NCBI GenBank assembly: GCA_964464695.1
Contig: CAYXKW010000005.1
Location: 8,677-72,676, forward strand
Direction of reading: 5' to 3'
Source: an uncultured Candidatus Saccharibacteria bacterium
GTDB taxonomy: Bacteria > Patescibacteriota > Minisyncoccia > Phycocordibacterales > UBA5272
DNA length: 64,000 nt
Within the stretch, counting starts at the first letter, position 1; every line of letters starts with the position of its first letter. Under the pieces are notes generated by a model, which saw nothing but the letters and a program-made list of their open reading frames with translations, did no database searches and was not told where the DNA came from. The position numbers and the translations under genes were made by a program. This document shows, one piece after another, positions 1-64,000 of the stretch.

Positions 1-1008
1 CCCTTGTGATAACCTTGGCACTTTGGTTTCTACTAAGTCACTCGCAGAAATAATTGTTGTTTTTTCAATATTAATATACTCCGTTGCAACAAGCGCTGTC
101 ATTAATTTAGTAATTGCACCAATTGAAATCACTTTTGATTTATCTTGCTCTAGGAAAACATAGTTATTGTGCATATCTGCGAACAGAAAAGAATTTGTTT
201 CAAGTACCGGCTTTTTTTCTGTATACGAAAATGTGTCCAAAATAAAATCTTTTTCATACACAAGAATTGGCGTACCAATCGTCACTTCATCAAATATCTT
301 TTTTGCATCTTCGTCAGTCAGACGAACACAACCACCAGAAAAAGTAGATGAAACAGGTGACCCATCATCATACTTTGGCCATCCGTGGATAAAAAAGTTC
401 CCTTGGAACTGCATACTCCACGGCTGTGACACATGCCCCATACTTGAATAGTGTGATTTTTCTTTTGTTTGTATTTTATATAATCCTGCAGGAGTTTCCC
501 ACCACGAACCTTCCTTTCCTTTTGTCTTTACTGGCACTTCAACCGTTACAACACCTTCTTTGTATACTCGCGCAATCATTTGTGATAAATCTACCTCAAC
601 AAATGTTGCTTTTTCATTAATGAACTGTGTTCGTACTTTATTAAAAAAATCAGGATTAGAAAGTGCTGGTTGAACTCCATAACTAAACACAACTTTATCT
701 GGGGAAGTTGCCGCCTCTGTCATAAGAACATAATTATTTACATTTGTTCCAAAATATACAAATAAAACAGCAGAAAAGCCGATAGCCACAAGTAGTGTAC
801 TGATGAATGTGAGTGCGCTTACTTCCCCGTAGAATAGCTTACGAAACGAAAAATGCTTCTGCTCTTCCGGATGTTCCACAAAATAAAAAGCCTGATCAAT
901 ATCTTCCTTACTCCACCCATCTGCTAGAAGTTCTTTTCTAATCGTCGCTTCCTCCATCCATTCAGACTTCCTGAGTGTGACATGTTTTACTAACTGCTTG
1001 TGATACAT
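1..1008 (-). CDS. L,D-transpeptidase (YkuD) domain protein fused to a D,D-carboxypeptidase/PBP-like C-terminal region; the 3' end runs off the window
   Basis: My translation of the minus strand from ATG at 1008 gives MYHKQLVKHV..., with a YkuD catalytic core (HGWPKYDDGSPVSSTFSGGCVRL, Cys nucleophile). Downstream is a serine-peptidase SxxK-like motif (SIGAITKLMTAL). The frame is open to position 1. It is absent from the ORF track because no stop lies in the window. Confidence 0.6.
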   Translation of the reverse strand, partial: MYHKQLVKHVTLRKSEWMEEATIRKELLADGWSKEDIDQAFYFVEHPEEQKHFSFRKLFYGEVSALTFISTLLVAIGFSAVLFVYFGTNVNNYVLMTEAATSPDKVVFSYGVQPALSNPDFFNKVRTQFINEKATFVEVDLSQMIARVYKEGVVTVEVPVKTKGKEGSWWETPAGLYKIQTKEKSHYSSMGHVSQPWSMQFQGNFFIHGWPKYDDGSPVSSTFSGGCVRLTDEDAKKIFDEVTIGTPILVYEKDFILDTFSYTEKKPVLETNSFLFADMHNNYVFLEQDKSKVISIGAITKLMTALVATEYINIEKTTIISASDLVETKVPRLSQG

Positions 1009-1015
1009 AGTGACA

Positions 1016-1198
1016 TTACCATGAATACCCTTTTCTATTGATGATTATTATCGTTAATCCGAGCGCAATAAATATCCCTCCCCCAACTACACCACCCATG
1101 CCGATTGGACCCTGTAATGATGCAAGGATCCCAAGACCGTTAGCAAAACATCCCATAATAATAAATACAAACCCGATAAATTTAAGAAAGGATTTCAT
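1016..1198 (-). CDS. small hypothetical membrane protein, using the internal start MKSFLKFIGF
   Basis: 60-aa ORF with a hydrophobic, Gly-rich segment (GILASLQGPIGMGGVVGGGIFIALGLTIIII). No homology recognised. Confidence 0.25.
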   Translation of the reverse strand: MKSFLKFIGFVFIIMGCFANGLGILASLQGPIGMGGVVGGGIFIALGLTIIIINRKGYSW

Positions 1199-1294
1199 GA
1201 GGTAAGTATAGCAGGAGAATGAAGGAGATTTGGTTAGATGCTCACAATTGAGCAATACGTAAAAGCATCATCTTACGATGGTGCTATTAATTTC

Positions 1295-1388
1295 TGTGAA
1301 CGTTCAGCAGATAGAACTTAGTGGATTCATTGCCACGCAAAGTTTATTTGTTAGTTTTTAGTGTATCATTTTGACCCTTATCGTGAGA
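1295..1388. repeat. ~94-bp direct repeat, copy 1; its partner is at 2431-2524
   Basis: tgtgaacgttcagcagatagaacttagtggattc...ttagtttttagtgtatcattttgacccttatcgtgaga aligns with copy 2 at ~88% identity. This was seen directly in the sequence. Confidence 0.85.
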
Positions 1389-1449
1389 TCTTTAATAATT
1401 CATTTTTTAAAATATTCCCCATTTTGTCAATTACTCTAGTGACGATATG

Positions 1450-2223
1450 TTAATATGTAGTGATTAGTATTCTAGAAAACACTGTTTCTTTTAAAGTATC
1501 TCTTAAATCTTCTTCCTGTTCTTTTGGGGATATAAAATAAAGGATTTGTTCAGGTTGTATTTGCAAAAAACCAGAAGGGTTAATATCTTTGAACAAAAGA
1601 GAGGTCTTAATATTCTCCTCTTTCTCATAATTCTCTGAAAAAGGGGCTCTGTATTTTGATCTTATTCTATATTCTCTTTCATATTTGTGGTCAGATGTCT
1701 CAACCCATTTCAACAATTCAATTAAATGTGAATAAAGAGGGTTGGTGAAGGAATCTGGTAACTGAGGGCAACTTAAAAGTAGATCTTCATACATTTTTAT
1801 AGTATAAGCACCTTCAACATCTATCCACTTACCGCCTAAAAACATTTGAGGCTTTGGTTTAGGAATACTTTCAACTAAAAGACCTCTAAGTAGCTCGAAG
1901 ACTTTTCCATTTTTTTCGATATACACAACAGGCTTCATTCCATTATCCAAACACCAGCTATAATTTATCGCAATACCAAATGGACCAAACTGTCCAAGAG
2001 GAATATACTTTTTGAAATCTTGGTTGACGGGAATAGCGGTAAAACAGACCATCCCAAGATTAATATCAGGAACGTCTTTATTAATATCCCCAAAAAGTAA
2101 CTCCCAGGTTTTTGTCTGGTTGTACATAAACACAAAACCATTTTCCAGTATCGAGAGTAAGCTTCCGACGCTCCTAGTACAGTGAACGATGACAGATTCT
2201 TGATTTAAAATCTCGCCAGACAT
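1450..2223 (-). CDS. AbiGi-like abortive-infection protein (putative)
   Basis: 257-aa ORF. The N-terminal signature VIVHCTRSVGSLLSILENGF resembles the conserved hFT(K/R)S..L..IL..GF opening of the AbiGi family, recalled from memory. The gene stands alone and is flanked by the direct repeats. Confidence 0.35.
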   Translation of the reverse strand: MSGEILNQESVIVHCTRSVGSLLSILENGFVFMYNQTKTWELLFGDINKDVPDINLGMVCFTAIPVNQDFKKYIPLGQFGPFGIAINYSWCLDNGMKPVVYIEKNGKVFELLRGLLVESIPKPKPQMFLGGKWIDVEGAYTIKMYEDLLLSCPQLPDSFTNPLYSHLIELLKWVETSDHKYEREYRIRSKYRAPFSENYEKEENIKTSLLFKDINPSGFLQIQPEQILYFISPKEQEEDLRDTLKETVFSRILITTY

Positions 2224-2275
2224 TATAATGGTTAGTTTAAATAGAAATTAAAATAAAAGCAATTAAATTTGCCAC

Positions 2276-2350
2276 CCACAGAGAGTCGGTCACGAAACTT
2301 CTCCTCGTAAACTCGTCGATAAAGTTTCGCGACCCCGTATTCGACTCTCC
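2276..2350 (-). repeat. structured dispersed repeat element, GAGTCGAATACGGG...GTGACCGACTC family, in inverted orientation
   Basis: The reverse complement GGAGAGTCGAATACGGGGTCGCGAAAC...GTGACCGACTCTC matches 18921-18985 (GAGGAGTCGAATACGGGTCGGAAATC...GTGACCGACTCC). The ends GGAGTCG/CGACTCC are inverted repeats. Confidence 0.7.
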
Positions 2351-2390
2351 CACAAACCACGCAGGTGGTTTGCTCTCTATTGATCACAGT

Positions 2391-2429
2391 CAACAAAAAT
2401 ACACAGGAAGAACCTGTGTATTTTTGTTG
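2391..2429. repeat. perfect 17-bp-stem hairpin (caacaaaaatacacagg / cctgtgtatttttgttg) with a 5-nt loop
   Basis: Seen directly. It lies between the repeat element and direct-repeat copy 2. Confidence 0.8.
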
Positions 2430-2430
2430 A

Positions 2431-2524
2431 TGTGAGCGTTCAGCAGATAGAACTTACTGGGTTCGTTACCCCACAAAGCTTATTTGTTAGTTTTTAGTAT
2501 ACCATTTTAACCCTTCTCGTGAGC
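2431..2524. repeat. ~94-bp direct repeat, copy 2
   Basis: tgtgagcgttcagcagatagaacttactgggttcgttacc...ttagtttttagtataccattttaacccttctcgtgagc. Confidence 0.85.
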
Positions 2525-2921
2525 CTATTAAAAAGTGACAAAAGTGACACTTTTTACACAATTTAATTACAGCCAGATGTCACTATTTTTTACATATAGT
2601 TATATATTCTTCTATACATCAACAAGTGTAGATATATTAATTTGGTAGATACTTGAAATAGGATCAAAAACCAGTTCTCGATTAGAAAAAACAGCGGAAA
2701 AATGAGAAGAATTTTCTAATCATTTCTATTTAAACCTTATATATCAACGAATTTGTTTTATTTTGACTCAATATTTTGACACCAAAAACTTGTGATATAA
2801 TAAGAGGTAACAGCAGAGGTGCACGAAGCAGTGCAATGAGTAACTTTTTAGATAAAGGCTCACGTAATCTTGAAAAAGATACGTGGGCCTTTGTTTGTTT
2901 TAAATCCCTAACAAACAACAT

Positions 2922-4202
2922 ATGACTAAAAATATACAAGTCGTTTATCTATCAGTTGCCAGCCTTAACCCATCAGAGTACAATCCTCGCAAACATACAA
3001 CGGAACAAGCAAATCAGCTTAAAGAGAGTATTAAGCGATTCGGATTCATAGATCCAATAATCTGTAACAGTGCCAAAGGTCGAGAGAATACCGTTATCGG
3101 AGGGCACTTCCGCCTTGAGATGGCGAAGGAACTCAACATCACAGAAGTTCCTGTTGTGTTCGTAAACATTTCAGATCTTGAAAAGGAACAGGAGTTGAAT
3201 GTTCGCTTGAACAAAAACACTGGAGAATTTGATTTTGAAAAACTCCAACAATTAAACTTCGATATGCTGCTCGATATCGGTTTCGATCAAAAGGAGCTCG
3301 ACGACATATGGAATAACAAACTTAACAACAATGAGTTCAATGTCGAAGAAGAACTCAAGAAGATTAAGGAACCAAAGACACGAAAAGGCGACATTATTGT
3401 AATGGACGGATGCAGATTGATCTGTGGCGATTCACTTCTCCCTGAAACACTTCAAAAGCTTTTTGGTGACGAACGTGCTTCCTTAATAATCTCGGATCCA
3501 ATCTACAACATTTCTGTGAATTATGACAGTGGAATTGGGGGCAAACAAAGTTATGGAGGTACAGTCGATGATAACAAGACAGACAAGGAGTATGAAAACT
3601 TCTTGAGAAAGAGCATGGTCGCAGCACTCGCAGTAACAAAAGCTGATGCTAATATATTTTACTGGAGCGATCAGGCATATATCTGGCTTATTCAAACTCT
3701 CTACCGTGAACTTGGTATAACTAATCGTCGTGTGTGCATATGGTTGAAGAACTCACAAAATTGCGTACCTAAGGTAGCTTTCAACAAATGCTATGAACCG
3801 TGCACGTACGGTACTCGTGGTAAGCCGTATATTACAAAAGGTGTAAATGATCTCAATGAGATTATGAATGATGACATGACAACTGGTAATGATTTGTTAC
3901 AACAAGCACAAGATCATCTAACGGTATGGATGGAAAAGAGACTCTCTGGAAATGAGTACGAGCACAGCACTATGAAGCCAGATGAGGTCTATCAAAAAGC
4001 CATTCGTCGTTGTACAAAAATGAACGATATCATTCTTGATAGCTTCTCTGGTTCAGGAAGTACGATTATTGCAGGTATTAAGCTCAAACGCAGAGTGTAC
4101 GCTGTTGAAATTGAAGAAGTATTTTGTGACTTAACGATACGACGCTATGAAGCGTTAACAGGCAAAAAAGCAAAGGTTATCCGAAATGGCGAAAAAGGAT
4201 AA
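2922..4202 (+). CDS. ParB-like nuclease domain fused to a DNA methyltransferase, of the phage-type ParB/methylase kind
   Basis: N-terminal ParB/Srx-like region (IGGHFRLEMAKELNITEVPVVFV). C-terminal methyltransferase motif IV (SDPIYNI, a DPPY variant) lies upstream of motif I (ILDSFSGSGST), the beta-class order for N6A/N4C methyltransferases. Confidence 0.7.
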   Translation: MTKNIQVVYLSVASLNPSEYNPRKHTTEQANQLKESIKRFGFIDPIICNSAKGRENTVIGGHFRLEMAKELNITEVPVVFVNISDLEKEQELNVRLNKNTGEFDFEKLQQLNFDMLLDIGFDQKELDDIWNNKLNNNEFNVEEELKKIKEPKTRKGDIIVMDGCRLICGDSLLPETLQKLFGDERASLIISDPIYNISVNYDSGIGGKQSYGGTVDDNKTDKEYENFLRKSMVAALAVTKADANIFYWSDQAYIWLIQTLYRELGITNRRVCIWLKNSQNCVPKVAFNKCYEPCTYGTRGKPYITKGVNDLNEIMNDDMTTGNDLLQQAQDHLTVWMEKRLSGNEYEHSTMKPDEVYQKAIRRCTKMNDIILDSFSGSGSTIIAGIKLKRRVYAVEIEEVFCDLTIRRYEALTGKKAKVIRNGEKG

Positions 4203-4599
4203 AAAGGTTAAAGACTTTCTTGAACACCTTAACACCGTTCCCAATATTTCTCTCGCCTGTGAAAAAGTTGGCTTAGCGAGGAATACAATCTATCGTTGGT
4301 GTAAGGAAGATAAAGAGTTTCAGGAAAGTGTTGATAATGCACTTTTATGTGGCGTAGATTCTATTACAGATCTTGCAGAGAGTAAGCTCATAACTCATAT
4401 CAATAATGGAAACTTACGTTCTATTCAGTATTGGTTAGATAATCACAAAAAAGAGTATATACGACCACGAGTTATCGTAGATTCAAAAGATTCACTTGAA
4501 CCAATTTCGTACATTGAGATTCTTCCAGTAGATCCTAATAATCTTCCACCACCTCTACCGTTAAATGAATTTGATCTTCCTTTAGATTATATTGGTTAA
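4186..4599 (+). CDS. phage terminase small subunit-like HTH protein
   Basis: NTIYRWCKEDKEFQESVDNAL...LRSIQYWLDNHKKEYIRPR matches the conserved TerS N-terminal pattern (TVxRWL..EFR...AR..ADAL ... RLxVDTRKWxLSK). It overlaps the upstream gene by 17 nt. Confidence 0.55.
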   Translation: MAKKDKKVKDFLEHLNTVPNISLACEKVGLARNTIYRWCKEDKEFQESVDNALLCGVDSITDLAESKLITHINNGNLRSIQYWLDNHKKEYIRPRVIVDSKDSLEPISYIEILPVDPNNLPPPLPLNEFDLPLDYIG

Positions 4600-4733
4600 T
4601 AGTAACGGTAACAAAAACTATGACATAATGTCGTAGTTTTTGATATTTTGTAATATTTTTTTACTCTCACAATGTCGTCTTTTTTAGTTCTGCATAGACT
4701 ATGCAGGGATTATGGTTCTGTCATTAATATAAT

Positions 4734-6056
4734 ATGGAGACAAGAACAATTGGAAAGATACATAGCTCTGTAACCTTATCAGAAGTAAGAGTTAAGTACT
4801 GTCTATATGCTAGAAAATCAACTGAGTCAGATGAAATGCAAGCTTTGTCGATAGATTCACAGATTAAAGAAATGGAAGCTATAGCAGAGCGTTTAGGACT
4901 TTATGTTGTAGAAGTTAAAAGAGAATCTCATTCAGCAAAAGCTTCGGGTCAACGACCAGTGTATAAAAAGCTATTATCAGAAATTGATCAAGGAAAGTTT
5001 AACGGTGTATTAACGTGGGCGCCAGATCGGTTAAGTAGAAATGCAGGCGACCTGGGATCACTTGTTGATTTAATGGATCAGCGAAAATTAATCCATATAC
5101 AAACATATGGTCAAACTTTTTCTAACTCTCCTAATGAAAAGTTCTTGCTCATGATTCTTTGTTCTCAAGCAAAACTAGAAAATGATAATAAAAGTATTAA
5201 TGTTAAAAGAGGATTGAGAGCAAGAGTTGAAATGGGGTTATGGCCATGTCGTCCACCAACAGGATATACGAAGTTTAAAAGAATGGATCAAAAGTGCGAG
5301 TCTGTTATAGATGAAGTAAGGGCACCAATAATTAAACAAATGTTTGAAAAGGTTGGGTACGATGGTTGGTCTGGTAGAAAGGTGTGGGGTTGGCTTAAAG
5401 ATGATAAAGATTTTAAGACAGAGAATAATATACATCTAAGCTTAGGTAACTTTTATCGACTACTGCAAAATCACTTCTATTATGGAAGATTTGAATTCCC
5501 TAAAAACTCAGGAAATTGGTATAACGGATCACACATTCCAATTATCACAAAAGAACTCTTTGATTTAGTTCAAGAGAAAATTAAGAGTCAAATATTAGAA
5601 CCTAAAACCGAACAAAAGGAATTCGCTTTTACAAAGATCATGACATGCGGTCTGTGTGGTTCTGGTATTACAGCAGACGAGAAATTTAAACACCAACAAA
5701 ATGGTAATGTTCATAGATATGTGTACTACAAATGCACAAGAACGAGAGATCAGAATTGTCCCTGTGGTTTCCTTAATGAAGAGGATTTAATAGAACAACT
5801 AAAAGACCTCATTGATGATCTTAATATTCAGATAGTCCCCATGAAAGAGAAAATCACTAATGAGGTCAGAAGATTCAAGAAGTTTCAACATATGCTACTA
5901 GGAAACAAAACACCAATATCCGTTAAAGATATTGATATTCGTAACTATGCGAAGTTTATTTTGGTTGAGGGAGAAATGGAGGAAAAGAGAGAATTTTTTA
6001 AATGTCTCAATTCTAAGATACTACTATCGAATAAGAAAATTTTATTAGTAAATTAA
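4734..6056 (+). CDS. large serine recombinase, a phage-type integrase/resolvase
   Basis: N-terminal resolvase domain with catalytic Ser (YARKSTESDE ... LTWAPDRLSRN), a recombinase domain and a Cys-rich zinc ribbon (CGLCGS...YYKCTRTRDQNCPCG). 440 aa. Confidence 0.8.
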   Translation: METRTIGKIHSSVTLSEVRVKYCLYARKSTESDEMQALSIDSQIKEMEAIAERLGLYVVEVKRESHSAKASGQRPVYKKLLSEIDQGKFNGVLTWAPDRLSRNAGDLGSLVDLMDQRKLIHIQTYGQTFSNSPNEKFLLMILCSQAKLENDNKSINVKRGLRARVEMGLWPCRPPTGYTKFKRMDQKCESVIDEVRAPIIKQMFEKVGYDGWSGRKVWGWLKDDKDFKTENNIHLSLGNFYRLLQNHFYYGRFEFPKNSGNWYNGSHIPIITKELFDLVQEKIKSQILEPKTEQKEFAFTKIMTCGLCGSGITADEKFKHQQNGNVHRYVYYKCTRTRDQNCPCGFLNEEDLIEQLKDLIDDLNIQIVPMKEKITNEVRRFKKFQHMLLGNKTPISVKDIDIRNYAKFILVEGEMEEKREFFKCLNSKILLSNKKILLVN

Positions 6057-6094
6057 ACATATTTTCATGGTAAAATACATCATAATTAACCTTA

Positions 6095-6646
6095 ATGGAA
6101 GCTCTAATCTTAACTTATAAATATTGGATTATATTGCCTTTAGCTATTGTAGAAGGTCCAATTATAACCATAATAGCTTCATTTCTCGCTAGTATTGGTT
6201 TATTAAATGTATTTTTCGTTTACCCATTAGTTCTTTTAGGGGATATCATCGGTGACATTATTCATTATTTTGTTGGTAGAGTTGGTGGTAATAGAATAAT
6301 AAAAAAGTACGGTCATTATTTTAAAGTAACAGAAGATAATATTCATGAAGTTAAAGCGAAGTATTTTAATAATAAAAATTCACTTTGGAAAATTATTACT
6401 CTAAGTAAAATTACACATGCCCCATCATCTCTAATTATGTTGGTTTCTGGTATTGTGAAAATTGATTTTAAGCAGTTTTTACTAATTACGACTGTTAATA
6501 ATATTTTTAAAGTACTTGCATTCGTGCTCATCGGTTTCTTCTTCGGTAAGTCATACTTAGTGATTGAAAATTATATTAGTAATTCTTGGGTAATTTTTCT
6601 ACCAATATTTGGAATCATTGTTTACTTTTTATATTCAAAAAAATAA
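6095..6646 (+). CDS. DedA/SNARE-associated (VTT domain) membrane protein
   Basis: Multi-TM protein with the DedA-like motif LAIVEGPIITIIASFLASIG and a GDIIGDIIHYFVGR region. Confidence 0.6.
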   Translation: MEALILTYKYWIILPLAIVEGPIITIIASFLASIGLLNVFFVYPLVLLGDIIGDIIHYFVGRVGGNRIIKKYGHYFKVTEDNIHEVKAKYFNNKNSLWKIITLSKITHAPSSLIMLVSGIVKIDFKQFLLITTVNNIFKVLAFVLIGFFFGKSYLVIENYISNSWVIFLPIFGIIVYFLYSKK

Positions 6647-6649
6647 TGT

Positions 6650-7339
6650 ATGAAAAAGATATCTTGTATAATTCCAACTTATAATGAAGAAGAACAAATA
6701 GAAACAATACTCAGAACTTTAAACCCGTTACTGGGTAATACTTTAGACGAGGTAATAGTAATTGATGACTTTTCTTCTGACAGAACGAAGAAAATAGTTA
6801 AAGGACACAAAAATATCCTTTTGATTGAACATACAAAAAATGAAGGGAAGAGTAAAACCATTGCAGACGGAATTAGGGGAGCAAAGAATGATATCATTCT
6901 AATGATTGATGGTGACCTAATTGGATTAAACGAAACTAATATTTTAAATCTAGTTAATCCTATACTTACTAACTTAGCTGATATATCTATAAGTTATAGA
7001 GGTAATACACCTAAGTGGTGGATTCATTTTTTTAAGATCGAAACTTTTAGTGGAGAGAGATGTTTCTATAAAGAATTACTTTTGGACAATTTAAAGGAAA
7101 TAGAATATTTACCAGGATATGGATTAGAGGTTTACATCAATGAAAAGTTAGTTAGGAATAAACTTAGGATAAAGTCTGTCCCGATGAATAATGTAACAAT
7201 AAAATTTAAATGGCACAAACATGGCGTGATTATTGGTGTTTGGAAAGAACTATTAATGTGGAAAAATATTTTTGCCACAGTAAACCCTATAAAATTAATT
7301 ATACAAGTCGCAAAAATGAAGAAACTTTTGATTGATTAA
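6650..7339 (+). CDS. family 2 glycosyltransferase, polyprenyl-phosphate sugar transferase-like
   Basis: ISCIIPTYNEEEQI ... VIVIDDFSSDRT ... DGDL. GT-A fold with a DxD motif. Confidence 0.7.
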   Translation: MKKISCIIPTYNEEEQIETILRTLNPLLGNTLDEVIVIDDFSSDRTKKIVKGHKNILLIEHTKNEGKSKTIADGIRGAKNDIILMIDGDLIGLNETNILNLVNPILTNLADISISYRGNTPKWWIHFFKIETFSGERCFYKELLLDNLKEIEYLPGYGLEVYINEKLVRNKLRIKSVPMNNVTIKFKWHKHGVIIGVWKELLMWKNIFATVNPIKLIIQVAKMKKLLID

Positions 7340-8430
7340 AGTTTATACTTTCGTAGTATTGGTTTGTAGATATATAAAGAGATTTTTGACAATACAGACC
7401 ATAGCAATCTTCTTGCTAGATTTAAGTGTTGTGTATTAATAAACATATATTCAATTTCTGGCACAGCTCCTCTATTTAACTTAAAACTCGGTGCCCCAGA
7501 ACTTATATTGAGAAATAAACCATTATCATATGCGTATTTAATAATATAGATTAAACATCTTCTGTATAAAGCATTCTCGCTTGGTCGGTTAATTTCGTAT
7601 CCAACAATTGGAGCTGTAACAGTAACAGTGTCACCTATTAATCCAACTACAGCAACAAATTTACCCTGTTCTATATCTAGTAGTAACCTTAGATGCAGTA
7701 GATTTTCTTTACAAAGTTTTTGCATATAAAGTGCCGTATATTGAATATTTTCTTCAGTGTATTTCTCTAGGTAGAGTTTATTATAAAGAACTTCTGCAAT
7801 TTTAAAATGCTCAATATTATCAACATCAGGGCTGGTGAATATGTACTTTTCTGATTTTAATAGTTCAAGATCCCTGATAGCATCTCTTTTCTTTAAATTA
7901 AAACTTGGAAATATATAGACTTGTCTTGTAACAATTTGTATCCACCCATTTCTGAGTAAATTAGTAAGAATTTCATTATTTTGAGTTCCATTTATAGACC
8001 TAATTGCCAGTGTGTGGTCAGGATGTCTCTTTACTGCTTTTTTAGTTAAAGATTTAATATCTATGTCTTTCCAATACTCACTAAAAAAGTTAGTTGATAA
8101 CATATAGTTATTTAATGTTTGTATCTTATCTACTTTAAAAAATGAAAGGAAAGACGAGAATAAATTTATTACCACTCTCATAAGAAAAATGAGTACAAAA
8201 TTTTTTATCTTGTGAAGTTCTACTTTAGAGTAGTTTATGATCATCCCATTAGGGGAAACAACATAGCAGTTGTTTTCAAATACCTCGTCTGTAACTGTTG
8301 AGAGTATTAGTTTATTATCAAGTTCATAATATTCAATTTTAGTTTTTATATTATTAAAAAGATGTTCAATTTTATTTGAACAAAGTATTGAATGTAATTT
8401 GTATGAAAAGTCTTTTTCTAAGTTATCCAT
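7336..8430 (-). CDS. FemAB/CelD-like GNAT-fold acyl(aminoacyl)transferase (putative)
   Basis: The C-terminal half shows a GNAT-like pattern (VAVVGLIGDTVTVTAPIVGY...ALYRRCLIYIIKYAYDNGLFLNISSG). It overlaps the upstream ATP-grasp gene by 8 nt. Identification is weak. Confidence 0.3.
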   Translation of the reverse strand: MDNLEKDFSYKLHSILCSNKIEHLFNNIKTKIEYYELDNKLILSTVTDEVFENNCYVVSPNGMIINYSKVELHKIKNFVLIFLMRVVINLFSSFLSFFKVDKIQTLNNYMLSTNFFSEYWKDIDIKSLTKKAVKRHPDHTLAIRSINGTQNNEILTNLLRNGWIQIVTRQVYIFPSFNLKKRDAIRDLELLKSEKYIFTSPDVDNIEHFKIAEVLYNKLYLEKYTEENIQYTALYMQKLCKENLLHLRLLLDIEQGKFVAVVGLIGDTVTVTAPIVGYEINRPSENALYRRCLIYIIKYAYDNGLFLNISSGAPSFKLNRGAVPEIEYMFINTQHLNLARRLLWSVLSKISLYIYKPILRKYKL

Positions 8431-9514
8431 TGTATTCTATATCATGAGTGGTTGCCGCGGCAAAAGAAGTTTTATAACGTATTGTTATATACATCATTTC
8501 TAAAAAAGATAAAATCTGTGCCTTAACAGGAAGCTCACCGACAACATCCCTTGCTTTTTTATAGTCATGAATCAACTCAGGCAATCTTCCTTCATGGAGA
8601 TATTTAAACCAAAACATTAGATATATACTTTTACTTATTCTACAACTTTCAAACGGTTTTGTATCGTCTGATGAAAAAGTATTATTCTTAAAGTAAATTG
8701 AATCTGACAATAAATGCAATCCACTAGTTGCTCTTGGATTACACTCAAGTACATAGAGGTCTTTTCCATCATCAATAAAATCAAAAGCAATCTGACCATT
8801 ATATTTTGTATCCTTAGCAAACTGCTCTATAAAATTATTACATTTTTCATTTTTTGTTAATTCAAAATATGTTGACGCGGCATTATTTACTAAATATTTT
8901 GGCTTATAAACAATCTGACTAATAACCTTTCCTTTGTGAATTATGGCGTAATTACATAAATAAGATCCTTTTATAAACTGTTGTTGCACCCAAGGATACT
9001 TTTCTGATATATCTAATCCTAGTATGCTTTTTTTGGTGACATCCCTTATAACATTTGTTCCAAATCTAGAAAAAACAGGTTTGAGGAGTGTATCTTTATC
9101 TTCAGTTCTGATTTGATTAATACTTTCTATTAACCTCATCTCGGGTACTTTAACAAAATTATTCATAAATTGCTTAAATGTAAATTTATTATGAAGTCCA
9201 AGCAATAGACCATTCTCAGGAATAAAAACCTTTTCCTTTAGTGCTGTATCTTGAACGACTGAGCTTAAGTAAAAAACGTCTTCACAGGTAGGTATAACAA
9301 AATCACTGTTCTCTATAATCCTAATGATCTCTCTTTTATAGTTTTTGAAATCTAGTTTTGGTGAAGGTATTTTTATAAATTTTACATTTTTATAATATTT
9401 AGCCATCGGAAAGTACAAAGAGTCAACTACAGTAACGTCGTGACCAGATCTTTGCATAATTTTAACCCATTCTATGGTTACAGGGGCTCTTGGACAAGTA
9501 ATAGTAACTTTCAT
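8423..9514 (-). CDS. ATP-grasp domain enzyme, probably a carboxylate-amine ligase
   Basis: DLYVLECNPRATSGLHLL is typical of the ATP-grasp C-terminal catalytic region. 363 aa. Confidence 0.6.
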   Translation of the reverse strand: MKVTITCPRAPVTIEWVKIMQRSGHDVTVVDSLYFPMAKYYKNVKFIKIPSPKLDFKNYKREIIRIIENSDFVIPTCEDVFYLSSVVQDTALKEKVFIPENGLLLGLHNKFTFKQFMNNFVKVPEMRLIESINQIRTEDKDTLLKPVFSRFGTNVIRDVTKKSILGLDISEKYPWVQQQFIKGSYLCNYAIIHKGKVISQIVYKPKYLVNNAASTYFELTKNEKCNNFIEQFAKDTKYNGQIAFDFIDDGKDLYVLECNPRATSGLHLLSDSIYFKNNTFSSDDTKPFESCRISKSIYLMFWFKYLHEGRLPELIHDYKKARDVVGELPVKAQILSFLEMMYITIRYKTSFAAATTHDIEYNG

Positions 9515-9516
9515 AT

Positions 9517-10023
9517 TTATGAGACTAGTTTTTTAACAAGAGAACTACTATTTAAAATAATATTGTGAGTACCAACTAAGTTTTTATGAATGTGTGAATT
9601 ATTATATTTTGTAAAAATAAAAGGAACAGTAGTATCAAATAAAAATCCATATGATTTTTGTTCTCTTACCTGTATATGTGTTTTGTATGGTAATTTATTG
9701 ATTATTTTTCTAAACCACACAAATTTCACTTGGTGGGGCGAAGCTATTGTTATAATGCTATCTATTTTTTTGTATAGTTCTTCTTTTAAAGAGTAAGAAA
9801 TAACTCCACCAAAAGAGTGTCCTACCAAAATAAACTTACCATCCTCTTTTTCTAAGAAAGAGTTAATCTCACCAATTAATGCAAGATGTTTACCTGTTTG
9901 GTGTAATGTATAAAACATCGGAAAATAAAAAACCTCCATACCTATGGATTCAAAAGCTTTTAAAATAAGATAATTTCTAAATCTAAAATTATGTATACCT
10001 TGTATAAAAATTACTTTTTTCAT
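9517..10023 (-). CDS. alpha/beta hydrolase, thioesterase or lipase-like
   Basis: GxSxG nucleophile elbow (LVGHSFGGVIS). 168 aa. Confidence 0.5.
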   Translation of the reverse strand: MKKVIFIQGIHNFRFRNYLILKAFESIGMEVFYFPMFYTLHQTGKHLALIGEINSFLEKEDGKFILVGHSFGGVISYSLKEELYKKIDSIITIASPHQVKFVWFRKIINKLPYKTHIQVREQKSYGFLFDTTVPFIFTKYNNSHIHKNLVGTHNIILNSSSLVKKLVS

Positions 10024-10031
10024 GAGAGGTA

Positions 10032-10946
10032 TTAAAAATCAACAAAAGACTTTGTTGGATTGTATTTTAACATATTTTTAGCTTTGTTTATAGAAAGATA
10101 ATGGTTAGAAGTCATCTGGTGGACTATGTATTTACTTATAAAAGGCGCTTTTTTAATACTTAATAACTTAAAAAGAATCTCTAATATAGAACCAATTAAA
10201 AAAGCTACTTTTGTTGATATATATAGATTTTTTGCTTGTATATTAAACTTCTTTTTAACATGTGCCATTAGGCTATTTATTTTTACTGATTCTTGGTCTG
10301 CGATGTTAAAAATTTCTTTCTGAAATTCTTCTTTTGTTTCAATGCTGTTTTTAATTGCCAGACAAAGATTATCTATATGCGTTATTGAAATAGTATTATC
10401 ACCACTTCCTAAAATAATAAATCTATTAAATCTATGAGACCTTAATAATCTTGGTATAATTTTTTTATCCATAGCACCATAAATGACATGCGGTCTTAGT
10501 ATTATTTTTTGTGATTTACTATCATGATTTAAAACAACCAGTTCTGCTTCATATTTTGATTGACTATACCCATTTAAAAAATTACCACACATAGATGCCT
10601 CATCAATTGTGTGATTGATGTCCTCAGGGTCATAGACACTACATGAACTTATGTATATAAACTTTTGCAAGTTAGAAAAACTATCTAATGTGTTTTTCGT
10701 ACCAACACAATTATTCTCATAGCATTCCTTATAAGTTGCCCAATCATCAACGGTTCCAGCACAGTGAACTAAAACATCAATTTGAACTGGGTGACTTATT
10801 TGCCCATTAGATATGTCCCAATAAGTAAAGTTCTTGTCATTTTTTCTTCGCGAGAAACCAACAACATCATAGTTGTGTTTTTGTAAGTAAGTATAGAGAG
10901 AACCCCCTACAAATCCATTTACTCCAGTGATTCCTATTTTTAACAT
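10032..10946 (-). CDS. NAD(P)-dependent SDR, epimerase/dehydratase/reductase family
   Basis: N-terminal Rossmann motif GITGVNGFVGGSL. Its start is translationally coupled to the upstream AMP-ligase stop, so it could act as a reductase (R) domain partner. Confidence 0.6.
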   Translation of the reverse strand: MLKIGITGVNGFVGGSLYTYLQKHNYDVVGFSRRKNDKNFTYWDISNGQISHPVQIDVLVHCAGTVDDWATYKECYENNCVGTKNTLDSFSNLQKFIYISSCSVYDPEDINHTIDEASMCGNFLNGYSQSKYEAELVVLNHDSKSQKIILRPHVIYGAMDKKIIPRLLRSHRFNRFIILGSGDNTISITHIDNLCLAIKNSIETKEEFQKEIFNIADQESVKINSLMAHVKKKFNIQAKNLYISTKVAFLIGSILEILFKLLSIKKAPFISKYIVHQMTSNHYLSINKAKNMLKYNPTKSFVDF

Positions 10947-12469
10947 AAACTGTTACTAGTGATATAGTATTTTATTTTGTTCTTATCTATTTTTTGTGTT
11001 CTACCACTAAGAGGAAGTTCCATTATGATGATTTTATCAGGAAGAGCTGTTTTATCTATACTGTGCTCTCCTTTGCTTAATTCATTAAATATTCTTTTCT
11101 CAAAAGTCTTATTATCCTCTTGTAAGGTCATATCTTTTTCAATAGCTAAATAAATTTTCTCATCTTCTAATTCATCATTATAAATTCCCACCATTGCACA
11201 GTTTTTAATACCCCTTATATTACTTATCGTAGATTCAAAAATTGAGGGGTATATATTATAATTTTTTCTTATAATCATGTCTTTTTTTCTCCCTAATAGT
11301 ACTAGCCCATTTTTATCAAGAGTCCCTAGATCTCCAGTGTAATGTTCTGTTACCTTATCTAGTCCGAGGTATCTATTAAAAAGATTTTTTCCAGAAACAC
11401 AAATTTCATTGTCTATTATTCTTATTGTGACACCATTTGCAACTGTTCCTAGTAAGTCACCATTTGTATTTAAATTTATCTTATCTTGTAACTCCACATA
11501 CGAGATGGGTAATATTTCCGTTGCCCCGTAAACACAGATAACTTTTGTACTTTTAGATATTATTGTATTTAGTTTAGATAAAAATCCTTTTAAAACAGGA
11601 GCTGAGCCTAGGACGATTGTTTCAAGTGTATTTGGAAGTTTTACATTGTTTCGAGAACAAAACTCCATTGTTTGATTATACTCGGCAGGGATTCCAAAAG
11701 TTTTGTTTACTTTAAATTTAAGTACATCTTTATAAAACTTATCTGTTTTAAAATTAAGGTTACTTGGCAATACTACTCGTGACCCTGACAGGATAGACGC
11801 TAATAAAAAATGAAGTTGTGAGGAGTAGAAAATGTCAGTATGTTGTATATTAAGAATTTCTTCAATTTTTTTAAGTATTTCAAATAAGGATTCGTAGGTA
11901 TGAACCACGCCCTTCGGAATACCCGTTGTGCCAGATGTAAAAATAATTACAGAGTCTTTTTGATCATCTGTGCGTATTTCAGTAAAATTAGACTTATTAT
12001 TTTCAACTTTTTTAACGAGTATTTTATTAAGTTTTCTGAGTGTACTTATATCAGGAATATTTATATGGAACATCTTTATGAGAGTTTCAATATAAGGGGT
12101 GTTAATTATAGTGTTGAGAATCGGATCTACTAATACGTGTTCTGGTTTTGCAAAGTTAACTCTCCCAATAAAATTATCTTTCCCCATTGATGGGTCAGCT
12201 AAGACTAAAACACCACCAGCTCTAATAATTGCAAATATATACACAATACTTTCAATACTTGGTTTTGCTAGGAATAAGACTTTGTCCTCTTTTTTAAAAC
12301 CATTCTTAACTAAACGAATTGCTACTGAATCAATCTGAAGTAAAAAATCTTTAAAACTAATTTTTTTACCATTAGTAGTTTCTATAATTGATGTATCTTT
12401 TAGAAACTCTTTTTGTGAAAATAGTTTCTCTAAAATAAGATTAGAATACAAATTAATCTGTGATTTCAT
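10940..12469 (-). CDS. AMP-dependent synthetase/ligase, an adenylation enzyme
   Basis: AMP-binding core motif IFTSGTTGIPKGVVHT. 509 aa. It overlaps the upstream ACP gene. Confidence 0.75.
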   Translation of the reverse strand: MKSQINLYSNLILEKLFSQKEFLKDTSIIETTNGKKISFKDFLLQIDSVAIRLVKNGFKKEDKVLFLAKPSIESIVYIFAIIRAGGVLVLADPSMGKDNFIGRVNFAKPEHVLVDPILNTIINTPYIETLIKMFHINIPDISTLRKLNKILVKKVENNKSNFTEIRTDDQKDSVIIFTSGTTGIPKGVVHTYESLFEILKKIEEILNIQHTDIFYSSQLHFLLASILSGSRVVLPSNLNFKTDKFYKDVLKFKVNKTFGIPAEYNQTMEFCSRNNVKLPNTLETIVLGSAPVLKGFLSKLNTIISKSTKVICVYGATEILPISYVELQDKINLNTNGDLLGTVANGVTIRIIDNEICVSGKNLFNRYLGLDKVTEHYTGDLGTLDKNGLVLLGRKKDMIIRKNYNIYPSIFESTISNIRGIKNCAMVGIYNDELEDEKIYLAIEKDMTLQEDNKTFEKRIFNELSKGEHSIDKTALPDKIIIMELPLSGRTQKIDKNKIKYYITSNSLC

Positions 12470-12695
12470 TGTTAATTACCTTTAGTACATCACCTAGGGT
12501 TTTATATTTTCTAAATAGTTCTTTATTTTTAGGCTCAATGGTATATTTATTTTTAACTACAGCCAAAAGCTCCCCAAGATCTATCGAATCTTTAATATAG
12601 ATAGAAAGATCAGAAGATTCATTTAAGTCTTCTTGTATCTCAAATATGTAATTTAGTATCTCCACTAAGTTATCTTGTGTCATTTTGCTATGCAT
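12453..12695 (-). CDS. acyl carrier protein (phosphopantetheine-binding)
   Basis: 80-aa acidic protein with a DSIDLGEL serine attachment motif. Confidence 0.6.
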   Translation of the reverse strand: MHSKMTQDNLVEILNYIFEIQEDLNESSDLSIYIKDSIDLGELLAVVKNKYTIEPKNKELFRKYKTLGDVLKVINNEITD

Positions 12696-13479
12696 TTTTT
12701 CCTTTATAAAAAGATGACTGCTCCTCTTTGTATTTATGGTGTAGTGTACCCATTACTTTATCCCAGAAAGAAAAATACAACCCGTAATTTAAATAACCAT
12801 ATTTATGATGCATATTATGGTGGATAGAACTTGTAAAAACTGCACCAAGTTTTTTATTCATAGTAGGGGTTAGGAATTCATACCCCAAATGACCAATTGT
12901 GTTTCCTATAGAATTAATAATAAATACTGCTACAACCGTATAAATATGAACTGGAATAATAAGACACATTAATATAAAATAAAATCCAAAAATAACATTC
13001 CCCAGAGGACTAAAAGAGAAATTTGTGAATGGTGTTGGGTTTTTATTTGTATGGTGAACCGCATGAGTATATTTGAAGACTGTCTCATGTGAATGCATGA
13101 ATCGGTGCACCCAGTAAAAATATGTATCCTGAAGTCCTGCAAATAATAGTATTGTAAATACAAAGTATAGATTACTGTGTTCAGAAATATCAAAATATAC
13201 TTTTGTATATCCATGATTTACTAAAGATATTAAAATATAGGCTATTATAATATAACAAAGCATGCTTACTGTAGACCATTTAATATCGAAAATAATACTA
13301 TCTTTGCTTGGTTCTTCGCTCTGAATTTTGTAGTCTCTTAAAGTGTTCTTTTTTAATTTATATACATAAAGATAAGCTATTGATCCTAGAATATAGTTAC
13401 AAGATAAAAAAACACCCACAAATAAATAAAAGTAGTTTATATGATCTATTTGCAATAAATTGTTTAGATTTGAAAGCAT
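12688..13479 (-). CDS. fatty acid hydroxylase / sterol desaturase family membrane di-iron enzyme
   Basis: Histidine boxes HRFMHSH, HAVHH and HHNMHH in a multi-TM protein. Confidence 0.65.
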   Translation of the reverse strand: MLSNLNNLLQIDHINYFYLFVGVFLSCNYILGSIAYLYVYKLKKNTLRDYKIQSEEPSKDSIIFDIKWSTVSMLCYIIIAYILISLVNHGYTKVYFDISEHSNLYFVFTILLFAGLQDTYFYWVHRFMHSHETVFKYTHAVHHTNKNPTPFTNFSFSPLGNVIFGFYFILMCLIIPVHIYTVVAVFIINSIGNTIGHLGYEFLTPTMNKKLGAVFTSSIHHNMHHKYGYLNYGLYFSFWDKVMGTLHHKYKEEQSSFYKGKNA

Positions 13480-13575
13480 AATTATGACTTAATAATAGCA
13501 CAATTTACCTAAAATTTTAAAAAATAACAGCACCAAAGATAAAGGTACTGTCATATGTTTTTCAACATGTAAAAT

Positions 13576-14250
13576 CTATTGTTTCCAAACACTTTTAAGG
13601 AAAGACCCGTATTTGAGGAAATGCAAAGTCTGTTCATGAACCTGCCCTGAAAAAACAAGTCCTGTGTGACTTGTAAAAACTTTTGTATGGGGGATATTCT
13701 CCCCAACCTGAGTTTCACTAACTAGGACAACACCGTCATTTTCAAGTAACTTTTTATAACCCTCAAGACCTTTAGCGTTGGGGAGTAAATCAAGCAACTT
13801 AAACGTCGACGCTACCCTAAACAGATTAAAAGTATCATCCGTTCCTGCGATAACGCCAATGCGAACAGGCGTGTCTAGTGGCATTGTCACTCCGTCAGTT
13901 GCGATCAATCTTATTGCCTTAGGTAACATCCATGAAGTTTTGCCTTGAGAGATGGTTCTCCCTAGGATAGACCCATTGAGTGGTGATCCTAAGCAGACAA
14001 CCTTTTCAAGACTTGGGAACTGTTTCAAGTGGTATGCCGTGATTGTGCCCCCTAAACTATGACCAACAATAACCTGAGGGCGAAAATCATTAACTTCTTT
14101 GATAAATCTAGTTGTGATGTCATCTGTTTCTGGAATGAGTGGGTAGCTAAAGACTTTTACATCATATCCAGCATCCTTTAACTTTTTTACGAAAGGTGAC
14201 ATCAAAAACGCATTCATGAACATACCGTGAACTAAAAGAACTTTGTCCAT
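13576..14250 (-). CDS. alpha/beta hydrolase; start chosen at the internal MDKVLLVHGM
   Basis: GHSLGG nucleophile elbow. HG oxyanion motif near the N-terminus. Confidence 0.5.
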   Translation of the reverse strand: MDKVLLVHGMFMNAFLMSPFVKKLKDAGYDVKVFSYPLIPETDDITTRFIKEVNDFRPQVIVGHSLGGTITAYHLKQFPSLEKVVCLGSPLNGSILGRTISQGKTSWMLPKAIRLIATDGVTMPLDTPVRIGVIAGTDDTFNLFRVASTFKLLDLLPNAKGLEGYKKLLENDGVVLVSETQVGENIPHTKVFTSHTGLVFSGQVHEQTLHFLKYGSFLKSVWKQ

Positions 14251-14306
14251 TGCTAATCTCCTGTAATTAGAACTACAAATAAGACTACAGGAACACAACG
14301 ACTGAG

Positions 14307-14837
14307 TCAATTTGTCTTTAAAGAAATAGAAAATATATAACCATTATCTTCAAAGAGATTACTTATCCAGGTACTGTTTTCCTTTTTCAGAGTTATATAG
14401 CCCTTAACGTAAGTTACTATTTTATATTGATTTGGATTAGAAATTGTTTCGTCAGATTTCTGAACAGACTCTTTCAAAGACCACATAACAGTTTCTTGGG
14501 TTGTTGTCTTTTTATAGAATTTCGTTAAAATAGACAATTCATTTTCATCGCAACAATAACTAAGTAGTTCTCTTTTTCTTGGACGTAAGTATTCAACATC
14601 AATGCCTATATTAAAATCTTTACACAAAGCCACAAAAACTATTTCCTGTGAATCAGAAACCGAACAAAATAAATCTTCATGGTTGGATATGTAGGGTTTA
14701 TTGTTTTTCTTTTTTATCACCACATCAAGACCAAAAGCATTTTTAGCTAAAGTTTTAAGTAGCAGATATTTATCTGTGATACTTTTGTTTCCTATCTTAT
14801 AAAATACAACTTTTTTGTTTAAAACTATTTTTTGCAT
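14307..14837 (-). CDS. 4'-phosphopantetheinyl transferase (Sfp/AcpS superfamily)
   Basis: YISNHEDLFCSVS ... FNIGIDVEYLRPR resembles the PPTase motifs (SISHS / GIDIE). Confidence 0.5.
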   Translation of the reverse strand: MQKIVLNKKVVFYKIGNKSITDKYLLLKTLAKNAFGLDVVIKKKNNKPYISNHEDLFCSVSDSQEIVFVALCKDFNIGIDVEYLRPRKRELLSYCCDENELSILTKFYKKTTTQETVMWSLKESVQKSDETISNPNQYKIVTYVKGYITLKKENSTWISNLFEDNGYIFSISLKTN

Positions 14838-14876
14838 TATTTACTGTATAAGTTTAGTATACTAGATACCATACTC

Positions 14877-15881
14877 ATGAAATCTAAAATTACAGCGCTG
14901 GCATACTATTTGCCAGAAAAAATAGTGACCAATAGTGAAATAGAGGCTAAGTTACAACAAAATAACCCTCATCTACACATACCTGAAAACATTATAGGGA
15001 TAACCACAGGTATAAAATCTAGAAGGTTTTGTGGTGAAAACGAATATAACTCAACGTTAGCATCTAAGGCGGCACTAGTTTTATTTGAAAAATATAGTAT
15101 CAACCCAAAAGATATTGATTTACTTATTTTTGCTTCAGCAGGACAGGATCTCATTGAACCTGCAACTTCTCACATAGTGCAAGATATTTTAAAAACATCT
15201 TGTAGAGTATTTGATATAAAAAATGCTTGTAATGGATTTATAGACGCATTAATTGTAGCAGATGCTTTTATTAAATCTGGAATACATAAAAATATACTTA
15301 TTGTAACAGGTGAGGTTTGTTCAAGTGTTATTAAATGGAATCTAAAAGATAGAGATGATTTAAAAAATAGTTTCCCAGGGTATACGTTAGGAGATATGGG
15401 GACAGCTATTTTAGTGCAAGAATCAAATAATGATTTTGGACTAGTAGTGAGTGAGTGTTTAAATGATAGCAGTAAATGGAAGGTTGGAACTCTACCAACT
15501 GGAGGATCTAGGCACCCTCGAGGTGATGAGTACACATATTTTAGTGGTGATGGTCCACAGTTGAGAGATTCTTTTGCAAAAATTGCACCAAAGTTTTTTA
15601 ACGATTTCCTAATAAAAAATAATATAGATAAAGATACTATTGACCATATCTGTATGCACCAAGTTTCTAAAGCTTACTTAGAAGAAATGGTTTCTTCATT
15701 GAAAATTGATCCTAATAAGATTATTCATACTGCGGAACAATTCGGTAATGTCGCCGCCGCCACAATTCCACTTCAGCTTGCACTATTAAATGAAAAAGAA
15801 AAGATAAAAAAAGGAGATAAAATTTTACTAATAGGTTTAGCGGGAGGGGTTAGTGTTGAGCTTGTATATATTATTTGGTAA
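14877..15881 (+). CDS. 3-oxoacyl-ACP synthase III-like (FabH/KAS III family) condensing enzyme
   Basis: MKSKITALAYYLPEKIVTNSEIE has a FabH-like N-terminus. Cys region NACNGFIDAL. C-terminal GNVAAATIPL. Start taken at an internal Met of the 14832 ORF. Confidence 0.7.
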   Translation: MKSKITALAYYLPEKIVTNSEIEAKLQQNNPHLHIPENIIGITTGIKSRRFCGENEYNSTLASKAALVLFEKYSINPKDIDLLIFASAGQDLIEPATSHIVQDILKTSCRVFDIKNACNGFIDALIVADAFIKSGIHKNILIVTGEVCSSVIKWNLKDRDDLKNSFPGYTLGDMGTAILVQESNNDFGLVVSECLNDSSKWKVGTLPTGGSRHPRGDEYTYFSGDGPQLRDSFAKIAPKFFNDFLIKNNIDKDTIDHICMHQVSKAYLEEMVSSLKIDPNKIIHTAEQFGNVAAATIPLQLALLNEKEKIKKGDKILLIGLAGGVSVELVYIIW

Positions 15882-17352
15882 ATAATTCTAATATTTTTTG
15901 TCTATTTGGTTTCAATGTATGAGTATAAGGAAAATCAGTACTGTTAAATAAAGTCACTTTTTCTATTTTAATATTGTTAGGTAATTTTGAATGAAGATGA
16001 TCTAAATCTATTGTAATCTTTTGTTCAGATTTTATTGCACAGTATATAACTGGGGAATCTTGTCTTAGTTCATGCACGATGCAAACCTCTTCAGTATCCG
16101 TAATAGTAGAGATAATATACTCCAAATCTTCAGCAAAAATCTTATCTCCAGTTGGCCATACAATTAGATTTTTAGTTCTACCTTTCAGTACTAAATTGTT
16201 ATTCTTATCAAAGTCAACAACATCACCTGTATTAAATTCAGTATTACTATAATTTGGATAATATCCTAAAAATATATTATCTCCTGATACCACTAGTTCA
16301 TTATTTTCATTTTTTGTATATTTTAAACCCTTTACAATCTGACCAACATTACCCTCTTTCCTTTTTTGGTTTATAGATATTGAGATAACAGGTGATGTCT
16401 CAGTTAGCCCATAACCAAGATGAACTTTATATCCGAGTCCTTGAAAGAAATCATCTGTTTCTTTGCTTAACATTGCCCCACCAACGACAAAACTTTTCAG
16501 ACTTGTACCTATTTGATTTCTGATAACACTAAACAATACTCTTCTTACTATACTTGGGGCATACGATGAAAGTATAATAAATCTCTTCACTAGATTTCTA
16601 ATATTTTTGTTACGAATCTTTCTAAGAATAGATGATTGTATTAAATACAAAACTTTAGGAACAACTATTATAGTTTTTATCTTATATTTTCTTATAGCTT
16701 TTATTATTTTAAATGAATCAGGTTTTTCTAAAAAAACTATATGTGAACCAACTAGCAGAGGTATTATTAGTCCTGTTGTTTGTTGATAAGCATGGGACAT
16801 TGGTAAAATACTAAGTACAGACTCTTCTTTTGTATGGTGATATATATCAAGAATTTGGTATGCATTTGTTAGAATATTCTTCTGACTTAGCATTACTCCC
16901 TTTGGTATACCCCATGTACCAGAAGTAAAAAGTATTTCTGAAACATCATTTGAATTGCTGTTAAATAATGTTTCTGTGCGTGTTTCTCGTGACAGTAGTT
17001 CTTCTATGTGTAAAACATGACCATTTTTTAATGTGTATGAATTAGAAATAACTAGTATAGGTTTAATATTTTCAATGACACTATCTATAAAGTTTTGACT
17101 TACTCTAGTGTCAACAGGCACTATTACCCCACCTTTTAAGATTACAGCAAAATAGATACAAACCCATTCTATATTTGGTATATCAAATAAAACAACCCTG
17201 TCACCTTTCTTCACTTCATGTAACTTAGAAATATATTTGTATATCTGCTTATACACATCACCATACGTTATATTAATTTCACTTTCAAAACTAGAAAAAG
17301 CAGTATCGTTGTTATCTTTAAATCTGTCTACTAATTGTTTGAAAGAGTCCAT
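15871..17352 (-). CDS. AMP-dependent synthetase/ligase, a fatty-acyl-AMP ligase-like second adenylation enzyme
   Basis: LFTSGTWGIPKGVMLS AMP-binding motif. 493 aa. Confidence 0.7.
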   Translation of the reverse strand: MDSFKQLVDRFKDNNDTAFSSFESEINITYGDVYKQIYKYISKLHEVKKGDRVVLFDIPNIEWVCIYFAVILKGGVIVPVDTRVSQNFIDSVIENIKPILVISNSYTLKNGHVLHIEELLSRETRTETLFNSNSNDVSEILFTSGTWGIPKGVMLSQKNILTNAYQILDIYHHTKEESVLSILPMSHAYQQTTGLIIPLLVGSHIVFLEKPDSFKIIKAIRKYKIKTIIVVPKVLYLIQSSILRKIRNKNIRNLVKRFIILSSYAPSIVRRVLFSVIRNQIGTSLKSFVVGGAMLSKETDDFFQGLGYKVHLGYGLTETSPVISISINQKRKEGNVGQIVKGLKYTKNENNELVVSGDNIFLGYYPNYSNTEFNTGDVVDFDKNNNLVLKGRTKNLIVWPTGDKIFAEDLEYIISTITDTEEVCIVHELRQDSPVIYCAIKSEQKITIDLDHLHSKLPNNIKIEKVTLFNSTDFPYTHTLKPNRQKILELFTK

Positions 17353-17439
17353 TTGGGAGTTATTATAACTACATTATAACATCTTTGTATATCGTAGTTT
17401 TATTAAATACATACTATAATGGTACTATTAAAATAAACT

Positions 17440-18261
17440 ATGAAAATAAAACAATCTAGTAAGAAATGGTATGTCGTACTTCTAATTCTTTTTATTTCTA
17501 CTATAGTTTATCTTTCCATACGACCAACAAATAATGCTGACTGGACTTTGGATCAGCAGATATTGCCATCTGCCAAGATTTCTAATGATTTAGTAACAAT
17601 CGAGAATGTCCGTAATTTTAGATATACGAATACAAGTGATTACACGCCTAATTACTACACCAAGACATATGATTTGAGTAAGATAAAAACAGTTGATTAT
17701 ATTGTTGAACCATTTGGAGAATTCAGTGGTGCAGCACACACGTTTCTTTCATTTGGATTTGAGGGAGATCAATATGTTTCAATCTCTGTAGAAATTCGCA
17801 AAAAGAAAGGACAATCATTTTCTCCATGGAAAGGACTGCTTAAACAGTACACCCTTGTCTATGTTGTTGCAGATGAGCAGGATGTAGTAAAACTAAGAAC
17901 AAATTACAGAAAGGATGATGTGTATGTATACCCAACTAGAATTGACCAAGCACATGCAAAACAATTGTTTTTAAGCATGATGCAAAGAGTTAACAAGCTT
18001 CATGATGATCCTGAATTTTACAATACTATCACTAATACTTGTACCACAAATATTGTTCGTCATGTGAATGAGGTATCAGAAGTAAAAGTACCCTTTAGTT
18101 ACAAAGTGCTTATGCCTGGATATTCAGATAAGCTAGCCTATGATTTAGGGCTCCTCGACACCACACTCCCATATGACAAGATACGAGAAAGGTATCAGAT
18201 TAATGATAAGGCTATGAAGTATGCTAATGACCAAAACTTCTCTATTAAAATAAGAGAATAA
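17440..18261 (+). CDS. hypothetical protein with an N-terminal membrane anchor, possibly DUF4105-like
   Basis: One TM segment (WYVVLLILFISTIVYLSI), then a soluble domain. No confident family assignment. Confidence 0.4.
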   Translation: MKIKQSSKKWYVVLLILFISTIVYLSIRPTNNADWTLDQQILPSAKISNDLVTIENVRNFRYTNTSDYTPNYYTKTYDLSKIKTVDYIVEPFGEFSGAAHTFLSFGFEGDQYVSISVEIRKKKGQSFSPWKGLLKQYTLVYVVADEQDVVKLRTNYRKDDVYVYPTRIDQAHAKQLFLSMMQRVNKLHDDPEFYNTITNTCTTNIVRHVNEVSEVKVPFSYKVLMPGYSDKLAYDLGLLDTTLPYDKIRERYQINDKAMKYANDQNFSIKIRE

Positions 18262-18331
18262 GCTTTGGTTCTTATAATTTAAGACTAACCGAAAAGCATT
18301 ATAAACGACGCTTCTCGTGCTAGCTGTTGAA

Positions 18332-18405
18332 GGTGACCCCACGGAGAGTCGAACTCCGCTTACCGGCATGAAAAGCCGATGTCCTAACCGATAGACGATG
18401 GGGCC
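18332..18405 (-). tRNA. tRNA-Glu (UUC)
   Basis: Reverse complement GGCCCCATCGTCTATCGGTTAGGACATCGGCTTTTCATGCCGGTAAGCGGAGTTCGACTCTCCGTGGGGTCACC folds as a cloverleaf. Acceptor stem is 7 bp, anticodon loop TTTTCAT gives UUC, and the T-loop is GTTCGACT. Confidence 0.85.
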
Positions 18406-18439
18406 AATATTATTATTCTATATGTACACTCTATCATTC

Positions 18440-18538
18440 CCTCCGGCATGAAAAGCCGACTGCGCCTCACGGCGTGATTTACTAATCACCTAACCGATAG
18501 ACGAATTAGCAGATTCGTGGCTTGGCCCGATGGGGCCA
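18440..18538 (-). pseudogene. tRNA-Glu-like 5' fragment (first ~43 nt) split by two hairpin-forming insertions, with no T-arm or acceptor 3' strand
   Basis: Reverse complement reads GGCCCCATCG [GGCCAAGCCACGAATCTGCTAATTC] GTCTATCGGTTAGG [TGATTAGTAAATCACGCCGTGAGGCGCAG] TCGGCTTTTCATGCCGG. The three blocks are identical to tRNA-Glu positions 1-10, 11-24 and 27-43. Confidence 0.6.
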
Positions 18539-18658
18539 ATTTATAGATACAACTTAGAGTAGCTTTTACCTACTAAAGTCCTTGTATACTAACACAAAAG
18601 TTTACTTTTTCAAAATCGGTGGTAGTGTTGTATACTATATAACTATAAGAGCGGTTGG

Positions 18659-18680
18659 CTCGAGAAGCTTGGCTTCAAAG
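18659..18680 (+). promoter_or_regulatory. conserved palindrome-core motif TCGAGAAGCTTGGCTTC(A/G)AA about 90 bp upstream of tRNA-Val
   Basis: The same 20-mer occurs on the minus strand at 61191-61210 and 61316-61335 upstream of tRNA-Ile. It is followed by a perfect 10-bp hairpin at 18683-18706. Confidence 0.4.
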
Positions 18681-18766
18681 ATGCTTGAAACCAGCAGGTT
18701 TCAAGCGCAAGATGGTAGATATATCAATGCGTATACAAAGTGTGCCGGTGAAACAAATATAAACAC

Positions 18767-18839
18767 GGGCGGTTAGCTCAGTTGGTAGAGCGCCACATTG
18801 ACGTTGTGGATGTCAGAGGTTCGACTCCTCTATCGCCCA
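18767..18839 (+). tRNA. tRNA-Val (GAC)
   Basis: GGGCGGTTAGCTCAGTTGGTAGAGCGCCACATTGACGTTGTGGATGTCAGAGGTTCGACTCCTCTATCGCCCA. Anticodon loop TTGACGT gives GAC. Acceptor stem is 7 bp. Confidence 0.85.
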
Positions 18840-18896
18840 CAGAAATACAAAAAGCAGAATCACATGATTCTGCTTTTTGTATTTCTGTGGGCGATA
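18831..18896. repeat. perfect 30-bp inverted repeat (hairpin) whose 5' arm includes the last 9 nt of tRNA-Val; 6-nt loop cacatg
   Basis: 18831-18860 is exactly the reverse complement of 18867-18896. A second 9-bp hairpin, gaaaatgaa/ttcattttc, lies at 18898-18919. Confidence 0.85.
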
Positions 18897-18920
18897 AGAA
18901 AATGAACTGCTTCATTTTCG

Positions 18921-18985
18921 TGAGGAGTCGAATACGGGTCGGAAATCTACTTCGAACGTAGTGAGATAGATTTGTGACCGACTCC
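18921..18985 (+). repeat. structured dispersed repeat element of the same family as 2276-2350, followed to ~19130 by degenerate related boxes (GACGTCGCGAAGCC, GACGTCGAAGTCGGGTCG, GTCGACTTCGCGAA, GTAGCCGACTCCGTG)
   Basis: Seen directly in the sequence. Confidence 0.7.
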
Positions 18986-19243
18986 TTTTCTGCTGGTCGA
19001 ACTGAGACGTCGCGAAGCCATTTTTGTATTCAAAACTGTGACGTCGAAGTCGGGTCGTCTACAGATGTCGACTAATTTACCAGTCGACTTCGCGAAAAAA
19101 GATTTGTAGCCGACTCCGTGAAATTACATGTAACAAAACCACTCCTCTAACCCCTTACCCTACAAACCAGTCTTCTATCCCATTTTTTATGCTACTATTA
19201 TAGTACTTACTAGTTACCGTATTTCGTACTCTTTTACACTACT

Positions 19244-19669
19244 ATGAACACTTCTATTACATGGAACGAACAGTATTCTATTAATGTCCCCTCAATCGAT
19301 GAGCAACATAAATATTTCATTAAGCTTTGCAATGATCTCTTAGCACTTGGAACAAAAGAATCCATAGATAGGCAAGATGCTCTAATTGGCATTATGAAAT
19401 TTGGTGATTATACTGCATACCACTTGGCTGAAGAAGAAGAGTTTCTTATCAAAGTAAATTCCCCTGATGCATTTATCCACGTACATGCTCACAGTCAGTT
19501 CAGAGAGAAAATAAATGAATACATCACTCTTATTCGTATTGAAACAAGTGATGTGAAAAAAGTCACCTTAGAAACATCTACATTTGCAAGCACATGGCTT
19601 TTGGAGCACATTGAATTAATTAAGAAGAACTCTACTCAAACAGAAACAAAACTTGGAGAATTCGCATAA
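19244..19669 (+). CDS. hemerythrin-like metal-binding protein (bacteriohemerythrin family)
   Basis: N-terminal ITWNEQYSINVPSIDEQHKYFIKLCNDL, then His-rich HVHAHSQF. Matches the hemerythrin HHE pattern. Confidence 0.6.
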   Translation: MNTSITWNEQYSINVPSIDEQHKYFIKLCNDLLALGTKESIDRQDALIGIMKFGDYTAYHLAEEEEFLIKVNSPDAFIHVHAHSQFREKINEYITLIRIETSDVKKVTLETSTFASTWLLEHIELIKKNSTQTETKLGEFA

Positions 19670-19678
19670 CTACACACA

Positions 19679-21430
19679 ATGAACTCAGACACTAACCTAC
19701 GAGACTTATCTACAACTGGAGGTTGGATGAGGAATGCTCGTGTAGCAATTGTACTTATTGTAATTGGCAGCTTATTCCTACGTTCTAGGTTCGACCTTTT
19801 CCATTACGACACAAGCATCCTACTTAAAGTATCCTTCTTGTACCTCCTGACAAGTACTTTCTTTGCACTATTTAACAAAAAAATAAGAACAACCAGCCAA
19901 GAAAAGCTTGCCACATATTTTGAACTTACCGTTGATATTATTTTCATAACTCTTATCGTGTACTCAACCGGAGGAGTGCAGAGCAGACTTGCATTTTTAT
20001 ATATTGTCCCTATTTTATCTGGTTCATTACTCTCCCCTTTTGCATCAATCATCATTGGACTTTCAACACTTGTTGCATATTTTGGCCTTATATATGCAGA
20101 ATATACAAATTTTATTACTTCCGTCTTCACTGATACGGTAGCTGATGTATATTTTTCAAAAATACAGATGATACGACAATCACTTATTGTCATCATTACA
20201 ACATTCATTGGAGCGTATTACTTTAATAGTATTAAAAAACTAAATACTCAAATTGTTAACATTAAGGAAGAATCAACCGCGAAAAGTAAAGCAATCTTAG
20301 AGAGTATCGGTGACGGAATTATCGTAACAGACCGCCAAGGAATTATTGTCGAGATTAATGATAAAGCCTTACACTTACTTAACTTAGATTTTGAAGACTG
20401 TGTCGGGAAACCACACCATGCTGTATGGAATGTTACAACACAAAAAGGAGAGCCTGCCCTACTTTCAGAAAGACCAATTGAGAAAGTTCTTGCAACTGGT
20501 ATCCGTTTCTTCAATACTACCGCAACAACAACTACATATTATGAAAGAAAGAACATGGGCACATTCCCTGTTCTTACAACGGTAACGCCTGTTACCTTAA
20601 ATGATAAAACCATTGGTGTTGTGGAATCATTTAGAGATATCACTATGGATAAAAAAGTGGATGAGGCGAAGAGTGAATTCATTTCAATTGCGTCTCATCA
20701 ATTAAAAACACCTCCGACTGCAATCAAGCTTCTCACTGAAAGACTTCTTGGATCTAAAATGGGCGAATTGAACGAAAAGCAAAAGGAGTACATTACTGAT
20801 ATCCATACCTCGAACCAAAGAATGATTGAGCTTGTAAACGCTCTTTTGAATGTATCAAGGATAGAGCTTGGAGGATTTTCAATTCAAGCAAAAGATTTTG
20901 ATTCACTGTCACTACTAAAAAATGCAATCACAGAATTAACACCTCTCGCAGAAAGAAAAAGCATACATATCTCCACTTCATTCCAGGAGTCGAACTTACT
21001 GCTTCCACTTGATGAAACACTTTTCCGTGTTCTAGTTACTAACTTAATAACTAACGCTATCAGATATTCTCACGAAAATAGCGAGCTGGTAATTTCTTAT
21101 ACAAAAAGCACACAAGGTGAAACTGTTGGTGATAAGAAATTAACTCAGGATTACCATATTTTTAGCTTTACAGATACTGGTCTTGGTATTCCTGACGATG
21201 AAAAGGATAAAATATTTACAAAGTTTTACAGAGCAAGTAACACTAAAGAAAACCACCCTGACGGGACTGGTCTTGGGTTATATATCGTAAAATCGATTCT
21301 TAAAAAATCAGGCGGAGATTTATGGTTTATTTCTAAAAAAGACGTTGGTTCAACTTTTTATATCGGTCTACCAATTTCTGGTATGAAATCAGTCGACACT
21401 GGTAAAATAATATCTCCCCCTTTAGAGTAA
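19679..21430 (+). CDS. membrane-bound PAS-domain sensor histidine kinase
   Basis: N-terminal TM segments, a PAS-like region (ILESIGDGIIVTDRQGIIVEIN), the H-box SHQLKTPPTAIK and an ATPase G-box GTGLGLYIVK. Confidence 0.8.
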   Translation: MNSDTNLRDLSTTGGWMRNARVAIVLIVIGSLFLRSRFDLFHYDTSILLKVSFLYLLTSTFFALFNKKIRTTSQEKLATYFELTVDIIFITLIVYSTGGVQSRLAFLYIVPILSGSLLSPFASIIIGLSTLVAYFGLIYAEYTNFITSVFTDTVADVYFSKIQMIRQSLIVIITTFIGAYYFNSIKKLNTQIVNIKEESTAKSKAILESIGDGIIVTDRQGIIVEINDKALHLLNLDFEDCVGKPHHAVWNVTTQKGEPALLSERPIEKVLATGIRFFNTTATTTTYYERKNMGTFPVLTTVTPVTLNDKTIGVVESFRDITMDKKVDEAKSEFISIASHQLKTPPTAIKLLTERLLGSKMGELNEKQKEYITDIHTSNQRMIELVNALLNVSRIELGGFSIQAKDFDSLSLLKNAITELTPLAERKSIHISTSFQESNLLLPLDETLFRVLVTNLITNAIRYSHENSELVISYTKSTQGETVGDKKLTQDYHIFSFTDTGLGIPDDEKDKIFTKFYRASNTKENHPDGTGLGLYIVKSILKKSGGDLWFISKKDVGSTFYIGLPISGMKSVDTGKIISPPLE

Positions 21431-21459
21431 CAAATGCAGCATGTTATACTTTATCTCAT

Positions 21460-21861
21460 ATGAATGACGCCACAAAAATTTTAATTGTTGAGGATGAAGT
21501 ATTAATAAGAAAAGCATACACTGAAGAACTGCAAAGCGAAGGTTTTACTGTTATTGTTGCGGGGAATGGAAAGGAAGGACTAGACACAGCACTTGCAGAA
21601 AAACCAGATCTTATACTACTTGATATTCTTATGCCAATTATGGATGGCGTCACTATGATGGGAAAATTGCGAGAAAGTGGTGAATACGGAGCACAGGTAC
21701 CTATCATACTTTTAACGAACCTTTCAACTAACGAGGAGAAAATACTCGAGGCTGTGGTCAAGGATAAACCAGCTCTTTACCTTGAAAAAGCATCCTGGGA
21801 TTTAGCAAAAGTTGTAGAAAAGATAAAAGAATATCTTAAAGATAAGCCTGAGGTTGTCTAG
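21460..21861 (+). CDS. single-domain response regulator (receiver only)
   Basis: ILIVEDEVLIRKAY...LILLDILMPIMDG. 133 aa with no output domain. Confidence 0.75.
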   Translation: MNDATKILIVEDEVLIRKAYTEELQSEGFTVIVAGNGKEGLDTALAEKPDLILLDILMPIMDGVTMMGKLRESGEYGAQVPIILLTNLSTNEEKILEAVVKDKPALYLEKASWDLAKVVEKIKEYLKDKPEVV

Positions 21862-21890
21862 TTCCAAGTTCAACTCAATATTTTTTATGA

Positions 21891-22337
21891 TTATTCGTGG
21901 TGATATTTTTCACCTTTTATAATCGTAAGAGCCCTGTATATTTGTTCAAGTATAATTATGCGTACGAGCATATGAGGAAATACAAGTGAAGATAATTTCC
22001 AAACATAGTTTGCTCGGTCTATCACTTTTTCTGAAACTCCATACGCGCCACCAATAATAAACACCATTCTCCGAACTGAATCAACCATTCTATTCTCTAT
22101 CAATTCAGCCAGTGCTTCACTTTTTATATCTTTCCCCTTCTCATCAAGTAACACTACATAATCTTCTTTTTTAAGAAGTGAACTAATTTTATCTCCTTCC
22201 TTTTCCTTTGTAACATCGTGTGCGATATACACCCACTCCAGAGGGAGATACCTGAACAACCTAAGTTCATAGTGTTTTACAAGGTCATTACTTATTTCAT
22301 CTTTTTCTTTTCCAACACTCATAATGACAATTTTCAT
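21891..22337 (-). CDS. rlmH: 23S rRNA (pseudouridine1915-N3)-methyltransferase RlmH
   Basis: SPOUT/YbeA pattern: FIIGGAYGVSEKV ... SSLVFPHMLVRIIILEQIYRALTIIKGEKYHH. Confidence 0.75.
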   Translation of the reverse strand: MKIVIMSVGKEKDEISNDLVKHYELRLFRYLPLEWVYIAHDVTKEKEGDKISSLLKKEDYVVLLDEKGKDIKSEALAELIENRMVDSVRRMVFIIGGAYGVSEKVIDRANYVWKLSSLVFPHMLVRIIILEQIYRALTIIKGEKYHHE

Positions 22338-22422
22338 ACCATAACTCTACGATATAAAAAGAATATTCGCAAACTAAGTGCAGTCGCGCAGGATAATGAT
22401 ACTGTAGTATACTAGGCTCATT

Positions 22423-23604
22423 ATGATTCTTCTTGCGATAGAAACGAGTTGCGACGAAACAGCAATCTCAATCGTTAAACGTGTACGTGGTAAGCAAGTG
22501 CGATTTGAGTCACTTTCACACAAAGTACTCTCTCAGATTGACCTACACGCCCAATACGGGGGCGTCTTCCCAGCTCTTGCAAAGCGTGAACATACAAAAG
22601 CAATTACTCAGCTGATAGCAGAAACTCTTGAGGAAGCTGATCTTTTAGTTGAGAGAGTTAACACCTACCATATCCCTAGTGCGGAGCGAAAAAAATTAGA
22701 TACTCTTTTGGAACGAGAACCGGAGATGCTCGTGGCAATGAAAGTGCTTTTTGAAGGAATTCAAAAGCCTGCAATTGATGCGATTGCAGTTACTTCTGGA
22801 CCAGGGCTTGAGCCAGCGCTTTGGGTTGGAATAAACGCTGCACTTGCACTTCGCATGATCTGGGATATTCCAGTGTATCCAATTAACCACATGGAGGGTC
22901 ACATTGTTGCGGGTCTCATTTCCCTGTCTGATTCTACGTACGAAATCTCTGATTTTGATTTACCTGCTGTTGCGCTCCTTATTTCTGGTGGTCACACTGA
23001 ACTGGTACACGTACCTAAACTTCGAAGTTACAAGGTAATAGGAAAAACAAGAGATGATGCTGTTGGTGAAGCATTTGATAAAGCAGCTCGCATGCTAGGA
23101 CTACCCTATCCTGGAGGACCAGAAATTTCAAGATTAGCGGAACTAGCACGAAAGGAAGGAATCATTGTAGACGAAGATTTACGACTCCCTAGACCAATGT
23201 TACATAGCGGAGACCTTCATTTTTCTTTCAGTGGATTGAAAACTGCCGTGCTTACAAGAATTAATAAACGAGGCACAATCGATGAGGTAACAAAAAAAAT
23301 GCTTGCTCTTGAATTTGAAAATGCAGTAACAGATGTACTTGTTACAAAAGTGAAGCAGGCACTCTACGAAACACGAGCGAACACGCTTATTGTTGGAGGT
23401 GGTGTGAGTGCTAACACGCACATACGAGCATCACTGAAACGTCTTTCTGAATTGGAAGGATTTACACTCTTTATTCCTAATAGGAATCTTTCTACTGATA
23501 ACGGTCTTATGATTGCTTCTACAGGATTACTTCATCTTGCTGAAAATGAAACTCCTAAAGTCAAAATTGTGGCGAATGGCAGCTGGTCAGTGGAGAGCTG
23601 TTAG
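22423..23604 (+). CDS. tsaD: tRNA N6-adenosine threonylcarbamoyltransferase TsaD (Kae1/Gcp family); a long form with insertions
   Basis: LAIETSCDETAISIV N-terminus and the Kae1-type metal-binding HxxxH pattern (NHMEGHIVAGL). 393 aa, with an extra segment after the N-terminal lobe. Confidence 0.75.
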   Translation: MILLAIETSCDETAISIVKRVRGKQVRFESLSHKVLSQIDLHAQYGGVFPALAKREHTKAITQLIAETLEEADLLVERVNTYHIPSAERKKLDTLLEREPEMLVAMKVLFEGIQKPAIDAIAVTSGPGLEPALWVGINAALALRMIWDIPVYPINHMEGHIVAGLISLSDSTYEISDFDLPAVALLISGGHTELVHVPKLRSYKVIGKTRDDAVGEAFDKAARMLGLPYPGGPEISRLAELARKEGIIVDEDLRLPRPMLHSGDLHFSFSGLKTAVLTRINKRGTIDEVTKKMLALEFENAVTDVLVTKVKQALYETRANTLIVGGGVSANTHIRASLKRLSELEGFTLFIPNRNLSTDNGLMIASTGLLHLAENETPKVKIVANGSWSVESC

Positions 23605-23661
23605 CTCTTAGCTCTTAGCTGGTAGTCTGCAGCAAACATTAAACACCATTCAATACAAAAG

Positions 23662-23696
23662 AAAGAGCGAAACCTTACGGTCTCGCTCTTTCTTTT
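23662..23696 (+). terminator. intrinsic terminator after tsaD
   Basis: aaagagcgaaacc ttac ggtctcgctcttt followed by cttttg. Confidence 0.6.
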
Positions 23697-23877
23697 GCCT
23701 CGCACCCAATTGTGGTGAGCGTGGCATGCTCCAAAGATAAATGCCTTATGTGAGCGCAGTCGCCCACCGCAATTACTTGCGAAGTGGGTAACCACGCTAT
23801 GTAGTATACCTGCTTGTAAAGAATAGTTCAAAGGAATAAGGTGTGCTGTACTGTCGTAAGCTGAACCAGAACTTGTC

Positions 23878-24384
23878 CTATAGCTTGGCGTTAATATATT
23901 TATAAACTTCTTCTTGATTTAGTGTTTCAATATCTACAACAATTGCTTGTGGCCTCTTTTTAATATATTCTTGGATCTCTTCCCAAAACTCCACCACTTT
24001 TTCTGGCGTTAATAAACTGTTTTCTCTATATCCTCTTTCTTCAGCTCTTTTGATAACAAGTTCTCTGCTCGCATTAAGTACAAACTCCAATACGTTTGCG
24101 TTGTACTTTTTACCTAGTTCAATAAATCTTTCGACTATCTCCACATCAATAAAAACTTTATCAATAATAACATCGTGGCCAGATTTCAAATATGTTTCGA
24201 CAATTGATTCTGACACAAGTAATGAGAGTTGCTTACTTTCAACCTTATTTTCTCTATATCCACTAATATACCGTCGCAATGCGTCTATATCCACCAAAAA
24301 AGAAAGTGGTTGGGTTTGGTGAATTTTTTGTGCGACAGTACTTTTTCCTATTCCTGTCGGACCATTCATAATAATGAGTTTCAT
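23878..24384 (-). CDS. P-loop NTPase, small kinase-like (AAA_33 / shikimate-kinase-like fold)
   Basis: Walker A IIMNGPTGIGKSTVAQKI. 168 aa. Confidence 0.5.
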   Translation of the reverse strand: MKLIIMNGPTGIGKSTVAQKIHQTQPLSFLVDIDALRRYISGYRENKVESKQLSLLVSESIVETYLKSGHDVIIDKVFIDVEIVERFIELGKKYNANVLEFVLNASRELVIKRAEERGYRENSLLTPEKVVEFWEEIQEYIKKRPQAIVVDIETLNQEEVYKYINAKL

Positions 24385-24404
24385 ATATGTCTAATAAATT
24401 AGTT

Positions 24405-24938
24405 TTATTCTTTGTAAATGAAGTCCAAAACTTCTTTTGCAACCTGTGCTCCATTTTTATTTGTTGTTTCTATAATTTTATAGTTATTTTGTAAACAACT
24501 ATCTCTTAAAATATTTGAATAGTAAACATTATCCTCTATAAATTTTTCTACACTTTTATTAGTAGCTCTAAAAAGTTCTTTTATCGAACTTTCATCAAGG
24601 TAACGACTTCTAATTCTTTCTGAAATAGTATCTGTATCAGCATCAAGAAATATAACAACTGGTTTATCACCGAGCTTCTCAGCCATCTCTTCTATTTCTT
24701 CTGGCTTCATAAATCCGCAAACAACTGTATTTTTGTTTTGTTTCTTTTTTTCAATACCAAGATGTAGCCAATATTCTGTTTCAGATTTTCGCCATTCTTT
24801 ATCTGCATTATTAGGTACACCTCTCTCGTCAAAGTCATACATATTAAAATTACTCTCCGAAAGATTGTTCTTAAGTAGATTAAATGTAGTCGTCTTACCT
24901 ACACCATTAGCACCTATTACAAAAAATACTTTATTCAT
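24405..24938 (-). CDS. P-loop NTPase, small kinase-like; a paralog of the preceding gene
   Basis: Walker A FVIGANGVGKTTTFNLL. 177 aa. Confidence 0.5.
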   Translation of the reverse strand: MNKVFFVIGANGVGKTTTFNLLKNNLSESNFNMYDFDERGVPNNADKEWRKSETEYWLHLGIEKKKQNKNTVVCGFMKPEEIEEMAEKLGDKPVVIFLDADTDTISERIRSRYLDESSIKELFRATNKSVEKFIEDNVYYSNILRDSCLQNNYKIIETTNKNGAQVAKEVLDFIYKE

Positions 24939-25093
24939 ACAAACAGTATATCAGTCCTATTTTTCCTATGGCGAAAATTTTAAAGTGAAAAGCGCTCTAC
25001 TTTTATTTAGCATACTATTTTATTGGAAAAATTGATTCAGCTACGCGAAGCCTAAAGATTTTTTGAAAGAGATGTAGTAACCCTACATTGACT

Positions 25094-25122
25094 GAAAAAA
25101 ATCTTATAGCGACAAAGTAGAC
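25094..25122. repeat. 29-bp direct repeat gaaaaaaatcttatagcgacaaagtagac, copy 1
   Basis: An identical copy lies at 25275-25303. Both sit inside an intergenic region that also carries repeat-family boxes (CAGCTACGCGAAGCC, CAGCTACGGATACC). Confidence 0.8.
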
Positions 25123-25274
25123 CTCTAATTTTTCAGCTACGGATACCTTCGTCGAGACTAAGACACAAATTTACCGATTCGTCTTTACTCCTTAATTTTA
25201 TGGCAGAAAGTGCTTTAGATACAAGGCACGAAGAATTTTTTCGACTAAGATGTACAAGAGGTACCTCGCATGGA

Positions 25275-25303
25275 GAAAAAAATCTTATAGCGACAAAGTA
25301 GAC
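25275..25303. repeat. 29-bp direct repeat, copy 2
   Basis: Identical to 25094-25122. Confidence 0.8.
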
Positions 25304-25466
25304 TCCCAATTTCTTAGATTGTAATCAATCTTTTGAAATTGCAGTACCCTTGGGTATGAAGTACTTTATGCCATAAAACATAAGGCCACTCTTGCGAGTG
25401 GACTTATGCAGGCATTTATTTATCTTGTAGAGCACACCTTCATGCACTCACAACTATAAGTATATA

Positions 25467-27683
25467 CTATTTCTTCGGAGCAGCAAGAAGTTGCTTAATA
25501 TATTCATCAATTTCTTTTGCAATTGTTGGATTCTTCTTTTTCTCTTCATTGAGAATTTCAATAGCAAGATTTATTTGTCCTGATGAAACAATCCCACTTA
25601 ACACATCTGGATCAAAACTAGTGTCTTGTCCTTTTGAAGCAGCATATGCTTTAGCTTCTTTATACTTTCCATTGTACGCCGCACTGATCATCATCCACTT
25701 CAATGCGTCATTACATGTGATAGAAAGATCATACGTTTGACGCCCAAGAGCATAGGCTTGATCGAACTTCTTCTGAACAAGATACGCACGAGTAAGGTCA
25801 AATGCAATGAGTTGCTTGTTCGGAGCAAGAACCATAGCGTCCTTGAGAACTCTTTCTGCATTTACTGAATCCCCTACACCATTGAAGAACATACCATAAA
25901 TAGAGAGCATTCTGACATCATTTTTATTAGCTTCGTAAGAAATATTAATATCATTAACGGTAGCTAAAATAAGATTATTTAAGGCTTGTGTTATCAGTTG
26001 TCGCTCTCCCTGAGGAATTTCTTCTGGAATCTTAATTTGTGACATACGAATTGTCATTTGTAAGAATTGCTCACGCGCCTCAATACTCCCAAGCGTATTC
26101 ATGTTAATTGCATTGATAAAATTATCCTGCTGAATTTTTACTTTATCTTGGAATGGCTTATTAGGATCTGTTTGGACAATACTCATTGCCTCAATAACCA
26201 TTTTATTTACAAGGAGAGGTCTGTAGTTAAGGAAATAGAACGTTACAAGTAAAGCTATACCAATTATCGGAGCAACTAACAAGTTCATTTGATCCTTATC
26301 AAACAATACCTTCCCATGATGCTCTCCTCCTGCCTTAGTACGAGATGTGATGTACGCAAGTAGTGCAAAGAAGAGGATGTAACTTGTTAAGTTGTCGAAT
26401 ACAAAGAAGTTGTGAATGAAATACCCTGCGAGCATACCGGTTAATATAGCTTTTTCTGAAAGCGACATCTGATTTTCTCGCCTCCACATGAACCAAAGTG
26501 TTACACCATACAATGAGAGGTAAGTAAGGAGTCCGAGTGCCCCTGCTGCTACAAGCCAGTCAAAGAATACATTGTGAGAGCGGTCATACCACGGCTCTAG
26601 GTTACACATGTTATTTGGCAAGAACTTGCGTGCAAAGACATAACTAAAGTTATCTTGACCATATCCTAGAATTGGTCTTTCTTTCCATGCTTCGTAACTA
26701 ATCTTCCACATTGAGAGACGACTTGCGCCAGTAATATCATTTGGTGAAATTGTAGCAATACGCGCCAAAACAGTATTTGATTTTACAAAACTAGAATCCT
26801 TAAAAACAAAGATTGAAGCAAGCGCAATTACCCCAATAACTGTTGCGATAGCGAAGTTCTGAAGTACAACACCTCTTTTCTTCCAGGCAATAATACCGCA
26901 TGTAATAAAACCTCCAACAGCTAATCCAATCATAGCTCCACGAGTACCTGATAAAAGTACACCTAGAATATTCATGATAATCAAAACTGGGTAAAACCAT
27001 TGTTTCTTTGGATTCTTTGACTGTGACCAAAGTAGGGCAGCAATAAAGACGTGCATTAAGCAGTACACTCCAAAATATGCAGAGTTACCAATCGTTGCAT
27101 CGAGTCGATTGCTACTCATGTGAATCGGGAAACGTGCAGCGAACCATGCTCCAGCACTTGGAAAGAGATTGTACAATAGCTGACCTTTCACCCCAAACAA
27201 CTGCGCATACCCATAAAGTACAATTAGTATGTCCGCCGCTAAAAATATCTTCAACATTTTTCGCCACTCTTCAAGCGACCGAATCATCACAGTAAGTACA
27301 AAGAAATATGCAAAGAAGTGAATATGCCCTACGAATCCTTCCATTCTTTCAAAATTACTCCACATACTCTTCTCTCTATCAACACCAAATAAATCTGCAA
27401 GGAGAAGTACAATAATGAAAAGCCCGTATGCAATCATTATTGGAGACTTTCTAATGTTAATTCTATACGAAGAATCAGAAAGAGCGAGAATTGCCCAGCC
27501 AGCCAAAGCTACCTCAACGAGTATTCTAAAGATAATATTTTTCCCTGAAATAAACGGGAAAAACATCCCTGTTCCTGTAAACCAACTTATGACGTCCAAT
27601 TTTCCACCATCTGCCACATGGAGCACGATAAATGGAATGATCGCAAGACACACCCACACAACTTTCTTTATAATATTTTGCAT
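25467..27683 (-). CDS. O-antigen ligase/polymerase (Wzy_C)-like multi-TM protein with a C-terminal TPR-repeat domain
   Basis: About 12 TM segments with a Wzy_C-like loop (LLSGTRGAMIGLAVGGF). The C-terminal ~250 aa has TPR-like repeats (AYALGRQTYDL, KEAKAYAASKG). Confidence 0.55.
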   Translation of the reverse strand: MQNIIKKVVWVCLAIIPFIVLHVADGGKLDVISWFTGTGMFFPFISGKNIIFRILVEVALAGWAILALSDSSYRINIRKSPIMIAYGLFIIVLLLADLFGVDREKSMWSNFERMEGFVGHIHFFAYFFVLTVMIRSLEEWRKMLKIFLAADILIVLYGYAQLFGVKGQLLYNLFPSAGAWFAARFPIHMSSNRLDATIGNSAYFGVYCLMHVFIAALLWSQSKNPKKQWFYPVLIIMNILGVLLSGTRGAMIGLAVGGFITCGIIAWKKRGVVLQNFAIATVIGVIALASIFVFKDSSFVKSNTVLARIATISPNDITGASRLSMWKISYEAWKERPILGYGQDNFSYVFARKFLPNNMCNLEPWYDRSHNVFFDWLVAAGALGLLTYLSLYGVTLWFMWRRENQMSLSEKAILTGMLAGYFIHNFFVFDNLTSYILFFALLAYITSRTKAGGEHHGKVLFDKDQMNLLVAPIIGIALLVTFYFLNYRPLLVNKMVIEAMSIVQTDPNKPFQDKVKIQQDNFINAINMNTLGSIEAREQFLQMTIRMSQIKIPEEIPQGERQLITQALNNLILATVNDINISYEANKNDVRMLSIYGMFFNGVGDSVNAERVLKDAMVLAPNKQLIAFDLTRAYLVQKKFDQAYALGRQTYDLSITCNDALKWMMISAAYNGKYKEAKAYAASKGQDTSFDPDVLSGIVSSGQINLAIEILNEEKKKNPTIAKEIDEYIKQLLAAPKK

Positions 27684-27796
27684 ACGAAATTGTATTTTAA
27701 AACTTTGTTATACGGAATAATTACTGAAGTGTAGCACAAAGAAGATTACTTTTGTCAGATTTTATATCTTGACATTTATACTAAATACTATAAATA

Positions 27797-28573
27797 CTAC
27801 TTCTTCGTAAACCAAAAACATCCACACCCGTAAATTTGTTTATCTGCCTGCTCTTTGGTTGCGTTATAGATAATTCCTTTTTCTACTGCATTGTCAGGAA
27901 TAAGCGAAAACTCTTTAAGGTTGAGTCCTGGGAACATTTCAATCACCATTTGATACGAATAAATTCTGTGCGCATTAAATTGTATCTGGGGACGCCCGAC
28001 AGGAACTACAAACAAAAGGCTTCCATTTTTTGCTACAACTCTTTCAAGCTCTTGTGCAGCCTTTACATCCCCTTCTGGTTGTATTGGGTCGCCATACCTT
28101 CCTAACCCAACGTGTTCAACTGTGTGCATACAAGAAAGACTCTCAATTGAATTATCCTCAAAATGAAGGTCGGTTAGATTTGCAGACGAAGATGTAAGCC
28201 CTGAAAGATTTAATTTTGCTGGTCTGTAATCATAAAAGTGAACCGGTGAAAACGCAGAAACTATGGAAGAAAAATAAAGACTTGATGAAATATCAGTGTG
28301 CGAAGTAGCTCCAATCTCTTTTACTTTACGAGCTGCCCAAGCTGTGTGATACACATAATGTGCGTCAAATCTAGTAAAAGGTGTGTTCTCAAAAAGAACT
28401 GGCATCACAGATGTCAAAGGAATTGAGAACCTTTTTTCTGTATCTTTTTGCTTGTATGCAAAGTAATCCAAAATAATTACCGGAAAAAACAAAAAGGATT
28501 TTACTTTATTAAGTGTCCTTTTTACCGAACGCAAGAAATAATACATACAATAAGAAAGTAATGAGAACCTCAA
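27797..28573 (-). CDS. SAM-dependent methyltransferase-like protein (DUF268-like)
   Basis: SCMHTVEHVGLGRYGDPI...NGSLLFVVPVG resembles the methyltransferase-fold DUF268 family. Identification is weak. Confidence 0.35.
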   Translation of the reverse strand: MRFSLLSYCMYYFLRSVKRTLNKVKSFLFFPVIILDYFAYKQKDTEKRFSIPLTSVMPVLFENTPFTRFDAHYVYHTAWAARKVKEIGATSHTDISSSLYFSSIVSAFSPVHFYDYRPAKLNLSGLTSSSANLTDLHFEDNSIESLSCMHTVEHVGLGRYGDPIQPEGDVKAAQELERVVAKNGSLLFVVPVGRPQIQFNAHRIYSYQMVIEMFPGLNLKEFSLIPDNAVEKGIIYNATKEQADKQIYGCGCFWFTKK

Positions 28574-28640
28574 TAAATAATATTATGGAGTATAACATGA
28601 TGCTATACTTGCAATACAAAGAGCAGTACTACGTACAAAT

Positions 28641-29333
28641 ATGATCCCAAAAATAATCCACTACTGCTGGTTCGGAAAATCTCCAAAAGGCGAACTAATT
28701 GACAGATGTATAGCGAGCTGGAAAAAATATTGTCCAGAGTATGTGATCGTCAGATGGGACGAAGATACTTTTGATGTAGAGAGCCATCCATTTACTTCTA
28801 AGATGTATCGAGAGCGTAAGTTTGCATTTGTTGCTGACTACGTTCGTCTTATTGCACTATACAAAGAAGGAGGAATCTATCTTGATACTGACATGCTACT
28901 AGTTCAACCGCTGGATACATTACTTGATACATCGCTTTTACTTGGAAAAGAATCAGATGCCTTTATTAGTTGTGGGATGATTGGTGCCGTTCCCCATCAC
29001 CCATTTATAGAAAGTATGCGCGCGAAATATGACGCCATTGAAGAACTTCGACCAAATCCGGTTATTATGACTGAGCTCTACAATGCAATGCATCCATCAG
29101 AGGCGACAGTACTTCATCCGAAAGCTTTTTATCCGTATGATGCTCATCATATCCATGAGTACCAGGGTCAAAACCTTGGCAAGGATGTTTACGGTGTTCA
29201 TCTGTGGAATTATTCTTGGGGACATCCACTTAATAAATTTTTTAAGAAAATTGGAGTATATAGATTCGGCAAAAAAATTGTGGAAATTCTTGGTATTAAA
29301 AAAGTGATTAAGAAATTGCTTGGTTTTGTATAA
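28641..29333 (+). CDS. glycosyltransferase with a DXD motif (GT32 / Och1-like 'Gly_transf_sug' family)
   Basis: IPKIIHYCWFGKSPKGEL ... YVRLIALYKEGGIYLDTDM. Confidence 0.7.
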   Translation: MIPKIIHYCWFGKSPKGELIDRCIASWKKYCPEYVIVRWDEDTFDVESHPFTSKMYRERKFAFVADYVRLIALYKEGGIYLDTDMLLVQPLDTLLDTSLLLGKESDAFISCGMIGAVPHHPFIESMRAKYDAIEELRPNPVIMTELYNAMHPSEATVLHPKAFYPYDAHHIHEYQGQNLGKDVYGVHLWNYSWGHPLNKFFKKIGVYRFGKKIVEILGIKKVIKKLLGFV

Positions 29334-29398
29334 ATAAGTTAAGAGTTAGTAAAGTTATAAAGTTCATAAAGTAGAAAGTTGATACACGTACAATACAT

Positions 29399-29746
29399 AT
29401 GAAAATAGAAAAATTTGAAGACATCTACTCATGGCAAAAAGCCAAGTCTTTGTCTCTTTTTGTCTATAAAGTCTTCAGAACAAACAAAGACTATGCATTT
29501 CGAGACCAGATACAAAGGGCTAGCGTTTCTATATTAAATAATATTGCTGAAGGTTTTGAGAGAAAAAGCAACAAAGAGTTAAGTCACTTTCTTTTTATCG
29601 CAAAAGGTTCTTGTGGGGAAGTGAGATCAATGCTCTACCTTGCTCTAGAATTAGGATATATTTCTGAAAAAGATTTCCAAAAAATGTATACTGAGTGTAT
29701 CGAAATATCAAAAATGATGTCAGGACTTATAAAAACCCTAGTCTAA
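29399..29746 (+). CDS. four-helix-bundle protein, the TIGR02436 family often encoded in 23S rRNA intervening sequences
   Basis: FEDIYSWQKAKSLSLFVYKV ... ILNNIAEGFERKSNKE ... AKGSCGEVRSMLYLA are hallmark motifs. Confidence 0.8.
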   Translation: MKIEKFEDIYSWQKAKSLSLFVYKVFRTNKDYAFRDQIQRASVSILNNIAEGFERKSNKELSHFLFIAKGSCGEVRSMLYLALELGYISEKDFQKMYTECIEISKMMSGLIKTLV

Positions 29747-29841
29747 AATCACTTTATGAACTCCTTTCTTTATAACTTTATGAACTTTTCCCCTGTATTA
29801 CTTTACAAACTTTATAACTTTAATAACTTTCAACTAATCGT

Positions 29842-30618
29842 ATGAAATTTAGTATTATCACCCCAACACATAAAAGAAAAGAAAAGTTAGAGCGTGCGGT
29901 CTCTTCTTTATTGTCTCAGACGTACACAGATTGGGAGTTGATTATTGTAAACGATTCACCCTACGACGAAACCTACAAGGAATTTGCTTCTTCTATTAAC
30001 GACGCAAGAATCCGTTATTATGTAAACCAAAAAAACGAAGGCGTAAATTACTCTCGGAATTTCGCACTTGATAAACTTTCCGCAGACTCCAAATGGGTAA
30101 TTATGTTAGATGATGATGACTACCTTGCACCGGATGCTCTTGCTACATTTTCACAACTAATACTATTAAACATTGGAAATAAGTGGCTAATGACTAATCG
30201 CACATACCGAAACGGAGTATCTGTAACACACGCTCCACAAGAAGACACTCTGTATTCCTACACTACAAGCTATCTTCTCTTTAAACAAATCAAAGGTGAT
30301 GCGACTCATTGTATAGAAACAAAATTAATAACTCAGTCACATGCTCGGTTTTCAAAATATGTAAAACAAGGAGAAGAGTGGTTCTTCTTTTATCAGATTG
30401 GGCTACATACCAAACTCTTCTACCACGACCACAATAGCACCATCACAGATGGCTATGATGCTGAACAAGGACTTAATTTTCGTAAGCGTACTTTTACTGA
30501 AAAATATGAAACGATCCTCAAACTCTTTTATGAAGGTGGTAGAAAAAAAATACTACGACCAACATTTCTCATGTATCTATTCTTTAGAACTTTAAAGCTC
30601 TTCATCCCAAAAAAATAG
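29842..30618 (+). CDS. family 2 glycosyltransferase
   Basis: FSIITPTHKRKEKLERAVSSLLSQTYTDWELIIVNDSP ... MLDDDD. Confidence 0.7.
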   Translation: MKFSIITPTHKRKEKLERAVSSLLSQTYTDWELIIVNDSPYDETYKEFASSINDARIRYYVNQKNEGVNYSRNFALDKLSADSKWVIMLDDDDYLAPDALATFSQLILLNIGNKWLMTNRTYRNGVSVTHAPQEDTLYSYTTSYLLFKQIKGDATHCIETKLITQSHARFSKYVKQGEEWFFFYQIGLHTKLFYHDHNSTITDGYDAEQGLNFRKRTFTEKYETILKLFYEGGRKKILRPTFLMYLFFRTLKLFIPKK

Positions 30619-30681
30619 ACATTCAGGAAACCTTGAATGTCTTGATGTGAAAACGTGTCTAATCTTGAAAGATATCTCAGC

Positions 30682-31497
30682 TTAAGAAGCCATCATCCTG
30701 CTGACCATGAATTTTGCAACCTTTTCATTGCCGGCGATGAGTGGATACTCACCTTTTGGATCGAAAGGCATCGTGCCGATTGAGTTACCTTCATGATCAA
30801 GGACAATTCCACCGGCGCCCTTAATGAGCGCATAAACTGCACCAATTTCTTCTGCACGAACAGAAATCCCACCCATACACGCAGAGATATCAGAAAGTGT
30901 GTACATGAGATTTCCGACAACAGAACCAGCACAACGAATGAAAACTTCTTCGGCAAATGTGGTGTAGGCTTTCATTCCTGCTTTGTAGAAAGTGTCGAGA
31001 TACACCGGAGTAGTCTTGTGAACTTCCCAATCAGGACTCAAGGTAACCTTGTCGCCATTGTGGTCAATAGTATCTTTCCCATCGAAGATAAAGAAGTTAC
31101 CCGTTGTGTGCTCAATCATTCCGGCAACCAGTACATCATCAAGTGTTGGTTGAAGTCCATTGAAAAAAGCAACAAGCGTTCCGAAAGGAAGCATTTCTTT
31201 ACCCCGCTTATAGTTGATGCTTCCATCGAGCGGATCCATCGCAAACGTGTAAAGCGGATTTTTGTGCGACGCACCGATATCCCCAGCTTCTTCAGAATAA
31301 ATTTGCACAGGCAGACCTCTCCCTTGAATATGACTCAGCACAGCCTCTTCAATGGCGACATCCATCAGGAGTGATTTATCCCCTTTGGAATTTGTCGTAC
31401 CTATCTCACCTTTCTGACTTGAGACACCCAAGAGGTACATGCGATGTGCAACGGAAAGAATTTTCTCAAGCTCTTGAACTAGATTGATTTGCATTCT
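30682..31497 (-). CDS. inositol-monophosphatase-family phosphatase (IMPase/SuhB-like); start chosen at MQINLVQ
   Basis: DPLDGS metal-binding motif and C-terminal GGISVRAEEIGAVYALIKGAGGIVLD. GC is ~45%, against ~34% in the flanks. Confidence 0.65.
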   Translation of the reverse strand, partial: RMQINLVQELEKILSVAHRMYLLGVSSQKGEIGTTNSKGDKSLLMDVAIEEAVLSHIQGRGLPVQIYSEEAGDIGASHKNPLYTFAMDPLDGSINYKRGKEMLPFGTLVAFFNGLQPTLDDVLVAGMIEHTTGNFFIFDGKDTIDHNGDKVTLSPDWEVHKTTPVYLDTFYKAGMKAYTTFAEEVFIRCAGSVVGNLMYTLSDISACMGGISVRAEEIGAVYALIKGAGGIVLDHEGNSIGTMPFDPKGEYPLIAGNEKVAKFMVSRMMAS

Positions 31498-31574
31498 GCT
31501 TTCCCCTTCATATGTAAAGTTATTTAACGAAAAAAGAACATATTTATTTTGGCATTTATTTCTGAATTTGTCAA

Positions 31575-31603
31575 TTGACAAATTAAGTTAAATATGCTAT
31601 AAT
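31575..31603 (+). promoter_or_regulatory. consensus sigma70-type promoter TTGACA-N17-TATAAT
   Basis: ttgaca at 31575-31580, a 17-nt spacer, tataat at 31598-31603. The -35 sits inside the perfect 10-bp palindrome gtcaattgac. An SD-like aaggaaaa precedes the ATG at 31663. Confidence 0.55.
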
Positions 31604-31662
31604 ATATATACCTTTAAGGTCTGATTCCGCACAGTTTGCGGGGCTCTTTAACAAGGAAAAGC

Positions 31663-32385
31663 ATGAGCAATCTCAAGTGGCCAATTTTCACAGCCGAAAG
31701 CGTCTTCCAAGGCGTTCGCGACCTCGGCATCATGTCGTGGCCTCGTCTCTCTGATCCGGTTGCTATCACGGAATATTTGCGTGACGCGAGTTCGGATCAA
31801 TTGAAGACGTACGAACGCTTCGCCCCGAAGAGTTCGGTGGTTTACCACAAGAACCCGCACAACGGAACAACGTTCGATGGGTTCAAGGTGGACTTCAAGC
31901 CCTACGCCTGCGTCTTCGCACTGATTGACGGTATGGTGCCGGTTACTGCCGAGTGGAAACATGGCAACGATCGCATCACCCTCGTCCCAGTCTGTGGCGT
32001 CCCCGGTAAAACCGAAGATAGCTTCACAACTCTGACCGAGAAGATGTACGCTGTTGGTTTGCGTGAATGGGAAGAAGAAACGGGCACCAAGCTGAAGAAC
32101 CTGGTCCCACTTTCCGGCCCCGAAGGCATCTACTCGACGGTGCGCAACTGCAAGGTGCAGTGCTTCCCCTTCTTGGGTGAAGTCGAGGACAATGTCGTCC
32201 AAGGACCGACCAAGTTCGACGACACCGAGCATTTGAAGATGGTTCTCATTCCGCTTCCGGAATGGATCCAGCTCATCACAAGTGTTGAACTGTGGGCACA
32301 GAACCCAGACTTCGGTCTGGAAGCCTGCACGCGAGACGTGACATGGGCAGCCCTCCACAAAATGGGCCGCCTCCAACTGGTCTAA
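31663..32385 (+). CDS. NUDIX hydrolase, high GC (~55%); a horizontally acquired gene
   Basis: NUDIX box ...EKMYAVGLREWEEETGT. Uniformly GC-rich codons in a ~34%-GC genome. A consensus promoter lies upstream and a strong terminator downstream. The overlapping minus-strand ORFs are GC-induced artefacts. Confidence 0.65.
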   Translation: MSNLKWPIFTAESVFQGVRDLGIMSWPRLSDPVAITEYLRDASSDQLKTYERFAPKSSVVYHKNPHNGTTFDGFKVDFKPYACVFALIDGMVPVTAEWKHGNDRITLVPVCGVPGKTEDSFTTLTEKMYAVGLREWEEETGTKLKNLVPLSGPEGIYSTVRNCKVQCFPFLGEVEDNVVQGPTKFDDTEHLKMVLIPLPEWIQLITSVELWAQNPDFGLEACTRDVTWAALHKMGRLQLV

Positions 32386-32409
32386 GGGTCATCTTGCCCT
32401 TTTGACCAG

Positions 32410-32446
32410 AAACCGCCGCCTTCATCATGGAGGCGGTTTTTTTATA
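32410..32446 (+). terminator. rho-independent terminator: aaaccgccgcc...ggcggttt followed by a T-run
   Basis: Seen directly in the sequence. Confidence 0.75.
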
Positions 32447-32497
32447 CAACAGCGTACGAAAGTAAACGAAATACAAGCATAAACCTCACATCTCAGC

Positions 32498-32525
32498 TTG
32501 ATTAGTCATTTTTTTTCTATATAAT
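32498..32525 (+). promoter_or_regulatory. promoter TTGATT-N16-TATAAT upstream of the GDP-mannose epimerase operon
   Basis: ttgatt at 32498-32503, tataat at 32520-32525. Confidence 0.4.
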
Positions 32526-32581
32526 AGATTGTATGTTTGGTTCGCAGAAATTATAACTTTTAGTACGATATTATTTTTATT

Positions 32582-33550
32582 ATGAAAACAGCACTCGTTT
32601 GTGGAGCAGGAGGTTTTATTGGAGGACATCTTGTAAAACGTCTCAAAGATGAAGGTTTTTGGGTTCGCGGTGTCGACTTAAAAAAGAACGAGTACTCAAA
32701 GTCAAATGCTGATGAATTTATTATCGGAGATCTTCGTGATCAAAAACTTTGCGAGACTATTCTTGATAAGTCGTTCGATGAGGTGTACCAACTAGCTGCT
32801 GATATGGGTGGTGCTGGCTATATTTTTACTGGCGAGCACGATGCTGATGTTATGCATAATTCTGCAACTATTAATCTCAACATTCTCCACTACGGACAAA
32901 AAATTGGGATCAAAAAAATATTCTACTCTTCTTCTGCATGTATCTACCCTGAGTACAATCAACTTGATCCAGAAAATCCAAAGTGCTCAGAAGAGTCAGC
33001 TTACCCTGCGGCTCCAGACAGTGAATATGGTTGGGAGAAATTATTTAGTGAAAGACTCTACCTTTCATACAACAGAAACTATAAAATGGATGTTCGTGTA
33101 GCGCGATTCCATAATATTTTCGGGCCAGAAGGTACGTGGGAAGGAGGTAAGGAAAAAGCCCCAGCTGCGATGTGTAGAAAAATTGCAGAAGTGAAGAATG
33201 GCGGCGAAATAGAAATCTGGGGAGACGGTCGTCAAACGCGATCATTCCTCTATATCGATGAATGTTTAGAAGGTGTACGAAGACTTATGGATTCTGATTT
33301 CTTAGGACCTGTAAACATTGGATCAGATGAGATGGTAACCATCAATCAGCTCGCTGAAATGGTTGCAGAAATTGCTGGTAAAAAAATTACTATCAATCAC
33401 ATTCCTGGACCACTTGGCGTACGTGGAAGAAACTCAGACAATGAGCTCATTGAGAAAAAAATTGGATGGAGACCACACTTCTCACTAAAAAATGGTCTTG
33501 AGATTACTTATACATGGATACACAATCAAGTGGAAGCAAAAAAGAAATAA
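32582..33550 (+). CDS. GDP-mannose 3,5-epimerase (GME-like SDR)
   Basis: Block-by-block match to plant/bacterial GME as recalled: ADMGGAGYI, FYSSSACIYPEYNQL, EYGWEKL, RFHNIFGPEGTWEGGKEKAPAAMCRK, WGDGRQTRSFLYIDEC, VNIGSDEMVTINQLAEM, HIPGPLGVRGRNSDN. Confidence 0.75.
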   Translation: MKTALVCGAGGFIGGHLVKRLKDEGFWVRGVDLKKNEYSKSNADEFIIGDLRDQKLCETILDKSFDEVYQLAADMGGAGYIFTGEHDADVMHNSATINLNILHYGQKIGIKKIFYSSSACIYPEYNQLDPENPKCSEESAYPAAPDSEYGWEKLFSERLYLSYNRNYKMDVRVARFHNIFGPEGTWEGGKEKAPAAMCRKIAEVKNGGEIEIWGDGRQTRSFLYIDECLEGVRRLMDSDFLGPVNIGSDEMVTINQLAEMVAEIAGKKITINHIPGPLGVRGRNSDNELIEKKIGWRPHFSLKNGLEITYTWIHNQVEAKKK

Positions 33551-34101
33551 TCCCTTGGGAACTTTTAAGCGAGGAAAATATTTCCCCAAGCCATTACTTT
33601 CCTCTCTTTAAGCAGAAGGTTAAAATTCATAACGGAAAAGTTTTTGATGATTACTACATTACGAAGCTTGTAGATGCAACTATGGTGGTTGCAGTTACAA
33701 AAGAAAAAGAGTTACTCATGGTGAGACAGTGGCGACAAGGTACTTTAGAAATTACTCTTGAACTACCCTGTGGTCAAAATGATCCACATGAAAGCACTCT
33801 TGATGCTGCAAAGCGAGAGCTACACGAAGAAACTGGTGCAAATGTCATATCAGAACTTGTTCCACTTGGAAAAGTTTCTCCAATCACTCCCAAAGCAACG
33901 CTTCGTATCTACGGTTATTTTTGTACAATTGATTCAACGCTTGAGAAGCAAGACTTAGATGACACTGAGAACATTGAGGTAATTAAAGTCCCTTTCACTG
34001 ATATCGATAAGCTCCTCCTTTCGGGAGAAATCAACGCGGCAGATACTATCTCTTTTATCTCATTAGCACGAATAAAGTTTCCTAAATTATTTTTACTATA
34101 A
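33514..34101 (+). CDS. NUDIX hydrolase, of the nucleotide-sugar or ADP-ribose pyrophosphatase type
   Basis: NUDIX box ELPCGQNDPHESTLDAAKRELHEETG. The true start may be an internal codon, because the ORF overlaps the upstream gene by 37 nt. Confidence 0.7.
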   Translation: MDTQSSGSKKEIIPWELLSEENISPSHYFPLFKQKVKIHNGKVFDDYYITKLVDATMVVAVTKEKELLMVRQWRQGTLEITLELPCGQNDPHESTLDAAKRELHEETGANVISELVPLGKVSPITPKATLRIYGYFCTIDSTLEKQDLDDTENIEVIKVPFTDIDKLLLSGEINAADTISFISLARIKFPKLFLL

Positions 34102-34112
34102 TATATAAACAA

Positions 34113-34973
34113 ATGAAAACAATTCTTGTAACAGGTGGGGCTGGATTTATTGGTTCAAACCTTATCAAAAAACTTCGAACGCATTACCCGAACGCTTCTA
34201 TTATATCTTTAGATAACTACTTTACAGGGAAAGAGGGAAACCATACCCCTGGTGTCACTTACAAGATTGGGCACACTAAGGATATAGCGCTTCACATAAC
34301 TGAGCAACCTGACTTGGTATTTCATCTTGGTGAGTACTCACGAGTCGAAAAAAGTTTTGATGATATGAAGACGGTTTTTGATTTTAATAAAAACGGAACA
34401 TTTGCAGTCCTTGAATTTTGCCGTGAAAATAAATCAAAATTAATTTATGCTGGGTCTAGTACTAAATTTGGTGACGGAGGTCTCGGTCGTGATCAGAGCC
34501 CATATGCTTGGACAAAAGCAACTAATACTGAACTCGTGATTAACTATGGTAATTGGTTTAACCTTAATTATGCAATCACATATTTCTATAACGTATACGG
34601 ACCAGGAGAAATTACAACTGGAGACTACGCAACTGTCATTGGAATATTTAAAGAAAAGTTTAAAAATAAAGAAAAACTTAATGTAGTTTCTCCAGGGTCA
34701 CAACTTCGAAATTTCACACATGTTGACGATATTGTGCGTGGCCTCATTCTAATTGGAGAAAAAGGTGAAGGAGATGAGTATGGACTTGGATCTGATCACG
34801 CATACAGTATCTTAGAAATCGCCAAGATGTTTAATCTTCCTATCGAAATGTTACCTGAAAGAAAAGGTAACCGCATGAGCGCTTCTGTTGAAACTCACAG
34901 GACAAAAAATGAGCTTAATTGGCAATCTGAAAAAAAAATTGAGGATTACATTAACAATATTATTAACGAATAG
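34113..34973 (+). CDS. NAD-dependent epimerase/dehydratase family protein
   Basis: ILVTGGAGFIGSNLIKKL Rossmann motif. Confidence 0.7.
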   Translation: MKTILVTGGAGFIGSNLIKKLRTHYPNASIISLDNYFTGKEGNHTPGVTYKIGHTKDIALHITEQPDLVFHLGEYSRVEKSFDDMKTVFDFNKNGTFAVLEFCRENKSKLIYAGSSTKFGDGGLGRDQSPYAWTKATNTELVINYGNWFNLNYAITYFYNVYGPGEITTGDYATVIGIFKEKFKNKEKLNVVSPGSQLRNFTHVDDIVRGLILIGEKGEGDEYGLGSDHAYSILEIAKMFNLPIEMLPERKGNRMSASVETHRTKNELNWQSEKKIEDYINNIINE

Positions 34974-34981
34974 TTACATTT

Positions 34982-35923
34982 CTACTTTCCTAATTCCTTA
35001 GAGAGAAGATTAATCTCACGAAGGATTCCTTCGAGTGAAGTGGTGGTTGGTTTATATCCGAGTAACTTAGCAGCTTTCTTACTTTTAGAAGCATAAATAT
35101 TTTTTGAAGGAGAAGATTTTGCTTTTGAGATATCCTTCTTAATCTCAAACTCAAGACCATATTTTTTATTCATTGATGCGAGTAAATCAAACTTGGAAAT
35201 TGGTTTTTTGCTGTAAACATCGAAGTAATCATTGATTTTCTTTTTTGCAATAATACTTTTTATGAGCACAAGTAAATCTTTTGGAGTAACATAATCACGA
35301 ACCATATTCTGACTATTTGTCGCAAGAACTTTTTTGGTTTGTATACAGTTTACAATCTCTGTCATTAAAAATAATGAGTCAGTATCAACCAAAGAGCTAA
35401 AAAAAGCAAACACTCGTAAGTCAACTATGTTCAAACTTGTGAGTGACCGATGTTTTGCCTCAGCATTTATTTTCGCAATAGTATAGGATTCACGTTGCCC
35501 GATAAATCCACCAGAAAGAGTTGTTACCGTACTCTCATCTTGTCTCTCTTCAACACTGTTTCCATAGACCGCCCCGCTACTAATATTTATATAGTGTGCC
35601 TTTGGATGCTGCTGCAGATATGTAATAACAAGTGAATCGACTTCTTCAGTAACCTTAAAAATCTCAAGAGGATTTTCTTTAAGGATTGAAATACCACTAA
35701 TACCTGTACAGTTAATAATTACGTCATATTCCCCTTCATTAAATTCACCAAAGGAATGAATACCATACTTGGCACTTTTAGGAACATCTCTTATAATCGT
35801 AGTAATTTTTTCTTGTGAACGAGAGAATAGGAAAAGTGTGTATCCTTTTTTCTCTAAAAAAAATTCTCTTAATAATGACCTCCCTATGTATCCTGTTACA
35901 CCTAAAATGGCAATCTTTTTCAT
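34982..35923 (-). CDS. NAD(P)-dependent SDR (epimerase/reductase); a candidate 4-keto reductase for the CDP-sugar pathway
   Basis: IAILGVTGYIGRSL Rossmann motif. Sits immediately downstream of the TPP enzyme. Confidence 0.55.
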   Translation of the reverse strand: MKKIAILGVTGYIGRSLLREFFLEKKGYTLFLFSRSQEKITTIIRDVPKSAKYGIHSFGEFNEGEYDVIINCTGISGISILKENPLEIFKVTEEVDSLVITYLQQHPKAHYINISSGAVYGNSVEERQDESTVTTLSGGFIGQRESYTIAKINAEAKHRSLTSLNIVDLRVFAFFSSLVDTDSLFLMTEIVNCIQTKKVLATNSQNMVRDYVTPKDLLVLIKSIIAKKKINDYFDVYSKKPISKFDLLASMNKKYGLEFEIKKDISKAKSSPSKNIYASKSKKAAKLLGYKPTTTSLEGILREINLLSKELGK

Positions 35924-35925
35924 AC

Positions 35926-37707
35926 TTATGAATTCTTTAATATTTTCTTCAAACTTTCTAAATATGTTTTTTGTGTATCATCGAGATATGGAGCTTGATC
36001 ATCTAGTGCATGACCGTAGACCATCTTCGGTTGTAGTGGTGCGTGCATATCAATATCCACTTCAATTAGCATTGGACCTTTATGTGCAATAATCTGTGCT
36101 AACACCTCATCGTTTTCTTGAATACTTGAAATCTTCTTGTAGTCTAAACTGTACGCTCCTGCCAACTTTTTAAAATCAGGATAACCATAACCTATGACCG
36201 TTGATTGATAATTCTTGTTGAAATAAAGATCTTGGAATTCTCGTACCATGCCAAGTGATTTATTATGCATAATAAAAAGTTTCATTGGAATCTTATTACG
36301 ACTTACGGTTTCTAACTCTTGTATGTTTATTTGAATCCCCCCATCACCACTAATAACTACTAGGTCAGATTTTTGGTCAGCATACCAGGCACCAACAGCT
36401 GCTGGTAAAGCGAATCCCATAGCCCCCATCCCTCCTGAAAAGAGTAGCCGTTGACCGTTTTTTATTTTCCAGGACTGAGCACACCACATCTGGTTCTGGC
36501 CAACATCAACTACAATATTTGTGGATGCTGGAGTTTGTAAAGAAAGTTCACGTAAAAAGGTATTCGGGTTAATTGATGCTTTATATTCACTAATTCGAGT
36601 AAATTTATTTTGTACAGCATGTATAAAAGTAAACCAACTAAGTTTTTTCGCAGTTGTTATATGTTGTACTTCATTAAAAAAAGTTTTTAAATCAGTCTCA
36701 ATGGAAAGTTTTGATTTGATCGAGTAGTTTATCGAACTACTGTCGATATCAACATGAACAACTGTTGCTCCAGGATTAAAAAATTTTGCATCCCCTGTTT
36801 GTCTAATATCAAGCCTCGTCCCGAGAGCAATAATTAGGTCCGCGTTTGCAAACGTTATATTAGCATCTCTGTTTCCATTTGACCCAATATAGCCAACGTA
36901 AAGTGAGGAATTTTGGTATGAATCTATTCCCATGAGAGATGAGATAACTGGTAGATTATTTCTAGAAACAAACTGTGCTAATTCTTTGGTAGCCCCAGAA
37001 AGTCTTACTCCATTACCTGCAAGAACTAGTGGTGCTTTTGATTTTGTAAGGAGGGTCTCAAGAGCTTTAATTTTAGAAGAAGGAATTTTTTTGGTGAATT
37101 TTTTATCTTTATTTTCTAAAATTGCATGTTCCTTTGAGCCAAAAAAATGTCTGACGGTGGTCACATCTATCATTGTTCTCTGAAGATTAATAGGGATATC
37201 GACCACAACAGACCCAGACCTTCCTCGTTTCATAACATAATACGCTTTCTCTAACTCATACATTACATCCTCTGGATTACACACCATGACCGCATACTTT
37301 GTTAATGTCTTCACGACACTTACAATATCAGTTTCTTGAAACCCTTCTTGTCGAACATTTTCATTTTTCTTGAGGTTATCAGTATGTACTTGCCCCAAAA
37401 TAAACATAGCTGGGGTAGAGTCAAAATAACAACTTCCAATTGCGGTTATGAGATTAGTTGCTCCTGGTCCGCTTGTTGCAATTGCAACCCCAAAGTTCTG
37501 ACTTGTTCTCCCGTATCCTTCAGCTGCAAAGCCAGCTGCTTGCTCATGATGCATAGGAACACATGTAATACCAGAACGCTTACTAATCGCGTCTTCAAGA
37601 AACGCAATCATACCTCCGCTCAAATCAAAGACATGGGTAGTTTTCTTCTCAACCAGAAAATCAACAATAAGATCCGCACATAGTTTTTTTTCCTGTACTT
37701 TTTTCAT
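35926..37707 (-). CDS. thiamine-pyrophosphate-dependent enzyme of the acetolactate-synthase large-subunit family (YerE-like two-carbon branching enzyme candidate)
   Basis: TPP-binding motif GDGGIQINIQELETVSRNKIPMKLFIMHNKSLGMV. N-terminal TPP_enzyme_N-like region. 593 aa. Confidence 0.7.
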   Translation of the reverse strand: MKKVQEKKLCADLIVDFLVEKKTTHVFDLSGGMIAFLEDAISKRSGITCVPMHHEQAAGFAAEGYGRTSQNFGVAIATSGPGATNLITAIGSCYFDSTPAMFILGQVHTDNLKKNENVRQEGFQETDIVSVVKTLTKYAVMVCNPEDVMYELEKAYYVMKRGRSGSVVVDIPINLQRTMIDVTTVRHFFGSKEHAILENKDKKFTKKIPSSKIKALETLLTKSKAPLVLAGNGVRLSGATKELAQFVSRNNLPVISSLMGIDSYQNSSLYVGYIGSNGNRDANITFANADLIIALGTRLDIRQTGDAKFFNPGATVVHVDIDSSSINYSIKSKLSIETDLKTFFNEVQHITTAKKLSWFTFIHAVQNKFTRISEYKASINPNTFLRELSLQTPASTNIVVDVGQNQMWCAQSWKIKNGQRLLFSGGMGAMGFALPAAVGAWYADQKSDLVVISGDGGIQINIQELETVSRNKIPMKLFIMHNKSLGMVREFQDLYFNKNYQSTVIGYGYPDFKKLAGAYSLDYKKISSIQENDEVLAQIIAHKGPMLIEVDIDMHAPLQPKMVYGHALDDQAPYLDDTQKTYLESLKKILKNS

Positions 37708-37713
37708 GCTATT

Positions 37714-38484
37714 TTATTTCCACATTTTCCATGGCGCATTCCCTGTACTCCAAATCTCTTCAAGTTTATTTTTATCATTAAGAGTATCCATTGGTTTCCA
37801 AAATCCATCGTGAGCATATGCTTTCAACTTATGATCTTTTGCAAGTTGCTCTAGTGGACCTTTTTCAAAAATGGTTGTGTCATTTTCTAGGTATGAAAAA
37901 ATCTCAGGTTCTAGCACAAAAAAACCACCATTAATTTTTACTTTATTATCAGTCTTTTCACTAAACGCTGTAACCTTAGAGTCGTTATCGATAGTCAATG
38001 TTCCAAACCTACCCTCAGGTGCAACTGCAGTCACTGTTACTGTTCCTTTATTTTTTTTATGAAAATTAACCAATTCGGTTATATTCACATCTCCTACTCC
38101 GTCTCCATAGGTAACCATGAATGTTTCATTGCCAATATATTCTTGAATCCTTTTAATACGACCGCCTGTCATTGTGCTTGCTCCTGTTTCCACAAGTGTC
38201 ACTTTCCATTTCTCTGCGTGACTTTTATGAACTGTCAAAGACCCGTCTTCTAAATTAAGAGTCACATCACTGTTATGTAACATATGATCATTAAACCAGT
38301 CTTTTATATAATGGCTTTTATACCCAAGACAGATGACAAATTCATTATAACCGTGATGCGAGTATATTTTCATGATATGCCAAAGAACTGGTTTGCCACC
38401 AATCTCAACCATAGGTTTTGGTTTAATGAGTGTTTCTTCATTTAATCTTGTTCCAAGTCCGCCTGCAAGTATCACAACTTTCAT
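37714..38484 (-). CDS. rfbF: glucose-1-phosphate cytidylyltransferase
   Basis: MKVVILAGGLGTRLNEETLIKPKPMVEIGGKPVLWHIMKIYSHHG closely matches the RfbF N-terminus. Confidence 0.8.
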   Translation of the reverse strand: MKVVILAGGLGTRLNEETLIKPKPMVEIGGKPVLWHIMKIYSHHGYNEFVICLGYKSHYIKDWFNDHMLHNSDVTLNLEDGSLTVHKSHAEKWKVTLVETGASTMTGGRIKRIQEYIGNETFMVTYGDGVGDVNITELVNFHKKNKGTVTVTAVAPEGRFGTLTIDNDSKVTAFSEKTDNKVKINGGFFVLEPEIFSYLENDTTIFEKGPLEQLAKDHKLKAYAHDGFWKPMDTLNDKNKLEEIWSTGNAPWKMWK

Positions 38485-38486
38485 AA

Positions 38487-39557
38487 TTATTTAAAAAAGG
38501 AATTAATTTGATTATTAGTAAATTCTACTACATCTTCATTTTTTTCATAATAATTTTTATACCAATCAAAAGTAAGAGTTATTGTATCTCCAAAGCTAAC
38601 TCTTGGTTCCCAGCCCAGCTGACGAAACGTTTTATTGATATCTAACGTTAGCAGACCTGCCTCATGTTTACCTGTTGTATCAGGCTCAATTACATATAAA
38701 AATTCAGGGACAACTTTCTTTGTTTCTTTCAGTAAACTTTCAACACTTGCAAAATTAGTAGTGTGTGGACCAAAATTCCATGCCTGAGAAAGATCTATTT
38801 CATTTTCATGTAGCCGTTTAGCTAACATTAAATACCCCGATAATGGCTCAAGTACATGTTGCCAAGGTCGCACTGATTCAGGGTTTCTTATTTCAACACT
38901 ATTTTTATCATGATATATCGATCTAACAACATCAGGAATGAGTCGATAGTCTGACCAGTCGCCACCTCCTATAACATTTCCAGCGCGTGCAATAGCGACA
39001 AGTGTCGAATGCTTCGTGCCAAAATCTTTTGGATTAAAGAAAGATTGAAGATACGAGTTCGTGATAATATCTGCCGCTGCTTTACTTGCACTATAAGGAT
39101 CATACCCACCAAGAGGATCACTTTCGCGATATGGATAGTGCCATTCCTTATTTTCATACACCTTGTCTGTTGTGATGACCACAGCACTCTTTACACACTC
39201 AACTTCACGTATCGCTTCAAGAATATTTGTAGTCCCCATACAGTTTGTGGAAAAGGTTTTTACAGGATCCTTATAGCTAGTTCTTACAATTGGCTGAGCC
39301 GCTAGGTGAAAAACAATTTCTGGTTTTTCCTTTTCAAAAATCTTTTTCATTTCCTCTCCATCTCGAATATCAGTGAAATAATTAGTTACTTTTTTTTCAA
39401 TGCCGAGTGCATCAAAAATATTAGGAGTTGTGGCAGGACGAAGAGAAACACCAACTACATCTGCTCCCCAAGTAAGCAATATCTGAGTAAGCCACGACCC
39501 CTTAAATCCAGTATGGCCGGTAATAAGGATTTTTTTGTTTGTATAAAATTCTTTCAT
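38487..39557 (-). CDS. rfbG: CDP-glucose 4,6-dehydratase
   Basis: KKILITGHTGFKGSWLTQIL plus SDR YxxxK (YSASKAA). 356 aa, adjacent to rfbF. Confidence 0.8.
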   Translation of the reverse strand: MKEFYTNKKILITGHTGFKGSWLTQILLTWGADVVGVSLRPATTPNIFDALGIEKKVTNYFTDIRDGEEMKKIFEKEKPEIVFHLAAQPIVRTSYKDPVKTFSTNCMGTTNILEAIREVECVKSAVVITTDKVYENKEWHYPYRESDPLGGYDPYSASKAAADIITNSYLQSFFNPKDFGTKHSTLVAIARAGNVIGGGDWSDYRLIPDVVRSIYHDKNSVEIRNPESVRPWQHVLEPLSGYLMLAKRLHENEIDLSQAWNFGPHTTNFASVESLLKETKKVVPEFLYVIEPDTTGKHEAGLLTLDINKTFRQLGWEPRVSFGDTITLTFDWYKNYYEKNEDVVEFTNNQINSFFK

Positions 39558-39709
39558 TACTATATTATATTTCGATTATATCCTTTATTACACTCGTTAA
39601 CAAACTTAAATTTTATATAAAATAGCATGTATTTACGGTAATCTATCCGAAACATAACCCTACGGAAAATATCTTTTACTCTCTTACTGTTGCCATTAGG
39701 AAACAAAAA

Positions 39710-39737
39710 GCCCAGAACAAAGTTCTGGGTAGTGGTC
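39710..39737 (-). terminator. intrinsic terminator for 39779..40318 (cccagaac/gttctggg stem, then a T-run on the minus strand)
   Basis: Seen directly in the sequence. Confidence 0.6.
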
Positions 39738-39778
39738 ACAGTCTCTTGATGATACTGCAACACATTTAAAAGACTATT

Positions 39779-40318
39779 TTAGTCACACAAAAGAATTCCA
39801 TCAATCAGGTACTGTTTAACTCGACGGAGAATGTACTTATGGTGAGCAAGAGTATTGTCTGGCAGATCATCTAGTGAAAAAAAACTTGCCCCCTGCTGAT
39901 TAATAAAAACAGAGGTCAGATAAGCGATGTGTACCAAGGAACATTCCACACGAGTTGGATTACTATTTGGACCATCTTCCTCAATCCCTCTGTAAACGCC
40001 CATCCAACCAATAGGTTGAGGTTTAGTTACCGTCACACCGAAGTTTTTTGTCAGCTCACCCGAAACGAGCTTCTCCCGACGCTCAGGGATTGTTTCCCAA
40101 GCATTCCACACTGAGCCCGGATGGTGCCATCCTTTGAATTCAAAATCGTCCCTATACACAAGGAAAACTTCGTTTCTTTCATTAAGAACAATGAGCTCAA
40201 TCGGAACTGTTGGGAAAATCTTTACCAGTGCATGCCACAGGGAGCCACGGATATCAGTGCTAACTGCTTTTCCCAAAAGAGTCGTCAGTTGAAGTTTCTC
40301 TTCTTGGTTGAGAGCCAT
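39779..40318 (-). CDS. hypothetical protein, possibly a degenerate NUDIX-like fold; GC (~43%) somewhat above the local background
   Basis: 179-aa ORF with its own terminator. GWHHPGSVWNAWETIPERREKLVSGEL is only loosely NUDIX-like. Confidence 0.4.
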   Translation of the reverse strand: MALNQEEKLQLTTLLGKAVSTDIRGSLWHALVKIFPTVPIELIVLNERNEVFLVYRDDFEFKGWHHPGSVWNAWETIPERREKLVSGELTKNFGVTVTKPQPIGWMGVYRGIEEDGPNSNPTRVECSLVHIAYLTSVFINQQGASFFSLDDLPDNTLAHHKYILRRVKQYLIDGILLCD

Positions 40319-40488
40319 GTAGAACCTCTTTCAATAGTAAATAAAAAAAGAAAGACAGAGCCGAAAGCTCTCATTATTTATTATATAACAAATATAAGAT
40401 TTGTCAATTATCAACGCCCTTACCAAAACGCCTCGACAACTTTTTTGTTACATGATTACACATCCTCAAATTTGAGTTCTTAGTGAAG

Positions 40489-40517
40489 TTAATTCATTAT
40501 ATTTACTATGATATAAT
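40489..40517 (+). promoter_or_regulatory. extended -10 promoter (TGaTATAAT) upstream of the DegT/wzx/GT operon
   Basis: tgatataat at 40509-40517, 43 nt upstream of the ATG at 40560. Confidence 0.35.
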
Positions 40518-40559
40518 ATCGAAATACACTAAGCGGTATCATTTAATACATTAATTACT

Positions 40560-41783
40560 ATGGCAAAAGCAAAACAAGCAAAATTACGAGTTCCTTATGG
40601 ATTTTCAGTACACGGACAAGAAGAGATTGATGCAGTGGTAGAAGTTTTACGTGGTAATACTGCTATCGGTGACAAAACAACTGAATTTGAAGCAAAGGTT
40701 GCTAAGATGTTCGGTAAAAAATTTGGCGTCATGGTTAACTCTGGCTCTTCTGCTAATCTTCTTGCATTTGAATTACTCAACCTTCCTAAAGGTTCTGAAG
40801 TAATAACCCCTGCTCTTACATTTGCAACTGTTGTTGCACCTATTGTTCAAAAAGGACTCATTCCTGTTTTTGTTGATGTTGACCCAACAACATACTTAGT
40901 AAATATCGAACAAGTAAAAAGTGCCATCACTAAAAAAACAAAAGCACTCATGATTCCTCTACTTATGGGGAATATCCCAAACATGAAGGAGCTTGCTGCG
41001 ATTGCAAAAAAACATAAACTTTTCTTTATCGAGGATTCGTGCGATACTCTTGGCGGAAAATTTGAAGGTAAACCTACTGGATTGCACTCTGACATCTCGG
41101 TGACTAGTTTTTATGGATCACATATAATTAATGGTGCAGGAGGAGGAGGAATGATCATGGTGAATGATCCAAAGTGGGAACAGCGACTTAAGGTTCTTCG
41201 TGGCTGGGGTCGTCAATCATCTCTCTATGGAGAGAAAGGTAATTCTGAACTTCTTAAGAATCGTTTCAATTATAAACTTGGAGGCATCCCTTACGATAAC
41301 AAATTTATTTTTAGTGAGGTTGGATACAATTTTCTTCCTCTTGAGATTTCTTCTGCATTTGCGCTTGCACAAATGAAACGACTCCCAGGTTTTTTGGAGA
41401 AAAGAAGAGTAAATTTTGAGAATCTTATGAGCTACATTGGGAGTAAGGATAAATACTTTATACTACCGACGCAGACACCAGATACAGAAACTGCGTGGTT
41501 AGCATTTCCTATTATCATTAAACCAAAGTCCCCTTTCACAAGACTTGAAATTGTAACGTATCTTGAGGAAGCAAACATTCAAACACGTCCAGTTTTTGCT
41601 GGTAATATTCTTAAGCAACCAGGATATCGTAAAATAGAAAATAGAAAAATTAGTGCGGCATTTCCAAATACAGACACCATCATGAAAAATGCTTTTGTGT
41701 TGGCATGTCACCATGGACTAGATGAGCACCAAATCAAGTACGTGCAAGATACAATGGATACATTTCTTGCAAAGTATAAATAA
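40560..41783 (+). CDS. DegT/DnrJ/EryC1/StrS-family PLP/PMP enzyme with His replacing the Schiff-base Lys; a sugar 3-dehydrase (E1/ColD-like) candidate
   Basis: Family signatures GVMVNSGSSANLLA and DSCDTLGG. At the usual SFxxxK position the sequence is SFYGSHIINGAGGGG, with H instead of K as in CDP-6-deoxy-4-hexulose 3-dehydrase and ColD. Confidence 0.65.
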   Translation: MAKAKQAKLRVPYGFSVHGQEEIDAVVEVLRGNTAIGDKTTEFEAKVAKMFGKKFGVMVNSGSSANLLAFELLNLPKGSEVITPALTFATVVAPIVQKGLIPVFVDVDPTTYLVNIEQVKSAITKKTKALMIPLLMGNIPNMKELAAIAKKHKLFFIEDSCDTLGGKFEGKPTGLHSDISVTSFYGSHIINGAGGGGMIMVNDPKWEQRLKVLRGWGRQSSLYGEKGNSELLKNRFNYKLGGIPYDNKFIFSEVGYNFLPLEISSAFALAQMKRLPGFLEKRRVNFENLMSYIGSKDKYFILPTQTPDTETAWLAFPIIIKPKSPFTRLEIVTYLEEANIQTRPVFAGNILKQPGYRKIENRKISAAFPNTDTIMKNAFVLACHHGLDEHQIKYVQDTMDTFLAKYK

Positions 41784-41850
41784 CAAATAAAGTAACAGTG
41801 GTGAAATAGTAAGAAAAAGCACATAACCAATTCTTACAAATTAAATACTC

Positions 41851-43146
41851 ATGAAGTACTCCGAAATCACAAACTACGTACGTGAAAAAATAAAACACCC
41901 AGGAGTACAAAAACACACCAAAAACATGGGGTGGATGTTTTTTGCAAAAATTGCAAGTATGATTATTGCATTTATTGCAACTGCATATATCGCAAGAAAT
42001 CTTGGGCCAACAAATTATGGAGAACTAAGTTACGCAATTAGCTTTGTTGGCATTTTTTCATTCCTTGCTTCTCTTGGTGTTGAACAAATCTTATACCGTG
42101 ACGCAATACGTAATCCGGAAAAAAGAGATGTGTACCTCGGCAGCGCAATCGCTTTACGTATTATTACATCACTAGCAACAGCATTACTGTGTGTCTTAGT
42201 TGCGCTCCTAGTGTCCCCTAAAGATGTTTCACTTCTGCTTATTATTATAATAAGTATGACGTTTGTAAGTGGATCGTTTGGTCTCCTTACAACTGAATTT
42301 CAGGCGGATGCACAATCGAAATATCCATCAATTTTTTCAATCTTTATAGTTATTGTTTTAAATCTTTTAAAAATACTGGTTATTTACTTTGATAAAGGTG
42401 TCATTTATTTAGCAGGGGTAATACTTCTTGAACCGATTCTCTACTCAGCAATGTTTATGTATCTCCGTTCAAAATTTTACGGGAGCCTGCAAAACCTTAG
42501 CTTCGATAAAGGGATAGCTATTCAACTTTTAAAAGATTCTTACCCACTTATATTTGCTTCTGCATTCTTTTTAATTTATGCAAGGATTGACCAAGTAATG
42601 ATTAAAAACATGATGGGAGCTCAATATGTAGGGCTATATGATGCAGCGGTTAGAATGTCAGAAATTTCATATTTTATTCCAAATATAATTGTTGCAGCAC
42701 TGTTTCCAGCAATAATAAATGCTAAAAAAATATCGGACACATTGTACTTTAAAAGACTCAAGAAAATACTTATTTTACTACTTGTGGTATCAGCTGGAAT
42801 TGCTTGTGTAACAGCACTCCTATCTAAATACTTTACACTAATCATCTTTGGTACAAAATTTTTAGAAACAGTACCTATCCTAGAGATTTACGTATGGAGC
42901 AATATAGGCGCTGCGCTTAATCTACTTATTCAACAAATTCTTATTGCTGAAAATTTTACCAAAAAAGTTACTTTAACAATCTTTTTTGGTATGGCAATCA
43001 ACGTAATACTTAACTTTATTTTTATACCTCGTTTCGGTATGGCTGGCGCTGCATATGCAAGTCTCATCTCGTATTTCATTCCTTTTCTTACACTGTTTAT
43101 GTTCAAGAATACTAGATTCCTCTTTATTAATATACTAAAAAGTTAG
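41851..43146 (+). CDS. wzx: Wzx-type polysaccharide/O-antigen flippase (MOP superfamily)
   Basis: 431 aa, ~12 TM segments, polysacc_synt-like N-terminus (FFAKIASMIIAFIATAYIARNLGPTNYG). Confidence 0.7.
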   Translation: MKYSEITNYVREKIKHPGVQKHTKNMGWMFFAKIASMIIAFIATAYIARNLGPTNYGELSYAISFVGIFSFLASLGVEQILYRDAIRNPEKRDVYLGSAIALRIITSLATALLCVLVALLVSPKDVSLLLIIIISMTFVSGSFGLLTTEFQADAQSKYPSIFSIFIVIVLNLLKILVIYFDKGVIYLAGVILLEPILYSAMFMYLRSKFYGSLQNLSFDKGIAIQLLKDSYPLIFASAFFLIYARIDQVMIKNMMGAQYVGLYDAAVRMSEISYFIPNIIVAALFPAIINAKKISDTLYFKRLKKILILLLVVSAGIACVTALLSKYFTLIIFGTKFLETVPILEIYVWSNIGAALNLLIQQILIAENFTKKVTLTIFFGMAINVILNFIFIPRFGMAGAAYASLISYFIPFLTLFMFKNTRFLFINILKS

Positions 43147-43212
43147 AACAGTAGCCTTCAACGCTTTTACCTCTTGCTAAAAAGAAATATACCATCCTAA
43201 TCATTACCATTC

Positions 43213-44184
43213 ATGAAAACTCCTCTTCTAACAATAAGTATTCCAACATATAACAGGGCACATTATCTAGAAGACTGCCTTAACAGTATTAATATTCAAC
43301 TTGACCGTCACAAAGAACTGCAAGACATAGTCGAGGTTGTTATATCGGATAACGCAAGCACAGATTCTACTAAAGAAGTTGCAGAGAAGTACAGAGATAG
43401 TTTTAAAAATTTTGTTTATATTGTAAATGAAAAGAATCTTGGTTTCGATTTAAATATCTTCAACGTCGTAAAGAACTCATCTGGTGTTTATTGTTGGTAT
43501 CTGGCGGACGATGACGTTTTAATTAATGGATCAATTGATTACATAATTGAAAAACTACAGTCAAATAAATATGACGTAATCACCATGGGTTCATCACCAG
43601 TAACCGAAGCTGATTATAGAGTTCGTAAAACATTTAACAATAACGATATACATGAGACAAAAAATGCAGATGAGTTTTTTCATGGTAACCATAACCTAGG
43701 AGGAGTCAGTAACCTACTTTTTAATCGAGAGTCATGGATGAAGTCTGTTGATGTTGAAAACCATCTTCCATACTGGTTATATAACGAAACAGTCCTAAAA
43801 ATATTCACAATGACTGACAAAAAAATGCTCAATGTCTTGCAAACGTTAATTTATACTGGTCAGGATTGTAGATGGTCAGAAAATGGAGCAGAACTTTTTA
43901 CATTTATAAACTCAAATCTAATGCTAGAAAGAGTCTCTCATCTCGGATTTGATAAAAAAAGAATTGATTCTATTTTAGAGAAAAATAGAAAATTAATCCC
44001 TATAATTCTTTTACGCGCTAAAGGACATGGTTTAGATTGTAATTTTAAGAACTTAGATTATATTTATAAAAATTTAAGTAAAGTAGGGATACTTTATTTG
44101 TCTATAGCCACAATACTATACTTTATTCCAAATAAAATCATAATACTTATTCGTGATCTTAGAAAAAAAATGAAGAAATGGTAA
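43213..44184 (+). CDS. family 2 glycosyltransferase
   Basis: LLTISIPTYNRAHYLEDCLNSI ... VISDNASTDST ... ADDD. Confidence 0.7.
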   Translation: MKTPLLTISIPTYNRAHYLEDCLNSINIQLDRHKELQDIVEVVISDNASTDSTKEVAEKYRDSFKNFVYIVNEKNLGFDLNIFNVVKNSSGVYCWYLADDDVLINGSIDYIIEKLQSNKYDVITMGSSPVTEADYRVRKTFNNNDIHETKNADEFFHGNHNLGGVSNLLFNRESWMKSVDVENHLPYWLYNETVLKIFTMTDKKMLNVLQTLIYTGQDCRWSENGAELFTFINSNLMLERVSHLGFDKKRIDSILEKNRKLIPIILLRAKGHGLDCNFKNLDYIYKNLSKVGILYLSIATILYFIPNKIIILIRDLRKKMKKW

Positions 44185-44292
44185 TGTTTTTTAATTTTAT
44201 AGATACCTAAAAAACCTCTATTTTTTAAATATGCTGATGAAAAAAATATGTTATAATTTAGTTATTATTATCACTATTTCTTTGTAATTTCC

Positions 44293-45216
44293 ATGCAAAA
44301 ATTCTCATCAAAAATAAGAGGTATCACTCGTGGGATTAAACAAAGACTTTTCTATATCAGAAATGCTAAGTATGGATTTAGCTTTATATTCCTCCTCCCT
44401 GGATCCTTGCGTGAAAAATTTGGAGACAATACATTCTTTAGAACATTAATTAAAAACAATAAAAATATACACTTAAGAAAATCAGGTAGCTCCATGTTAC
44501 TCCAAGCAGGTAATTTTACTTTACGATTCCCGAAAGGTTGTTTCTATGAAACTGATTTTTTTGACATATTATACCCTAGGCTACATCTTAAAGACGACCT
44601 CATCGAGAATATTGTTTATAAAAATCCATTTTATGTGTCTGAGGGTTCATACGAAAAATTTGGAGTAAGGCTTTCACCTGATGATTTTGTTCTTGATGCT
44701 GGTGCAAATATTGGTATGTTTTCAGTATTAGCCAGTAGCGTTGTTGGCGAACATGGCAAAATTTTTGCATTTGAACCACTTAAAGAAATTAGTGATGTCC
44801 TTGAAGAAAATAATTCTAAAAATAATTGTAATAATATAATTATTGAAAATAAAATACTGGGAGAAAAAAATAAAACAGTGGAATTTTATTATAATCTTGA
44901 CTCAAATTATAATGCAGCTTCAAAAACATTAAAACACGATGGTGACAAAGTTGTTTCATTAGAGCAAGTAACTTTAGACGAGTACGTTATGAAAAATAAT
45001 ATTAAAAAAATAAATTTCATTAAAGCAGACATAGAAGGAGCAGAGAGAGACCTCCTTAAAGGTGCAGAAAAAACCATAAAGGAATTTAAACCAAAACTCG
45101 CAATCAGGACGTATCATCTTCCAGATGACCCTGAAGTGCTCTATAACATAGTAAGGAGTTATGTGCCAGAGTACAATATTAAGCTAGACAATAAAACATT
45201 ATACGCATGGATGTAA
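44293..45216 (+). CDS. FkbM-family SAM-dependent methyltransferase
   Basis: VLDAGANIGMFSVLASSVVGEHGKIFAFEP is the typical FkbM motif. Confidence 0.65.
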   Translation: MQKFSSKIRGITRGIKQRLFYIRNAKYGFSFIFLLPGSLREKFGDNTFFRTLIKNNKNIHLRKSGSSMLLQAGNFTLRFPKGCFYETDFFDILYPRLHLKDDLIENIVYKNPFYVSEGSYEKFGVRLSPDDFVLDAGANIGMFSVLASSVVGEHGKIFAFEPLKEISDVLEENNSKNNCNNIIIENKILGEKNKTVEFYYNLDSNYNAASKTLKHDGDKVVSLEQVTLDEYVMKNNIKKINFIKADIEGAERDLLKGAEKTIKEFKPKLAIRTYHLPDDPEVLYNIVRSYVPEYNIKLDNKTLYAWM

Positions 45217-46190
45217 CCAAAAAAAACCAAAAAATTATTGCTCTTATCCCTTTTAGAAATGAAGAGTGGATTTTGAAGGAGTTTATTTCTTCAGTTAAGA
45301 AAATAACTCCTAACATAGTTGCGTACGACGACGGATCTACTGACGGAGGAACTGCACTGCTACAAGATGCAGGTGCAACAATTTTAAAAAAGAGTTTTGA
45401 AGTAAAGTCAGGTTGGGCTGAACATAATATACGTCAAATACTTTTAACTGAGGGGAGGAAGCTCGGCGGTACGCATTTTATATGTCTAGACGCTGATGAA
45501 ATTTTTTCAAATAACTTCTATAAACATGCTGAAAAAACCATTCTGTCTTTACTTCCAGGACAAAGTTTATGGATGGACTGGGTAACATTATACAGAGACA
45601 TACACACGGAGAGAATTGATGGTGTTTATAAAAATATTAATAAGAATTTTATTTTTTGTGATGATAAAGACATTGAATTTACCTATGCATTTCTAGGGGT
45701 TAGTAGAACCCCTGGGGACCTTCGTAATAAATGTACGGTTGGCAGAAATATTGGTTCAGTGATACATTACCAATATCTAAATATCGACAGATCGGCAATG
45801 AAACGTGTTTGGTATATGTGTTCGGAACATATACAAAATATTAGGACACCTCTGAGAATTAATACTACCTATGATATACAGAAAGACAGGGATACAATTC
45901 TAACCCAAGGAATAGACAACGATGCGGCTTTTAATATTGTTGATAAGACAATTTCCGAATATAAACAGCAAGAAGACTGGAGATTCAAAACATTACTTGA
46001 GTGGTTTGAAAAATATGGTATTGAATTTTTTGAGCCACTTGATATATGGGAAATAGATTATTTTAAAAAGTTATTCAAAGAAAAAACAGGAAGAGACCCA
46101 GAGCCATCTGTTCTCCCCCCTTGGCTTTTGTACGTAAATGACATTAAGAATAAAATAAAGGTATCTCTCTATTACATAAGAGGTAAATAA
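45207..46190 (+). CDS. family 2 glycosyltransferase
   Basis: IIALIPFRNEEWILKEF...VAYDDGSTDG ... CLDADE. Confidence 0.6.
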   Translation: MDVTKKNQKIIALIPFRNEEWILKEFISSVKKITPNIVAYDDGSTDGGTALLQDAGATILKKSFEVKSGWAEHNIRQILLTEGRKLGGTHFICLDADEIFSNNFYKHAEKTILSLLPGQSLWMDWVTLYRDIHTERIDGVYKNINKNFIFCDDKDIEFTYAFLGVSRTPGDLRNKCTVGRNIGSVIHYQYLNIDRSAMKRVWYMCSEHIQNIRTPLRINTTYDIQKDRDTILTQGIDNDAAFNIVDKTISEYKQQEDWRFKTLLEWFEKYGIEFFEPLDIWEIDYFKKLFKEKTGRDPEPSVLPPWLLYVNDIKNKIKVSLYYIRGK

Positions 46191-46203
46191 ATGCACTTAA
46201 CTC

Positions 46204-47124
46204 ATGGAAATATTTTCTAACTTTAAAAAAAATGTCCCTCTTCCAGTGCGTATACATGTTGGACCAATTGTTGCATATTTTTTCTACAAATATCATACGC
46301 GCATACGAAAAAATCCATTTTCACCAAAAATTCTTTCAATTGAGGAAACTCTTGATCTGCTCCATGAAAAGAGTCTCTCTGCTATTCGTTTCGGAGATGG
46401 TGAAATATCCATCATTGGTAAGATAAGTCTTTCGTTTCAAAAAAGTAATACCAAACTTGCTGAGGAACTTAAGAAAATCATCCAAGTAAACGACCCTAAA
46501 CTTCTCATTTGTATATTAAATATTTGGGATAAAAGAATACATGAACTGGAGAAACATGTGTACACTTTTGAACTCCATCACTTTTTGAAGTATCGAACTA
46601 TTTGGACTTCATTACTTTCTTTAACTCAGACCTACGGAGATGCTTTCATAACCAGACCATACATCACCCTGAAAGACAAAGATAGAGCAAGTAGTATCTT
46701 CAAGAAACTAAAATTACTCTGGCATAACAAGGAGGTTGTTTTAATTGAAGGTGAAAAAGCAAGAAGTGGTGTAGGTAATGATTTATTTTCCGAGACCGCT
46801 TCATTAGAAAGGATACTCTGTCCCTCGGAGGATGCTTTTGAAAAATATAATGAAATTAAAGAAATCTGCTTAAAAATAAATAAGGGTAAACTTATTCTTA
46901 TATCTCTTGGCCCAACAGCAAAACCTCTTGCGTATGAACTTTTCCTTGCTGGCTACAGAGTTATTGATATTGGCCACACTGATATGGAGTACGAAATGTA
47001 CATTCGAAAAGAGTCCAAAATAACAAAAGTTCCATATAAATATTTTAACGAAATAAATGAGAGGAATCCAGAAGACTGTAGTGACGAAACATATCTTAGC
47101 CAGATAATTGCAAAAATAACCTAA
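46204..47124 (+). CDS. GT-D fold glycosyltransferase-like protein (DUF1792 family)
   Basis: SAIRFGDGEISIIG matches the DUF1792 RFGDGE signature. Confidence 0.5.
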   Translation: MEIFSNFKKNVPLPVRIHVGPIVAYFFYKYHTRIRKNPFSPKILSIEETLDLLHEKSLSAIRFGDGEISIIGKISLSFQKSNTKLAEELKKIIQVNDPKLLICILNIWDKRIHELEKHVYTFELHHFLKYRTIWTSLLSLTQTYGDAFITRPYITLKDKDRASSIFKKLKLLWHNKEVVLIEGEKARSGVGNDLFSETASLERILCPSEDAFEKYNEIKEICLKINKGKLILISLGPTAKPLAYELFLAGYRVIDIGHTDMEYEMYIRKESKITKVPYKYFNEINERNPEDCSDETYLSQIIAKIT

Positions 47125-47177
47125 AAGTTCATTAAATGTTATAATTATCTATACTTTAATAAATTCGAAATAAACAC

Positions 47178-48041
47178 ATGAAATATCTAGTCTTAGGATC
47201 CAGTGGTCAAATTGGTGAAGCGCTTGTCTCACAAATCAGAAAAAATAAGGAGCATCAGGTATTCGAATTTGATTTAGAAAATTCTCCAACAGAAGACTTA
47301 AGAACATATAAAAATGAATTGCTTGAAAAGCTCGTCCAAGATGTAGACTTTGTATTCTTTTTAGCGTTTGATGTCGGAGGATCAAGATATTTAGCTACAT
47401 ATCAGAATACATATGATTTTGTTTCAAATAATATGAAAATAATGGACAGAACTTTTGATGTTCTCAAAAAAAATAATAAACCATTTATTTTTGCCTCAAG
47501 CCAAATGGCAAACATGTCATACTCAAGTTATGGTCTCTTAAAATCAATTGGTGAGAAGACTACGGAGATCCTTGGTGGGATTGTTGTAAAATTTTGGAAT
47601 GTCTACGGCCTAGAGCATGATAAAAATAAATTTCATGTGATTACAGATCTCATCATTAAAGCTGCTTCAACTGGCAATATTAATTTAATGACAGACGGAA
47701 CAGAAGAAAGACAGTTTCTATACGCTGAAGACTGCAGTGAATGTCTGTTAACCCTCTCCTCTCAGTATCGAAACATCCCAAGAACTGAAGAACTTCATGT
47801 TACTAATTTTAAGTGGACAAACATTCTTGAAGTAGCCACTATTATTGCATCACATTTCCCAAATTCAATAATTACCCCAGCCACTTCAAAAGATGAAGTG
47901 CAGAAGAACAAGAGAAATGAACCAAATACATCGATCCTAAATTACTGGAAGCCAAAAACAAACATAGAGGATGGAATTTCATCTATTGTCGCTGAAATGA
48001 AAAAACATCCTGCGAAATATCCTGGAATGCCATTAAATTAA
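47178..48041 (+). CDS. NAD-dependent epimerase/dehydratase family protein
   Basis: YLVLGSSGQIGEALVSQI Rossmann motif. Confidence 0.55.
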   Translation: MKYLVLGSSGQIGEALVSQIRKNKEHQVFEFDLENSPTEDLRTYKNELLEKLVQDVDFVFFLAFDVGGSRYLATYQNTYDFVSNNMKIMDRTFDVLKKNNKPFIFASSQMANMSYSSYGLLKSIGEKTTEILGGIVVKFWNVYGLEHDKNKFHVITDLIIKAASTGNINLMTDGTEERQFLYAEDCSECLLTLSSQYRNIPRTEELHVTNFKWTNILEVATIIASHFPNSIITPATSKDEVQKNKRNEPNTSILNYWKPKTNIEDGISSIVAEMKKHPAKYPGMPLN

Positions 48042-48069
48042 AAGCAAAACTTTAACGTAAAAGATCCTT

Positions 48070-48828
48070 ATGAAAATAACTAATGCATTGAAAGCATCAA
48101 AATATTACCAATTGCGTGTAATGATTGAATCTTTAATTGAGAATACTATAGGATCTTTTTTGTTCCAGTATCAAAAAAAAGATAACATGTTTAATTGGTT
48201 CTATAATAGTTTAAAGTATCAATTAGACAATCAACTTTACTCTCCACGATTTAATTACTATGAATTTGGGGTGGCGAGTGGTGGCTCAATGAAAATCTAC
48301 ATACTGGCATTAAAGAAGTTTTGTAAGGACCACAACCAAGATATCACCAAGTATCACATCTATGGTTTTGATAGTTTTTCAGGACTTCCAGAGGGAACAC
48401 AAGAAGACGTGCGAGCAGATTGGGCTAAAGGTAATTTTAGTTACGGAAAAGAAATTGTCATGAGCATGATCAAGTCTACAGGATTTCCAGTGAATAATGT
48501 CCACCTTGTTGAAGGGTTTTTTGAAGATACATTAACAAATAAACTAAGAGATACTTGCTCAAAACATGTACCATCAATTATAAATATGGATGCTGACTTC
48601 CACTCATCTACAGTAGCGGCATTTGCTTGGCTTCAACCTATGCTTGCAAGTGGGGCATTGTTTAGATTTGATGACATTTGGGCATTTTATGGGCACCCTG
48701 AAAAAGGAGAAATTAAAGCAATTAATGATTTTAATGAATTGAAAAATGGAACTCTTACACAATTTCCTATTCTTGGATTAGCAAGTTACGTATACATATA
48801 TGCTAAAAGAGATTTTGAATACATATAA
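48070..48828 (+). CDS. TylF/MycF-like (macrocin O-methyltransferase family) SAM-dependent sugar O-methyltransferase
   Basis: YEFGVASGGSMKIY ... NMDADFHSSTVAAFAWLQPMLASGALFRFDDIWAF follows the TylF pattern. Confidence 0.5.
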   Translation: MKITNALKASKYYQLRVMIESLIENTIGSFLFQYQKKDNMFNWFYNSLKYQLDNQLYSPRFNYYEFGVASGGSMKIYILALKKFCKDHNQDITKYHIYGFDSFSGLPEGTQEDVRADWAKGNFSYGKEIVMSMIKSTGFPVNNVHLVEGFFEDTLTNKLRDTCSKHVPSIINMDADFHSSTVAAFAWLQPMLASGALFRFDDIWAFYGHPEKGEIKAINDFNELKNGTLTQFPILGLASYVYIYAKRDFEYI

Positions 48829-48837
48829 TAAAGTATA

Positions 48838-49905
48838 ATGAAAAAAATTAAAGTTGCTTACTGTAAATATAAACATACTGATCATACGACTCCAACTACC
48901 TGGAACTTTTATATTCACAATATTTTACAAAAATATTACGCTGTAGAAATATCAGAAAACCCGGACTATGTTTTTTACCATGAGTCAACGTATGAATACC
49001 TAAAATATGATTGTGTTAGAATTTTTTATACAGCAGAAAATGTCAGCCCAAACTTTAACCTGTGTGATTATGCAATTGCCAATGACTGGCTTACTTTTGG
49101 TGACAGATACCACCGACTATCTTCGTTTCTAATTGCAACTTTCTACTCAGACAAGGACTTAGAGCTTTTAAAAGATGTTGACATTACTAAGCCAAAGCAA
49201 TTTACTTTAGAAGACTTAGCAAAAAAGAAAGATTTTTGCAGTTTTGTATATTCAAACTACAATGCTGATGAAAGACGGAAAGAACTTCTGGATACAATCA
49301 ATACATACAAGAAAGTTAACTCGGGCGGCAAATATTTAAACAATATTGGAGGACCAACAGACAGTAAGCTTGGCTTTGAGATGGGTCACAAGTTCTCGAT
49401 GGCAATCGAGAACTCATGTAGAGACGGCTATACGACCGACAGAATTGTTTGTGGGTTTATGGCAAACACTATCCCCATTTATTGGGGGAATCCGCTAATA
49501 GGTAAAGAATTTAACACTAAGCGTTTTATTAATTGCCATGATTTTAATTCTTTTGAGGAAGTATTGGCACGTATCAAAGAAATTGACACTAATGATGAAC
49601 TATTTTTACAAATTATGAACGAACCTCTTTTTGCTGATGGGTATTCCTTCGATATCGCAAATGAAGGTATTGAAGCATTTTTAAAAAATATAATAGATCA
49701 ACCTCTAGAGAAAGCCCCTAGACGTACTATTAATCAAGCTAGAGCAAAAGAAATGGAAGAAAATGAATTCCTTATATCTAAATATATTATTCTAAAATCA
49801 ACAATCAAGAAAATATTGGCAACAATGTACAAGCCTTTTAAGAAGATTAAATTTATTGAAAATTTTAAACAAGAATATTTCAGAAAAAGAATACTGAAAA
49901 AATAA
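48838..49905 (+). CDS. GT10 alpha-1,3/4-fucosyltransferase-family glycosyltransferase
   Basis: KFSMAIENSCRDGYTTDRIVCGFMANTIPIYWG matches the FucT motif (K)FYLAFENS...YVTEK. Confidence 0.65.
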   Translation: MKKIKVAYCKYKHTDHTTPTTWNFYIHNILQKYYAVEISENPDYVFYHESTYEYLKYDCVRIFYTAENVSPNFNLCDYAIANDWLTFGDRYHRLSSFLIATFYSDKDLELLKDVDITKPKQFTLEDLAKKKDFCSFVYSNYNADERRKELLDTINTYKKVNSGGKYLNNIGGPTDSKLGFEMGHKFSMAIENSCRDGYTTDRIVCGFMANTIPIYWGNPLIGKEFNTKRFINCHDFNSFEEVLARIKEIDTNDELFLQIMNEPLFADGYSFDIANEGIEAFLKNIIDQPLEKAPRRTINQARAKEMEENEFLISKYIILKSTIKKILATMYKPFKKIKFIENFKQEYFRKRILKK

Positions 49906-49907
49906 GA

Positions 49908-50912
49908 TTAGTTATTTTTTAATTGTTGAAGTTTTTCTTTGAGAAATTTTCTAAACCTTAAATCATAAATTGATAAGATATACGCAACAATAAATATACT
50001 ACTTGCGATAAAAATTGAAAACACTGTAATTGTTCCATATGAGCCTGTGTGCTGAGAAATGATCGTACTCCCTATCTTCCAATGTAGTAAATAGAGTGGG
50101 TAGGTTATGCCTCCTAAAATAAAAGCGATTTTAGCGAAATGTTTGTTCTTGGCAAAATCAAACTTAGATAAGAAAACTCCTAAGAACATTATTGTAAATA
50201 AAGCCTGCACAATAACAAGTTCTCCATGGTCGAAACTACCTGTAAAATTAGTGATTGTCTCCTTTTGTCCTTGTAACTTATCGCTAATATACATTGGCAT
50301 CATCCAAGAACCAACAAGAATAGCACTATAAGCTAGTCTACTTCTTACAGTAGAGGTTTCCCATTTATCAACAATAAGTGCAAGTATGCCTCCAAAAATA
50401 AAGTATGGGGCAAATCGTACACTGAGTAGCTTAAAGAACATAACTTGGTCTAGCTGGAAATAAAAACTAAAAAAGGAAACGGCAAGCCAGAGTGCATAAA
50501 ACCAGGCAATATACTTTTTTGAAAATAACCACACAAAAACACCAATATAAAAATAGAAAAGTAGTTCAAATGTTAGCGTCCAATATGAGCCGTCAATCAT
50601 AATTTCCATATGACCATTATTAAACATAAGTAGCCCTAGTAAAAAGTGTTTAAAAGATATGCTCGTATTATAAAAAATAGTCACAAGAAACGTAATAGAT
50701 GCACAGACCCAAAATATTGGATACAGTCGAATGAATCTACCGATGATATACTCCTTAATTCCCTTGTCTAAGCTAAAATAAATCACAAAACCAGATATCA
50801 TAAAGAAAAGATATATTCCGAGTCTACCGTAGTGGAATAAGAAGGTGTGGTGAAAAAAAACGGCCATTGCCGAAAAAAAACGCAAGAGGTCTAATATTGT
50901 GAAATACATCAT
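49908..50912 (-). CDS. acyltransferase family 3 membrane O-acyltransferase (OafA-like)
   Basis: FFHHTFLFHYGRLGIYLFFMISGFVIYFSL and ~10 TM segments. Confidence 0.7.
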   Translation of the reverse strand: MMYFTILDLLRFFSAMAVFFHHTFLFHYGRLGIYLFFMISGFVIYFSLDKGIKEYIIGRFIRLYPIFWVCASITFLVTIFYNTSISFKHFLLGLLMFNNGHMEIMIDGSYWTLTFELLFYFYIGVFVWLFSKKYIAWFYALWLAVSFFSFYFQLDQVMFFKLLSVRFAPYFIFGGILALIVDKWETSTVRSRLAYSAILVGSWMMPMYISDKLQGQKETITNFTGSFDHGELVIVQALFTIMFLGVFLSKFDFAKNKHFAKIAFILGGITYPLYLLHWKIGSTIISQHTGSYGTITVFSIFIASSIFIVAYILSIYDLRFRKFLKEKLQQLKNN

Positions 50913-50918
50913 TTTTGG

Positions 50919-52295
50919 TCACCCAACTCTACCATATTCATCATCAAAACGCATAATATCGTCCTCTCCAAGATATGAACCTGTCTGGACTTCGATAATC
51001 TCGAGCACCCCCTCTCCTTTGTTTTCTAAACGATGTTTTGTACCGGCAGGTATGTATGAACTTTCATTTTCCTCAAGCAACAAAAAGGAGTCCCCGTGGG
51101 TTACTCCCGCTTTACCTTTTACCACAACCCAATGCTCAGACCTTTTTTCATGTGACTGAAGCGAAAGCCTGCCATTTTTATATACAGTAATTTTTTTTAC
51201 TTTATGGTTAGGTTCATCCACCAAAACCTCATATTTACCCCAAGGACGATACCCTAACAAATTGTGGTCAACTTCTGCCATATGCATCTCCTTCATCTTT
51301 TCAACAATTTTCTTCACATCTTCTCCAGTTCCTCTTTTTTTAATAAGAAGACCATCAGGAGTATCAATAATATTGAGATCATTCACACCAATAGTTGCTA
51401 CAATTTTATTAGCAGTACTATGAATAAAAATGTTACTTGAATTTAAACTAACGTGCTTCTTGTTTACTTTATTTTGATGCAACTCAGCCAGACTATCAAA
51501 CGAACCTATATCATTCCAACCAAAATTGCCCTCATAAACAACTACATTATTAGACTTTTCTGATATAGCATAATCAATTGAAATAGACGGCATCTTTGCA
51601 AAATTAAACATAAACTCATCCATTGTTTTCTCAAAGTGTTTATAAATATCTGGTGCATGTGTCTTCATTTCTTGAACAAATGATGCCAATGAAAATAAAT
51701 ACATCCCTGAATTCCAAGTGTATTCCCCAGAAGCAATGTATTTATTTGCAGTTTCTTCGTTTGGTTTCTCTTTAAATTCATCAACCTTATAATACGTAGT
51801 GAGGAGCCCCCCTTTCCTAATATAACCATACCCAGTTTCAGCTTTAGTTGGAGTTATTCCGATTGTCCCAATAAAAGAATGTATGTTCTGTGTAAAATCT
51901 TTTACGATTGCACTAAATCCAGAAACATCTTCTATGTAGTGATCCGATGGAGCAATAAGTATACACGTATCCTGTGGAACCTTTTTAACATCAAGTAGAT
52001 GTTTTACTGCAAAGGTAATTGCTGGGGCAGTATTTAAAGAAGCTGGTTCAATAAGAATTTGGTTAGCATTAAAATCCTTATCAACTTCTTGAAGTTGATG
52101 AAGAACATTATAATAACCTTCTTTATTAGTAACTACAAAAATATGAGAAGTTGGCATCAACCCCTTCATTCTAAAAAAGGTTTCTTGAATCAAAGAATGT
52201 TCACCATACAAATTTAAAAATTGTTTTGGGTAACTTTTCCTGGAAACTGGCCACAGCCTGGTACCTGCTCCTCCGCAAAGAATTACTGAATACAT
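50919..52295 (-). CDS. manC: mannose-1-phosphate guanylyltransferase / mannose-6-phosphate isomerase (bifunctional)
   Basis: MYSVILCGGAGTRLWPVSRKSYPKQFLNL N-terminus, and a C-terminal cupin (VKKITVYKNGRLSLQSHEKRSEHWVVVKG). Confidence 0.85.
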   Translation of the reverse strand: MYSVILCGGAGTRLWPVSRKSYPKQFLNLYGEHSLIQETFFRMKGLMPTSHIFVVTNKEGYYNVLHQLQEVDKDFNANQILIEPASLNTAPAITFAVKHLLDVKKVPQDTCILIAPSDHYIEDVSGFSAIVKDFTQNIHSFIGTIGITPTKAETGYGYIRKGGLLTTYYKVDEFKEKPNEETANKYIASGEYTWNSGMYLFSLASFVQEMKTHAPDIYKHFEKTMDEFMFNFAKMPSISIDYAISEKSNNVVVYEGNFGWNDIGSFDSLAELHQNKVNKKHVSLNSSNIFIHSTANKIVATIGVNDLNIIDTPDGLLIKKRGTGEDVKKIVEKMKEMHMAEVDHNLLGYRPWGKYEVLVDEPNHKVKKITVYKNGRLSLQSHEKRSEHWVVVKGKAGVTHGDSFLLLEENESSYIPAGTKHRLENKGEGVLEIIEVQTGSYLGEDDIMRFDDEYGRVG

Positions 52296-52343
52296 TTCAG
52301 CATTATACCATAAATGACCCTATTTATTTTTAGCCAAATCAAA

Positions 52344-53150
52344 CTATATTCTTACCCATCCGTCAAATTCTACGTCTTCATTTGGAGCTTTCCACCATGG
52401 CGAAGCGTACCATTTTTTAAGTGCGACAATTTTCTTATTTGAATTAGTTGAGAGCCACGCGCCCCACCATGAGTACGTACTGTTTGCAATGATAAAATTT
52501 TGACCAAGTGTCATAAGCATCAACTCCTCATAATCTGTAAAGCCTTGACCGCTTACCATGGACATTGGTCTATTTATTGCATTTTCTAACCATTCTTTGT
52601 TATCTGAAAATCCAAATATTTCACAGTCTTCATCAAAATGAGTTAAGGCTTCTTTGTAGTATGGTTCCTCAATCCTTGTGAATGTTTTATTCAAGATATG
52701 GTCAGTGCGCCTCGCATGAATCATAAGTGGTTTGTTTGCCTGAAGAATTCTTTGTTCCCATTCTTTGTACTTGTCACTTTTTTCTCGGAGAGTTACTTCT
52801 TTTAGAATAATTTCTCTTATTTTTTTAAAATATTTTTCTGAGACAAAATAACCATCTGCATAATAATTATCTTTTTGTAGATTTACTGCCACATAACGAA
52901 CACGTCTTGTCACGTCAATTTTATTGATAATACGAGTTAGTAATTTCTGCTTTGGATATTGTTGTACAGTTCTAATTGAATCACTAATTAAAAATCTATC
53001 GAGAAGATACTCACGTTTTGTGTATTTTGTATTCACTTCAAAAAAACTTGTATCGAAAACTACATCCTTCCCTTCCTCCATAAGAGCTCTACCGTATGCA
53101 TATTGAAACAACTGGTTTCCTAAACCTCCTTGAATAGCTACTGTAATCAT
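52344..53150 (-). CDS. GT11 alpha-1,2-fucosyltransferase-family glycosyltransferase
   Basis: N-terminus MITVAIQGGLGNQLFQYAYG is the GT11 signature. C-terminal NSTYSWWGAW. Confidence 0.8.
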   Translation of the reverse strand: MITVAIQGGLGNQLFQYAYGRALMEEGKDVVFDTSFFEVNTKYTKREYLLDRFLISDSIRTVQQYPKQKLLTRIINKIDVTRRVRYVAVNLQKDNYYADGYFVSEKYFKKIREIILKEVTLREKSDKYKEWEQRILQANKPLMIHARRTDHILNKTFTRIEEPYYKEALTHFDEDCEIFGFSDNKEWLENAINRPMSMVSGQGFTDYEELMLMTLGQNFIIANSTYSWWGAWLSTNSNKKIVALKKWYASPWWKAPNEDVEFDGWVRI

Positions 53151-53219
53151 AATTAATCAAGTATACCAATAAGTTACGCTTGAAGTGAAGCTGCCTTTGG
53201 TACTACAAGGCAAACATGG

Positions 53220-54554
53220 CTATCTGATAAAGAAAGATCTGAAAAATGCTACTAACCGCGTATCTTTTTGGGGATTTTTTACAAGCAAAGAAGAAGTACT
53301 TTTACTTATGCTTACTACTTTACTAATACCAGTTGGAGTAGCTGTTTGGACTTTCTTTTGAATGTTTACTTGTGTGGTTGCCACTTTTTTAATCTGATTA
53401 AGTGATACATTTTCAGGTATTTTTTGTATTTGATGTATTGGAGTAGTTGAAGCACTTGTCTGAGATAGTCGTAGCACTTCTTCCATATTTTGAAAGAGAA
53501 GTTTAATGAGTGTGCTTGATGAAATTGTTGTGCTTGCAAAACCTAAAGCAGATCCTGGGAAACGTGTCACACCTTGCGCAAGAAGAGTGTTTTTTGGAAA
53601 AGTAAATAATGCACCATCTACTGACAACCGCCACAAAGAAAGATCCAGGTCATACGTATTTGGATTTGTAATATCGACATACGGACCATACTTGCCCATG
53701 GCTATTGGGGTGATAGAAATGTCTGGCGGCACCACCGTAACAATTATCCTACCCGTTCCTGCAATAAGCCCATTTGTTCCTTCAACTTGAGCAATATACC
53801 TGCCTGGATATAAGTACCTATACACTGTTGAACTTCCTGTACTCTGTCCACCGTCACCAAATGCCCATGTGTACACCATATTACTTATTGCGCTTCCTGC
53901 TCGAGTTGTGCTGTACACAGAAAATGTAGACGGGGCACCTGCGACTACCACTTTTTCTTGTGGTAAAAATAAAGTAATGTCCGCGAGTGGCGGTGACGTC
54001 TGCGCGATAGTTGTTTGGTTGCCAGTTTGAGTAGTTGTTGTTGGTGTAGTATCCTCTGATACGAGAGCTTTATTTTCTTCTCCTGGAGTTGGTGCTCCAC
54101 TACTAAAAGATCCGTTTATCAAAGAGTATGTTTGTCCTTCTTTTGCAGCAGTGTATGAAGAAATGGTATCCGCAACAACTCCTGCTAGTTTAATTTCAAT
54201 TGAAGTAACTCCGGTATTTACTAAACTAACAGAACTCTTTACAAGAACTCCTGCGTACGTTGGGTAATCTTGAGTAAATCGCGTACTACCACTCACTATA
54301 GAAGCAATGACACCATACATATGTGGACCGAGTGTAGTCCCTCCTGACACAGGAGTAGCTACAACAAAATTCCCTCCCTTAATGGAAATAGTGAGCGATG
54401 AAATATCTACATCGCTTTCAGAATTGTTATACACCTCTATCCATTCTCGTCCACTGTCATCCCCTATTGGGTTAGACATTATTTCACTAATAACAAGAGC
54501 CTGTACACTTACAATCGAACTTACAAAAATAAGAAATAGTAGTGACAGTTTCAT
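53220..54554 (-). CDS. secreted lamin-tail-domain (LTD) protein with a Thr/Ser-rich linker
   Basis: Signal peptide, then VISEIMSNPIGDDSGREWIEVYN (LTD signature), then a TTPTTTTQTGNQTT low-complexity linker. Confidence 0.55.
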   Translation of the reverse strand: MKLSLLFLIFVSSIVSVQALVISEIMSNPIGDDSGREWIEVYNNSESDVDISSLTISIKGGNFVVATPVSGGTTLGPHMYGVIASIVSGSTRFTQDYPTYAGVLVKSSVSLVNTGVTSIEIKLAGVVADTISSYTAAKEGQTYSLINGSFSSGAPTPGEENKALVSEDTTPTTTTQTGNQTTIAQTSPPLADITLFLPQEKVVVAGAPSTFSVYSTTRAGSAISNMVYTWAFGDGGQSTGSSTVYRYLYPGRYIAQVEGTNGLIAGTGRIIVTVVPPDISITPIAMGKYGPYVDITNPNTYDLDLSLWRLSVDGALFTFPKNTLLAQGVTRFPGSALGFASTTISSSTLIKLLFQNMEEVLRLSQTSASTTPIHQIQKIPENVSLNQIKKVATTQVNIQKKVQTATPTGISKVVSISKSTSSLLVKNPQKDTRLVAFFRSFFIR

Positions 54555-54559
54555 GATAA

Positions 54560-56548
54560 TTAATCTTCTATTAACTTCCGAAGAATTTCTTCATCAATCT
54601 CCTTTCTAATTTTTAATTCAATTTTCTTGTTGTATCCTTCATCTTCATCGTCTCGCCTGTTTATCATTCTTCCTTCAGATATTCTCTTAGTTTGGGATTC
54701 TTCGGCTTGAGCAACCCTTTTATCTGTTAGTTGGGTTGTCTCTGACTTATGTTCATTCATTGCTTTTGCAAGTGCGTCTTTTAATGATAACGCTGGTTTG
54801 TCATCAAAGGTTGGAGTGGAAATATTTTTAAGCGGACTTTCATACCGAGGTGTCTCTGGTTGATATTGTTTTTTCTGAGCTTGTGGAGGGCGATGAAATT
54901 GTTCTTCTATTTTTCTATTTTCAACGTATGACTCTTGTTTAGTAAACTCTTTCTTAGGCTCCTCTTCACGTCGTGGTGCGATAGCACGCGGAGGAAGTGG
55001 CGTGGTATCGGTAATTTTCCTAACACGAAGGTCACGCCCTTCTCGAGCGACCACTTCTTCTTGTTTTAGCTCAGATCTTTGCTCAATTTTCTGGTCTTGT
55101 ACTTGCTCTTGTTTTTGGTAGACCGTTTTATTATTGTAATTAGTTGTTTGAGTTTTTGGCTGATATGGCTCCCTTTTTCTTTCCTGATAATCCTGTGGTT
55201 GCGTACGTACCGGCGCATCGTACGGTTTATCTTTTGGTTTTTCTACAAACTCTTTTTTAACTGGTGTGTAAAATTCAATAACTTCATTCTCTACATCAAA
55301 TCGTGGACGACCATAGGTTGTACGAGTGTACGCAATAACAGCCTGAGCAAATGAACTAGCTGGTTGCTGAATTGGATCAAGTGTTTTTGCTGAAAATGGC
55401 GCAGACCCAACTCCGTCGATCATGAGACGCAAATATATTTGATGTGCTGAAAGATTTACGATGTCATCCATGGTAAAGGTTGGCGCAAATTCTTTCTCAA
55501 AAATCTCAGCATCAGTTGCTCCAACTCGAAAGACAACCATAGTCCCAACGTTACCAAACACCGCAGCCTTTACCTCGTCTTCCATTTGCTCCACATACTG
55601 ATGAGCTACCGTGAGTGCAAGATTATACTTACGAGCTTCTGATAAAATTGAAGCAAACGACTCATTCGCAAAGTTTTGAAACTCATCCACATAAAAATAA
55701 AAAGGTGGCAATTTCTCTAGTTCGTATGGCCCAGCATCAGCACGTGACATGGCAGCTAAATAAATTTTAGTAACTAGAAGTGATCCAATAAGGTTTGCAT
55801 TCCCCTCTCCTACTTTTCCTTTTGAAAGATTCACAATCAGAATCTTTTTTTCATCCATCAGTTTCCTGATATCAAAAGAGGTTTTTTTCTGACCAATAAT
55901 ATTTCTAATAAGCGGGTTTGCAACGAACTGCCCGACCTTGTTTTGGATTGCAGGAGCTGCTTCTGCTGCGAATTTATCTGTATAGTTTGCATACTCTTTC
56001 TCCCAAAAATCTTTGACTGTTGGATCGGTAACATTTGAGACAATAAACTTTCGGTAATCTTTATCTATCAACATGCGATTAACACCAAGTAGTGATTGGC
56101 CTTCGTTTTCAAGCAACGCCAAAATAATATTGTTAAGAATATACTCCATACGTGAAGAGAATTGATCCTTAAACAACTTTTTAAACGCAGCCATGACACC
56201 GTTTGCAACAAGGTATCGCTTATCAGACTCAACCTTTTCCAACACATTTAGTCCAATTGGATGTTCACCGTCAAATGGAGCAAAATATACTACGTCTTTT
56301 ATACGTGATTCTGGAATATGGTCCAGTAACTTTTCTGCCATAGAACCGTGTGGATCAAGAACACAAAGACCTTCACCATTATTAATGTCTTGGATAGCTA
56401 AGTTTTCCAAAAACGTAGACTTTCCCATACCTGTTTTACCAATAACATAGGTATGTCGTGTTCTGTCTCGCTCTTTGATTCCAAACTTTAGTTCTTTGTT
56501 TCGAAAATCGACCTTGCCGATATAGGTTACTCTCTGATGTTCACTCAT
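54560..56548 (-). CDS. VirD4/TraD-like (type IV coupling protein-like) P-loop ATPase with a ~250-aa disordered Glu/Lys/Gln/Pro-rich C-terminal tail
   Basis: Walker A YVIGKTGMGKST, then LCVLDPHG (the DPKG-like motif of T4CPs), and Walker B YFYVDEFQNF. No N-terminal TM segments. The tail spans EFVEKPKDKPYDAPVRTQPQDYQERKREPYQPK... to the C-terminus. Confidence 0.5.
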   Translation of the reverse strand: MSEHQRVTYIGKVDFRNKELKFGIKERDRTRHTYVIGKTGMGKSTFLENLAIQDINNGEGLCVLDPHGSMAEKLLDHIPESRIKDVVYFAPFDGEHPIGLNVLEKVESDKRYLVANGVMAAFKKLFKDQFSSRMEYILNNIILALLENEGQSLLGVNRMLIDKDYRKFIVSNVTDPTVKDFWEKEYANYTDKFAAEAAPAIQNKVGQFVANPLIRNIIGQKKTSFDIRKLMDEKKILIVNLSKGKVGEGNANLIGSLLVTKIYLAAMSRADAGPYELEKLPPFYFYVDEFQNFANESFASILSEARKYNLALTVAHQYVEQMEDEVKAAVFGNVGTMVVFRVGATDAEIFEKEFAPTFTMDDIVNLSAHQIYLRLMIDGVGSAPFSAKTLDPIQQPASSFAQAVIAYTRTTYGRPRFDVENEVIEFYTPVKKEFVEKPKDKPYDAPVRTQPQDYQERKREPYQPKTQTTNYNNKTVYQKQEQVQDQKIEQRSELKQEEVVAREGRDLRVRKITDTTPLPPRAIAPRREEEPKKEFTKQESYVENRKIEEQFHRPPQAQKKQYQPETPRYESPLKNISTPTFDDKPALSLKDALAKAMNEHKSETTQLTDKRVAQAEESQTKRISEGRMINRRDDEDEGYNKKIELKIRKEIDEEILRKLIED

Positions 56549-56970
56549 ACCTCCTAGTATACCTACAGGAAGAGTTAGTTACTAGTTGATAGGCTTTTAT
56601 GTACTCCCTCTATCGTGTGCGAGTACTTAATAAATACGTAGAATTTAGTTGGCTGCAGAATAATCAAAAATTATTTTATGCGTTCACAATGTGGTGAGGT
56701 GATGGCTTACTCTCAGTTTCTTGGTGATGCTCACTGTGTACAACCTTCTTTCTAAGATCAAGGGTGCTGATAAATAATAGTACTCCTGCAAAAATAAAAA
56801 CAACTTCTTTAAAAACGCTAGGAATAAAAATCCAAGGAGACAAAATAAGAAGAACCGCAACTGAGCGTTTAATTCCAAGTGGTGACATAATGAAAACAGT
56901 ATACAGGAATAGACGCTTCGAGACAATCGCACTTTTTTGGTGTTTTTTTCAGTGAGGTATACTACTACAA

Positions 56971-57723
56971 ATGGAACAAGTAGGCACAAAACTAGAAACG
57001 AGACTAAAAAAAGTATTCGTAGGTATCTGCCTTTTGTACGCAATTATTACACATTTCTTAGTAGCTCTACATCTCTCGAATCAGAGTTTTCCTGTTGGTG
57101 TAGCGGTAATTACTATGGCACTAACCCTCATTCTTACATGGGTGTTTATCGGTGGAATCCTTCAACTGCAATTCTTACAAAAATACCACAGGCAATTAAC
57201 AACTCCAACAACCTCACCTGTTCTATATTTTACCCTCTTTGCAACAGCGCTTGCTTGTCTTGAGGAAATTATCACAGTCTCTATCACTAATCTTGCTCCA
57301 CTTTACGGTGTAAAAGTTGGAGAAGCGTACATCACTGCCTCCACTAATTACTTTGATGTCATTTTTCTACATAGCGTTATAGTTTTTGTGCCAATGATTA
57401 TTACACTTGGCTTAATATTAAAGCGATATGAAATTTCTCCATTCAAAGCCCTGCTTATGTGGGGTACTGTTGGGGTTATTGGAGAGGCTTCATTTGGCGG
57501 AACACAGGCATTCCTAACAGCCCCGAGTTGGATATTTATTTATGGACTAATGGTTTATGTCCCATCGTATATTTTTATTAACACCACCAGAAAAAAACCT
57601 TCTATTTTTTTATACCCATTTTTTATTGTAATAATTCTTGTCTCAGCAATTAGTGTCGTTTGGATTCCTCAAGTACTAAACCATCCAAGCATACACTTTC
57701 AACCAATCACGCTAACACAATAA
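56971..57723 (+). CDS. hypothetical polytopic membrane protein
   Basis: 250 aa, 6-7 hydrophobic segments, no recognised family. Confidence 0.4.
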   Translation: MEQVGTKLETRLKKVFVGICLLYAIITHFLVALHLSNQSFPVGVAVITMALTLILTWVFIGGILQLQFLQKYHRQLTTPTTSPVLYFTLFATALACLEEIITVSITNLAPLYGVKVGEAYITASTNYFDVIFLHSVIVFVPMIITLGLILKRYEISPFKALLMWGTVGVIGEASFGGTQAFLTAPSWIFIYGLMVYVPSYIFINTTRKKPSIFLYPFFIVIILVSAISVVWIPQVLNHPSIHFQPITLTQ

Positions 57724-57749
57724 GCTACTGAGTTTTACACTACAGAAAT

Positions 57750-58457
57750 TTATTTACCGGAGACAATAACAACAAATTCTCCGCGGACTTTATCTTTATG
57801 TTGTGTAAAATAATCTTGAACTTCTTTTGCAGTGCCACGGACGACTTCTTCGTGTAACTTAGTAAGCTCTCTCGCGACGACCACAAGTCTAGGCGCTTCT
57901 GTAGACAAAGGTAAAAGGCTGACAGTTAATGCCTGTAAAGTCTTTTCTATTCGATGGACTGATTCATAAAAAACTGACGTGTGATTACTTTCTGCAATAG
58001 TTGTAAAAAGTGTCTCTCTTCCCTTTTTGTGTGGCATGAACCCGTAAAACGTAAACATCGAGGATGTAATACCAGAAGCTGAAAGTGCTGTGGATAATGC
58101 TGACGCACCAGGTAACGCAATAACATTCACATCTGGTAATTCCTTTCGGACTTTATCTACTAAAAGCACTCCAGGGTCGGAGATGGTTGGTGTGCCTGCA
58201 TCTGATACAAGAGCGAGTGACTTCCCTTCTTCTAAAAGACTCATTATTTTCTCAATATTTTTTATGCCAGTTTGTGCATAAAAAACAGTAGTCTTAGTCG
58301 TAATGTCATACTCTTTAAAAAGTCTTTGAGTAACAGACGTGTCCTCACACAAGACAAGATCTACTTCTTTAAGAATACGAACAGCTCGAAGCGTCATGTC
58401 TTCGAGGTTCCCGATTGGAGTTGGTACGATATATAATTTTCCAAATGTTTCTTCCAT
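57750..58457 (-). CDS. rsmI: 16S rRNA (cytidine1402-2'-O)-methyltransferase RsmI
   Basis: KLYIVPTPIGNLEDMTLRAVRILKEVDLVLCEDT is the canonical RsmI / tetrapyrrole-methylase-fold N-terminus. Confidence 0.8.
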   Translation of the reverse strand: MEETFGKLYIVPTPIGNLEDMTLRAVRILKEVDLVLCEDTSVTQRLFKEYDITTKTTVFYAQTGIKNIEKIMSLLEEGKSLALVSDAGTPTISDPGVLLVDKVRKELPDVNVIALPGASALSTALSASGITSSMFTFYGFMPHKKGRETLFTTIAESNHTSVFYESVHRIEKTLQALTVSLLPLSTEAPRLVVVARELTKLHEEVVRGTAKEVQDYFTQHKDKVRGEFVVIVSGK

Positions 58458-58526
58458 CTGTGTATCCTAGCAATAATTAGGTAAATAAAAAAGCGACACA
58501 TCATGTGCCGCTTCAGAAACGGAAAT

Positions 58527-58925
58527 TTAATGAACAAATTTACAAGGTTTGCCACGTTTAGTGCGTACGATATTCCCAAAAGCGTTAATAACGTACATAG
58601 GCAATAAAAAACCTTGTCTATATTGTTCGCAAACAACTAACCAGAAAAATATTCCTCTCAGATCTATTACTTTCACAATTGAAAATCTCAACCCTTCAGA
58701 ACTTGTACGGAAAAGAAACTTTTGCTTTGGAACAAAGAAGTCAATAACCTTTTTACCTTTTCGACAGTGTACTGGTGAAATATCGCGTTTATCTGCATGA
58801 TGCACTAATGTTTGAAAATTTGGACATTCACCAAAAAAGCTCACGGCTAATTTTTCAACCACCCGAAACTCAAAACTCCTTCGCTTTAAAGCTGCCTCAC
58901 TTGAGTGGTGTTTAAATTCATACAT
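58527..58925 (-). CDS. hypothetical protein, possibly a DUF559/Vsr-like endonuclease fold
   Basis: 132-aa ORF. SEAALKRR...KVIDFFVPKQKFLF loosely resembles DUF559. Uncertain whether it is expressed. Confidence 0.25.
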   Translation of the reverse strand: MYEFKHHSSEAALKRRSFEFRVVEKLAVSFFGECPNFQTLVHHADKRDISPVHCRKGKKVIDFFVPKQKFLFRTSSEGLRFSIVKVIDLRGIFFWLVVCEQYRQGFLLPMYVINAFGNIVRTKRGKPCKFVH

Positions 58926-59052
58926 CTCTATCTCCTTCTGACTTGCATTTTTAAAAGAAAATTCGCACGTGAAATTTCATGTGCGATACATTATATATTA
59001 TACCATAAAATACTAAACTAAGCAACTTCTACTTGCACGGCACATATTTCAT

Positions 59053-60054
59053 CTAATGTATATAATTAACTTCTTTTTCAAGCTTCATCTCAATTTTTTC
59101 ATAAATTATAGTGATGATCGAATTTGCAAATAACTCAAGCTCAGATGCCTCTCCTTGGCCATAATTGACCAGTACAAGGGGTTGGTTAGGCCATGAGCCA
59201 ATATTTCCCGTCTGTACCCCTTTCATACATGCTACATGCTCTATGAGCCAGGCAGCAGGTACCTTAAAAGCATCTCCATGTGGAATGAGTGGTATATCTG
59301 GGTAGGTCTGGCGAATGCCTTCGGCCTTCGCCACATCAATAATCGGATTCTTAAAAAATGAACCTGCGTTTGGGTTTACTTTCCAGTCTGGTAATTTTGC
59401 TTTTCTAGTTGCCACCACGAGATTCCGAATTTCCTCAAGAGAGACGCTTTCTCTTCCTGCGAGATAATCCAGCGGCTTGTACGTCAACACTGGGGTTGAG
59501 CGTGTTGTAAGTTTGATGCGTATACTTACAATAATATATCTTCCTTGTTCGTGTTTAAAGATTGAATCACGATATCCAAACTGACATTCTTCATTTGTTA
59601 ATTCTAAAAAGCAATAACGGTTCATATCGTACACCCGAACAGAGACCAGAACATCTTGTAACTCAGTTCCGTATGCTCCGATGTTTTGGATAGGTGCAGC
59701 CCCAACTGTTCCCGGGATATACGAAAGATTTTCTATTCCCCATAACTTTTTTTCTACCGCCATCTGCACAATGTCATCCCACACTTCCCCTCCTCCAATT
59801 TCCAAAAAACATATATCACCCTCTTCGAAAAAAGTGGCTCCTTTAATTTCATTTTTTATAACTAAAAAATTCCTTAAGTCATTTCCAAAGTACGTATTTG
59901 TACCTTCTCCGAGAATATGAGTGCGGAGGCCTTCGGCCTCCGCACTCATGACCGCATCCTCCAACTCTCCTTCATTTCGTACCACCACCATATTCACCTC
60001 CCCACCAATCCGAAGAGACGTATATTCCTTAAGTTGGGCTCGTATAATTTGCAT
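59053..60054 (-). CDS. murB: UDP-N-acetylenolpyruvoylglucosamine reductase
   Basis: FAD-binding N-terminus (LRIGGEVNMVVV), the MurB motif NAGSFFKNP, and a C-terminal substrate-binding domain. Confidence 0.8.
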   Translation of the reverse strand: MQIIRAQLKEYTSLRIGGEVNMVVVRNEGELEDAVMSAEAEGLRTHILGEGTNTYFGNDLRNFLVIKNEIKGATFFEEGDICFLEIGGGEVWDDIVQMAVEKKLWGIENLSYIPGTVGAAPIQNIGAYGTELQDVLVSVRVYDMNRYCFLELTNEECQFGYRDSIFKHEQGRYIIVSIRIKLTTRSTPVLTYKPLDYLAGRESVSLEEIRNLVVATRKAKLPDWKVNPNAGSFFKNPIIDVAKAEGIRQTYPDIPLIPHGDAFKVPAAWLIEHVACMKGVQTGNIGSWPNQPLVLVNYGQGEASELELFANSIITIIYEKIEMKLEKEVNYIH

Positions 60055-60243
60055 CTAGTAATGGTATCAAAATTAACAATAATTGACACTTATTACCAAT
60101 TTCCAAAAAACAAAAATATCCTTTATTTGTAAAAGGCTTTATAAAAACACTCAATGTAGATGTTGCAAAACAGTATTCAATGTGTTCCAATGACATATAC
60201 AGTTCTTTCTTACTCTAGACTTTACCCGAAAAGGAGGCGCACA

Positions 60244-60924
60244 ATGAATGGAGAAATTCAAATACTCACAGTGCCGTTTGATATCAAACAACAAATCACT
60301 GACGACACATTGTTACAAAGACTCGAATTCATTGGACTCACCCCTGATGAAATTTTTGAACAAGGTGACCAAATAAGAATTGCAAAATTTCAAGAAAGCG
60401 ATTTTGGAGATCTGTCATTACCTTCAGCGCTTGAAGCAAAAAAAACAGAAGCTGATCCGCTTGTAGGAATATTTGCAATTACCACTGAAACTATCCATGA
60501 GAGGACAGTTAGCACCGTACTTGGACAACTCTACATTTACAGCGCGCGCTCGGCTATCCCATTTATTGAAGGGGCGTTTGAGAAAACACTGAGTTACTAC
60601 CGTCGGTTGTATTTTGATGAAGTTATTCTGTATTTTGGAGCTTTGGGATTAGATACAGAAAAATTCAAAAGTGTCGCCTTATCAAAAACGGCCCGAGAAG
60701 TTGAGAAGATCTTCAAAGCTGGTTTTGACTATGCGATAAAAGAGTCGTGCGTCATGGCTTTTGCATGCACACATCCGACAGCAATCAAGTATTACGTAAA
60801 TCAGCTTGGTTTTGCTGAGCTTGGAAAGGTTGATAAAATTCCAGAACTTGCAAATAATCCAGGCATACTGCTTCACGTGACACCTACCAGCGTCAAACTA
60901 GAAAGACTCTCCCTTGTTCAATGA
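60244..60924 (+). CDS. hypothetical protein
   Basis: Start MNGEIQ is preceded by aaaggagg, a Shine-Dalgarno-like sequence. No family recognised. Confidence 0.4.
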   Translation: MNGEIQILTVPFDIKQQITDDTLLQRLEFIGLTPDEIFEQGDQIRIAKFQESDFGDLSLPSALEAKKTEADPLVGIFAITTETIHERTVSTVLGQLYIYSARSAIPFIEGAFEKTLSYYRRLYFDEVILYFGALGLDTEKFKSVALSKTAREVEKIFKAGFDYAIKESCVMAFACTHPTAIKYYVNQLGFAELGKVDKIPELANNPGILLHVTPTSVKLERLSLVQ

Positions 60925-61032
60925 AAAATGAACCCTTGAAGAGCACCGAAACCAGGTGCTCTTTTTTATTATTTATTAGTGCTTAGTCAAAATAAGAAAA
61001 ATACAAAAGCACCCTTTCGAGTGCTTTTGATC

Positions 61033-61108
61033 TGGTGCGCGGTCCTGGATTCGAACCAGGGACCGCTCGAGTATCAGTCGAGTGCTCTACCAACTGAGCT
61101 AACCGCGC
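61033..61108 (-). tRNA. tRNA-Ile (GAU), CCA encoded
   Basis: Reverse complement GCGCGGTTAGCTCAGTTGGTAGAGCACTCGACTGATACTCGAGCGGTCCCTGGTTCGAATCCAGGACCGCGCACCA. Anticodon loop CTGATAC gives GAU. Confidence 0.85.
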
Positions 61109-61190
61109 ATTTTATTATGTATATCACCCACACACCCTGTGCACATTAGAACATGTCTATCGCATCTTTCGCCCGCTGGCCAAAGACGTC

Positions 61191-61210
61191 TTCGAAGCCA
61201 AGCTTCTCGA
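61191..61210 (-). promoter_or_regulatory. TCGAGAAGCTTGGCTTCGAA motif, copy proximal to tRNA-Ile (~85 bp upstream)
   Basis: Same 20-mer as 18659-18680 and 61316-61335. It contains the 8-bp palindrome GAAGCTTC. Confidence 0.4.
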
Positions 61211-61315
61211 ACTGTGTCGAAAGCTTGCTAGCTGTTCGACATCTTCGGGCTGAATTAGCAAATTCATGTCTTGGACCGAGCCGCTCGCGTCCTTCGTCTG
61301 CTGACTACGGACATT

Positions 61316-61335
61316 TTCGAAGCCAAGCTTCTCGA
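61316..61335 (-). promoter_or_regulatory. TCGAGAAGCTTGGCTTCGAA motif, copy distal to tRNA-Ile (~210 bp upstream)
   Basis: Identical 20-mer. Its flank CTGACTACGGACATTTTCGAAGCC resembles the repeat-family boxes elsewhere. Confidence 0.4.
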
Positions 61336-61365
61336 GCCAACTGCGCATTCAATTTTTATTCGTTG

Positions 61366-61402
61366 TAATACTGGCAAAATTAGCAATTTTGCCAGTATTA
61401 CA
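61366..61402. repeat. perfect 17-bp-stem hairpin (gtaatactggcaaaatt / aattttgccagtattac) with a 3-nt loop
   Basis: Seen directly in the sequence. Confidence 0.8.
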
Positions 61403-61593
61403 TTTACAATCAAAGTAGTTTAACGTATTCATTAATCTACTTTCGTATTTGATATACTACCATAAAATATAGCCATAGGAAAGTACGATATTACGCTTAC
61501 TTCTCTTCTTTTGTATGACGATTGAGATGAAACTTCTTTTACTGTAGTATAGAGAAAGACCCGTAACTTCAACCAATAACCTAAGGAGCCATC

Positions 61594-62028
61594 ATGGCCT
61601 TGATTATTTTTTTCTTTGTTGCAATCCTAGTCACCACAGTGTGCTTAATCAAAGCTGTCATCTTTGCTTATCAAGCAAAAAAGATTGACGAAAGTGTTAG
61701 CATTGCCAATCGTAGATTAAAAAATAACCTACAAGCAATGCACATAAATTGGATTATGGGATTTCACCTTACAGGAGCAACCTCAGTCGCATTGATTCTG
61801 CTTATCGTAGTCATACATGGTGGAAATTGGGGACCCCTTCCAGTTCTGTACACTCACCGTCTTTTGGTCATTGCAAGTGTCATACTGCTTGGTTCTGCTC
61901 TTTTTTTTAATGGCAAAAAAAGCAAAAAAACTCACAGAAAAATAGTGTACTATTTTCTTTTTGTGTACATGCTGACACTTACCACAGGGCTTTGGCTTTT
62001 GGCTAAACACCCCTTACTTTGGGGTTAA
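61594..62028 (+). CDS. hypothetical membrane protein
   Basis: SD aaggag precedes the ATG. 4 TM segments. Followed by the terminator at 62049-62077. Confidence 0.5.
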   Translation: MALIIFFFVAILVTTVCLIKAVIFAYQAKKIDESVSIANRRLKNNLQAMHINWIMGFHLTGATSVALILLIVVIHGGNWGPLPVLYTHRLLVIASVILLGSALFFNGKKSKKTHRKIVYYFLFVYMLTLTTGLWLLAKHPLLWG

Positions 62029-62048
62029 GCATACCAAAAAACCCATTC

Positions 62049-62077
62049 ATCGACCACACTAGTGTGGTCGATTTTTT
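62049..62077 (+). terminator. intrinsic terminator (tcgaccacac ta gtgtggtcga, then TTTTTT)
   Basis: Seen directly in the sequence. Confidence 0.8.
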
Positions 62078-62083
62078 ATTGGA

Positions 62084-62109
62084 ATAAAAAAAGACCCTTG
62101 TGAGGGGTC
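62084..62109 (-). terminator. intrinsic terminator for the minus-strand gene 62131..62358 (agaccct/ggggtct stem, T-run on the minus strand)
   Basis: Seen directly in the sequence. Confidence 0.65.
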
Positions 62110-62130
62110 TTTCCTACGAAGAATATCCTT

Positions 62131-62358
62131 TCAGAGGTCTTCGTAGATTCGTTGAACAATCCGTGCGAAGCGTCCACTGCCGTGACGATATTGCATCAAG
62201 ATTGTGCCAGTCAAAAGCGTCATCGTAAAGAAGAGACCTGCCCACATGAGCATTTCTGCCGGCGGTGTAAAGATGTCGACTGTCACCCACTTGTAGGATA
62301 CAAAGAGTGTAACAAGCGCCATGACTGCAAGAGCAATGGTATTCAGTGTACGATTCAT
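62131..62358 (-). CDS. small hypothetical membrane protein (75 aa, 2 TM)
   Basis: The ORF has its own terminator and elevated GC. Confidence 0.45.
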   Translation of the reverse strand: MNRTLNTIALAVMALVTLFVSYKWVTVDIFTPPAEMLMWAGLFFTMTLLTGTILMQYRHGSGRFARIVQRIYEDL

Positions 62359-62508
62359 AAAGAACTCCTAAGTTATCGATATATTTATTATAACACTTTT
62401 AAATACTAAAGTCAATAGCTTATAAAACCCTTCATTTACTTGACAAAAAGGACATGTTTAGTAGGATAACCTTAGAATTGTTCAATCAAATAGCATAGGA
62501 GAACTTTC

Positions 62509-62916
62509 ATGCCATCTACAAGAACACCTCGTGAGGAACTTGAGTCCAGGAAGTGGGGTATCTGCTCGACGGACCAAAAAACATTAGAGAAAATGTTTGA
62601 GGTGTTCTATTCTCTTGGACTACTTGGTCCAATTCATGAACACCTGCTGATTCACTCTCTTTTTAAAAACCGACCTCAAAAAAGATACAACGTCCCTTTT
62701 GTGGTCGTTGAATACTTGTCGAAAAATAGAAAAGAAGGTGGCTATGAATTTTTTGCTTTTTACAAACTGTCGATTACCACCCCGTGGAATTTATACCGAG
62801 AAGGTTCTAGGATGCATTCTGAAACTCTTGGCAAGTTTTTCTCTGGCCCTGATTTCACTAAACACAGACTATCGAAAATAAATACGGTAGTCGCACCTGT
62901 TCGGCACCCTAAATAA
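62509..62916 (+). CDS. hypothetical protein
   Basis: SD ggagaa precedes the ATG. 135 aa. No family recognised. Confidence 0.45.
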   Translation: MPSTRTPREELESRKWGICSTDQKTLEKMFEVFYSLGLLGPIHEHLLIHSLFKNRPQKRYNVPFVVVEYLSKNRKEGGYEFFAFYKLSITTPWNLYREGSRMHSETLGKFFSGPDFTKHRLSKINTVVAPVRHPK

Positions 62917-62917
62917 C

Positions 62918-63340
62918 TTGAAACCTTTAAAGATGGAGATACACATGGCACAAAAATTTTTGGATGGCTTTGGTAAAACACCCCGAGTTGCAACTGAGCT
63001 GACGGAATTTCAAAAAAGGCAATTAAGGAGTGACAAGTGGTTCGTTGAGTATACGAACACAGACACCCGTAATGCAATTGCCCAAGGGCTTGAACTTGTG
63101 GACCATGATGGTGATACCATTTTTTATGACGGTAGAACACTTCATGGTTTTAAGATTGATTTTGACAAAATCATGTTCATGATGGACAGCAAGAGTAACA
63201 TGGTATACGAATTTGTCGTCTACCATAAAAAACCAACTGATCAGAACTGGGCGAAGTGGAGATTGAATATGAAAGCCCCACAGGAGATTCTGAACAAGCA
63301 TGTGCGTTCTGGACATGTGGTTCGGCCAAAAGGTGCATAA
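62918..63340 (+). CDS. hypothetical protein; start uncertain (TTG at 62918 or ATG at 62933/62945)
   Basis: Followed by the strong terminator at 63355-63386. Confidence 0.45.
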   Translation: MKPLKMEIHMAQKFLDGFGKTPRVATELTEFQKRQLRSDKWFVEYTNTDTRNAIAQGLELVDHDGDTIFYDGRTLHGFKIDFDKIMFMMDSKSNMVYEFVVYHKKPTDQNWAKWRLNMKAPQEILNKHVRSGHVVRPKGA

Positions 63341-63354
63341 GCAGGTTCTGTGCA

Positions 63355-63386
63355 GGAGGGGTTCGCGAAGCGAACCCCTCCTTTTT
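63355..63386 (+). terminator. intrinsic terminator (ggaggggttcgc gaa gcgaacccctcc, then TTTTT)
   Basis: 12-bp GC-rich stem followed by a T-run. Confidence 0.85.
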
Positions 63387-63631
63387 CTATTCTCTCGTAC
63401 TTCCGCCAACATAATACAAAAAAACACCCTCTTCGGGCTTTAATTATTACTTTCATACATTACAGAAATTGTGCTTTTATTTTTCTATCTTTCTTTTGTC
63501 ACACTCTAGCGCTTGCGCGACTTTTGGTATATTTCGTAATACCACGGAAAGTGTTAAAGGATCACTTTCAAGTCCTCATCTAAAACTTAAATAATCGACA
63601 AGATTCGTACACCCTACCGAAGTAGGTATGT

Positions 63632-64000
63632 AGAACAATTTCACATTGAATTAATCCACGACCAGCTTCCGCTAGCCGTGCCTTGTTACGACTTACTCCC
63701 TGTCACCGAATTTACCTTAGTCCTGGACAAGCCAAGCCTTTGGGTACCCCCGGCTCCCTTGAGTTGACGGGCAGTGAGTACAAGAGACGAGAACGTATTC
63801 ACCGCGGTTTAGCTGACCCGCGATTACTAGCAATTCCGGCTTCATGTGGTCGAGTTGCAGACCACAATCTGAACTGGCGGGCGGTTTGAAGGATTGGCTC
63901 AGGGTTACCCCGTCGCGACCCGTTGTCCGCCCGATTGTATTATGTGTGTAGCCCAGGATGTCAAAGGGACATGCTGACCTGGCGTCATCCTCTCCTTCCT
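63632..64000 (-). rRNA. rrs: 16S ribosomal RNA, 3' terminal ~370 nt (partial; continues beyond the window)
   Basis: The reverse complement contains GCGGTGAATACGTTCTCG...CTTGTACTCACTGCCCGTCA...AAGTCGTAACAAGG (the 1390-1500 region and helix 44/45), and further upstream AGGAAGGAGAGGATGACGCCAGGTCAGCATGTCCCTTTGACATCCTGGGCTACACACATAATACAAT (the ~1175-1250 region). Confidence 0.9.

Follow-up and report, generated by a model that had tools for sequence, protein, structure and literature searches.

Why should an intact tRNA gene be preceded, on its own strand, by an interrupted copy of its own 5′ half? The window analysed here, a stretch of 64,000 nucleotides, holds three tRNA genes called by ARAGORN, one of which is an intact tRNA-Glu(UUC) without an encoded CCA (18332..18405, minus strand; 52.6 bits against the Rfam tRNA family). 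An initial annotation described a partial copy upstream of it, made of three exact blocks split by two hairpin-forming insertions, and proposed a relic att site, a tRNA-derived structured RNA or a remnant of an intron-containing or permuted tRNA as its source. The copy is real. On the minus strand between 18440 and 18540, three segments of tRNA-Glu are repeated exactly and remain colinear with the gene on realignment: block A, ATTGGCCCCATCG, equals positions −3..10 (18528..18540; 13/13 in a repeat search); block B, TCGTCTATCGGTTAGG, equals positions 8–23 in the D-arm (18489..18504; 16/16 by blastn, and found by a chain test); and block C, TCGGCTTTTCATGCCGG, equals positions 27–43, the anticodon stem-loop (18443..18459; 17/17 in the repeat search, and found by blastn and the chain test). 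These amount to exact blocks of 10, 16 and 17 nt with an overlap of the 3-nt TCG, whereas the best colinear exact-match chain to the tRNA was 16 nt when 20,000 segments of 155 nt were drawn at random from the window, and chance is therefore no explanation for the copy. Nor is it an assembly artefact, since the same copy occurs in two independent assemblies, L089 (JGI 3300043411; 100% identical to window 18333–20000, copy included) and L088 (JGI 3300056623; 98.7% identical over the same interval, the copy itself identical). Some of its limits moved: the copy starts at 18537 or 18540 rather than 18538, its spacer to the tRNA is 37 nt rather than 35 bp, and the block 27–43 stood as first drawn, whereas 1–10 and 11–24 became −3..10 and 8–23.

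The two interruptions differ in nature. The first, 26 nt rather than the 25 originally given, or equivalently a 23-nt core between duplicated TCG, is CGAATTAGCAGATTCGTGGCTTGGCC (18502..18527, plus strand), a copy of a dispersed module (M1) that was found by a pattern scan of metagenomes, is reversed relative to the tRNA sense, and sits at the same position in loci L056 and L087. It carries the hairpins GAATT-AGCA-GATTC and TGGC-TTG-GCC, with a 3-nt CGA/TCG duplicated at its edges. The second interruption, 30 nt rather than 29 (18459..18488, minus strand), consists of TGATTAGTAAATCA, CGCCGTGAGGCG and CAGT. It has the same length as tRNA positions 24–53, shares 17/30 bases with them in a MAFFT alignment, and is picked up by a 46-nt in-register repeat at 72%, so that, judged by these alignments, it is better read as a diverged, remodelled anticodon arm than as an insertion, followed by a second, exact copy of 27–43. 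Both of the hairpins assigned to it, TGATT-AGTA-AATCA and CGCC-GTGA-GGCG, are present, and the two-hairpin arrangement recurs in L056, L087 and L026, but only TGATT-AGTA-AATCA is retained in the minimum free energy fold of the leader, which folds somewhat better than shuffled sequences (z = −2.6). The copy lacks the T-arm, as had been noted, and also the 3′ acceptor strand; across 18406–18545 ARAGORN called no tRNA, and Rfam gave no tRNA match even at E ≤ 10. With Rfam 15, no family was matched in window 18200–19300 at E ≤ 10 or in L015, L027 and L056 at E ≤ 1 other than tRNAs and hairpin noise, and across gathering and E-value modes the output was confined to tRNAs, 16S and miRNA-like hairpin noise. 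The initial impression that simple point-mutational decay does not account for this pattern was borne out, in that one interruption copies a palindromic module dispersed elsewhere, and compensatory changes in related contigs preserve the hairpins.

The copy, rather than the live gene, lies where the promoter would be expected to have its tRNA. A promoter-like site of the Glu unit, TTGAAA-16-TAGTAT preceded by a TG (18586..18613, minus strand), is followed by a native 5′ leader that sequence comparison places at 18541..18585 (minus strand), between promoter and copy, and that is orthologous to the leader directly before live tRNA-Glu in L026 and L038. The TTGAAA..TAGTAT design directly precedes tRNA-Glu at loci without the copy, and at the nearest of these, L026, the orthologue of window 18541 onwards leads without a break into tRNA +1. 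The repeated block begins at the mature tRNA 5′ end, and live tRNA-Glu lies 133 nt further downstream than the copy's place behind the promoter. Between copy and gene lies an A/T-rich spacer, or tail, of 37 nt, AGGGAATGATAGAGTGTACATATAGAATAATAATATT (18406..18442, minus strand), with TAGAAT 9 nt ahead of tRNA +1, a weak promoter-like match ATGATA-17-AATAAT, and a terminal AATATT shared with L015 and L027; judged by eye only, it resembles the tails of tRNA-Val and tRNA-Ile (GATAGA..GTGYACA..A/T-rich). The core of tRNA-Glu is identical at 43 genome loci and is the same in CPR, Kiritimatiellae and Lentisphaerae, and therefore allows no taxonomic placement; only the similarity of its flanks to Saccharibacteria MAG contigs puts the window close to Saccharibacteria.

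Aligned with the tRNA-Glu loci of its relatives, the copy is shared by L088 and L089, is missing from L026, and takes its place in a graded series. In L015 the upstream copy is full-length, reaches 98% identity over positions 1–53, and has a T-loop insert, a broken acceptor and a 3′ flank that is homologous to the one behind the live gene; L027 carries a copy of this type in decayed form (85%); and L073 and L058 contain repeated 5′-anchored units. Lineages truncate the copy differently, that of the window being cut at position 43, and many CPR loci with 72–118-nt spacers have none. The copy thus has the marks of a pseudogene formed by local duplication: it is colinear with the gene and on its strand, essential parts are gone, and L015 keeps a full-length intermediate. 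L056 and L087 combine M1 at the same tRNA position with the remodelled anticodon arm and the duplicated 3-nt TCG; their leaders are otherwise unalignable with that of the window, yet the mosaic is common to them. The tRNA-derived blocks are identical to the live gene at 43/43 positions even so, which counts against a relic: a neutral relic of that age should diverge, as the 5′ copy at tRNA-Val did, and gene conversion, re-creation or constraint is therefore needed.

M1 itself, a 27-nt module of two hairpins, was counted 48 times across 45 loci and runs in either orientation; the pattern scan of metagenomes gave 42 loci. Within Patescibacteria contigs it occupies tRNA leaders, rRNA leaders, hairpin tips and, in frame, protein genes, and its orientation varies relative to both tRNAs and ORFs. 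In murB of L067 it forms a 9-codon in-frame insertion exactly at a gap relative to solved MurB structures (PDB MurB 7orz), and it is in frame in murE as well. Leaders of tRNA-Val carry it in L025, L036 and L043, with none in L040, L015 or the window, and its stem covaries (C-GAATC..GATTC-G versus T-GAATC..GATTC-A). M1 is in these respects like a small palindromic repeat: dispersed, multi-copy, hairpin-forming, found in either orientation, and present or absent among homologues. Its flanks at other loci showed no consistent target duplication, common tag or terminal inverted repeats. A GTAG-tagged REP was considered and rejected, with TAGGC or TAGAC on only ~6/31 flanks and no universal tetranucleotide, and hairpins with an AGCA or TGCT loop, sought across the window, did not extend beyond the tRNA flanks. 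From its distribution, M1 behaves as a DNA-level insertion module; its occurrence in both orientations relative to tRNAs, and inside ORFs, argues against an RNA-level leader motif.

The design is repeated at the other tRNA genes of the window. The tRNA-Val leader (18649..18766, plus strand), whose hairpins covary across 12 units, follows a promoter-like TTCAAA-16-TATACT at 18609–18636 and runs, in order, through a 5′ pseudo-copy (GAGCGGTTGGCTCGAG, against GGGCGGTTAGCTCAG in the live tRNA), a hairpin GAAGC-TTG-GCTTC, AAAGATG, a hairpin CTTGAAACC-AGCA-GGTTTCAAG, a D-loop remnant ATGGTAGAT and a tail; the two mismatches of the pseudo-copy are common to the window, L026 and L088. The tRNA-Ile leader (61109..61354, minus strand), recovered by repeat search and blastn, has a 5′ pseudo-copy GCGCAGTTGGCTCGAG (61346–61331), three hairpin units and a tail, with an M1-like module reversed relative to the tRNA at 61252–61279. 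At least 10 other tRNA species in CPR contigs have leaders of this design. Across 69 distinct CPR tRNA loci, a sample biased by having been chosen by tRNA-Glu or by M1, the first 12 nt of the tRNA (≤2 mismatches) recur upstream at 19/69, downstream at 2/69 and inverted at 0–1/69. Each tRNA species' leader copies its own 5′ end, even in L051 versus L069, where the intervening sequence is ~90% identical. Leader hairpins show compensatory changes at 10/15 pairs, and a compensatory pair was seen even between strains that are 98.7% identical, a pattern that fits either selection on structure or hairpin-dependent mobility. An element downstream of tRNA-Val and tRNA-Glu, placed at 18893–18990 in the window, is strongly structured, with 35 pairs of which 15 are compensatory, and 95.5% pairing compared with ~40% in slid controls; an invariant G.U points to the tRNA-sense strand, and the outer helix of the element varies in step with the tRNA species through covarying pairs. 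A nested-gene model, in which the 5′ copy to position 43 and a 3′ pseudo-half from position 44 would be the halves of a single older gene separated by the live one, was dropped because the opening TAAGC of the 3′ piece is part of a generic hairpin, AAGAAAGCCAA-CTGC-TTGGCTTTC, which follows tRNA-Val as well, and because L009, L018, L026 and L028 have 3′ pieces without 5′ copies.

We consider it somewhat probable, at roughly 55%, that the copy is a co-transcribed, dispensable pseudo-copy of tRNA-Glu colonised by small palindromic modules, a reading that draws on its anatomy, on where it stands relative to the promoter, on the close relative that lacks it, on how widely M1 is spread and on the reappearance of the design at further tRNA genes. 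An older, dead and non-coding partial copy, probably born of a 5′-anchored duplication, would still hold the gene's original place behind the promoter. Transcription from TTGAAA-16-TAGTAT would pass through this relic, which would then form most of the pre-tRNA 5′ leader and presumably be removed by RNase P cleavage at tRNA +1. The relic itself would be a mosaic of five pieces: positions 1–10, a reversed M1, positions 8–23, a remodelled 24–53 in which the anticodon arm appears to have been turned into a short AGTA-loop hairpin, and a second 27–43. Its absence from L026 and its lineage-specific truncations suggest that it is dispensable, and, with the function supplied by the tRNA further downstream, a dead copy would tolerate insertions. 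Of the initial proposal of a tRNA-derived structured RNA, the tRNA origin is now certain and transcription, as a leader, probable.

Other explanations fit parts of these data. The copy could be a functional, cis-acting 5′ leader, built from a tRNA-Glu-like segment with intact D-arm and anticodon stem-loop together with AGCA- and AGTA-loop hairpins, which might recruit or titrate a factor that binds tRNA (RNase P, GluRS or a modification enzyme, for instance) or steer pre-tRNA processing. Exact conservation of the blocks while the mosaic is common to distant contigs, covariation of the leader hairpins, the strongly structured matching element downstream of tRNA-Val and tRNA-Glu, folding better than that of shuffles and the presence of such leaders at 3/3 tRNA genes of the window all speak for such a role; we nevertheless regard it as doubtful, because the copy is missing from the close relative L026 and from many CPR loci with 72–118-nt spacers, decays or is truncated by lineage (85% in L027, cut at 43 in the window, acceptor broken in L015), hosts a module that occurs in both orientations relative to tRNAs and also inside ORFs, and has no matching family in Rfam. 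A disrupted but functional gene, intron-containing, split or permuted, with pieces joined after transcription, is very improbable, and this suggestion of the initial annotation did not survive. Its interruptions do lie in the D-stem and close to position 26, as archaeal non-canonical introns do (PMC10714607), but the genome is bacterial by 16S, the copy has neither T-arm nor 3′ acceptor strand and drew no ARAGORN or Rfam call, an intact tRNA-Glu stands 37 nt downstream, of the two 'introns' one is a dispersed module that ORFs contain as well and the other a mutated anticodon arm, and inserts of 26 and 30 nt are too small for group I.

Site-specific integration deserves attention here since tRNA-Glu is a demonstrable integration hot spot. 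Compared with L088 and L089, a 15.9-kb island at window ~2436–18313 adjoins the tRNA-Glu 3′ end, between the tRNA and its terminator, with its large serine recombinase (4734–6056) on the 3′ side of tRNA-Glu, 12 kb away. The island is missing from both L088 and L089, and because these island-free strains carry an identical 5′ copy, the copy is not the scar of this island. The relic att site first proposed is excluded to that extent, and an older integration scar would be possible but unlikely: an element carrying its own positions 1–43 and a promoter (the tail) would have displaced the host's 5′ part upstream, after which deletions would have left just 37 nt of it. Such a history would suit the polar pattern, with 5′-end copies upstream and 3′-end copies downstream, each stopping at the mature tRNA end, as well as the promoter-like tail adjoining +1 and the terminator palindrome adjoining the 3′ end of live tRNAs, as a tRNA-rebuilding att needs. 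Against it, the repeats are just 37 nt apart, the copying of its own 5′ end by each tRNA species (L051 versus L069) is not explicable by a single attP, no tyrosine integrase adjoins the copy or occurs among the ORFs scanned, and integrative elements are reported normally to duplicate the 3′ part of a tRNA.

Beyond the pseudo-copy reading of this one locus, we advance with considerable reserve, as a possibility rather than an expectation, a CPR tRNA flank system of three parts: a leader copy of the tRNA's own 5′ end; a trailer, which may hold inverted and direct copies of the tRNA 3′ end inside a conserved, covarying structure; and two-hairpin modules, which may populate leader and trailer and insert in frame into protein genes. 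Such a system may be either a new mini-element that targets tRNA loops and restores each gene it enters, or a scaffold particular to the lineage that serves the expression and processing of pre-tRNAs and also termination. Stable-RNA operons such as rrn, with their P1 and P2 promoters and processing stems, have tandem promoters and structured leaders and trailers. The tRNA units described here likewise have an upstream promoter, a long structured leader to be removed, a second promoter-like A/T-rich stretch immediately ahead of the mature RNA and a structured trailer, but leader and trailer are made of copies of the tRNA's own ends and of repeat modules.

Other known systems share some of these features. 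Pseudo-tRNAs and tRNA fragments beside tRNA genes, relics of integration (van der Gulik et al. 2023, PMC9897764), are also partial, same-strand neighbour copies at an island insertion site; in contrast, the copy here represents the 5′ part and occupies the native promoter position upstream, with only 37 nt before the live gene begins, while strains without the island carry it too, a repeat module interrupts it, and many tRNA species have counterparts. M1 resembles REP/BIME, MITEs and Rickettsia palindromic elements (PMC3184786; PMC3733652; PMC1458961) in being short, hairpin-forming and multi-copy in both orientations, and in lying between genes, in an RNA-gene relic and in frame within protein genes; among 526 Rickettsia palindromic elements, 53 are in protein genes and one is in the tmRNA gene (PMC1458961). 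M1 differs in having just 27 nt and two hairpins, with no terminal inverted repeats, consistent target duplication or GTAG/CGTC tag, in its strong tie to stable-RNA gene leaders and hairpin loops, and in its phylum (Patescibacteria). Archaeal multi-intron, split and permuted tRNAs and tRNA-intron transposition (Fujishima et al. 2009/2010, as presented in PMC10714607) appear, from that account, to offer a parallel in short structured sequences within the D-arm, anticodon and T-loop regions of tRNA-like sequences and in apparently related sequences at several tRNA genes; here, by contrast with the cases given there, the organism is a bacterium, the copies are without essential parts and an intact gene alongside means that no splicing is needed. 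TIGR-Tas arrays (PMC12045711), with 8–12-nt dual repeats and 9-nt spacers beside a Tas gene, are unlike the hairpins here and were set aside.

Our search of the literature on CPR tRNA introns and insertions, pseudo-tRNA duplications and CPR palindromic repeats found no description of these features. Three of them appear new, having been found neither in Rfam nor in the literature searched: the 27-nt M1 module dispersed through CPR genomes, the polar architecture of 5′ copies upstream and 3′ copies downstream at many tRNA genes, and the covarying structured element downstream of tRNA-Val and tRNA-Glu. The fragment alone is a piece of tRNA pseudogene that leaves the cell's tRNA set unchanged. 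If functional, these flanks would bear on how tRNAs are produced with minimal RNA-processing machinery; if selfish, they would be very small mobile DNA of a new class, residing in strongly reduced genomes. At a practical level, the repeats break metagenome assemblies within tRNA-Glu and may mislead tRNA annotation.

Divergent tRNA-Glu and tRNA-Val genes form a conserved pair in CPR (Patescibacteria) genomes, including Saccharibacteria, Paceibacterota and Gracilibacteria, with a basic spacer of 72–118 nt in which the promoters lie back-to-back and TTGAAA-N16/17-T(G)GTAGTAT stands directly before tRNA-Glu. In the window, tRNA-Glu(UUC) (18332–18405, minus strand; ARAGORN and Rfam) is separated from tRNA-Val by 361 nt, and the TG-extended promoter-like site of the Glu unit (18613–18586, minus) and its leader precede a partial copy of the tRNA (18440–18540, minus) rather than the tRNA itself. 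The orthologous promoter and leader run straight into an intact tRNA-Glu in the closest locus found, the Saccharibacteria MAG L026, relative to which the window therefore has 133 extra nucleotides, made up of the copy and a 37-nt tail (18442–18406). The best matches of the window flanks are Saccharibacteria contigs, so the organism is probably a Saccharibacterium-like patescibacterium. In tRNA sense, the upstream sequence reads ATTGGCCCCATCG / GGCCAAGCCACGAATCTGCTAAT / TCGTCTATCGGTTAGG / TGATTAGTAAATCACGCCGTGAGGCGCAG / TCGGCTTTTCATGCCGG / AGGGAATGATAGAGTGTACATATAGAATAATAATATT / tRNA, with exact blocks matching tRNA-Glu positions −3 to 10, 8–23 and 27–43. Such blocks had been claimed in the initial annotation, and they proved real: when 20,000 segments of 155 nt were drawn at random from the window, exact matches to tRNA-Glu chained colinearly over at most 16 nt, excluding chance, and two JGI contigs from other samples, L088 (3300056623) and L089 (3300043411), share both the arrangement and the 361-nt Glu–Val spacing. 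Window positions 18333–20000 are 100% identical to L089 and 98.7% identical to L088, with the copy itself identical. Contigs L001 and L002 stop inside or adjoining tRNA-Glu, as expected where repeats break assembly.

Of the two insertions previously described within the copy, the first stands as a 26-nt insertion (18502–18527), or as a 23-nt core between two copies of the TCG that makes up tRNA positions 8–10. The second (18459–18488) is diverged tRNA sequence rather than an insertion: 18459–18504 aligns with 18353–18398 in an ungapped register at 72% identity, in agreement with MAFFT, and the 30 nt after GGTTAGG equal tRNA positions 24–53 in length, with 17 of 30 bases matching (13 of 18 over the 3′ part) and the anticodon arm remade as a hairpin of 5 bp and an AGTA loop. 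Positions 27–43 then appear a second time, now without mismatch, giving the mosaic order 1–10, module, 8–23, diverged 24–53, 27–43 and 37-nt tail. The reported lack of a T-arm was confirmed; the 3′ acceptor strand is likewise missing, ARAGORN calls no tRNA in the copy and Rfam returns no tRNA match there even at E ≤ 10. The tRNA-Glu leader folds somewhat better than shuffled sequences (z = −2.6).

Related copies occur in other contigs. L015 (Parcubacteria) carries a full-length tRNA-Glu copy upstream of the live gene, with 98% identity over positions 1–53; its T-loop contains a structured insert of ~88 nt, and its 3′ acceptor strand is mutated. The 3′ flanks of this copy and of the live gene are homologous, and the 23-nt spacer after the copy ends in AATAATATT, as does the window spacer. 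L027 (Saccharibacteria) has the same arrangement, its tRNA part decayed to about 85%. In metagenome contigs L056 and L087, M1, a dispersed 27-nt module to which the window's first insertion belongs, occupies the window's position and orientation, and the anticodon arm after it is remodelled in the same way (GATG-AGCA-CATC or AATTAGCAAATC, then GTGCCGGGAGG); L087 additionally carries TGATTAGTAAATCA, and L056 runs on into a second anticodon-arm copy and the T-loop insert. The copy in the window belongs to this series as a truncated form. Four Saccharibacteria SPAdes contigs (L011, L020, L027 and L038) end exactly at tRNA-Glu position 53–55, where the T-loop insert of L015 and L027 starts. These ends are consistent with a putative second copy in those genomes that has 55 nt or more in common with the first, and suggest repeat-induced assembly breaks in many genomes.

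The leader design recurs at other tRNA genes. Behind its own promoter-like site, tRNA-Val has an interrupted 5′ pseudo-copy (18649–18766, plus), in a leader that reads GAGCGGTTGGCTCGAG (live gene: GGGCGGTTAGCTCAG) + GAAGC-TTG-GCTTC + AAAGATG + CTTGAAACC-AGCA-GGTTTCAAG + ATGGTAGAT + tail; a two-hairpin unit interrupts the D-loop, and the two mismatches of this copy are common to L026 and L088. The tRNA-Ile leader (61109–61470, minus) comprises a 5′ pseudo-copy, GCGCAGTTGGCTCGAG, three hairpin units with a 51-nt repeat (61160–61210 and 61285–61335, 80% identical), an M1-like module (61252–61279) and a tail similar to that of tRNA-Val, and includes a hairpin with 18-bp arms and a TGC loop (61364–61402). 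Other leaders each open with a copy of the first 9–16 nt of their own tRNA, and the units between copy and tRNA can reach about 90% identity when different tRNA genes within a single genome are compared (L051 vs L069). Repeated 5′-anchored units were found in L073 (tRNA-Pro) and L058 (tRNA-Arg). At about 8640–8860 in L073, two successive 5′-anchored partial copies precede tRNA-Pro, the nearer with a D-loop hairpin insert, and at tRNA-Arg(CCT) L058 exceeds L068 by one tandem unit, an expansion or contraction polymorphism. Compensatory changes in 10 of 15 pairs back the leader-unit hairpins; one such pair distinguishes the window from the 98.7%-identical L088.

Copies of tRNA ends were counted at ≤2 mismatches in 69 distinct CPR tRNA loci, a biased sample because tRNA-Glu or M1 guided the choice of loci. 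Matches to the tRNA's first 12 nt lay upstream 19 times, downstream twice and inverted 0–1 times; the last 12 nt recurred once upstream and 18 times downstream, with 14 inverted copies within 120 nt downstream and none upstream. The polarity, 5′ ends upstream and 3′ ends downstream, is clear despite this bias. Downstream of tRNA-Val is a perfect palindrome with 32-bp arms (18831–18896), whose left arm takes in the last 10 nt of the tRNA, so that the 3′ acceptor strand has two possible pairing partners, one inside the tRNA and the other an inverted copy downstream. Comparable palindromes stand after tRNA-Val or tRNA-Glu in L011, L015, L018, L028 and L040. Beyond the window's palindrome lies a structured element (18893–18990, plus) with a CTGC-loop hairpin, GAGGAGTCGAA, which repeats the tRNA's TTCGACTCCTC exactly in inverted orientation, and a long stem ending in TTGTGACCGACTCC. 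In its outer helix, GAGGAGTCG pairs with a repeat of the T-loop/T-stem 3′ strand of the tRNA itself; a second, degenerate unit lies at about 19000–19125. The element recurs after tRNA-Val or tRNA-Glu in L009, L011, L015, L018, L026, L028, L040 and L088, terminates at some loci in a perfect repeat of the tRNA 3′ end, and matched no Rfam family. Across nine CPR copies, 15 of 35 predicted pairs show compensatory changes, one G.U is invariant and pairing reaches 95.5%, compared with about 40% for slid partners.

M1 consists of two hairpins, (C/T)GAATC-AGCW-GATTC(G/A) and TGGC-TTG-GCCA, and the closing pair of the first covaries. Scanning metagenomes with GCCAAGCCAYGAATCNGNTRATTC recovered 42 loci, several sharing one contig; adding genome loci gave 48 copies in 45 loci. 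These lie in tRNA leaders (Thr, two isoacceptors; Phe; Ile; Val; Arg, three; Leu, two), twice upstream of a 16S gene (L052), at the tips of long hairpins, in arrays of similar hairpins and within long open reading frames. In most tRNA leaders the orientation is opposite to that in the Glu copy and the window's Ile leader. M1 adds nine residues (WPSHESAD) to the MurB of L067, exactly at a 9-residue gap relative to solved MurB structures, and lies inside a MurE-like ligase in L046 and L053. In-frame copies in protein-coding genes occur in either orientation (L067, murB; L046/L053, murE-like; possibly L054, L076 and L048). An insertion of 27 nt that keeps the reading frame and takes either orientation points to behaviour at the level of DNA; no consistent target duplication or tag was found at M1 flanks. 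M1 resembles Rickettsia palindromic elements, known from protein genes and the tmRNA gene (PMC1458961).

On the 3′ side, tRNA-Glu adjoins a genomic island. L088 and L089 have the order tRNA, terminator, structured downstream element; the window's homologues of the last two lie at 2265–2435 (minus), 15.9 kb away, identifying tRNA-Glu as the insertion site of the intervening segment (~2436–18313), which is absent from both near-identical contigs. The island encodes a ParB-like methylase (2922–4202), an HTH protein (4186–4599), a large serine recombinase (4734–6056) and a low-GC (28–32%) lipid/acyl gene cluster, and holds a decayed copy of the tRNA-Glu 3′ end (2462–2475). L088 1–927 corresponds to window 373–1299; window 1300–2264, adjoining the displaced terminator element, has no counterpart in L088 and contains an ORF (1450–2223, minus) weakly matching the abortive-infection antitoxin AbiGi.

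We favour, at a probability of roughly 0.55, a reading of the copy as a dead, partial, older tRNA-Glu remaining in the native place behind the promoter; transcription would pass through it as a leader of the live tRNA-Glu, RNase P would remove that leader, and small palindromic modules would have colonised the dead sequence. The copy can be classed as a duplicated pseudogene piece and its first insertion as a dispersed palindromic repeat. A purely neutral relic sits uneasily with three observations: the blocks match the live gene without a single difference though the mosaic is common to distant contigs, compensatory changes maintain the hairpins, and structural constraint clearly acts on the neighbouring downstream element. 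We therefore retain a leader that is itself functional, an unlikely reading, and the scar of an older integration, which we consider more doubtful still. The relic att site proposed in the initial annotation survives only in this last form, since island-free L088 and L089 carry an identical copy and the resident island is thereby rejected as its source. That annotation's interrupted blocks had also raised an intron-bearing or permuted tRNA; with no T-arm, 3′ acceptor strand or ARAGORN/Rfam call, an intron-bearing, split or permuted gene is effectively excluded, and the copy cannot be classed as a tRNA.

The closest known parallels are tRNA gene fragments left behind at integration sites (PMC9897764) and the small palindromic repeats REP, MITE and RPE (PMC3184786, PMC3733652, PMC1458961); archaeal tRNA-intron transposition, as relayed in PMC10714607, may be likened to it by analogy only. 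The wider tRNA flank architecture and the 27-nt M1 appear new to the literature searched, no description having been found there or in Rfam.

The usual operon order is 16S-tRNA-Ile-tRNA-Ala-23S. In the window, tRNA-Ile lies ~2.5 kb from the 16S 3′ end (63644–64000, minus), with opposite-strand ORFs between (61109–63643) and a terminator directly after the tRNA, so that this operon is broken up here.

Follow-up and report, generated by a model that had tools for sequence, protein, structure and literature searches.

A GC-rich Nudix gene at a conserved site in the glycan loci of AT-rich Patescibacteria

Does a GC-rich gene within an AT-rich glycan locus mark a recent transfer, or does it belong there? 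We examined this question in a window of 64,000 nucleotides from an uncultured Candidatus Saccharibacteria bacterium, in which a Nudix pyrophosphatase gene (here NUDL) lies beside an IMPase-family phosphatase gene. An initial annotation had described the pair as one insert, recently acquired from a higher-GC donor. We find that a recent transfer does not account for the GC excess, because the excess is confined to the NUDL coding sequence, travels with the gene and outlasts the saturation of synonymous sites. We lean towards a different reading, in which both genes are residents of the glycan locus and a gene-specific force, most likely selection at synonymous sites, keeps the GC3 of NUDL high.

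Composition and expression signals of the gene pair

NUDL (31663-32385, + strand, 240 aa) is 54.9% GC, against 35.6% for the window, in agreement with the roughly 55% first reported. Its GC1/2/3 values are 0.564/0.398/0.685, and its GC3 lies 7.1 standard deviations above the 59 other ORFs (mean 0.286, sd 0.057, maximum 0.441). The step in GC falls at the ends of the coding sequence; intergenic GC is 30-36%, and at 23-30% the promoter and UTR resemble the host. The divergent IMPase-family gene (30682-31494, - strand, 270 aa) has the GC content previously estimated at about 45% (0.449). However, its GC3 of 0.421 (z ~2.4) is inside the range of other window genes, and its excess sits mostly at codon positions 1 and 2. 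The proposed compositional anomaly of a two-gene insert therefore holds for NUDL but not for its neighbor.

The expression signals were found as the initial annotation had described them. A sigma-70-type promoter that drives NUDL, TTGACA-N17-TATAAT (31575-31603, + strand), is a 12/12 match with an extended -10 TG (31595-31596). It is the sole perfect site of this kind in 64 kb, where 0.05 are expected, and 4 of 100 shuffles reach at least one. Its -35 hexamer lies in a 10-bp palindrome, GTCAATTGAC (31570-31579), an inverted repeat of two back-to-back -35 hexamers. On the - strand, the IMPase gene has a promoter-like site (TTGACA-17-CAAAAT with TG, 31546-31574, 10/12 match). Divergent transcription of the two genes would start from these two sigma-70-type promoters, placed back to back so that their -35 hexamers make up the palindrome.

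An SD-like AAGGA (31653-31657, + strand) stands five bases upstream of the NUDL ATG. The gene is followed by a strong intrinsic terminator (32415-32447, + strand), with a stem at 32415-32437 of 10 pairs (6 G-C) and then TTTTTTT. NUDL would form a monocistronic unit that has a promoter, 5' hairpin, SD sequence and terminator to itself. Most orthologues have TTGACA- or TTGACT-type promoters of their own, SD sequences of comparable kind occur among them, and nearly all have a terminator 3' of the gene. A terminator-like hairpin (30617-30642, - strand) with a 9-pair stem and the T-run ATTTTTTT follows closely on the IMPase stop, in the gap that separates this gene from the convergent GT2 gene.

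The 5' hairpin of NUDL, CCGCA-CAGTT-TGCGG (31627-31641, + strand), has a counterpart in the related locus L003, CCGTA-CAGTT-TACGG, with one compensatory pair. The UTR fold overall is not significant (z = -0.18), and an Rfam search of the 5' UTR and coding sequence gave no meaningful match at gathering threshold or E <= 10. On both counts we rejected a riboswitch or other known RNA element in the UTR or coding sequence.

The setting among glycan and sugar-nucleotide genes was also borne out. The next gene after NUDL encodes a GDP-mannose 3,5-epimerase (32582-33550, + strand; E = 1e-105 to 2c59) of normal composition (GC3 0.31), which has a promoter-like site to itself (32498-32525). A canonical NudE/YffH-like Nudix hydrolase gene (33514-34101, + strand) overlaps its end by 37 nt.

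Homologues, synteny and transfer

We compared NUDL with 38 homologues, 12 genome loci and ~83 clusters at E < 1e-30. Every homologue that could be located belongs either to a Patescibacteria MAG or to a metagenome contig of unassigned origin; the search for a donor lineage pointed to no other named lineage. The gene order DUF268 - GT - GT2 - [variable gene] - NUDL - epimerase is shared by L003, L004, L006/L010, L031, L012 and L013, and L032 carries NUDL in a rearranged copy of the glycan locus. Orthologues 55-82% identical occupy the equivalent site in at least seven related glycan loci, a count that covers gene-carrying loci only, as all were located via NUDL itself. The expected absence of the insert from related genomes is thus contradicted. 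For the window, L003, L004 and L006, the distances of NUDL track those of GT2 and GTsug, with amino-acid identities (0.82/0.63/0.55) that parallel GT2 (0.76/0.64/0.61) and GTsug (0.78/0.63/0.57).

The neighbor of NUDL is less constant. An IMPase-family gene adjoins it in eight loci, divergently in the window, L003, L004 and L031 and as a same-strand operon in L008/L011, L033, L019 and L020; these IMPase neighbors form two subfamilies without mutual tblastn matches. Elsewhere the neighbor is a cupin gene, a gene for a 158-aa protein or a cytidylyltransferase-like gene, and several genomes have the Nudix-IMPase pair with no epimerase nearby. Because the IMPase GC3 is 0.42 and the neighbor of NUDL differs in other genomes, the pair is not one insert.

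These data make it very unlikely that an IMPase-Nudix cassette with its own expression signals came recently from a higher-GC donor. The size of the compositional jump and the promoter and terminator of NUDL fit such an event, as does a 10-nt direct repeat, ATCTCAGCTT, at 30674 and 32490, which brackets the pair and is matched by 1.8% of flank shuffles (p ~0.02). However, we rejected this repeat as a target-site duplication, since only the window has it and its right copy coincides with the -35 region of the epimerase promoter, which is conserved. No integrase or transposase gene lies within 20 kb, and searches of phage, plasmid and IMG/VR collections turned up no relatives. Against a recent event stand also the near-normal GC3 of the IMPase gene, the changing neighbor and the orthologues at the equivalent site, whose synonymous sites are near saturation. 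Best matches within one lineage, together with conserved synteny, contradict the recent-transfer claim of the initial annotation.

The excess is itself shared. GC3 is raised in NUDL orthologues (0.41-0.83, versus 0.27-0.62 in flanking genes). NUDL/flank values are 0.685/0.286 in the window and 0.56/0.30, 0.564/0.326, 0.743/0.337, 0.459/0.293, 0.63/0.39, 0.61/0.43, 0.51/0.33 and 0.81/0.42 elsewhere. Even in a 54%-GC genome, NUDL exceeds its host (0.825/0.616). The excess is nearly nil in three core-family orthologues (L012, L016 and L032), and no core-family member is clearly below host GC3.

Could the excess instead be the incompletely ameliorated composition of an old donor? An old acquisition from a higher-GC Patescibacteria lineage, followed by allele swapping in a recombination-prone locus, is a serious rival, to which we give a minor but real chance. 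The NUDL family also occurs in L011 (54% GC) and L015 (44%), with distant members at 50-56%, and the GC1 and GC2 of NUDL are somewhat raised too. Alleles appear to have been exchanged, since L031 and L013 depart from the backbone: L031 shares 81-89% identity with the window in TsaD and WzyC but just 59% in NUDL, and L013 takes the wrong place in the NUDL tree, which was built by neighbor joining only. The alleles fall into a group A (window, L003, L004, L006; GC3 0.56-0.74) and a group B (L031, L012, L032; 0.25-0.46) that cut across the backbone. A strain mosaic has its breakpoint at the IMPase/NUDL intergenic region.

Neutral decay of donor composition is hard to reconcile with the divergence of these loci. 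Four-fold sites are close to saturation between orthologues, and for flanking four-fold sites of the window-L003 pair r = 0.127 [0.072-0.177]. Neutral decay would then leave a lineage no more than 0.42 of its initial excess. Since four-fold GC is 0.70 and the background 0.25, the starting GC at the window-L003 split would have had to exceed 100%. Parsimony gives a net AT-to-GC synonymous change on the window (19 vs 9) and L006 (18 vs 10) branches, counts that saturation makes unreliable and that we do not take as evidence. Old transfer must also accommodate a GC step at the start and stop codons beside a host-like promoter and UTR, as well as a low-GC setting for L003, the nearest homologue with sequenced flanks, and for the other syntenic orthologues.

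Codon choice and mRNA folding

If a gene-specific force keeps the GC3 of NUDL high, as we favor, it might be selection for particular codons (NNC, AAG, CGY and GGY, with GAA kept). All 12 Phe codons of NUDL are TTC, compared with 24% TTC in the background. Pooled over nine orthologues, NNC makes up 316 of 444 codons and AAG 87 of 137, while GAG reaches only 67 of 174. The AAG/NNC/GAA signature also appears in nearby GC-elevated genes (the L012/L013 epimerase, Band_7 and a 252-aa ORF), and under old transfer this might stem from a single donor. However, L011 and L015, the higher-GC backgrounds sampled, show no preference for AAG over AAA and GAA over GAG. The tRNA genes in the window include tRNA-Glu(UUC) and tRNA-Val(GAC).

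Alternatively, the force could be selection for a strongly folded, long-lived and well-expressed mRNA. The NUDL mRNA folds more strongly than its synonymous shuffles in 14 of 14 orthologues (z -0.96 to -5.78, mean -2.8), against a mean z of -0.8 in 17 control genes (Mann-Whitney p = 9e-5). We rejected an artefact, since the excess persists under dinucleotide-preserving and 30-codon-block shuffles. In 7 of 7 orthologues the sense strand shows it more strongly, and in 13 of 14 it is lacking from the first 120 nt. It is also kept in the low-GC3 orthologues L012 and L016, which counts against decaying donor composition.

Not all results favor selection. The folding excess is shared by other GC-elevated genes (z -1.8 to -4.8) and one IMPase gene (-4.3). 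In an Akashi-type test, GC-ending codons were not enriched at conserved residues in the GC-rich orthologues; the pooled z of 2.0 came mainly from low-GC orthologues, which hold more GC-ending codons at such residues, as if decaying, as old transfer would have it. The only ribosomal-protein gene seen, rplU of the more distant L036, has an unremarkable GC3 of 0.39. Nc lies 5-15 below Wright's curve for NUDL, as for other genes, and the genes are too short for Nc to inform.

GC-biased gene conversion, with the locus as a recombination hotspot whose conversion tracts raise segment GC, seems improbable to us. The locus has clearly undergone recombination, the genes found between GT2 and the epimerase vary, codons that end in G and those that end in C are both enriched, and GC1 and GC2 are slightly up. 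However, the excess ends at the boundaries of the coding sequence, and GT2, GTsug and the IMPase gene, with the same history, are not enriched. A base-level bias would not keep GAA while AAG is gained, and the effects of gene conversion reported for bacteria are far below +0.4 in GC3.

We also asked whether a second function within the coding sequence, an antisense protein or a structured RNA, forces its GC richness. A 242-aa ORF spans nearly all of NUDL on the opposite strand (31648-32376, - strand), along with three shorter antisense ORFs, the phantom ORFs that the initial annotation had put down to GC content. The long frame is exactly codon-aligned with NUDL and is open only because the sense frame lacks TTA, CTA and TCA codons. 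It is broken in L003, L004, L006/L010 and further orthologues, and on these grounds we rejected an antisense gene. A conserved RNA structure was likewise rejected, despite the significant folding-energy excess: RNAalifold found none in the coding sequence (-5.85 kcal/mol, with a covariation term of only -0.74), orthologues have 0-12% of MFE base pairs in common, and no Rfam family is present. An embedded function is thus scarcely credible, and synonymous-site selection remains the reading we favor.

Protein families, proposed function and implications

The Nudix assignment of NUDL is correct, as first annotated, but not trivial, since it rests on motif, family alignment and predicted fold. The window protein scores 16.0 bits against PF00293 (cut-off 21.1) and falls below NCBIfam thresholds as well; precomputed PF00293 matches exist for 7 of the 38 homologues. 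The family profile reaches ordinary Nudix proteins (~190 aa) at E 1e-10 to 1e-15, and there is a weak sequence link to 2w4e. An AF2 model (pLDDT 92.8, pTM 0.87) matches 260 PDB chains at E <= 1e-3, of which the best 50 listed are all Nudix enzymes, and supports an alpha/beta/alpha-sandwich Nudix fold. The best matches are Ndx2, a Bdellovibrio NDP-sugar hydrolase, NudE, ADPRases, NUDT5 and YffH (Foldseek E ~1e-9), with target-normalised TM of 0.71-0.77 to ADP-ribose/NDP-sugar pyrophosphatases. These structural neighbors, with the nucleotide-sugar gene context, match the predicted class of ADP-ribose/NDP-sugar pyrophosphatase.

Relative to the reference GX5EX7REUXEEXGU, NUDL has G112-x5-E118 and R134-E135-W-E-E138-E139-T-G141-T. 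R134, E135, E139 and G141 are invariant in the family and E118 and E138 nearly so. In the window protein and core clade 15 residues (usually 7) separate E118 from R134, since the core clade carries 8 extra residues between this Glu and the RE of the box; distant members P0036-P0038 keep canonical spacing. NUDL thus resembles Ndx2 (2yvm), Bd3179 (5c7q), NudE (1vhz), NudF-type ADPRases, NudK/YffH (3o6z) and NUDT5 in fold and size class, and it keeps the catalytic helix REx2EE of Nudix pyrophosphatases. Unlike them, it has sub-threshold Pfam and NCBIfam scores, the box insertion, an N-terminal extension of ~55 residues with three short helices, and a conserved family-specific motif, AEWKHG. NUDL defines a Nudix subfamily missed by current Pfam and NCBIfam models, and a literature search gave nothing on the subfamily itself and nothing on anomalous codon usage of Nudix genes in Patescibacteria/Saccharibacteria.

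The assignment of the neighboring protein to the FBPase/IMPase superfamily, also made in the initial annotation, is supported by an above-threshold profile (PF00459, 37.3 bits vs cut-off 27) and by metal-binding motifs. Its best NCBIfam match is bifunctional FBPase/IMPase. Aligned to AF2372 (1lbv), it keeps SEE and DPLDGS (IYSEEAG, AMDPLDGS) and has Glu in place of the third-motif Asp (RAEEIGA vs RIYDAAA). It is like the archaeal and bacterial bifunctional enzymes (AF2372, MJ0109 (1dk4), SuhB-like) in PF00459 membership, metal motifs and length; it differs from the solved members in that Glu, and it scores only ~31 bits against them. The subfamily is small and confined to metagenome and MAG contigs, CPR-like where checked. 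We rejected an alphaproteobacterial donor of this gene: the 'Vitreimonas' match lies on a 41%-GC contig of CPR-like content, a record that is probably mislabelled.

Family membership and gene neighborhood suggest a plausible role as nucleotide-sugar hydrolase and phosphatase, from which we infer a two-step pathway and its substrate. NUDL would split a nucleoside-diphosphate sugar into NMP and sugar phosphate, and the IMPase-family enzyme would then remove the phosphate. Candidate substrates are GDP-L-galactose or GDP-L-gulose from the adjacent epimerase, or an ADP-ribose-like compound, and the pair would trim or recycle the nucleotide-sugar pool.

Three known systems offer comparisons. Gmm/WcaH (NudD) of E. 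coli is the small, single-domain Nudix GDP-mannose hydrolase of the colanic-acid cluster and cleaves the glycosidic bond. Like NUDL, it is a Nudix enzyme whose gene shares a surface-polysaccharide locus with SDR genes for GDP-sugar modification, and both presumably tune the nucleotide-sugar pool. However, it has no specific sequence relation to NUDL, which is additionally paired with a phosphatase; the closer positional analogue is the canonical Nudix gene that overlaps the epimerase gene. The Smirnoff-Wheeler steps of plants comprise GME, VTC2/5, whose step is that of a HIT-family phosphorylase, and VTC4, an IMPase-family L-galactose-1-phosphate phosphatase. By a purely hypothetical analogy, an epimerase here stands beside an IMPase-family phosphatase and an enzyme that could free a sugar-1-phosphate from a GDP-sugar, although the releasing enzyme would be a Nudix hydrolase and the downstream dehydrogenase is not seen. 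Phage 'morons' and genomic islets are promoter-gene-terminator cassettes of deviant composition. NUDL resembles morons as a self-contained unit of deviant GC between genes of an operon-like cluster, but it is not part of a prophage and has neither mobility genes nor phage, plasmid or viral homologues, and its position is kept across deeply diverged genomes.

A single gene of outlying GC is commonly taken for a recent transfer. For NUDL that reading fails in a direct test: the gene is syntenic, lineage-restricted and still deviant where the neutral sites of its orthologues have turned over. The case should also caution users of composition-based island callers. Selection on synonymous sites or folding, if it is the cause, would have a clean natural example here in CPR bacteria, reduced and slow-growing organisms in which it is commonly taken to be weak. 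A broader proposal, which we offer tentatively and think doubtful, is that selection in AT-rich Patescibacteria holds a small class of genes at GC-rich synonymous codons and stronger mRNA folding than expected, across divergences at which neutral sites are saturated, with the NUDL-IMPase pair as a CPR-specific two-step route. NUDL would be the most consistent member of that class, a 'codon and structure island' that marks a strongly and stably expressed enzyme, and the route could serve the salvage or control of surface-glycan precursors. The recurrence of the Nudix-IMPase pair suggests a biochemical hypothesis for how nucleotide sugars may be turned over in organisms that depend on scavenged nucleotides.

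Composition and expression signals of the Nudix gene

The window is AT-rich (35.6% GC). Leaving out the Nudix gene, GC3 averages 0.286 (sd 0.057) over the remaining 59 ORFs and peaks at 0.441. Against these ORFs, the Nudix CDS at 31663-32385 (+), with a GC of 0.549 and a GC3 of 0.685 (z = 7.1), is the single GC3 outlier in the window, and the compositional jump noted initially is real and extreme. GC rises where this CDS starts and drops where it stops, being 30% in the 168-nt intergenic region and 23% in the 100 nt past the Nudix terminator. The divergent IMPase CDS at 30682-31494 (-) has a GC of 0.449 and a GC3 of just 0.421, with most of its GC excess carried by codon positions 1 and 2.

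The promoter and terminator described initially were both found. A TTGACA-N17-TATAAT promoter with an extended -10 TG (31575-31603) precedes the Nudix gene and is the sole perfect match in 64 kb, where 0.05 are expected. The palindrome GTCAATTGAC (31570-31579) sets two -35 hexamers back to back; 17 nt beyond the minus-strand hexamer lies CAAAAT, preceded by TG, pointing toward the IMPase gene. A terminator with a stem and T-run follows the Nudix gene (32415-32437), and the IMPase gene also has a hairpin and T-run behind its stop. The phantom ORFs noted on the opposite strand were likewise found: the long one (31648-32376) keeps exact codon register with the sense gene, and it is open only because TTA, CTA and TCA codons are absent from that gene.

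The 5'-UTR carries a hairpin at 31627-31641 (CCGCA-CAGTT-TGCGG), which in the orthologous locus L003 (upstream of 4033) reads CCGTA-CAGTT-TACGG, with one compensatory pair. The remaining orthologues have small, unrelated hairpins at a comparable position, and Rfam gave no match for the hairpin. The Nudix gene has a perfect promoter, 5' hairpin, SD and strong terminator, and signals of these kinds recur in most orthologues. The set is consistent with strong and stable expression of a monocistronic mRNA.

A direct repeat (30674-30693 and 32490-32509; 10 nt exact, ATCTCAGCTT, 16/20 overall) flanks the IMPase-Nudix pair. Flank shuffles give such a repeat in 1.8% of cases, the orthologues do not have it, and its right copy runs into the conserved -35 region of the epimerase promoter. 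The repeat is probably due to chance. Elsewhere in the window, a block of low GC (0.25-0.31, GC3 0.18-0.25) at about 6.0-17.5 kb contains lipid- and glycan-type ORFs, with ParB-like and serine-recombinase-like ORFs upstream (2922-6056) and tRNA-Glu and tRNA-Val after it (18332-18840). This region, 2922-18840, seems a better candidate for an acquired island than the IMPase-Nudix pair. At the window end, the minus strand carries tRNA-Ile (61033-61108) and, 2.5 kb away, the 3' portion of a 16S rRNA gene (63644-64000), with opposite-strand ORFs in the interval. Within the window the 16S gene is not followed by a 23S gene, suggesting that the rRNA operon is unlinked or interrupted.

A Nudix subfamily with a phosphatase partner

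The initial assignments of both proteins, as IMPase-family and NUDIX, proved correct by profile, motifs, alignment and predicted fold. The minus-strand protein belongs to the FBPase/IMPase superfamily (PF00459, 37.3 bits vs a threshold of 27), and its SEE and DPLDGS motifs align with the archaeal FBPase/IMPase AF2372. The 240-aa plus-strand protein reached threshold for no family in Pfam or NCBIfam (PF00293, 16 bits vs 21.1). Across 38 aligned homologues, R134, E135 and E139 of the Nudix catalytic set are invariant and E118 and E138 nearly so. The Nudix box has an 8-residue insertion in the core clade, and the most distant members have the canonical GX5EX7REUXEEXGU. An AlphaFold model built from this alignment is confident (pLDDT 92.8). 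Its best PDB neighbours (E ~1e-9) are Ndx2, Bd3179, NudE, NudF-type enzymes, NUDT5 and YffH, all Nudix ADP-ribose or NDP-sugar pyrophosphatases. The catalytic residues, predicted structure and PDB neighbours together place the protein in the Nudix superfamily. A profile search of 1.84 billion representatives found ~83 full-length clusters at E < 1e-30, beyond which it runs into ordinary ~190-aa Nudix proteins. The Nudix gene belongs to a new subfamily, as yet unrecognised, within a well-known class of enzymes, and the phosphatase gene paired with it is of a known kind.

The pair lies in a glycan locus. Downstream lies a gene for a GDP-mannose 3,5-epimerase, which matches Arabidopsis GME at E = 1e-105, and a canonical NudE/YffH-like Nudix gene overlaps the epimerase end by 37 nt. 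Products of the surrounding genes include glycosyltransferases, a Wzy-type polymerase, a CDP-sugar 4,6-dehydratase, a TPP enzyme and a nucleotidyltransferase. Between two glycosyltransferase genes, in the 29399-29830 region, sits a 23S-rRNA-intervening-sequence-protein gene (PF05635), followed by three ~21-nt tandem repeats (29748-29830). The JGI contig L034 also has this gene, and it is missing from the same junction in L003, L031 and L035.

In more distant CPR genomes (L008/L011, L033, L019 and L020), an IMPase-family gene and then the Nudix gene form a same-strand operon in housekeeping surroundings. These IMPases are of another subfamily, without a tblastn match to the window IMPase. In total, an IMPase-family partner adjoins the Nudix gene in eight loci and comes from two subfamilies, which argues for functional coupling over co-transfer.

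The basis of our proposed mechanism is the two divergent transcription units whose promoters share a palindrome, a Nudix protein with the fold of the NDP-sugar/ADP-ribose class, and an IMPase-family phosphatase that is recurrently adjacent to the Nudix gene and stands beside GDP-mannose 3,5-epimerase. The Nudix enzyme would cleave an NDP-sugar to NMP and sugar phosphate, from which the phosphatase would then free the sugar. Candidate substrates are GDP-L-galactose or GDP-L-gulose made by the epimerase or, where the pair stands alone, an ADP-ribose-like compound. Such a route may serve in the control or recycling of glycan precursors. The route would be a formal analogue of the plant GME, VTC2, VTC4 sequence, a Nudix hydrolase standing where plants have the phosphorylase.

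Inheritance of the GC excess

The initial annotation proposed a recent two-gene insert from a higher-GC donor. Among related loci located through the gene itself, the order DUF268 - GT - GT2 - [variable gene] - Nudix - epimerase is repeated in L003, L004, L006/L010, L031, L012 and L013, and a rearranged version is present in L032. Given these syntenic, same-site orthologues, the Nudix gene is not a recent insert. Nor are the two genes a unit, since elsewhere the neighbour of the Nudix gene is a cupin, a 158-aa protein or a cytidylyltransferase-like gene. When the window, L003, L004 and L006 were compared, the Nudix protein identities (0.82, 0.63 and 0.55) were paralleled by the adjacent glycosyltransferases GT2 (0.76, 0.64 and 0.61) and GTsug (0.78, 0.63 and 0.57). 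Genome matches were all to Patescibacteria MAGs except one distant homologue, in a MAG labelled Gammaproteobacteria; phage, plasmid and IMG/VR collections contained no relatives. The initial recent-transfer proposal does not pass the check set out with it, by which matches within one lineage in conserved synteny would count against it.

The GC excess is inherited together with the Nudix gene. Nudix GC3 exceeds flank GC3 in the window (0.685 vs 0.286), L003 (0.56 vs 0.30), L004 (0.564 vs 0.326), L010 (0.743 vs 0.337), L031 (0.459 vs 0.293), L022 (0.63 vs 0.39), L023 (0.61 vs 0.43), L014 (0.51 vs 0.33), L013 (0.41 vs 0.27), L015 (0.81 vs 0.42) and L011, from a 54%-GC genome (0.825 vs 0.616). No excess was found in L012, L016 and L032 of the core family, nor in distant homologues below 40% identity.

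At identical residues, four-fold sites are 30-42% identical between genomes, vs a composition expectation of 25-34%. Between the window and L003, the shared ancestry retained at 691 flanking four-fold sites is r = 0.127 (0.072-0.177). Under an F81-type neutral model, at most ~0.42 of an initial compositional excess is kept per lineage for this pair. With a four-fold GC of 0.70 today and a background of 0.25, the starting value would have to exceed 1, so the window gene cannot owe its composition to a transfer that preceded the split and then ameliorated neutrally. Transfer after the window/L003 split would require independent repeats at the same site in each lineage.

The Nudix locus does recombine. 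L034 is 100% identical to window 31503-33165 and just 75-89% identical across the IMPase gene, indicating a recombination breakpoint in the divergent promoter region; across GT2 (29900-30600) identity lies between 82% and 99%. The Nudix protein of L031 is only 59% identical to that of the window despite a backbone at 81-89%, and the L013 copy is misplaced in a neighbour-joining tree. This mosaic and these incongruences make it a serious alternative, if an unlikely one, that the gene was acquired long ago from Patescibacteria of higher GC and that relatives have exchanged its alleles. However, this alternative is opposed by the amelioration arithmetic, by GC boundaries exact to the CDS, by a Nudix GC3 that exceeds the host even in the 54%-GC genome, and by the lack of a matching codon signature among the sampled donors.

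Codon usage and mRNA folding

The codon pattern inherited with the Nudix gene is not a plain GC shift. NNC greatly exceeds NNT (316/444 pooled), and Phe is TTC in 12/12 cases vs 24% in the background. Arg uses CGY and Gly uses GGY, and ATA, AGA, AGG, CTA, TTA and GTA are avoided. In the pooled genes, Lys has moved to AAG (87/137) while Glu has kept GAA (GAG 67/174); the window tRNAs include tRNA-Glu(UUC) and tRNA-Val(GAC). Biased gene conversion could raise the GC of the Nudix gene, but it fits poorly, as the genes inherited alongside show no such rise and Glu codons do not respond as Lys codons do.

All 14 orthologous CDSs fold more strongly than their synonymous-codon shuffles (z -0.96 to -5.78, mean -2.8), vs a mean z of -0.8 for 17 control genes (Mann-Whitney P = 9e-5). 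The excess is kept against dinucleotide-preserving shuffles (8/8, z -2.1 to -4.4) and 30-codon-block shuffles (10/10, z -2.2 to -5.3). It is also present in the low-GC3 orthologues L012 and L016, is weaker on the antisense strand (7/7 cases), and does not extend to the first 120 nt in 13/14 orthologues. No conserved CDS structure was found (RNAalifold -5.85 kcal/mol; 0-12% of MFE pairs common to orthologues). These data indicate that the degree of folding is kept, not one particular fold.

The codon signature recurs in other GC-elevated genes, namely the L012/L013 epimerase, a Band_7 protein and a 252-aa ORF, and folding excess is also seen in other GC-elevated genes and one IMPase gene. The epimerase gene itself is inverted in the syntenic genomes L012 (10828-11832) and L013 (10828-11823) and is the GC-elevated gene there: its GC3 is 0.53 and 0.57 vs about 0.27-0.30, its codons follow the same AAG/NNC/GAA pattern, and its folding excess is strong (z = -4.8 and -3.1). 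The Nudix gene of these two loci is elevated only mildly or not at all. In L015, a Magasanikbacteria MAG, another Nudix-domain ORF (296 aa; 11676-12566, -) lies ~1 kb from the Nudix gene, to which it is unrelated apart from the Nudix box. This ORF too is strongly GC-elevated (GC3 0.75 vs 0.42) and has a folding excess (z = -2.9). The L003 IMPase orthologue (2466-3287, -) has a folding z of -4.26 with a GC3 of only 0.37, and the window IMPase gene has no folding excess (z = -0.2).

An Akashi-type test on the GC-rich orthologues was negative. The one ribosomal-protein gene considered, rplU of the distant locus L036, shows no GC3 elevation (0.39, not above its neighbours). L036 (GCA_035627515.1, DASPLQ010000012.1) is a 1.4-Mb contig labelled Vitreimonas sp.; at 41% GC and with CPR-like gene content, its label looks wrong. 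On this contig a phage-type integrase precedes the IMPase homologue by 1.7 kb.

The likeliest cause of the high GC3, held with moderate confidence, is selection on synonymous sites in these reduced genomes, for codon choice or for mRNA folding. The unusual feature of this family is that GC-rich codons and above-expectation mRNA folding persist in deeply diverged orthologues.

Follow-up and report, generated by a model that had tools for sequence, protein, structure and literature searches.

A surface-glycan gene cluster of a CPR bacterium with a probable enzyme set for GDP-L-galactose and a branched 3,6-dideoxy sugar resembling yersiniose

Introduction

The canonical 3-deoxygenation of CDP sugars requires an E3 reductase together with an E1 enzyme that carries a [2Fe-2S] cluster. 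In the reference yersiniose loci, those of Pseudomonas simiae and Yersinia bercovieri (L021 and L022), the genes are arranged as ddhD-ddhA-ddhB-ddhC-yerE-yerF. C3-dehydratases that work without a reductase and are recycled by glutamate/PLP are established on GDP sugars (PMC8987622; PMC10440746). SpnQ relies on general cellular reductases rather than on a dedicated E3, and acts as an aminotransferase if no reductase is present. YerE-like branching enzymes show a wide spread of donor preference, with ErwE and JanthE taking longer 2-oxo acids, and more than 200 of them are predicted by gene-cluster similarity (Krug et al. 2024, as cited in PMC12247030). For the GDP-mannose 3,5-epimerases (GM35E/GME), the enzyme of Methylacidiphilum fumariolicum is the sole characterised bacterial example, and the use of GDP-L-galactose by fucosyltransferase-family enzymes has a precedent (PMC8787198).

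Hundreds of YerE-like clusters have been recognised to date. The locus described here adds a CPR host with syntenic MAG loci, a Cys-less 3-dehydrase with no E3 nearby, and the pure Cys-less clade to which this protein belongs.

Results

Organization of the locus

We analysed a 64-kb stretch of DNA, which we refer to as the window. The interval 32582-41783 extends from the first base of the epimerase gene to the end of the DegT gene. It is probably the sugar-nucleotide core, with two modules, of a conserved surface-glycan locus that depends on Wzx and belongs to an ultra-small CPR host (Patescibacteria; Saccharibacteria/Paceibacterota-like). All genes named in the original prediction exist, at or near the positions that it gave and with strong statistics; the gene matches have E-values of 1e-60 to 1e-140, which rule out chance as their source. 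Syntenic loci occur in MAGs of Saccharibacteria and Paceibacterota, and the CDP module is kept in seven CPR-type MAG loci at 64-88% identity. Two membrane proteins flank the core:

41851..43146, plus strand: Wzx-type flippase (PF01943, 101 bits)
25467..27683, minus strand: Wzy_C/O-antigen-ligase-domain membrane protein, 738 aa (PF04932, 77 bits)

The Wzx gene adjoins the 3-dehydratase gene in L002, L004, L005 and L009. The 738-aa protein, a candidate polymerase, ligase or O-oligosaccharyltransferase, is syntenic in L002 and L007 (63-70% identity). Since CPR bacteria, to our knowledge, possess only one membrane and lack LPS, the glycan of the window would not be an O-antigen. Several sister CPR loci contain additional tailoring ORFs, which are C-methyltransferase-like and Gfo/Idh/MocA-like.

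The CDP-sugar module

34982..35923, minus strand: YerF-type NAD(P)H reductase candidate (side-chain ketoreductase), 313 aa, directly downstream of the TPP gene
35926..37707, minus strand: YerE-type ThDP-dependent carboligase, 593 aa, with three ThDP-enzyme domains, predicted to place an acyl branch onto C4
37714..38484, minus strand: RfbF/DdhA, glucose-1-phosphate cytidylyltransferase (full-length match to TIGR02623, 393 bits; cut-off, 300)
38487..39557, minus strand: RfbG/DdhB, CDP-glucose 4,6-dehydratase (full-length match to TIGR02622, 479 bits; cut-off, 278)
40560..41783, plus strand: Cys-less E1/ColD-type PMP-dependent NDP-4-keto-6-deoxyhexose 3-dehydratase, 407 aa (PF01041, 269 bits)

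RfbF and RfbG, which were both named in the original prediction, clear their equivalog cut-offs. With the yersiniose A pathway (Yersinia pseudotuberculosis O:6 type) the window shares homologues of DdhA, DdhB, DdhC, YerE and YerF, the adjacency of yerE and yerF (593 and 313 aa here, 571 and 310 aa in the reference) and the placement within a Wzx-type glycan locus. It differs by the lack of DdhD (E3), by a rearranged gene order in which the ddhC-like gene is divergent, by an additional NUDIX-fold ORF, by its CPR host and by identities of just 32-36%. Of the four [2Fe-2S] cysteines, three are missing from the DdhC homologue, as are the first ~30 residues.

The TPP enzyme had been called acetolactate-synthase-like and YerE-like; its scores group it with YerE, not with IlvB. 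It reaches 387 bits with 5AHK, whose sequence is a member of the Pseudomonas/Yersinia YerE family and which we take to be PpYerE, against 275 bits at most for any acetolactate synthase and 254 bits for JanthE. It is 36% identical to Y. bercovieri YerE (344 bits), has a canonical GDG motif (ISGDGG), and falls under every curated AHAS cut-off, as does the genuine Yersinia YerE (407 against 538). IlvN and IlvC, whose proximity the original prediction had named as evidence for an acetolactate synthase, are both absent from the 64 kb.

The SDR, proposed as a YerF-like reductase candidate, is indeed a full-length YerF homologue: over 303 aa it is 32% identical (E 1e-60) to the product of the 310-aa gene that lies right after yerE in Y. 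bercovieri; the top solved structure scores just 29 bits. Its position after the TPP gene is repeated in L002, L005, L006, L007 and L009.

A 3-dehydratase without cluster cysteines

The DegT protein contains the motif SFYGSH, and its His aligns (MAFFT) with H220 of E1, a position identified from the difference between PDB 3BCX and the H220K mutant 3BB8. The replacement of the Schiff-base Lys by His, claimed from the sequence at the outset, is thus confirmed. Among solved structures, E1 (3BCX) scores 262 bits and ColD 173 bits. The E1 segment DCYCAPGCDNTC becomes QSSLYGEKGNSELLKN in the DegT protein, which has two Cys in total; with three of the four [2Fe-2S] cysteines of E1 replaced, there is no evident entry point for electrons. 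On the RfbH model, where the NCBI cut-off is 423 bits, Cys-less proteins score 366 (the window protein) and 359 bits, and Fe-S-type E1s reach 742 and 600 bits.

The CxC...C motif is missing from the window protein and from all five CPR orthologues examined, and YerE-containing loci of Bacillota, Clostridiales and Gastranaerophilales encode E1 homologues that keep it. In the alignment of 153 rows that underlies our tree (150 cluster representatives plus the window protein, E1 and ColD), 81 rows have the His without the motif cysteines, and the motif is present in 68. The neighbor-joining tree, which is crude and rooted on ColD only, places the window protein in a pure Cys-less clade that holds 45 of the 141 cluster representatives treed. 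Cys-less relatives include fusions to 4,6-dehydratase, RmlC and RmlD domains, and one relative with 50% identity is located in an rfbF-rfbG-ddhC-like operon. The DegT gene stays beside the CDP module in L002, L004, L005, L007 and L009.

No E3/DdhD was found among ORFs of at least 150 aa in the window or by tblastn of the window and all CPR loci, nor was one found in the 15-21 kb around the Fe-S-type E1 genes of L008, L010, L015 and L016. Because E3 is missing even near these Fe-S-type genes, and because only 64 kb of the genome are visible, its absence alone is weak evidence. The loss of the [2Fe-2S] ligands together with the lack of E3 leads us to predict a ColD-type, glutamate-recycled and reductase-independent 3-deoxygenation of a CDP sugar.

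The closest parallels for such a reaction are ColD and the GDP-heptose C3-dehydratases of Campylobacter jejuni HS:5/HS:11. They share with the window protein the His in place of the Schiff-base Lys and the lack of both an Fe-S cluster (judged from sequence for the window protein) and a nearby reductase partner, and the same mechanism, enamine hydrolysis with regeneration of PMP by an amino acid, is predicted. The window gene differs in its linkage, which is with genes for CDP-glucose and not with gmd or GDP-heptose genes, and its product belongs to a clade separate from ColD and uncharacterised. With the E1/E3 systems (AscC/AscD, DdhC/DdhD and RfbH/RfbI; CDP-6-deoxy-L-threo-D-glycero-4-hexulose 3-dehydrase), which provide its top sequence match, it has in common the CDP context, the His at 220 and the SFY..H region, but it lacks the CxC...C motif and an E3 and stays below the NCBIfam RfbH cut-off. 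That the sequence is nearer to E1 than to ColD counts against the ColD-type reading. For Cys-less enzymes, activity on a CDP sugar is a prediction from sequence.

GDP-sugar genes and fucosyltransferase-family enzymes

32582..33550, plus strand: GDP-mannose 3,5-epimerase homologue, 322 aa (356 bits to Arabidopsis GME, 2C59)
48838..49905, plus strand: GT10 fucosyltransferase-family glycosyltransferase (PF18025, 86 bits; PF00852, 56 bits)
50919..52295, minus strand: ManC, mannose-1-phosphate guanylyltransferase/mannose-6-phosphate isomerase (TIGR01479, 471 bits; cut-off, 373)
52344..53150, minus strand: GT11 fucosyltransferase-family glycosyltransferase (PF01531, 62 bits)

The epimerase homologue is 52% identical to Arabidopsis GME over 318 aa and retains all of the catalytic and discriminating residues: S118, C120, Y149, K153, N178 and K192 correspond to S143, C145, Y174, K178, N203 and K217, and two Arg match R243 and R306. 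It therefore passes the published GM35E discriminators, in line with the GDP-L-galactose/L-gulose assignment made for it. The protein is shorter than the plant enzyme (322 against 377 aa), without the plant N- and C-terminal extensions. Its glycan-locus context resembles that of the Methylacidiphilum GM35E, as proposed for the latter; unlike in Arabidopsis and Methylacidiphilum, the gene comes from a CPR host and is paired with GT10/GT11 genes, with no gmd/fcl in view. It adjoins the CDP module in L002, L007 and L009 too, and L005 holds a copy of the GT10 gene (57% identical).

ManC and the fucosyltransferase-family genes, which had been placed in the same cluster, are present in the window but lie outside 32582-41783. 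Neither Gmd nor Fcl was found in any ORF of at least 150 aa of the 64-kb window, as had been noted before, and they may be encoded elsewhere in the genome. The suggestion that the fucosyltransferase-family enzymes might take an L-hexose donor agrees with the precedent cited above.

Discussion

Proposed pathway and alternatives

We favor a pathway whose chemical steps, amino donor, branch length and glycosyltransferase donors we infer from the enzymes present. RfbF would make CDP-D-glucose, which RfbG would convert to CDP-4-keto-6-deoxy-D-glucose. The His-bearing DegT protein would then form a PMP ketimine and eliminate the 3-OH; the enamine would most likely be released and hydrolysed as in ColD, to give CDP-4-keto-3,6-dideoxy-D-glucose and ammonia, with an amino acid donor, for example L-glutamate, returning PLP to PMP. 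The YerE-type enzyme would transfer an activated acyl group, by default pyruvate-derived acetaldehyde, onto C4, and the YerF-type SDR would reduce the side-chain ketone. The predicted product is a CDP-yersiniose-like 3,6-dideoxy-4-C-(1-hydroxyalkyl)hexose with a branch of C2 or longer. In the GDP module, ManC would supply GDP-mannose, the GM35E homologue would convert it to GDP-L-galactose and minor GDP-L-gulose, and the GT10/GT11 enzymes could plausibly use the resulting donor. The yersiniose-like route of the original prediction is supported, with a homologue for each step and, apart from the divergent ddhC-like gene, the order of real yersiniose loci.

The branch might instead derive from a longer or functionalised 2-oxo acid, as for ErwE, JanthE and MMAR_2332, which share with the window an AHAS-like ThDP enzyme beside deoxy-ketosugar genes and a reductase. 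An erwiniose-like, caryophyllose-like or new sugar would result, and we consider this possible, if somewhat improbable. The varied donors of YerE-like enzymes, the mere 36% identity to Yersinia YerE and the tailoring ORFs of sister loci favor it, but the window has no aldolase or aldehyde-dehydrogenase genes, the suppliers of the ErwE donor, and its enzyme is nearer to YerE proper than to JanthE, which has CDG rather than GDG. It is hardly credible that this enzyme serves branched-chain amino acid synthesis as an ordinary large subunit of acetolactate synthase. The AHAS profile TIGR00118 gives 448 bits and relatives carry the database label "acetolactate synthase", but besides the missing IlvN and IlvC and the sub-cut-off scores, a YerE-family structure leads the solved relatives by 110 bits, and the gene is translationally packed, with rfbF on one side and the yerF-like gene on the other.

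For the DegT protein, a classical E1- or SpnQ-like role, with the glucoseen reduced via a reductase or a ferredoxin/flavodoxin encoded elsewhere, seems unlikely. The better match to E1, the SpnQ precedent, the Fe-S-type E1 genes that likewise have no neighboring E3, and the 64-kb limit of the visible genome all fit it; the cysteine replacements in the protein and its whole clade, and a score under the RfbH equivalog cut-off that Fe-S-type E1s exceed, do not. As SpnQ transaminates without a reductase, another outcome is conceivable, in which the DegT protein is off-pathway or a 4-aminotransferase/4-dehydrase and the ThDP enzyme branches CDP-4-keto-6-deoxyglucose directly, with the 3-OH retained. 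The divergent orientation relative to the rfbG-rfbF-TPP-SDR operon would suit this, but we judge it very improbable: the Lys needed by aminotransferases is His here, the SFY..H region of E1 is conserved, the gene remains beside the module in the five loci listed above, and the characterised YerE-type sugars are all 3,6-dideoxy.

Neighboring genes and promoter signals

33514..34101, plus strand: NUDIX hydrolase, 195 aa (PF00293, 52 bits), with a 37-nt overlap with the end of the GME gene
34113..34973, plus strand: extended SDR of the NDP-sugar epimerase/dehydratase family, 286 aa (PF01370, 128 bits)
39779..40318, minus strand: conserved NUDIX-fold protein, 179 aa, with a degenerate Nudix box (assigned at fold level)
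39603-39575, minus strand: 10/12 sigma-70-like site preceding rfbG
39729-39711, minus strand: terminator-like hairpin after the 179-aa ORF
40380..40407, minus strand: sigma-70 consensus TTGACA-16-TATAAT (12/12, a consensus match only), between the divergent genes and upstream of the 179-aa ORF

The original prediction spoke of NUDIX hydrolases in the plural. One of them is visible to Pfam (195 aa; the top NCBIfam match is NudE-like, 61 bits, under the cut-off), and the second is NUDIX by fold alone. For this 179-aa protein Pfam and NCBIfam give no match and just 12 homologues were found; its AF2 model (pLDDT 83) matches GDP-mannose mannosyl hydrolase, RppH, MutT and CDP-Chase in Foldseek (probability 1.0, TM ~0.5). 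The extended SDR, which is not conserved among the related CPR loci, has UDP-glucose 4-epimerase-like proteins as its top PDB matches (84 bits). The 179-aa ORF is found upstream of rfbG in L003, L004, L006 and L009 as well.

Gene Organization and Related Loci

Both limits of the interval 32582-41783 coincide exactly with gene boundaries, namely the epimerase start codon on the left and the DegT-family stop codon on the right. The features in this interval, together with the flippase gene that follows, are:

32582-33550, plus strand: GDP-mannose 3,5-epimerase homologue (GME), converging on the SDR313 gene
33514-34101, plus strand: NUDIX hydrolase, converging on the SDR313 gene
34113-34973, plus strand: 286-aa SDR, converging on the SDR313 gene
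34982-35923, minus strand: 313-aa SDR (SDR313)
35926-37707, minus strand: ThDP enzyme, 593 aa
37714-38484, minus strand: rfbF (TIGR02623, 393 bits versus an equivalog cut-off of 300)
38487-39557, minus strand: rfbG (TIGR02622, 479 bits versus an equivalog cut-off of 278)
39779-40318: 179-aa ORF, ahead of the four-gene minus-strand set
40560-41783, plus strand: DegT-family protein, divergent from rfbG-rfbF-TPP-SDR
41851-43146, plus strand: Wzx flippase

The four genes rfbG, rfbF, TPP and SDR are separated on the minus strand by spacers of 2-6 nt. The enzymes named in the original prediction are present, with RfbF and RfbG above the curated equivalog cut-offs. ManC (471 bits versus a cut-off of 373) and the fucosyltransferase-family genes are also encoded, but outside the interval 32582-41783; of the NUDIX hydrolases predicted, one is recognised, and a second is NUDIX-like at the level of fold only. 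Elsewhere in the window there are glycosyltransferases of types GT2, GT-D, GT10 and GT11, three methyltransferases, one acyltransferase, and a 738-aa protein with a Wzy_C domain.

Searching with the ThDP enzyme, and taking one genome per species, yielded seven loci with 64-76% identity, all from MAGs (labelled as two Saccharibacteria, two Paceibacterota, two plain “bacterium” and one Bacteroidota). With both Saccharibacteria loci, gene order in the window agrees over a long stretch that takes in the glycan genes and continues as far as the Wzy_C protein and TsaD (TsaD being 82-84% identical between the window and these loci); this places the window in a CPR bacterium. The conserved core among the related loci is the gene for the His-containing DegT protein, divergent from rfbG-rfbF-TPP-SDR313. 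The 179-aa ORF is kept 5′ of rfbG in loci L003, L004, L006 and L009, and GME is kept after the SDR in L002 and L009, as well as in L007, where an SDR287-like gene lies between them. Literature searches combining Saccharibacteria or Patescibacteria with CDP-glucose or dideoxyhexose gave no match.

The gene identities support the original reading of a yersiniose-like pathway, the chemistry of which is a prediction. As such, the cluster is one more among many YerE-like branched-sugar loci already on record. Its distinctive points are its CPR host lineage and a 3-dehydratase that, judging from its residues, is Fe-S-free, with no E3 (DdhD, the reductase partner of E1) encoded alongside.

Several sister CPR loci carry two extra ORFs between the 3-dehydratase gene and the NUDIX-fold and rfbG genes (L002:4785-7075, L004:4114-6403, L009:4662-6868 and L003:2-1881). 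One (~427 aa) has an N-terminal Cys-rich motif and looks like a sugar C-methyltransferase, and the other (~300-335 aa) is a Rossmann protein resembling Gfo/Idh/MocA enzymes. Both are missing from the window, which suggests a differently tailored sugar in those relatives.

A 3-Dehydratase without the Iron-Sulfur Ligands

The DegT protein matches E1 (3BCX) first, at 262 bits, and ColD next, at 173 bits. The predicted replacement of the PLP-binding Lys by His is borne out by alignment, in which the His of “SFYGSH” falls on E1 H220. The [2Fe-2S] motif of E1 is said to have been given the spacing C-X57-C-X1-C-X7-C by Agnihotri et al. in 2004. Where E1 has “DCYCAPGCDNTC”, the DegT protein aligns with “QSSLYGEKGNSELLKN”, and the E1 [2Fe-2S] motif is thus not present. 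The protein has two Cys in total, and only the first Cys of the motif is kept, a position that is Cys in ColD too. E1 and SpnQ have a four-cysteine [2Fe-2S] site and take electrons from E3 or other reductases, while ColD works without an Fe-S site, its enamine product being hydrolysed and PMP regenerated from glutamate (PMC8987622). The combination found here, with His replacing the Lys and the Fe-S ligands absent, is the sequence pattern of ColD. ColD is nevertheless a GDP-sugar enzyme encoded with gmd, whereas the DegT protein adjoins rfbF and rfbG, and there is no gmd in the window.

Loss of the motif cysteines extends to all of the CPR orthologues examined (5/5), and the CxC...C is kept in E1 homologues from YerE-containing loci of Bacillota, Clostridiales and Gastranaerophilales. 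With the RfbH equivalog model NF011936 (cut-off 423), two Cys-less proteins score below the cut-off (366 for the DegT protein and 359 for the other), and the Fe-S-type E1s used as controls score above it (742 and 600 bits). We scanned 1.84 billion cluster representatives and aligned the best 150 hits with the window protein, E1 and ColD. Among the 153 rows of this alignment, 81 have the His without the motif cysteines, and the motif is present in 68. A rough NJ tree with ColD as its root puts the DegT protein in a clade of 45 representatives, all of them Cys-less, and some of these are fused to 4,6-dehydratase, RmlC or RmlC+RmlD domains. One clade member, at 50% identity, is encoded in an rfbF-rfbG-ddhC-like operon, and another adjoins genes for a 290-aa nucleotidyltransferase of non-RfbF type (possibly RmlA-like) and an RmlC-family protein.

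No ORF with the domains of E3 (Fer2 + FAD_binding_6 + NAD_binding_1) was found in the 64-kb window by Pfam comparison of every ORF of at least 150 aa, and tblastn with Yersinia and Pseudomonas E3 queries gave no match in the window or the CPR loci. Since E3 is also missing beside some Fe-S-type E1 genes in other loci, the argument rests on the loss of the cysteines and not on the absence of E3.

The DegT protein represents a sizeable uncharacterised enzyme clade. With a probability that we put slightly below even, the Cys-less proteins form a third class of NDP-4-keto-6-deoxyhexose 3-dehydratases, with at least 45 clusters at 50% identity and some members fused to 4,6-dehydratase, RmlC or RmlD. 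Its members would deoxygenate C3 of CDP sugars, and sometimes, probably, of dTDP sugars, with neither a reductase nor an Fe-S cluster; under the same proposal, CPR bacteria, whose redox metabolism is minimal, would employ this class in making a branched 3,6-dideoxyhexose that, along with L-galactose, decorates their surface.

Several Fe-S-type E1 homologues among the scan representatives are unusually long, at 750-830 aa (P0299, P0305, P0320, P0322 and P0384). Each has an insertion of ~400 residues, located precisely in the segment that joins the first cysteine of CxC...C to the second. The insertion ends in “...HNC” and looks like an intein in the Fe-S binding loop.

The 179-aa ORF

The 179-aa ORF matches no known family, and searches found only 12 homologues. 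Its AF2 model (pLDDT 83) has a NUDIX fold like that of GDP-mannose mannosyl hydrolase, RppH, MutT and CDP-Chase, with a degenerate Nudix box. Given this fold and box, a role as a substitute redox partner was rejected; the product may hydrolyse nucleotide sugars or act as a binding protein with no catalytic activity. The ORF is preceded by a perfect sigma-70 consensus, in a promoter scan whose overall counts were not above those of shuffled controls, and is followed by a hairpin.

The Predicted Branching Enzyme and Its Candidate Reductase

The ThDP enzyme matches PF02776, PF00205 and PF02775, and its GDG motif reads “ISGDGG”. It had been predicted to be YerE-like and not IlvB, and this assignment holds: the enzyme scores 387 bits against 5AHK, which we take to be the PpYerE structure, versus at most 275 bits for plant, yeast and bacterial acetolactate synthases. 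Its score against JanthE (8RPH) is 254 bits, and it is 36% identical to Y. bercovieri YerE (344 bits). One 568-aa protein is 100% identical to the 5AHK sequence, and a protein from Pseudomonas protegens shares 83% identity with it; members of the family headed by 5AHK also come from P. simiae and five species of Yersinia. Given a 20-residue tag, V479 maps onto the GMV motif, which is consistent with 5AHK being PpYerE. According to published work, P. simiae WCS417 has yerE homologues and there is a structure of PpYerE.

The alternative of an acetolactate synthase was rejected on the 5AHK scores, the AHAS cut-offs and the lack of partner genes in the window. The ThDP enzyme reaches 448 with TIGR00118, below the cut-off of 538, as does a genuine Yersinia YerE at 407; with every other AHAS model it is far under the cut-off, and no IlvN or IlvC domain occurs in the window. 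The YerE-type carboligase candidate is instead encoded with the CDP-4-keto-3,6-dideoxyhexose genes and a YerF-type reductase, an arrangement that matches the reference yersiniose loci of P. simiae (L021) and Y. bercovieri (L022) and is kept in the CPR loci. In both references the gene order is ddhD-ddhA-ddhB-ddhC-yerE-yerF.

SDR313 was likewise correctly proposed as YerF-like. It is 32% identical over 303 of its 313 aa (E 1e-60) to the product of the 310-aa gene at L022:11713-12645, which occupies the yerF position directly 3′ of yerE in Y. bercovieri. Among solved SDR structures, the best match to SDR313 scores only 29 bits.

In Gastranaerophilales loci (L010:6080-14568, L011, L013 and L015), paralogous genes for YerE/AHAS-like ThDP enzymes occur next to one another in twos or threes. 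Those of L010 and L015 are close to genes for Fe-S-type E1, a hint of multiple or sequential branching reactions.

Proposed CDP-Sugar Route

In the route that we propose, CDP-glucose would be converted to CDP-4-keto-6-deoxyglucose, followed by a PMP-dependent elimination of the 3-OH. Release would be ColD-like, with the cofactor recycled via an amino acid donor. The YerE-type enzyme would then branch C4 by a predicted transfer of an acyl anion equivalent onto the C4 keto group of the CDP sugar, and the YerF-type SDR would reduce the side-chain ketone. Pyruvate would be the default donor of the YerE-type enzyme, because genes for a donor-supplying aldolase or dehydrogenase are missing from the window, the GDG motif is of the canonical type, and the enzyme is nearer to YerE than to JanthE. 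Reductase-free, amino-acid-recycled C3 deoxygenation is established for GDP-hexoses and GDP-heptoses (PMC8987622, PMC10440746), and our literature searches found no report of the same chemistry on CDP sugars.

We know of no description of CDP-sugar C3 deoxygenation, in more than 30 years, other than via the E1/E3 radical system with its two iron-sulfur clusters. A big sister clade that lacks the cluster ligands, yet occurs in CDP-glucose operons, suggests a simpler route. Such a route would need no oxygen-sensitive proteins, which would make it useful for producing 3,6-dideoxy and branched sugars by chemoenzymatic synthesis.

The GDP-Sugar Branch

The epimerase is a close homologue of GDP-mannose 3,5-epimerase (GM35E), as originally predicted, with 52% identity to Arabidopsis GME. 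The residues by which GM35E is told apart from GDP-fucose synthase, namely the Cys acid, the Lys base and the acidifying Arg, are all kept. In the alignment, the SDR triad (S118, Y149 and K153) corresponds to AtGME S143, Y174 and K178, and C120, K192 and the “GVRGRNSDN” Arg correspond to AtGME C145, K217 and R306, respectively; GMER has His in place of the Lys base and Lys in place of the acidifying Arg. One bacterial GM35E has been characterised, and is linked to envelope glycans.

The absence of a Gmd/Fcl pair, noted originally, was confirmed across the 64 kb, with ManC present: in a search with the Fcl model (cut-off 500), the best match was GME itself at 118 bits, followed by a 287-aa SDR at 32 bits. 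Acceptance of GDP-L-galactose by fucosyltransferases is documented (PMC8787198). Because ManC is present and Gmd/Fcl are not found in the 64 kb, it is reasonable to infer that the GT10 and GT11 enzymes may use GDP-L-Gal, and a bacterial GM35E paired with GT10/GT11 offers candidates for natural L-galactosyltransferases.

CPR bacteria, including Saccharibacteria, are obligate episymbionts. To our knowledge, almost nothing is known of their surface chemistry. The conserved locus predicts a branched dideoxyhexose, L-galactose, methylation and acylation, which are targets for glycan analysis and for studies of host recognition.

Upstream of GME-NUDIX are an inositol-monophosphatase/FBPase-family gene (30682-31581, minus strand) and a conserved unannotated ORF of 249 aa (31636-32385, plus strand), a 51% identical copy of which lies beside GME in L007. 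The plant L-Gal-1-P phosphatase VTC4 is an IMPase-family enzyme. The set of GME, nucleotide-sugar hydrolase and IMPase-family phosphatase recalls the plant L-galactose route, although this may be coincidence.

Other Genes in the Window

A lipid or secondary-metabolite-like block, not expected in a reduced CPR genome, occupies 7336-17352. It encodes two AMP-binding enzymes, a KAS III, a phosphopantetheinyl transferase, a fatty-acid hydroxylase, an ATP-grasp protein, alpha/beta hydrolases, and a homologue of the OleD-like 2-alkyl-3-oxoalkanoate reductase (147 bits, under the cut-off). At the window edge (1450-6056) are mobile-element or defence-like genes, for an AbiGi-like protein, a ParB-N/N6_N4 DNA methylase fusion and a large serine recombinase. 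Within the glycan locus, two glycosyltransferase genes flank a gene of the “23S rRNA intervening sequence protein” family (29399-29746; PF05635, 121 bits). Directly past the glycan locus, 53220-56548 encodes a surface protein with lamin-tail and PKD domains and a 662-aa coupling ATPase resembling TrwB/TraG/HerA.
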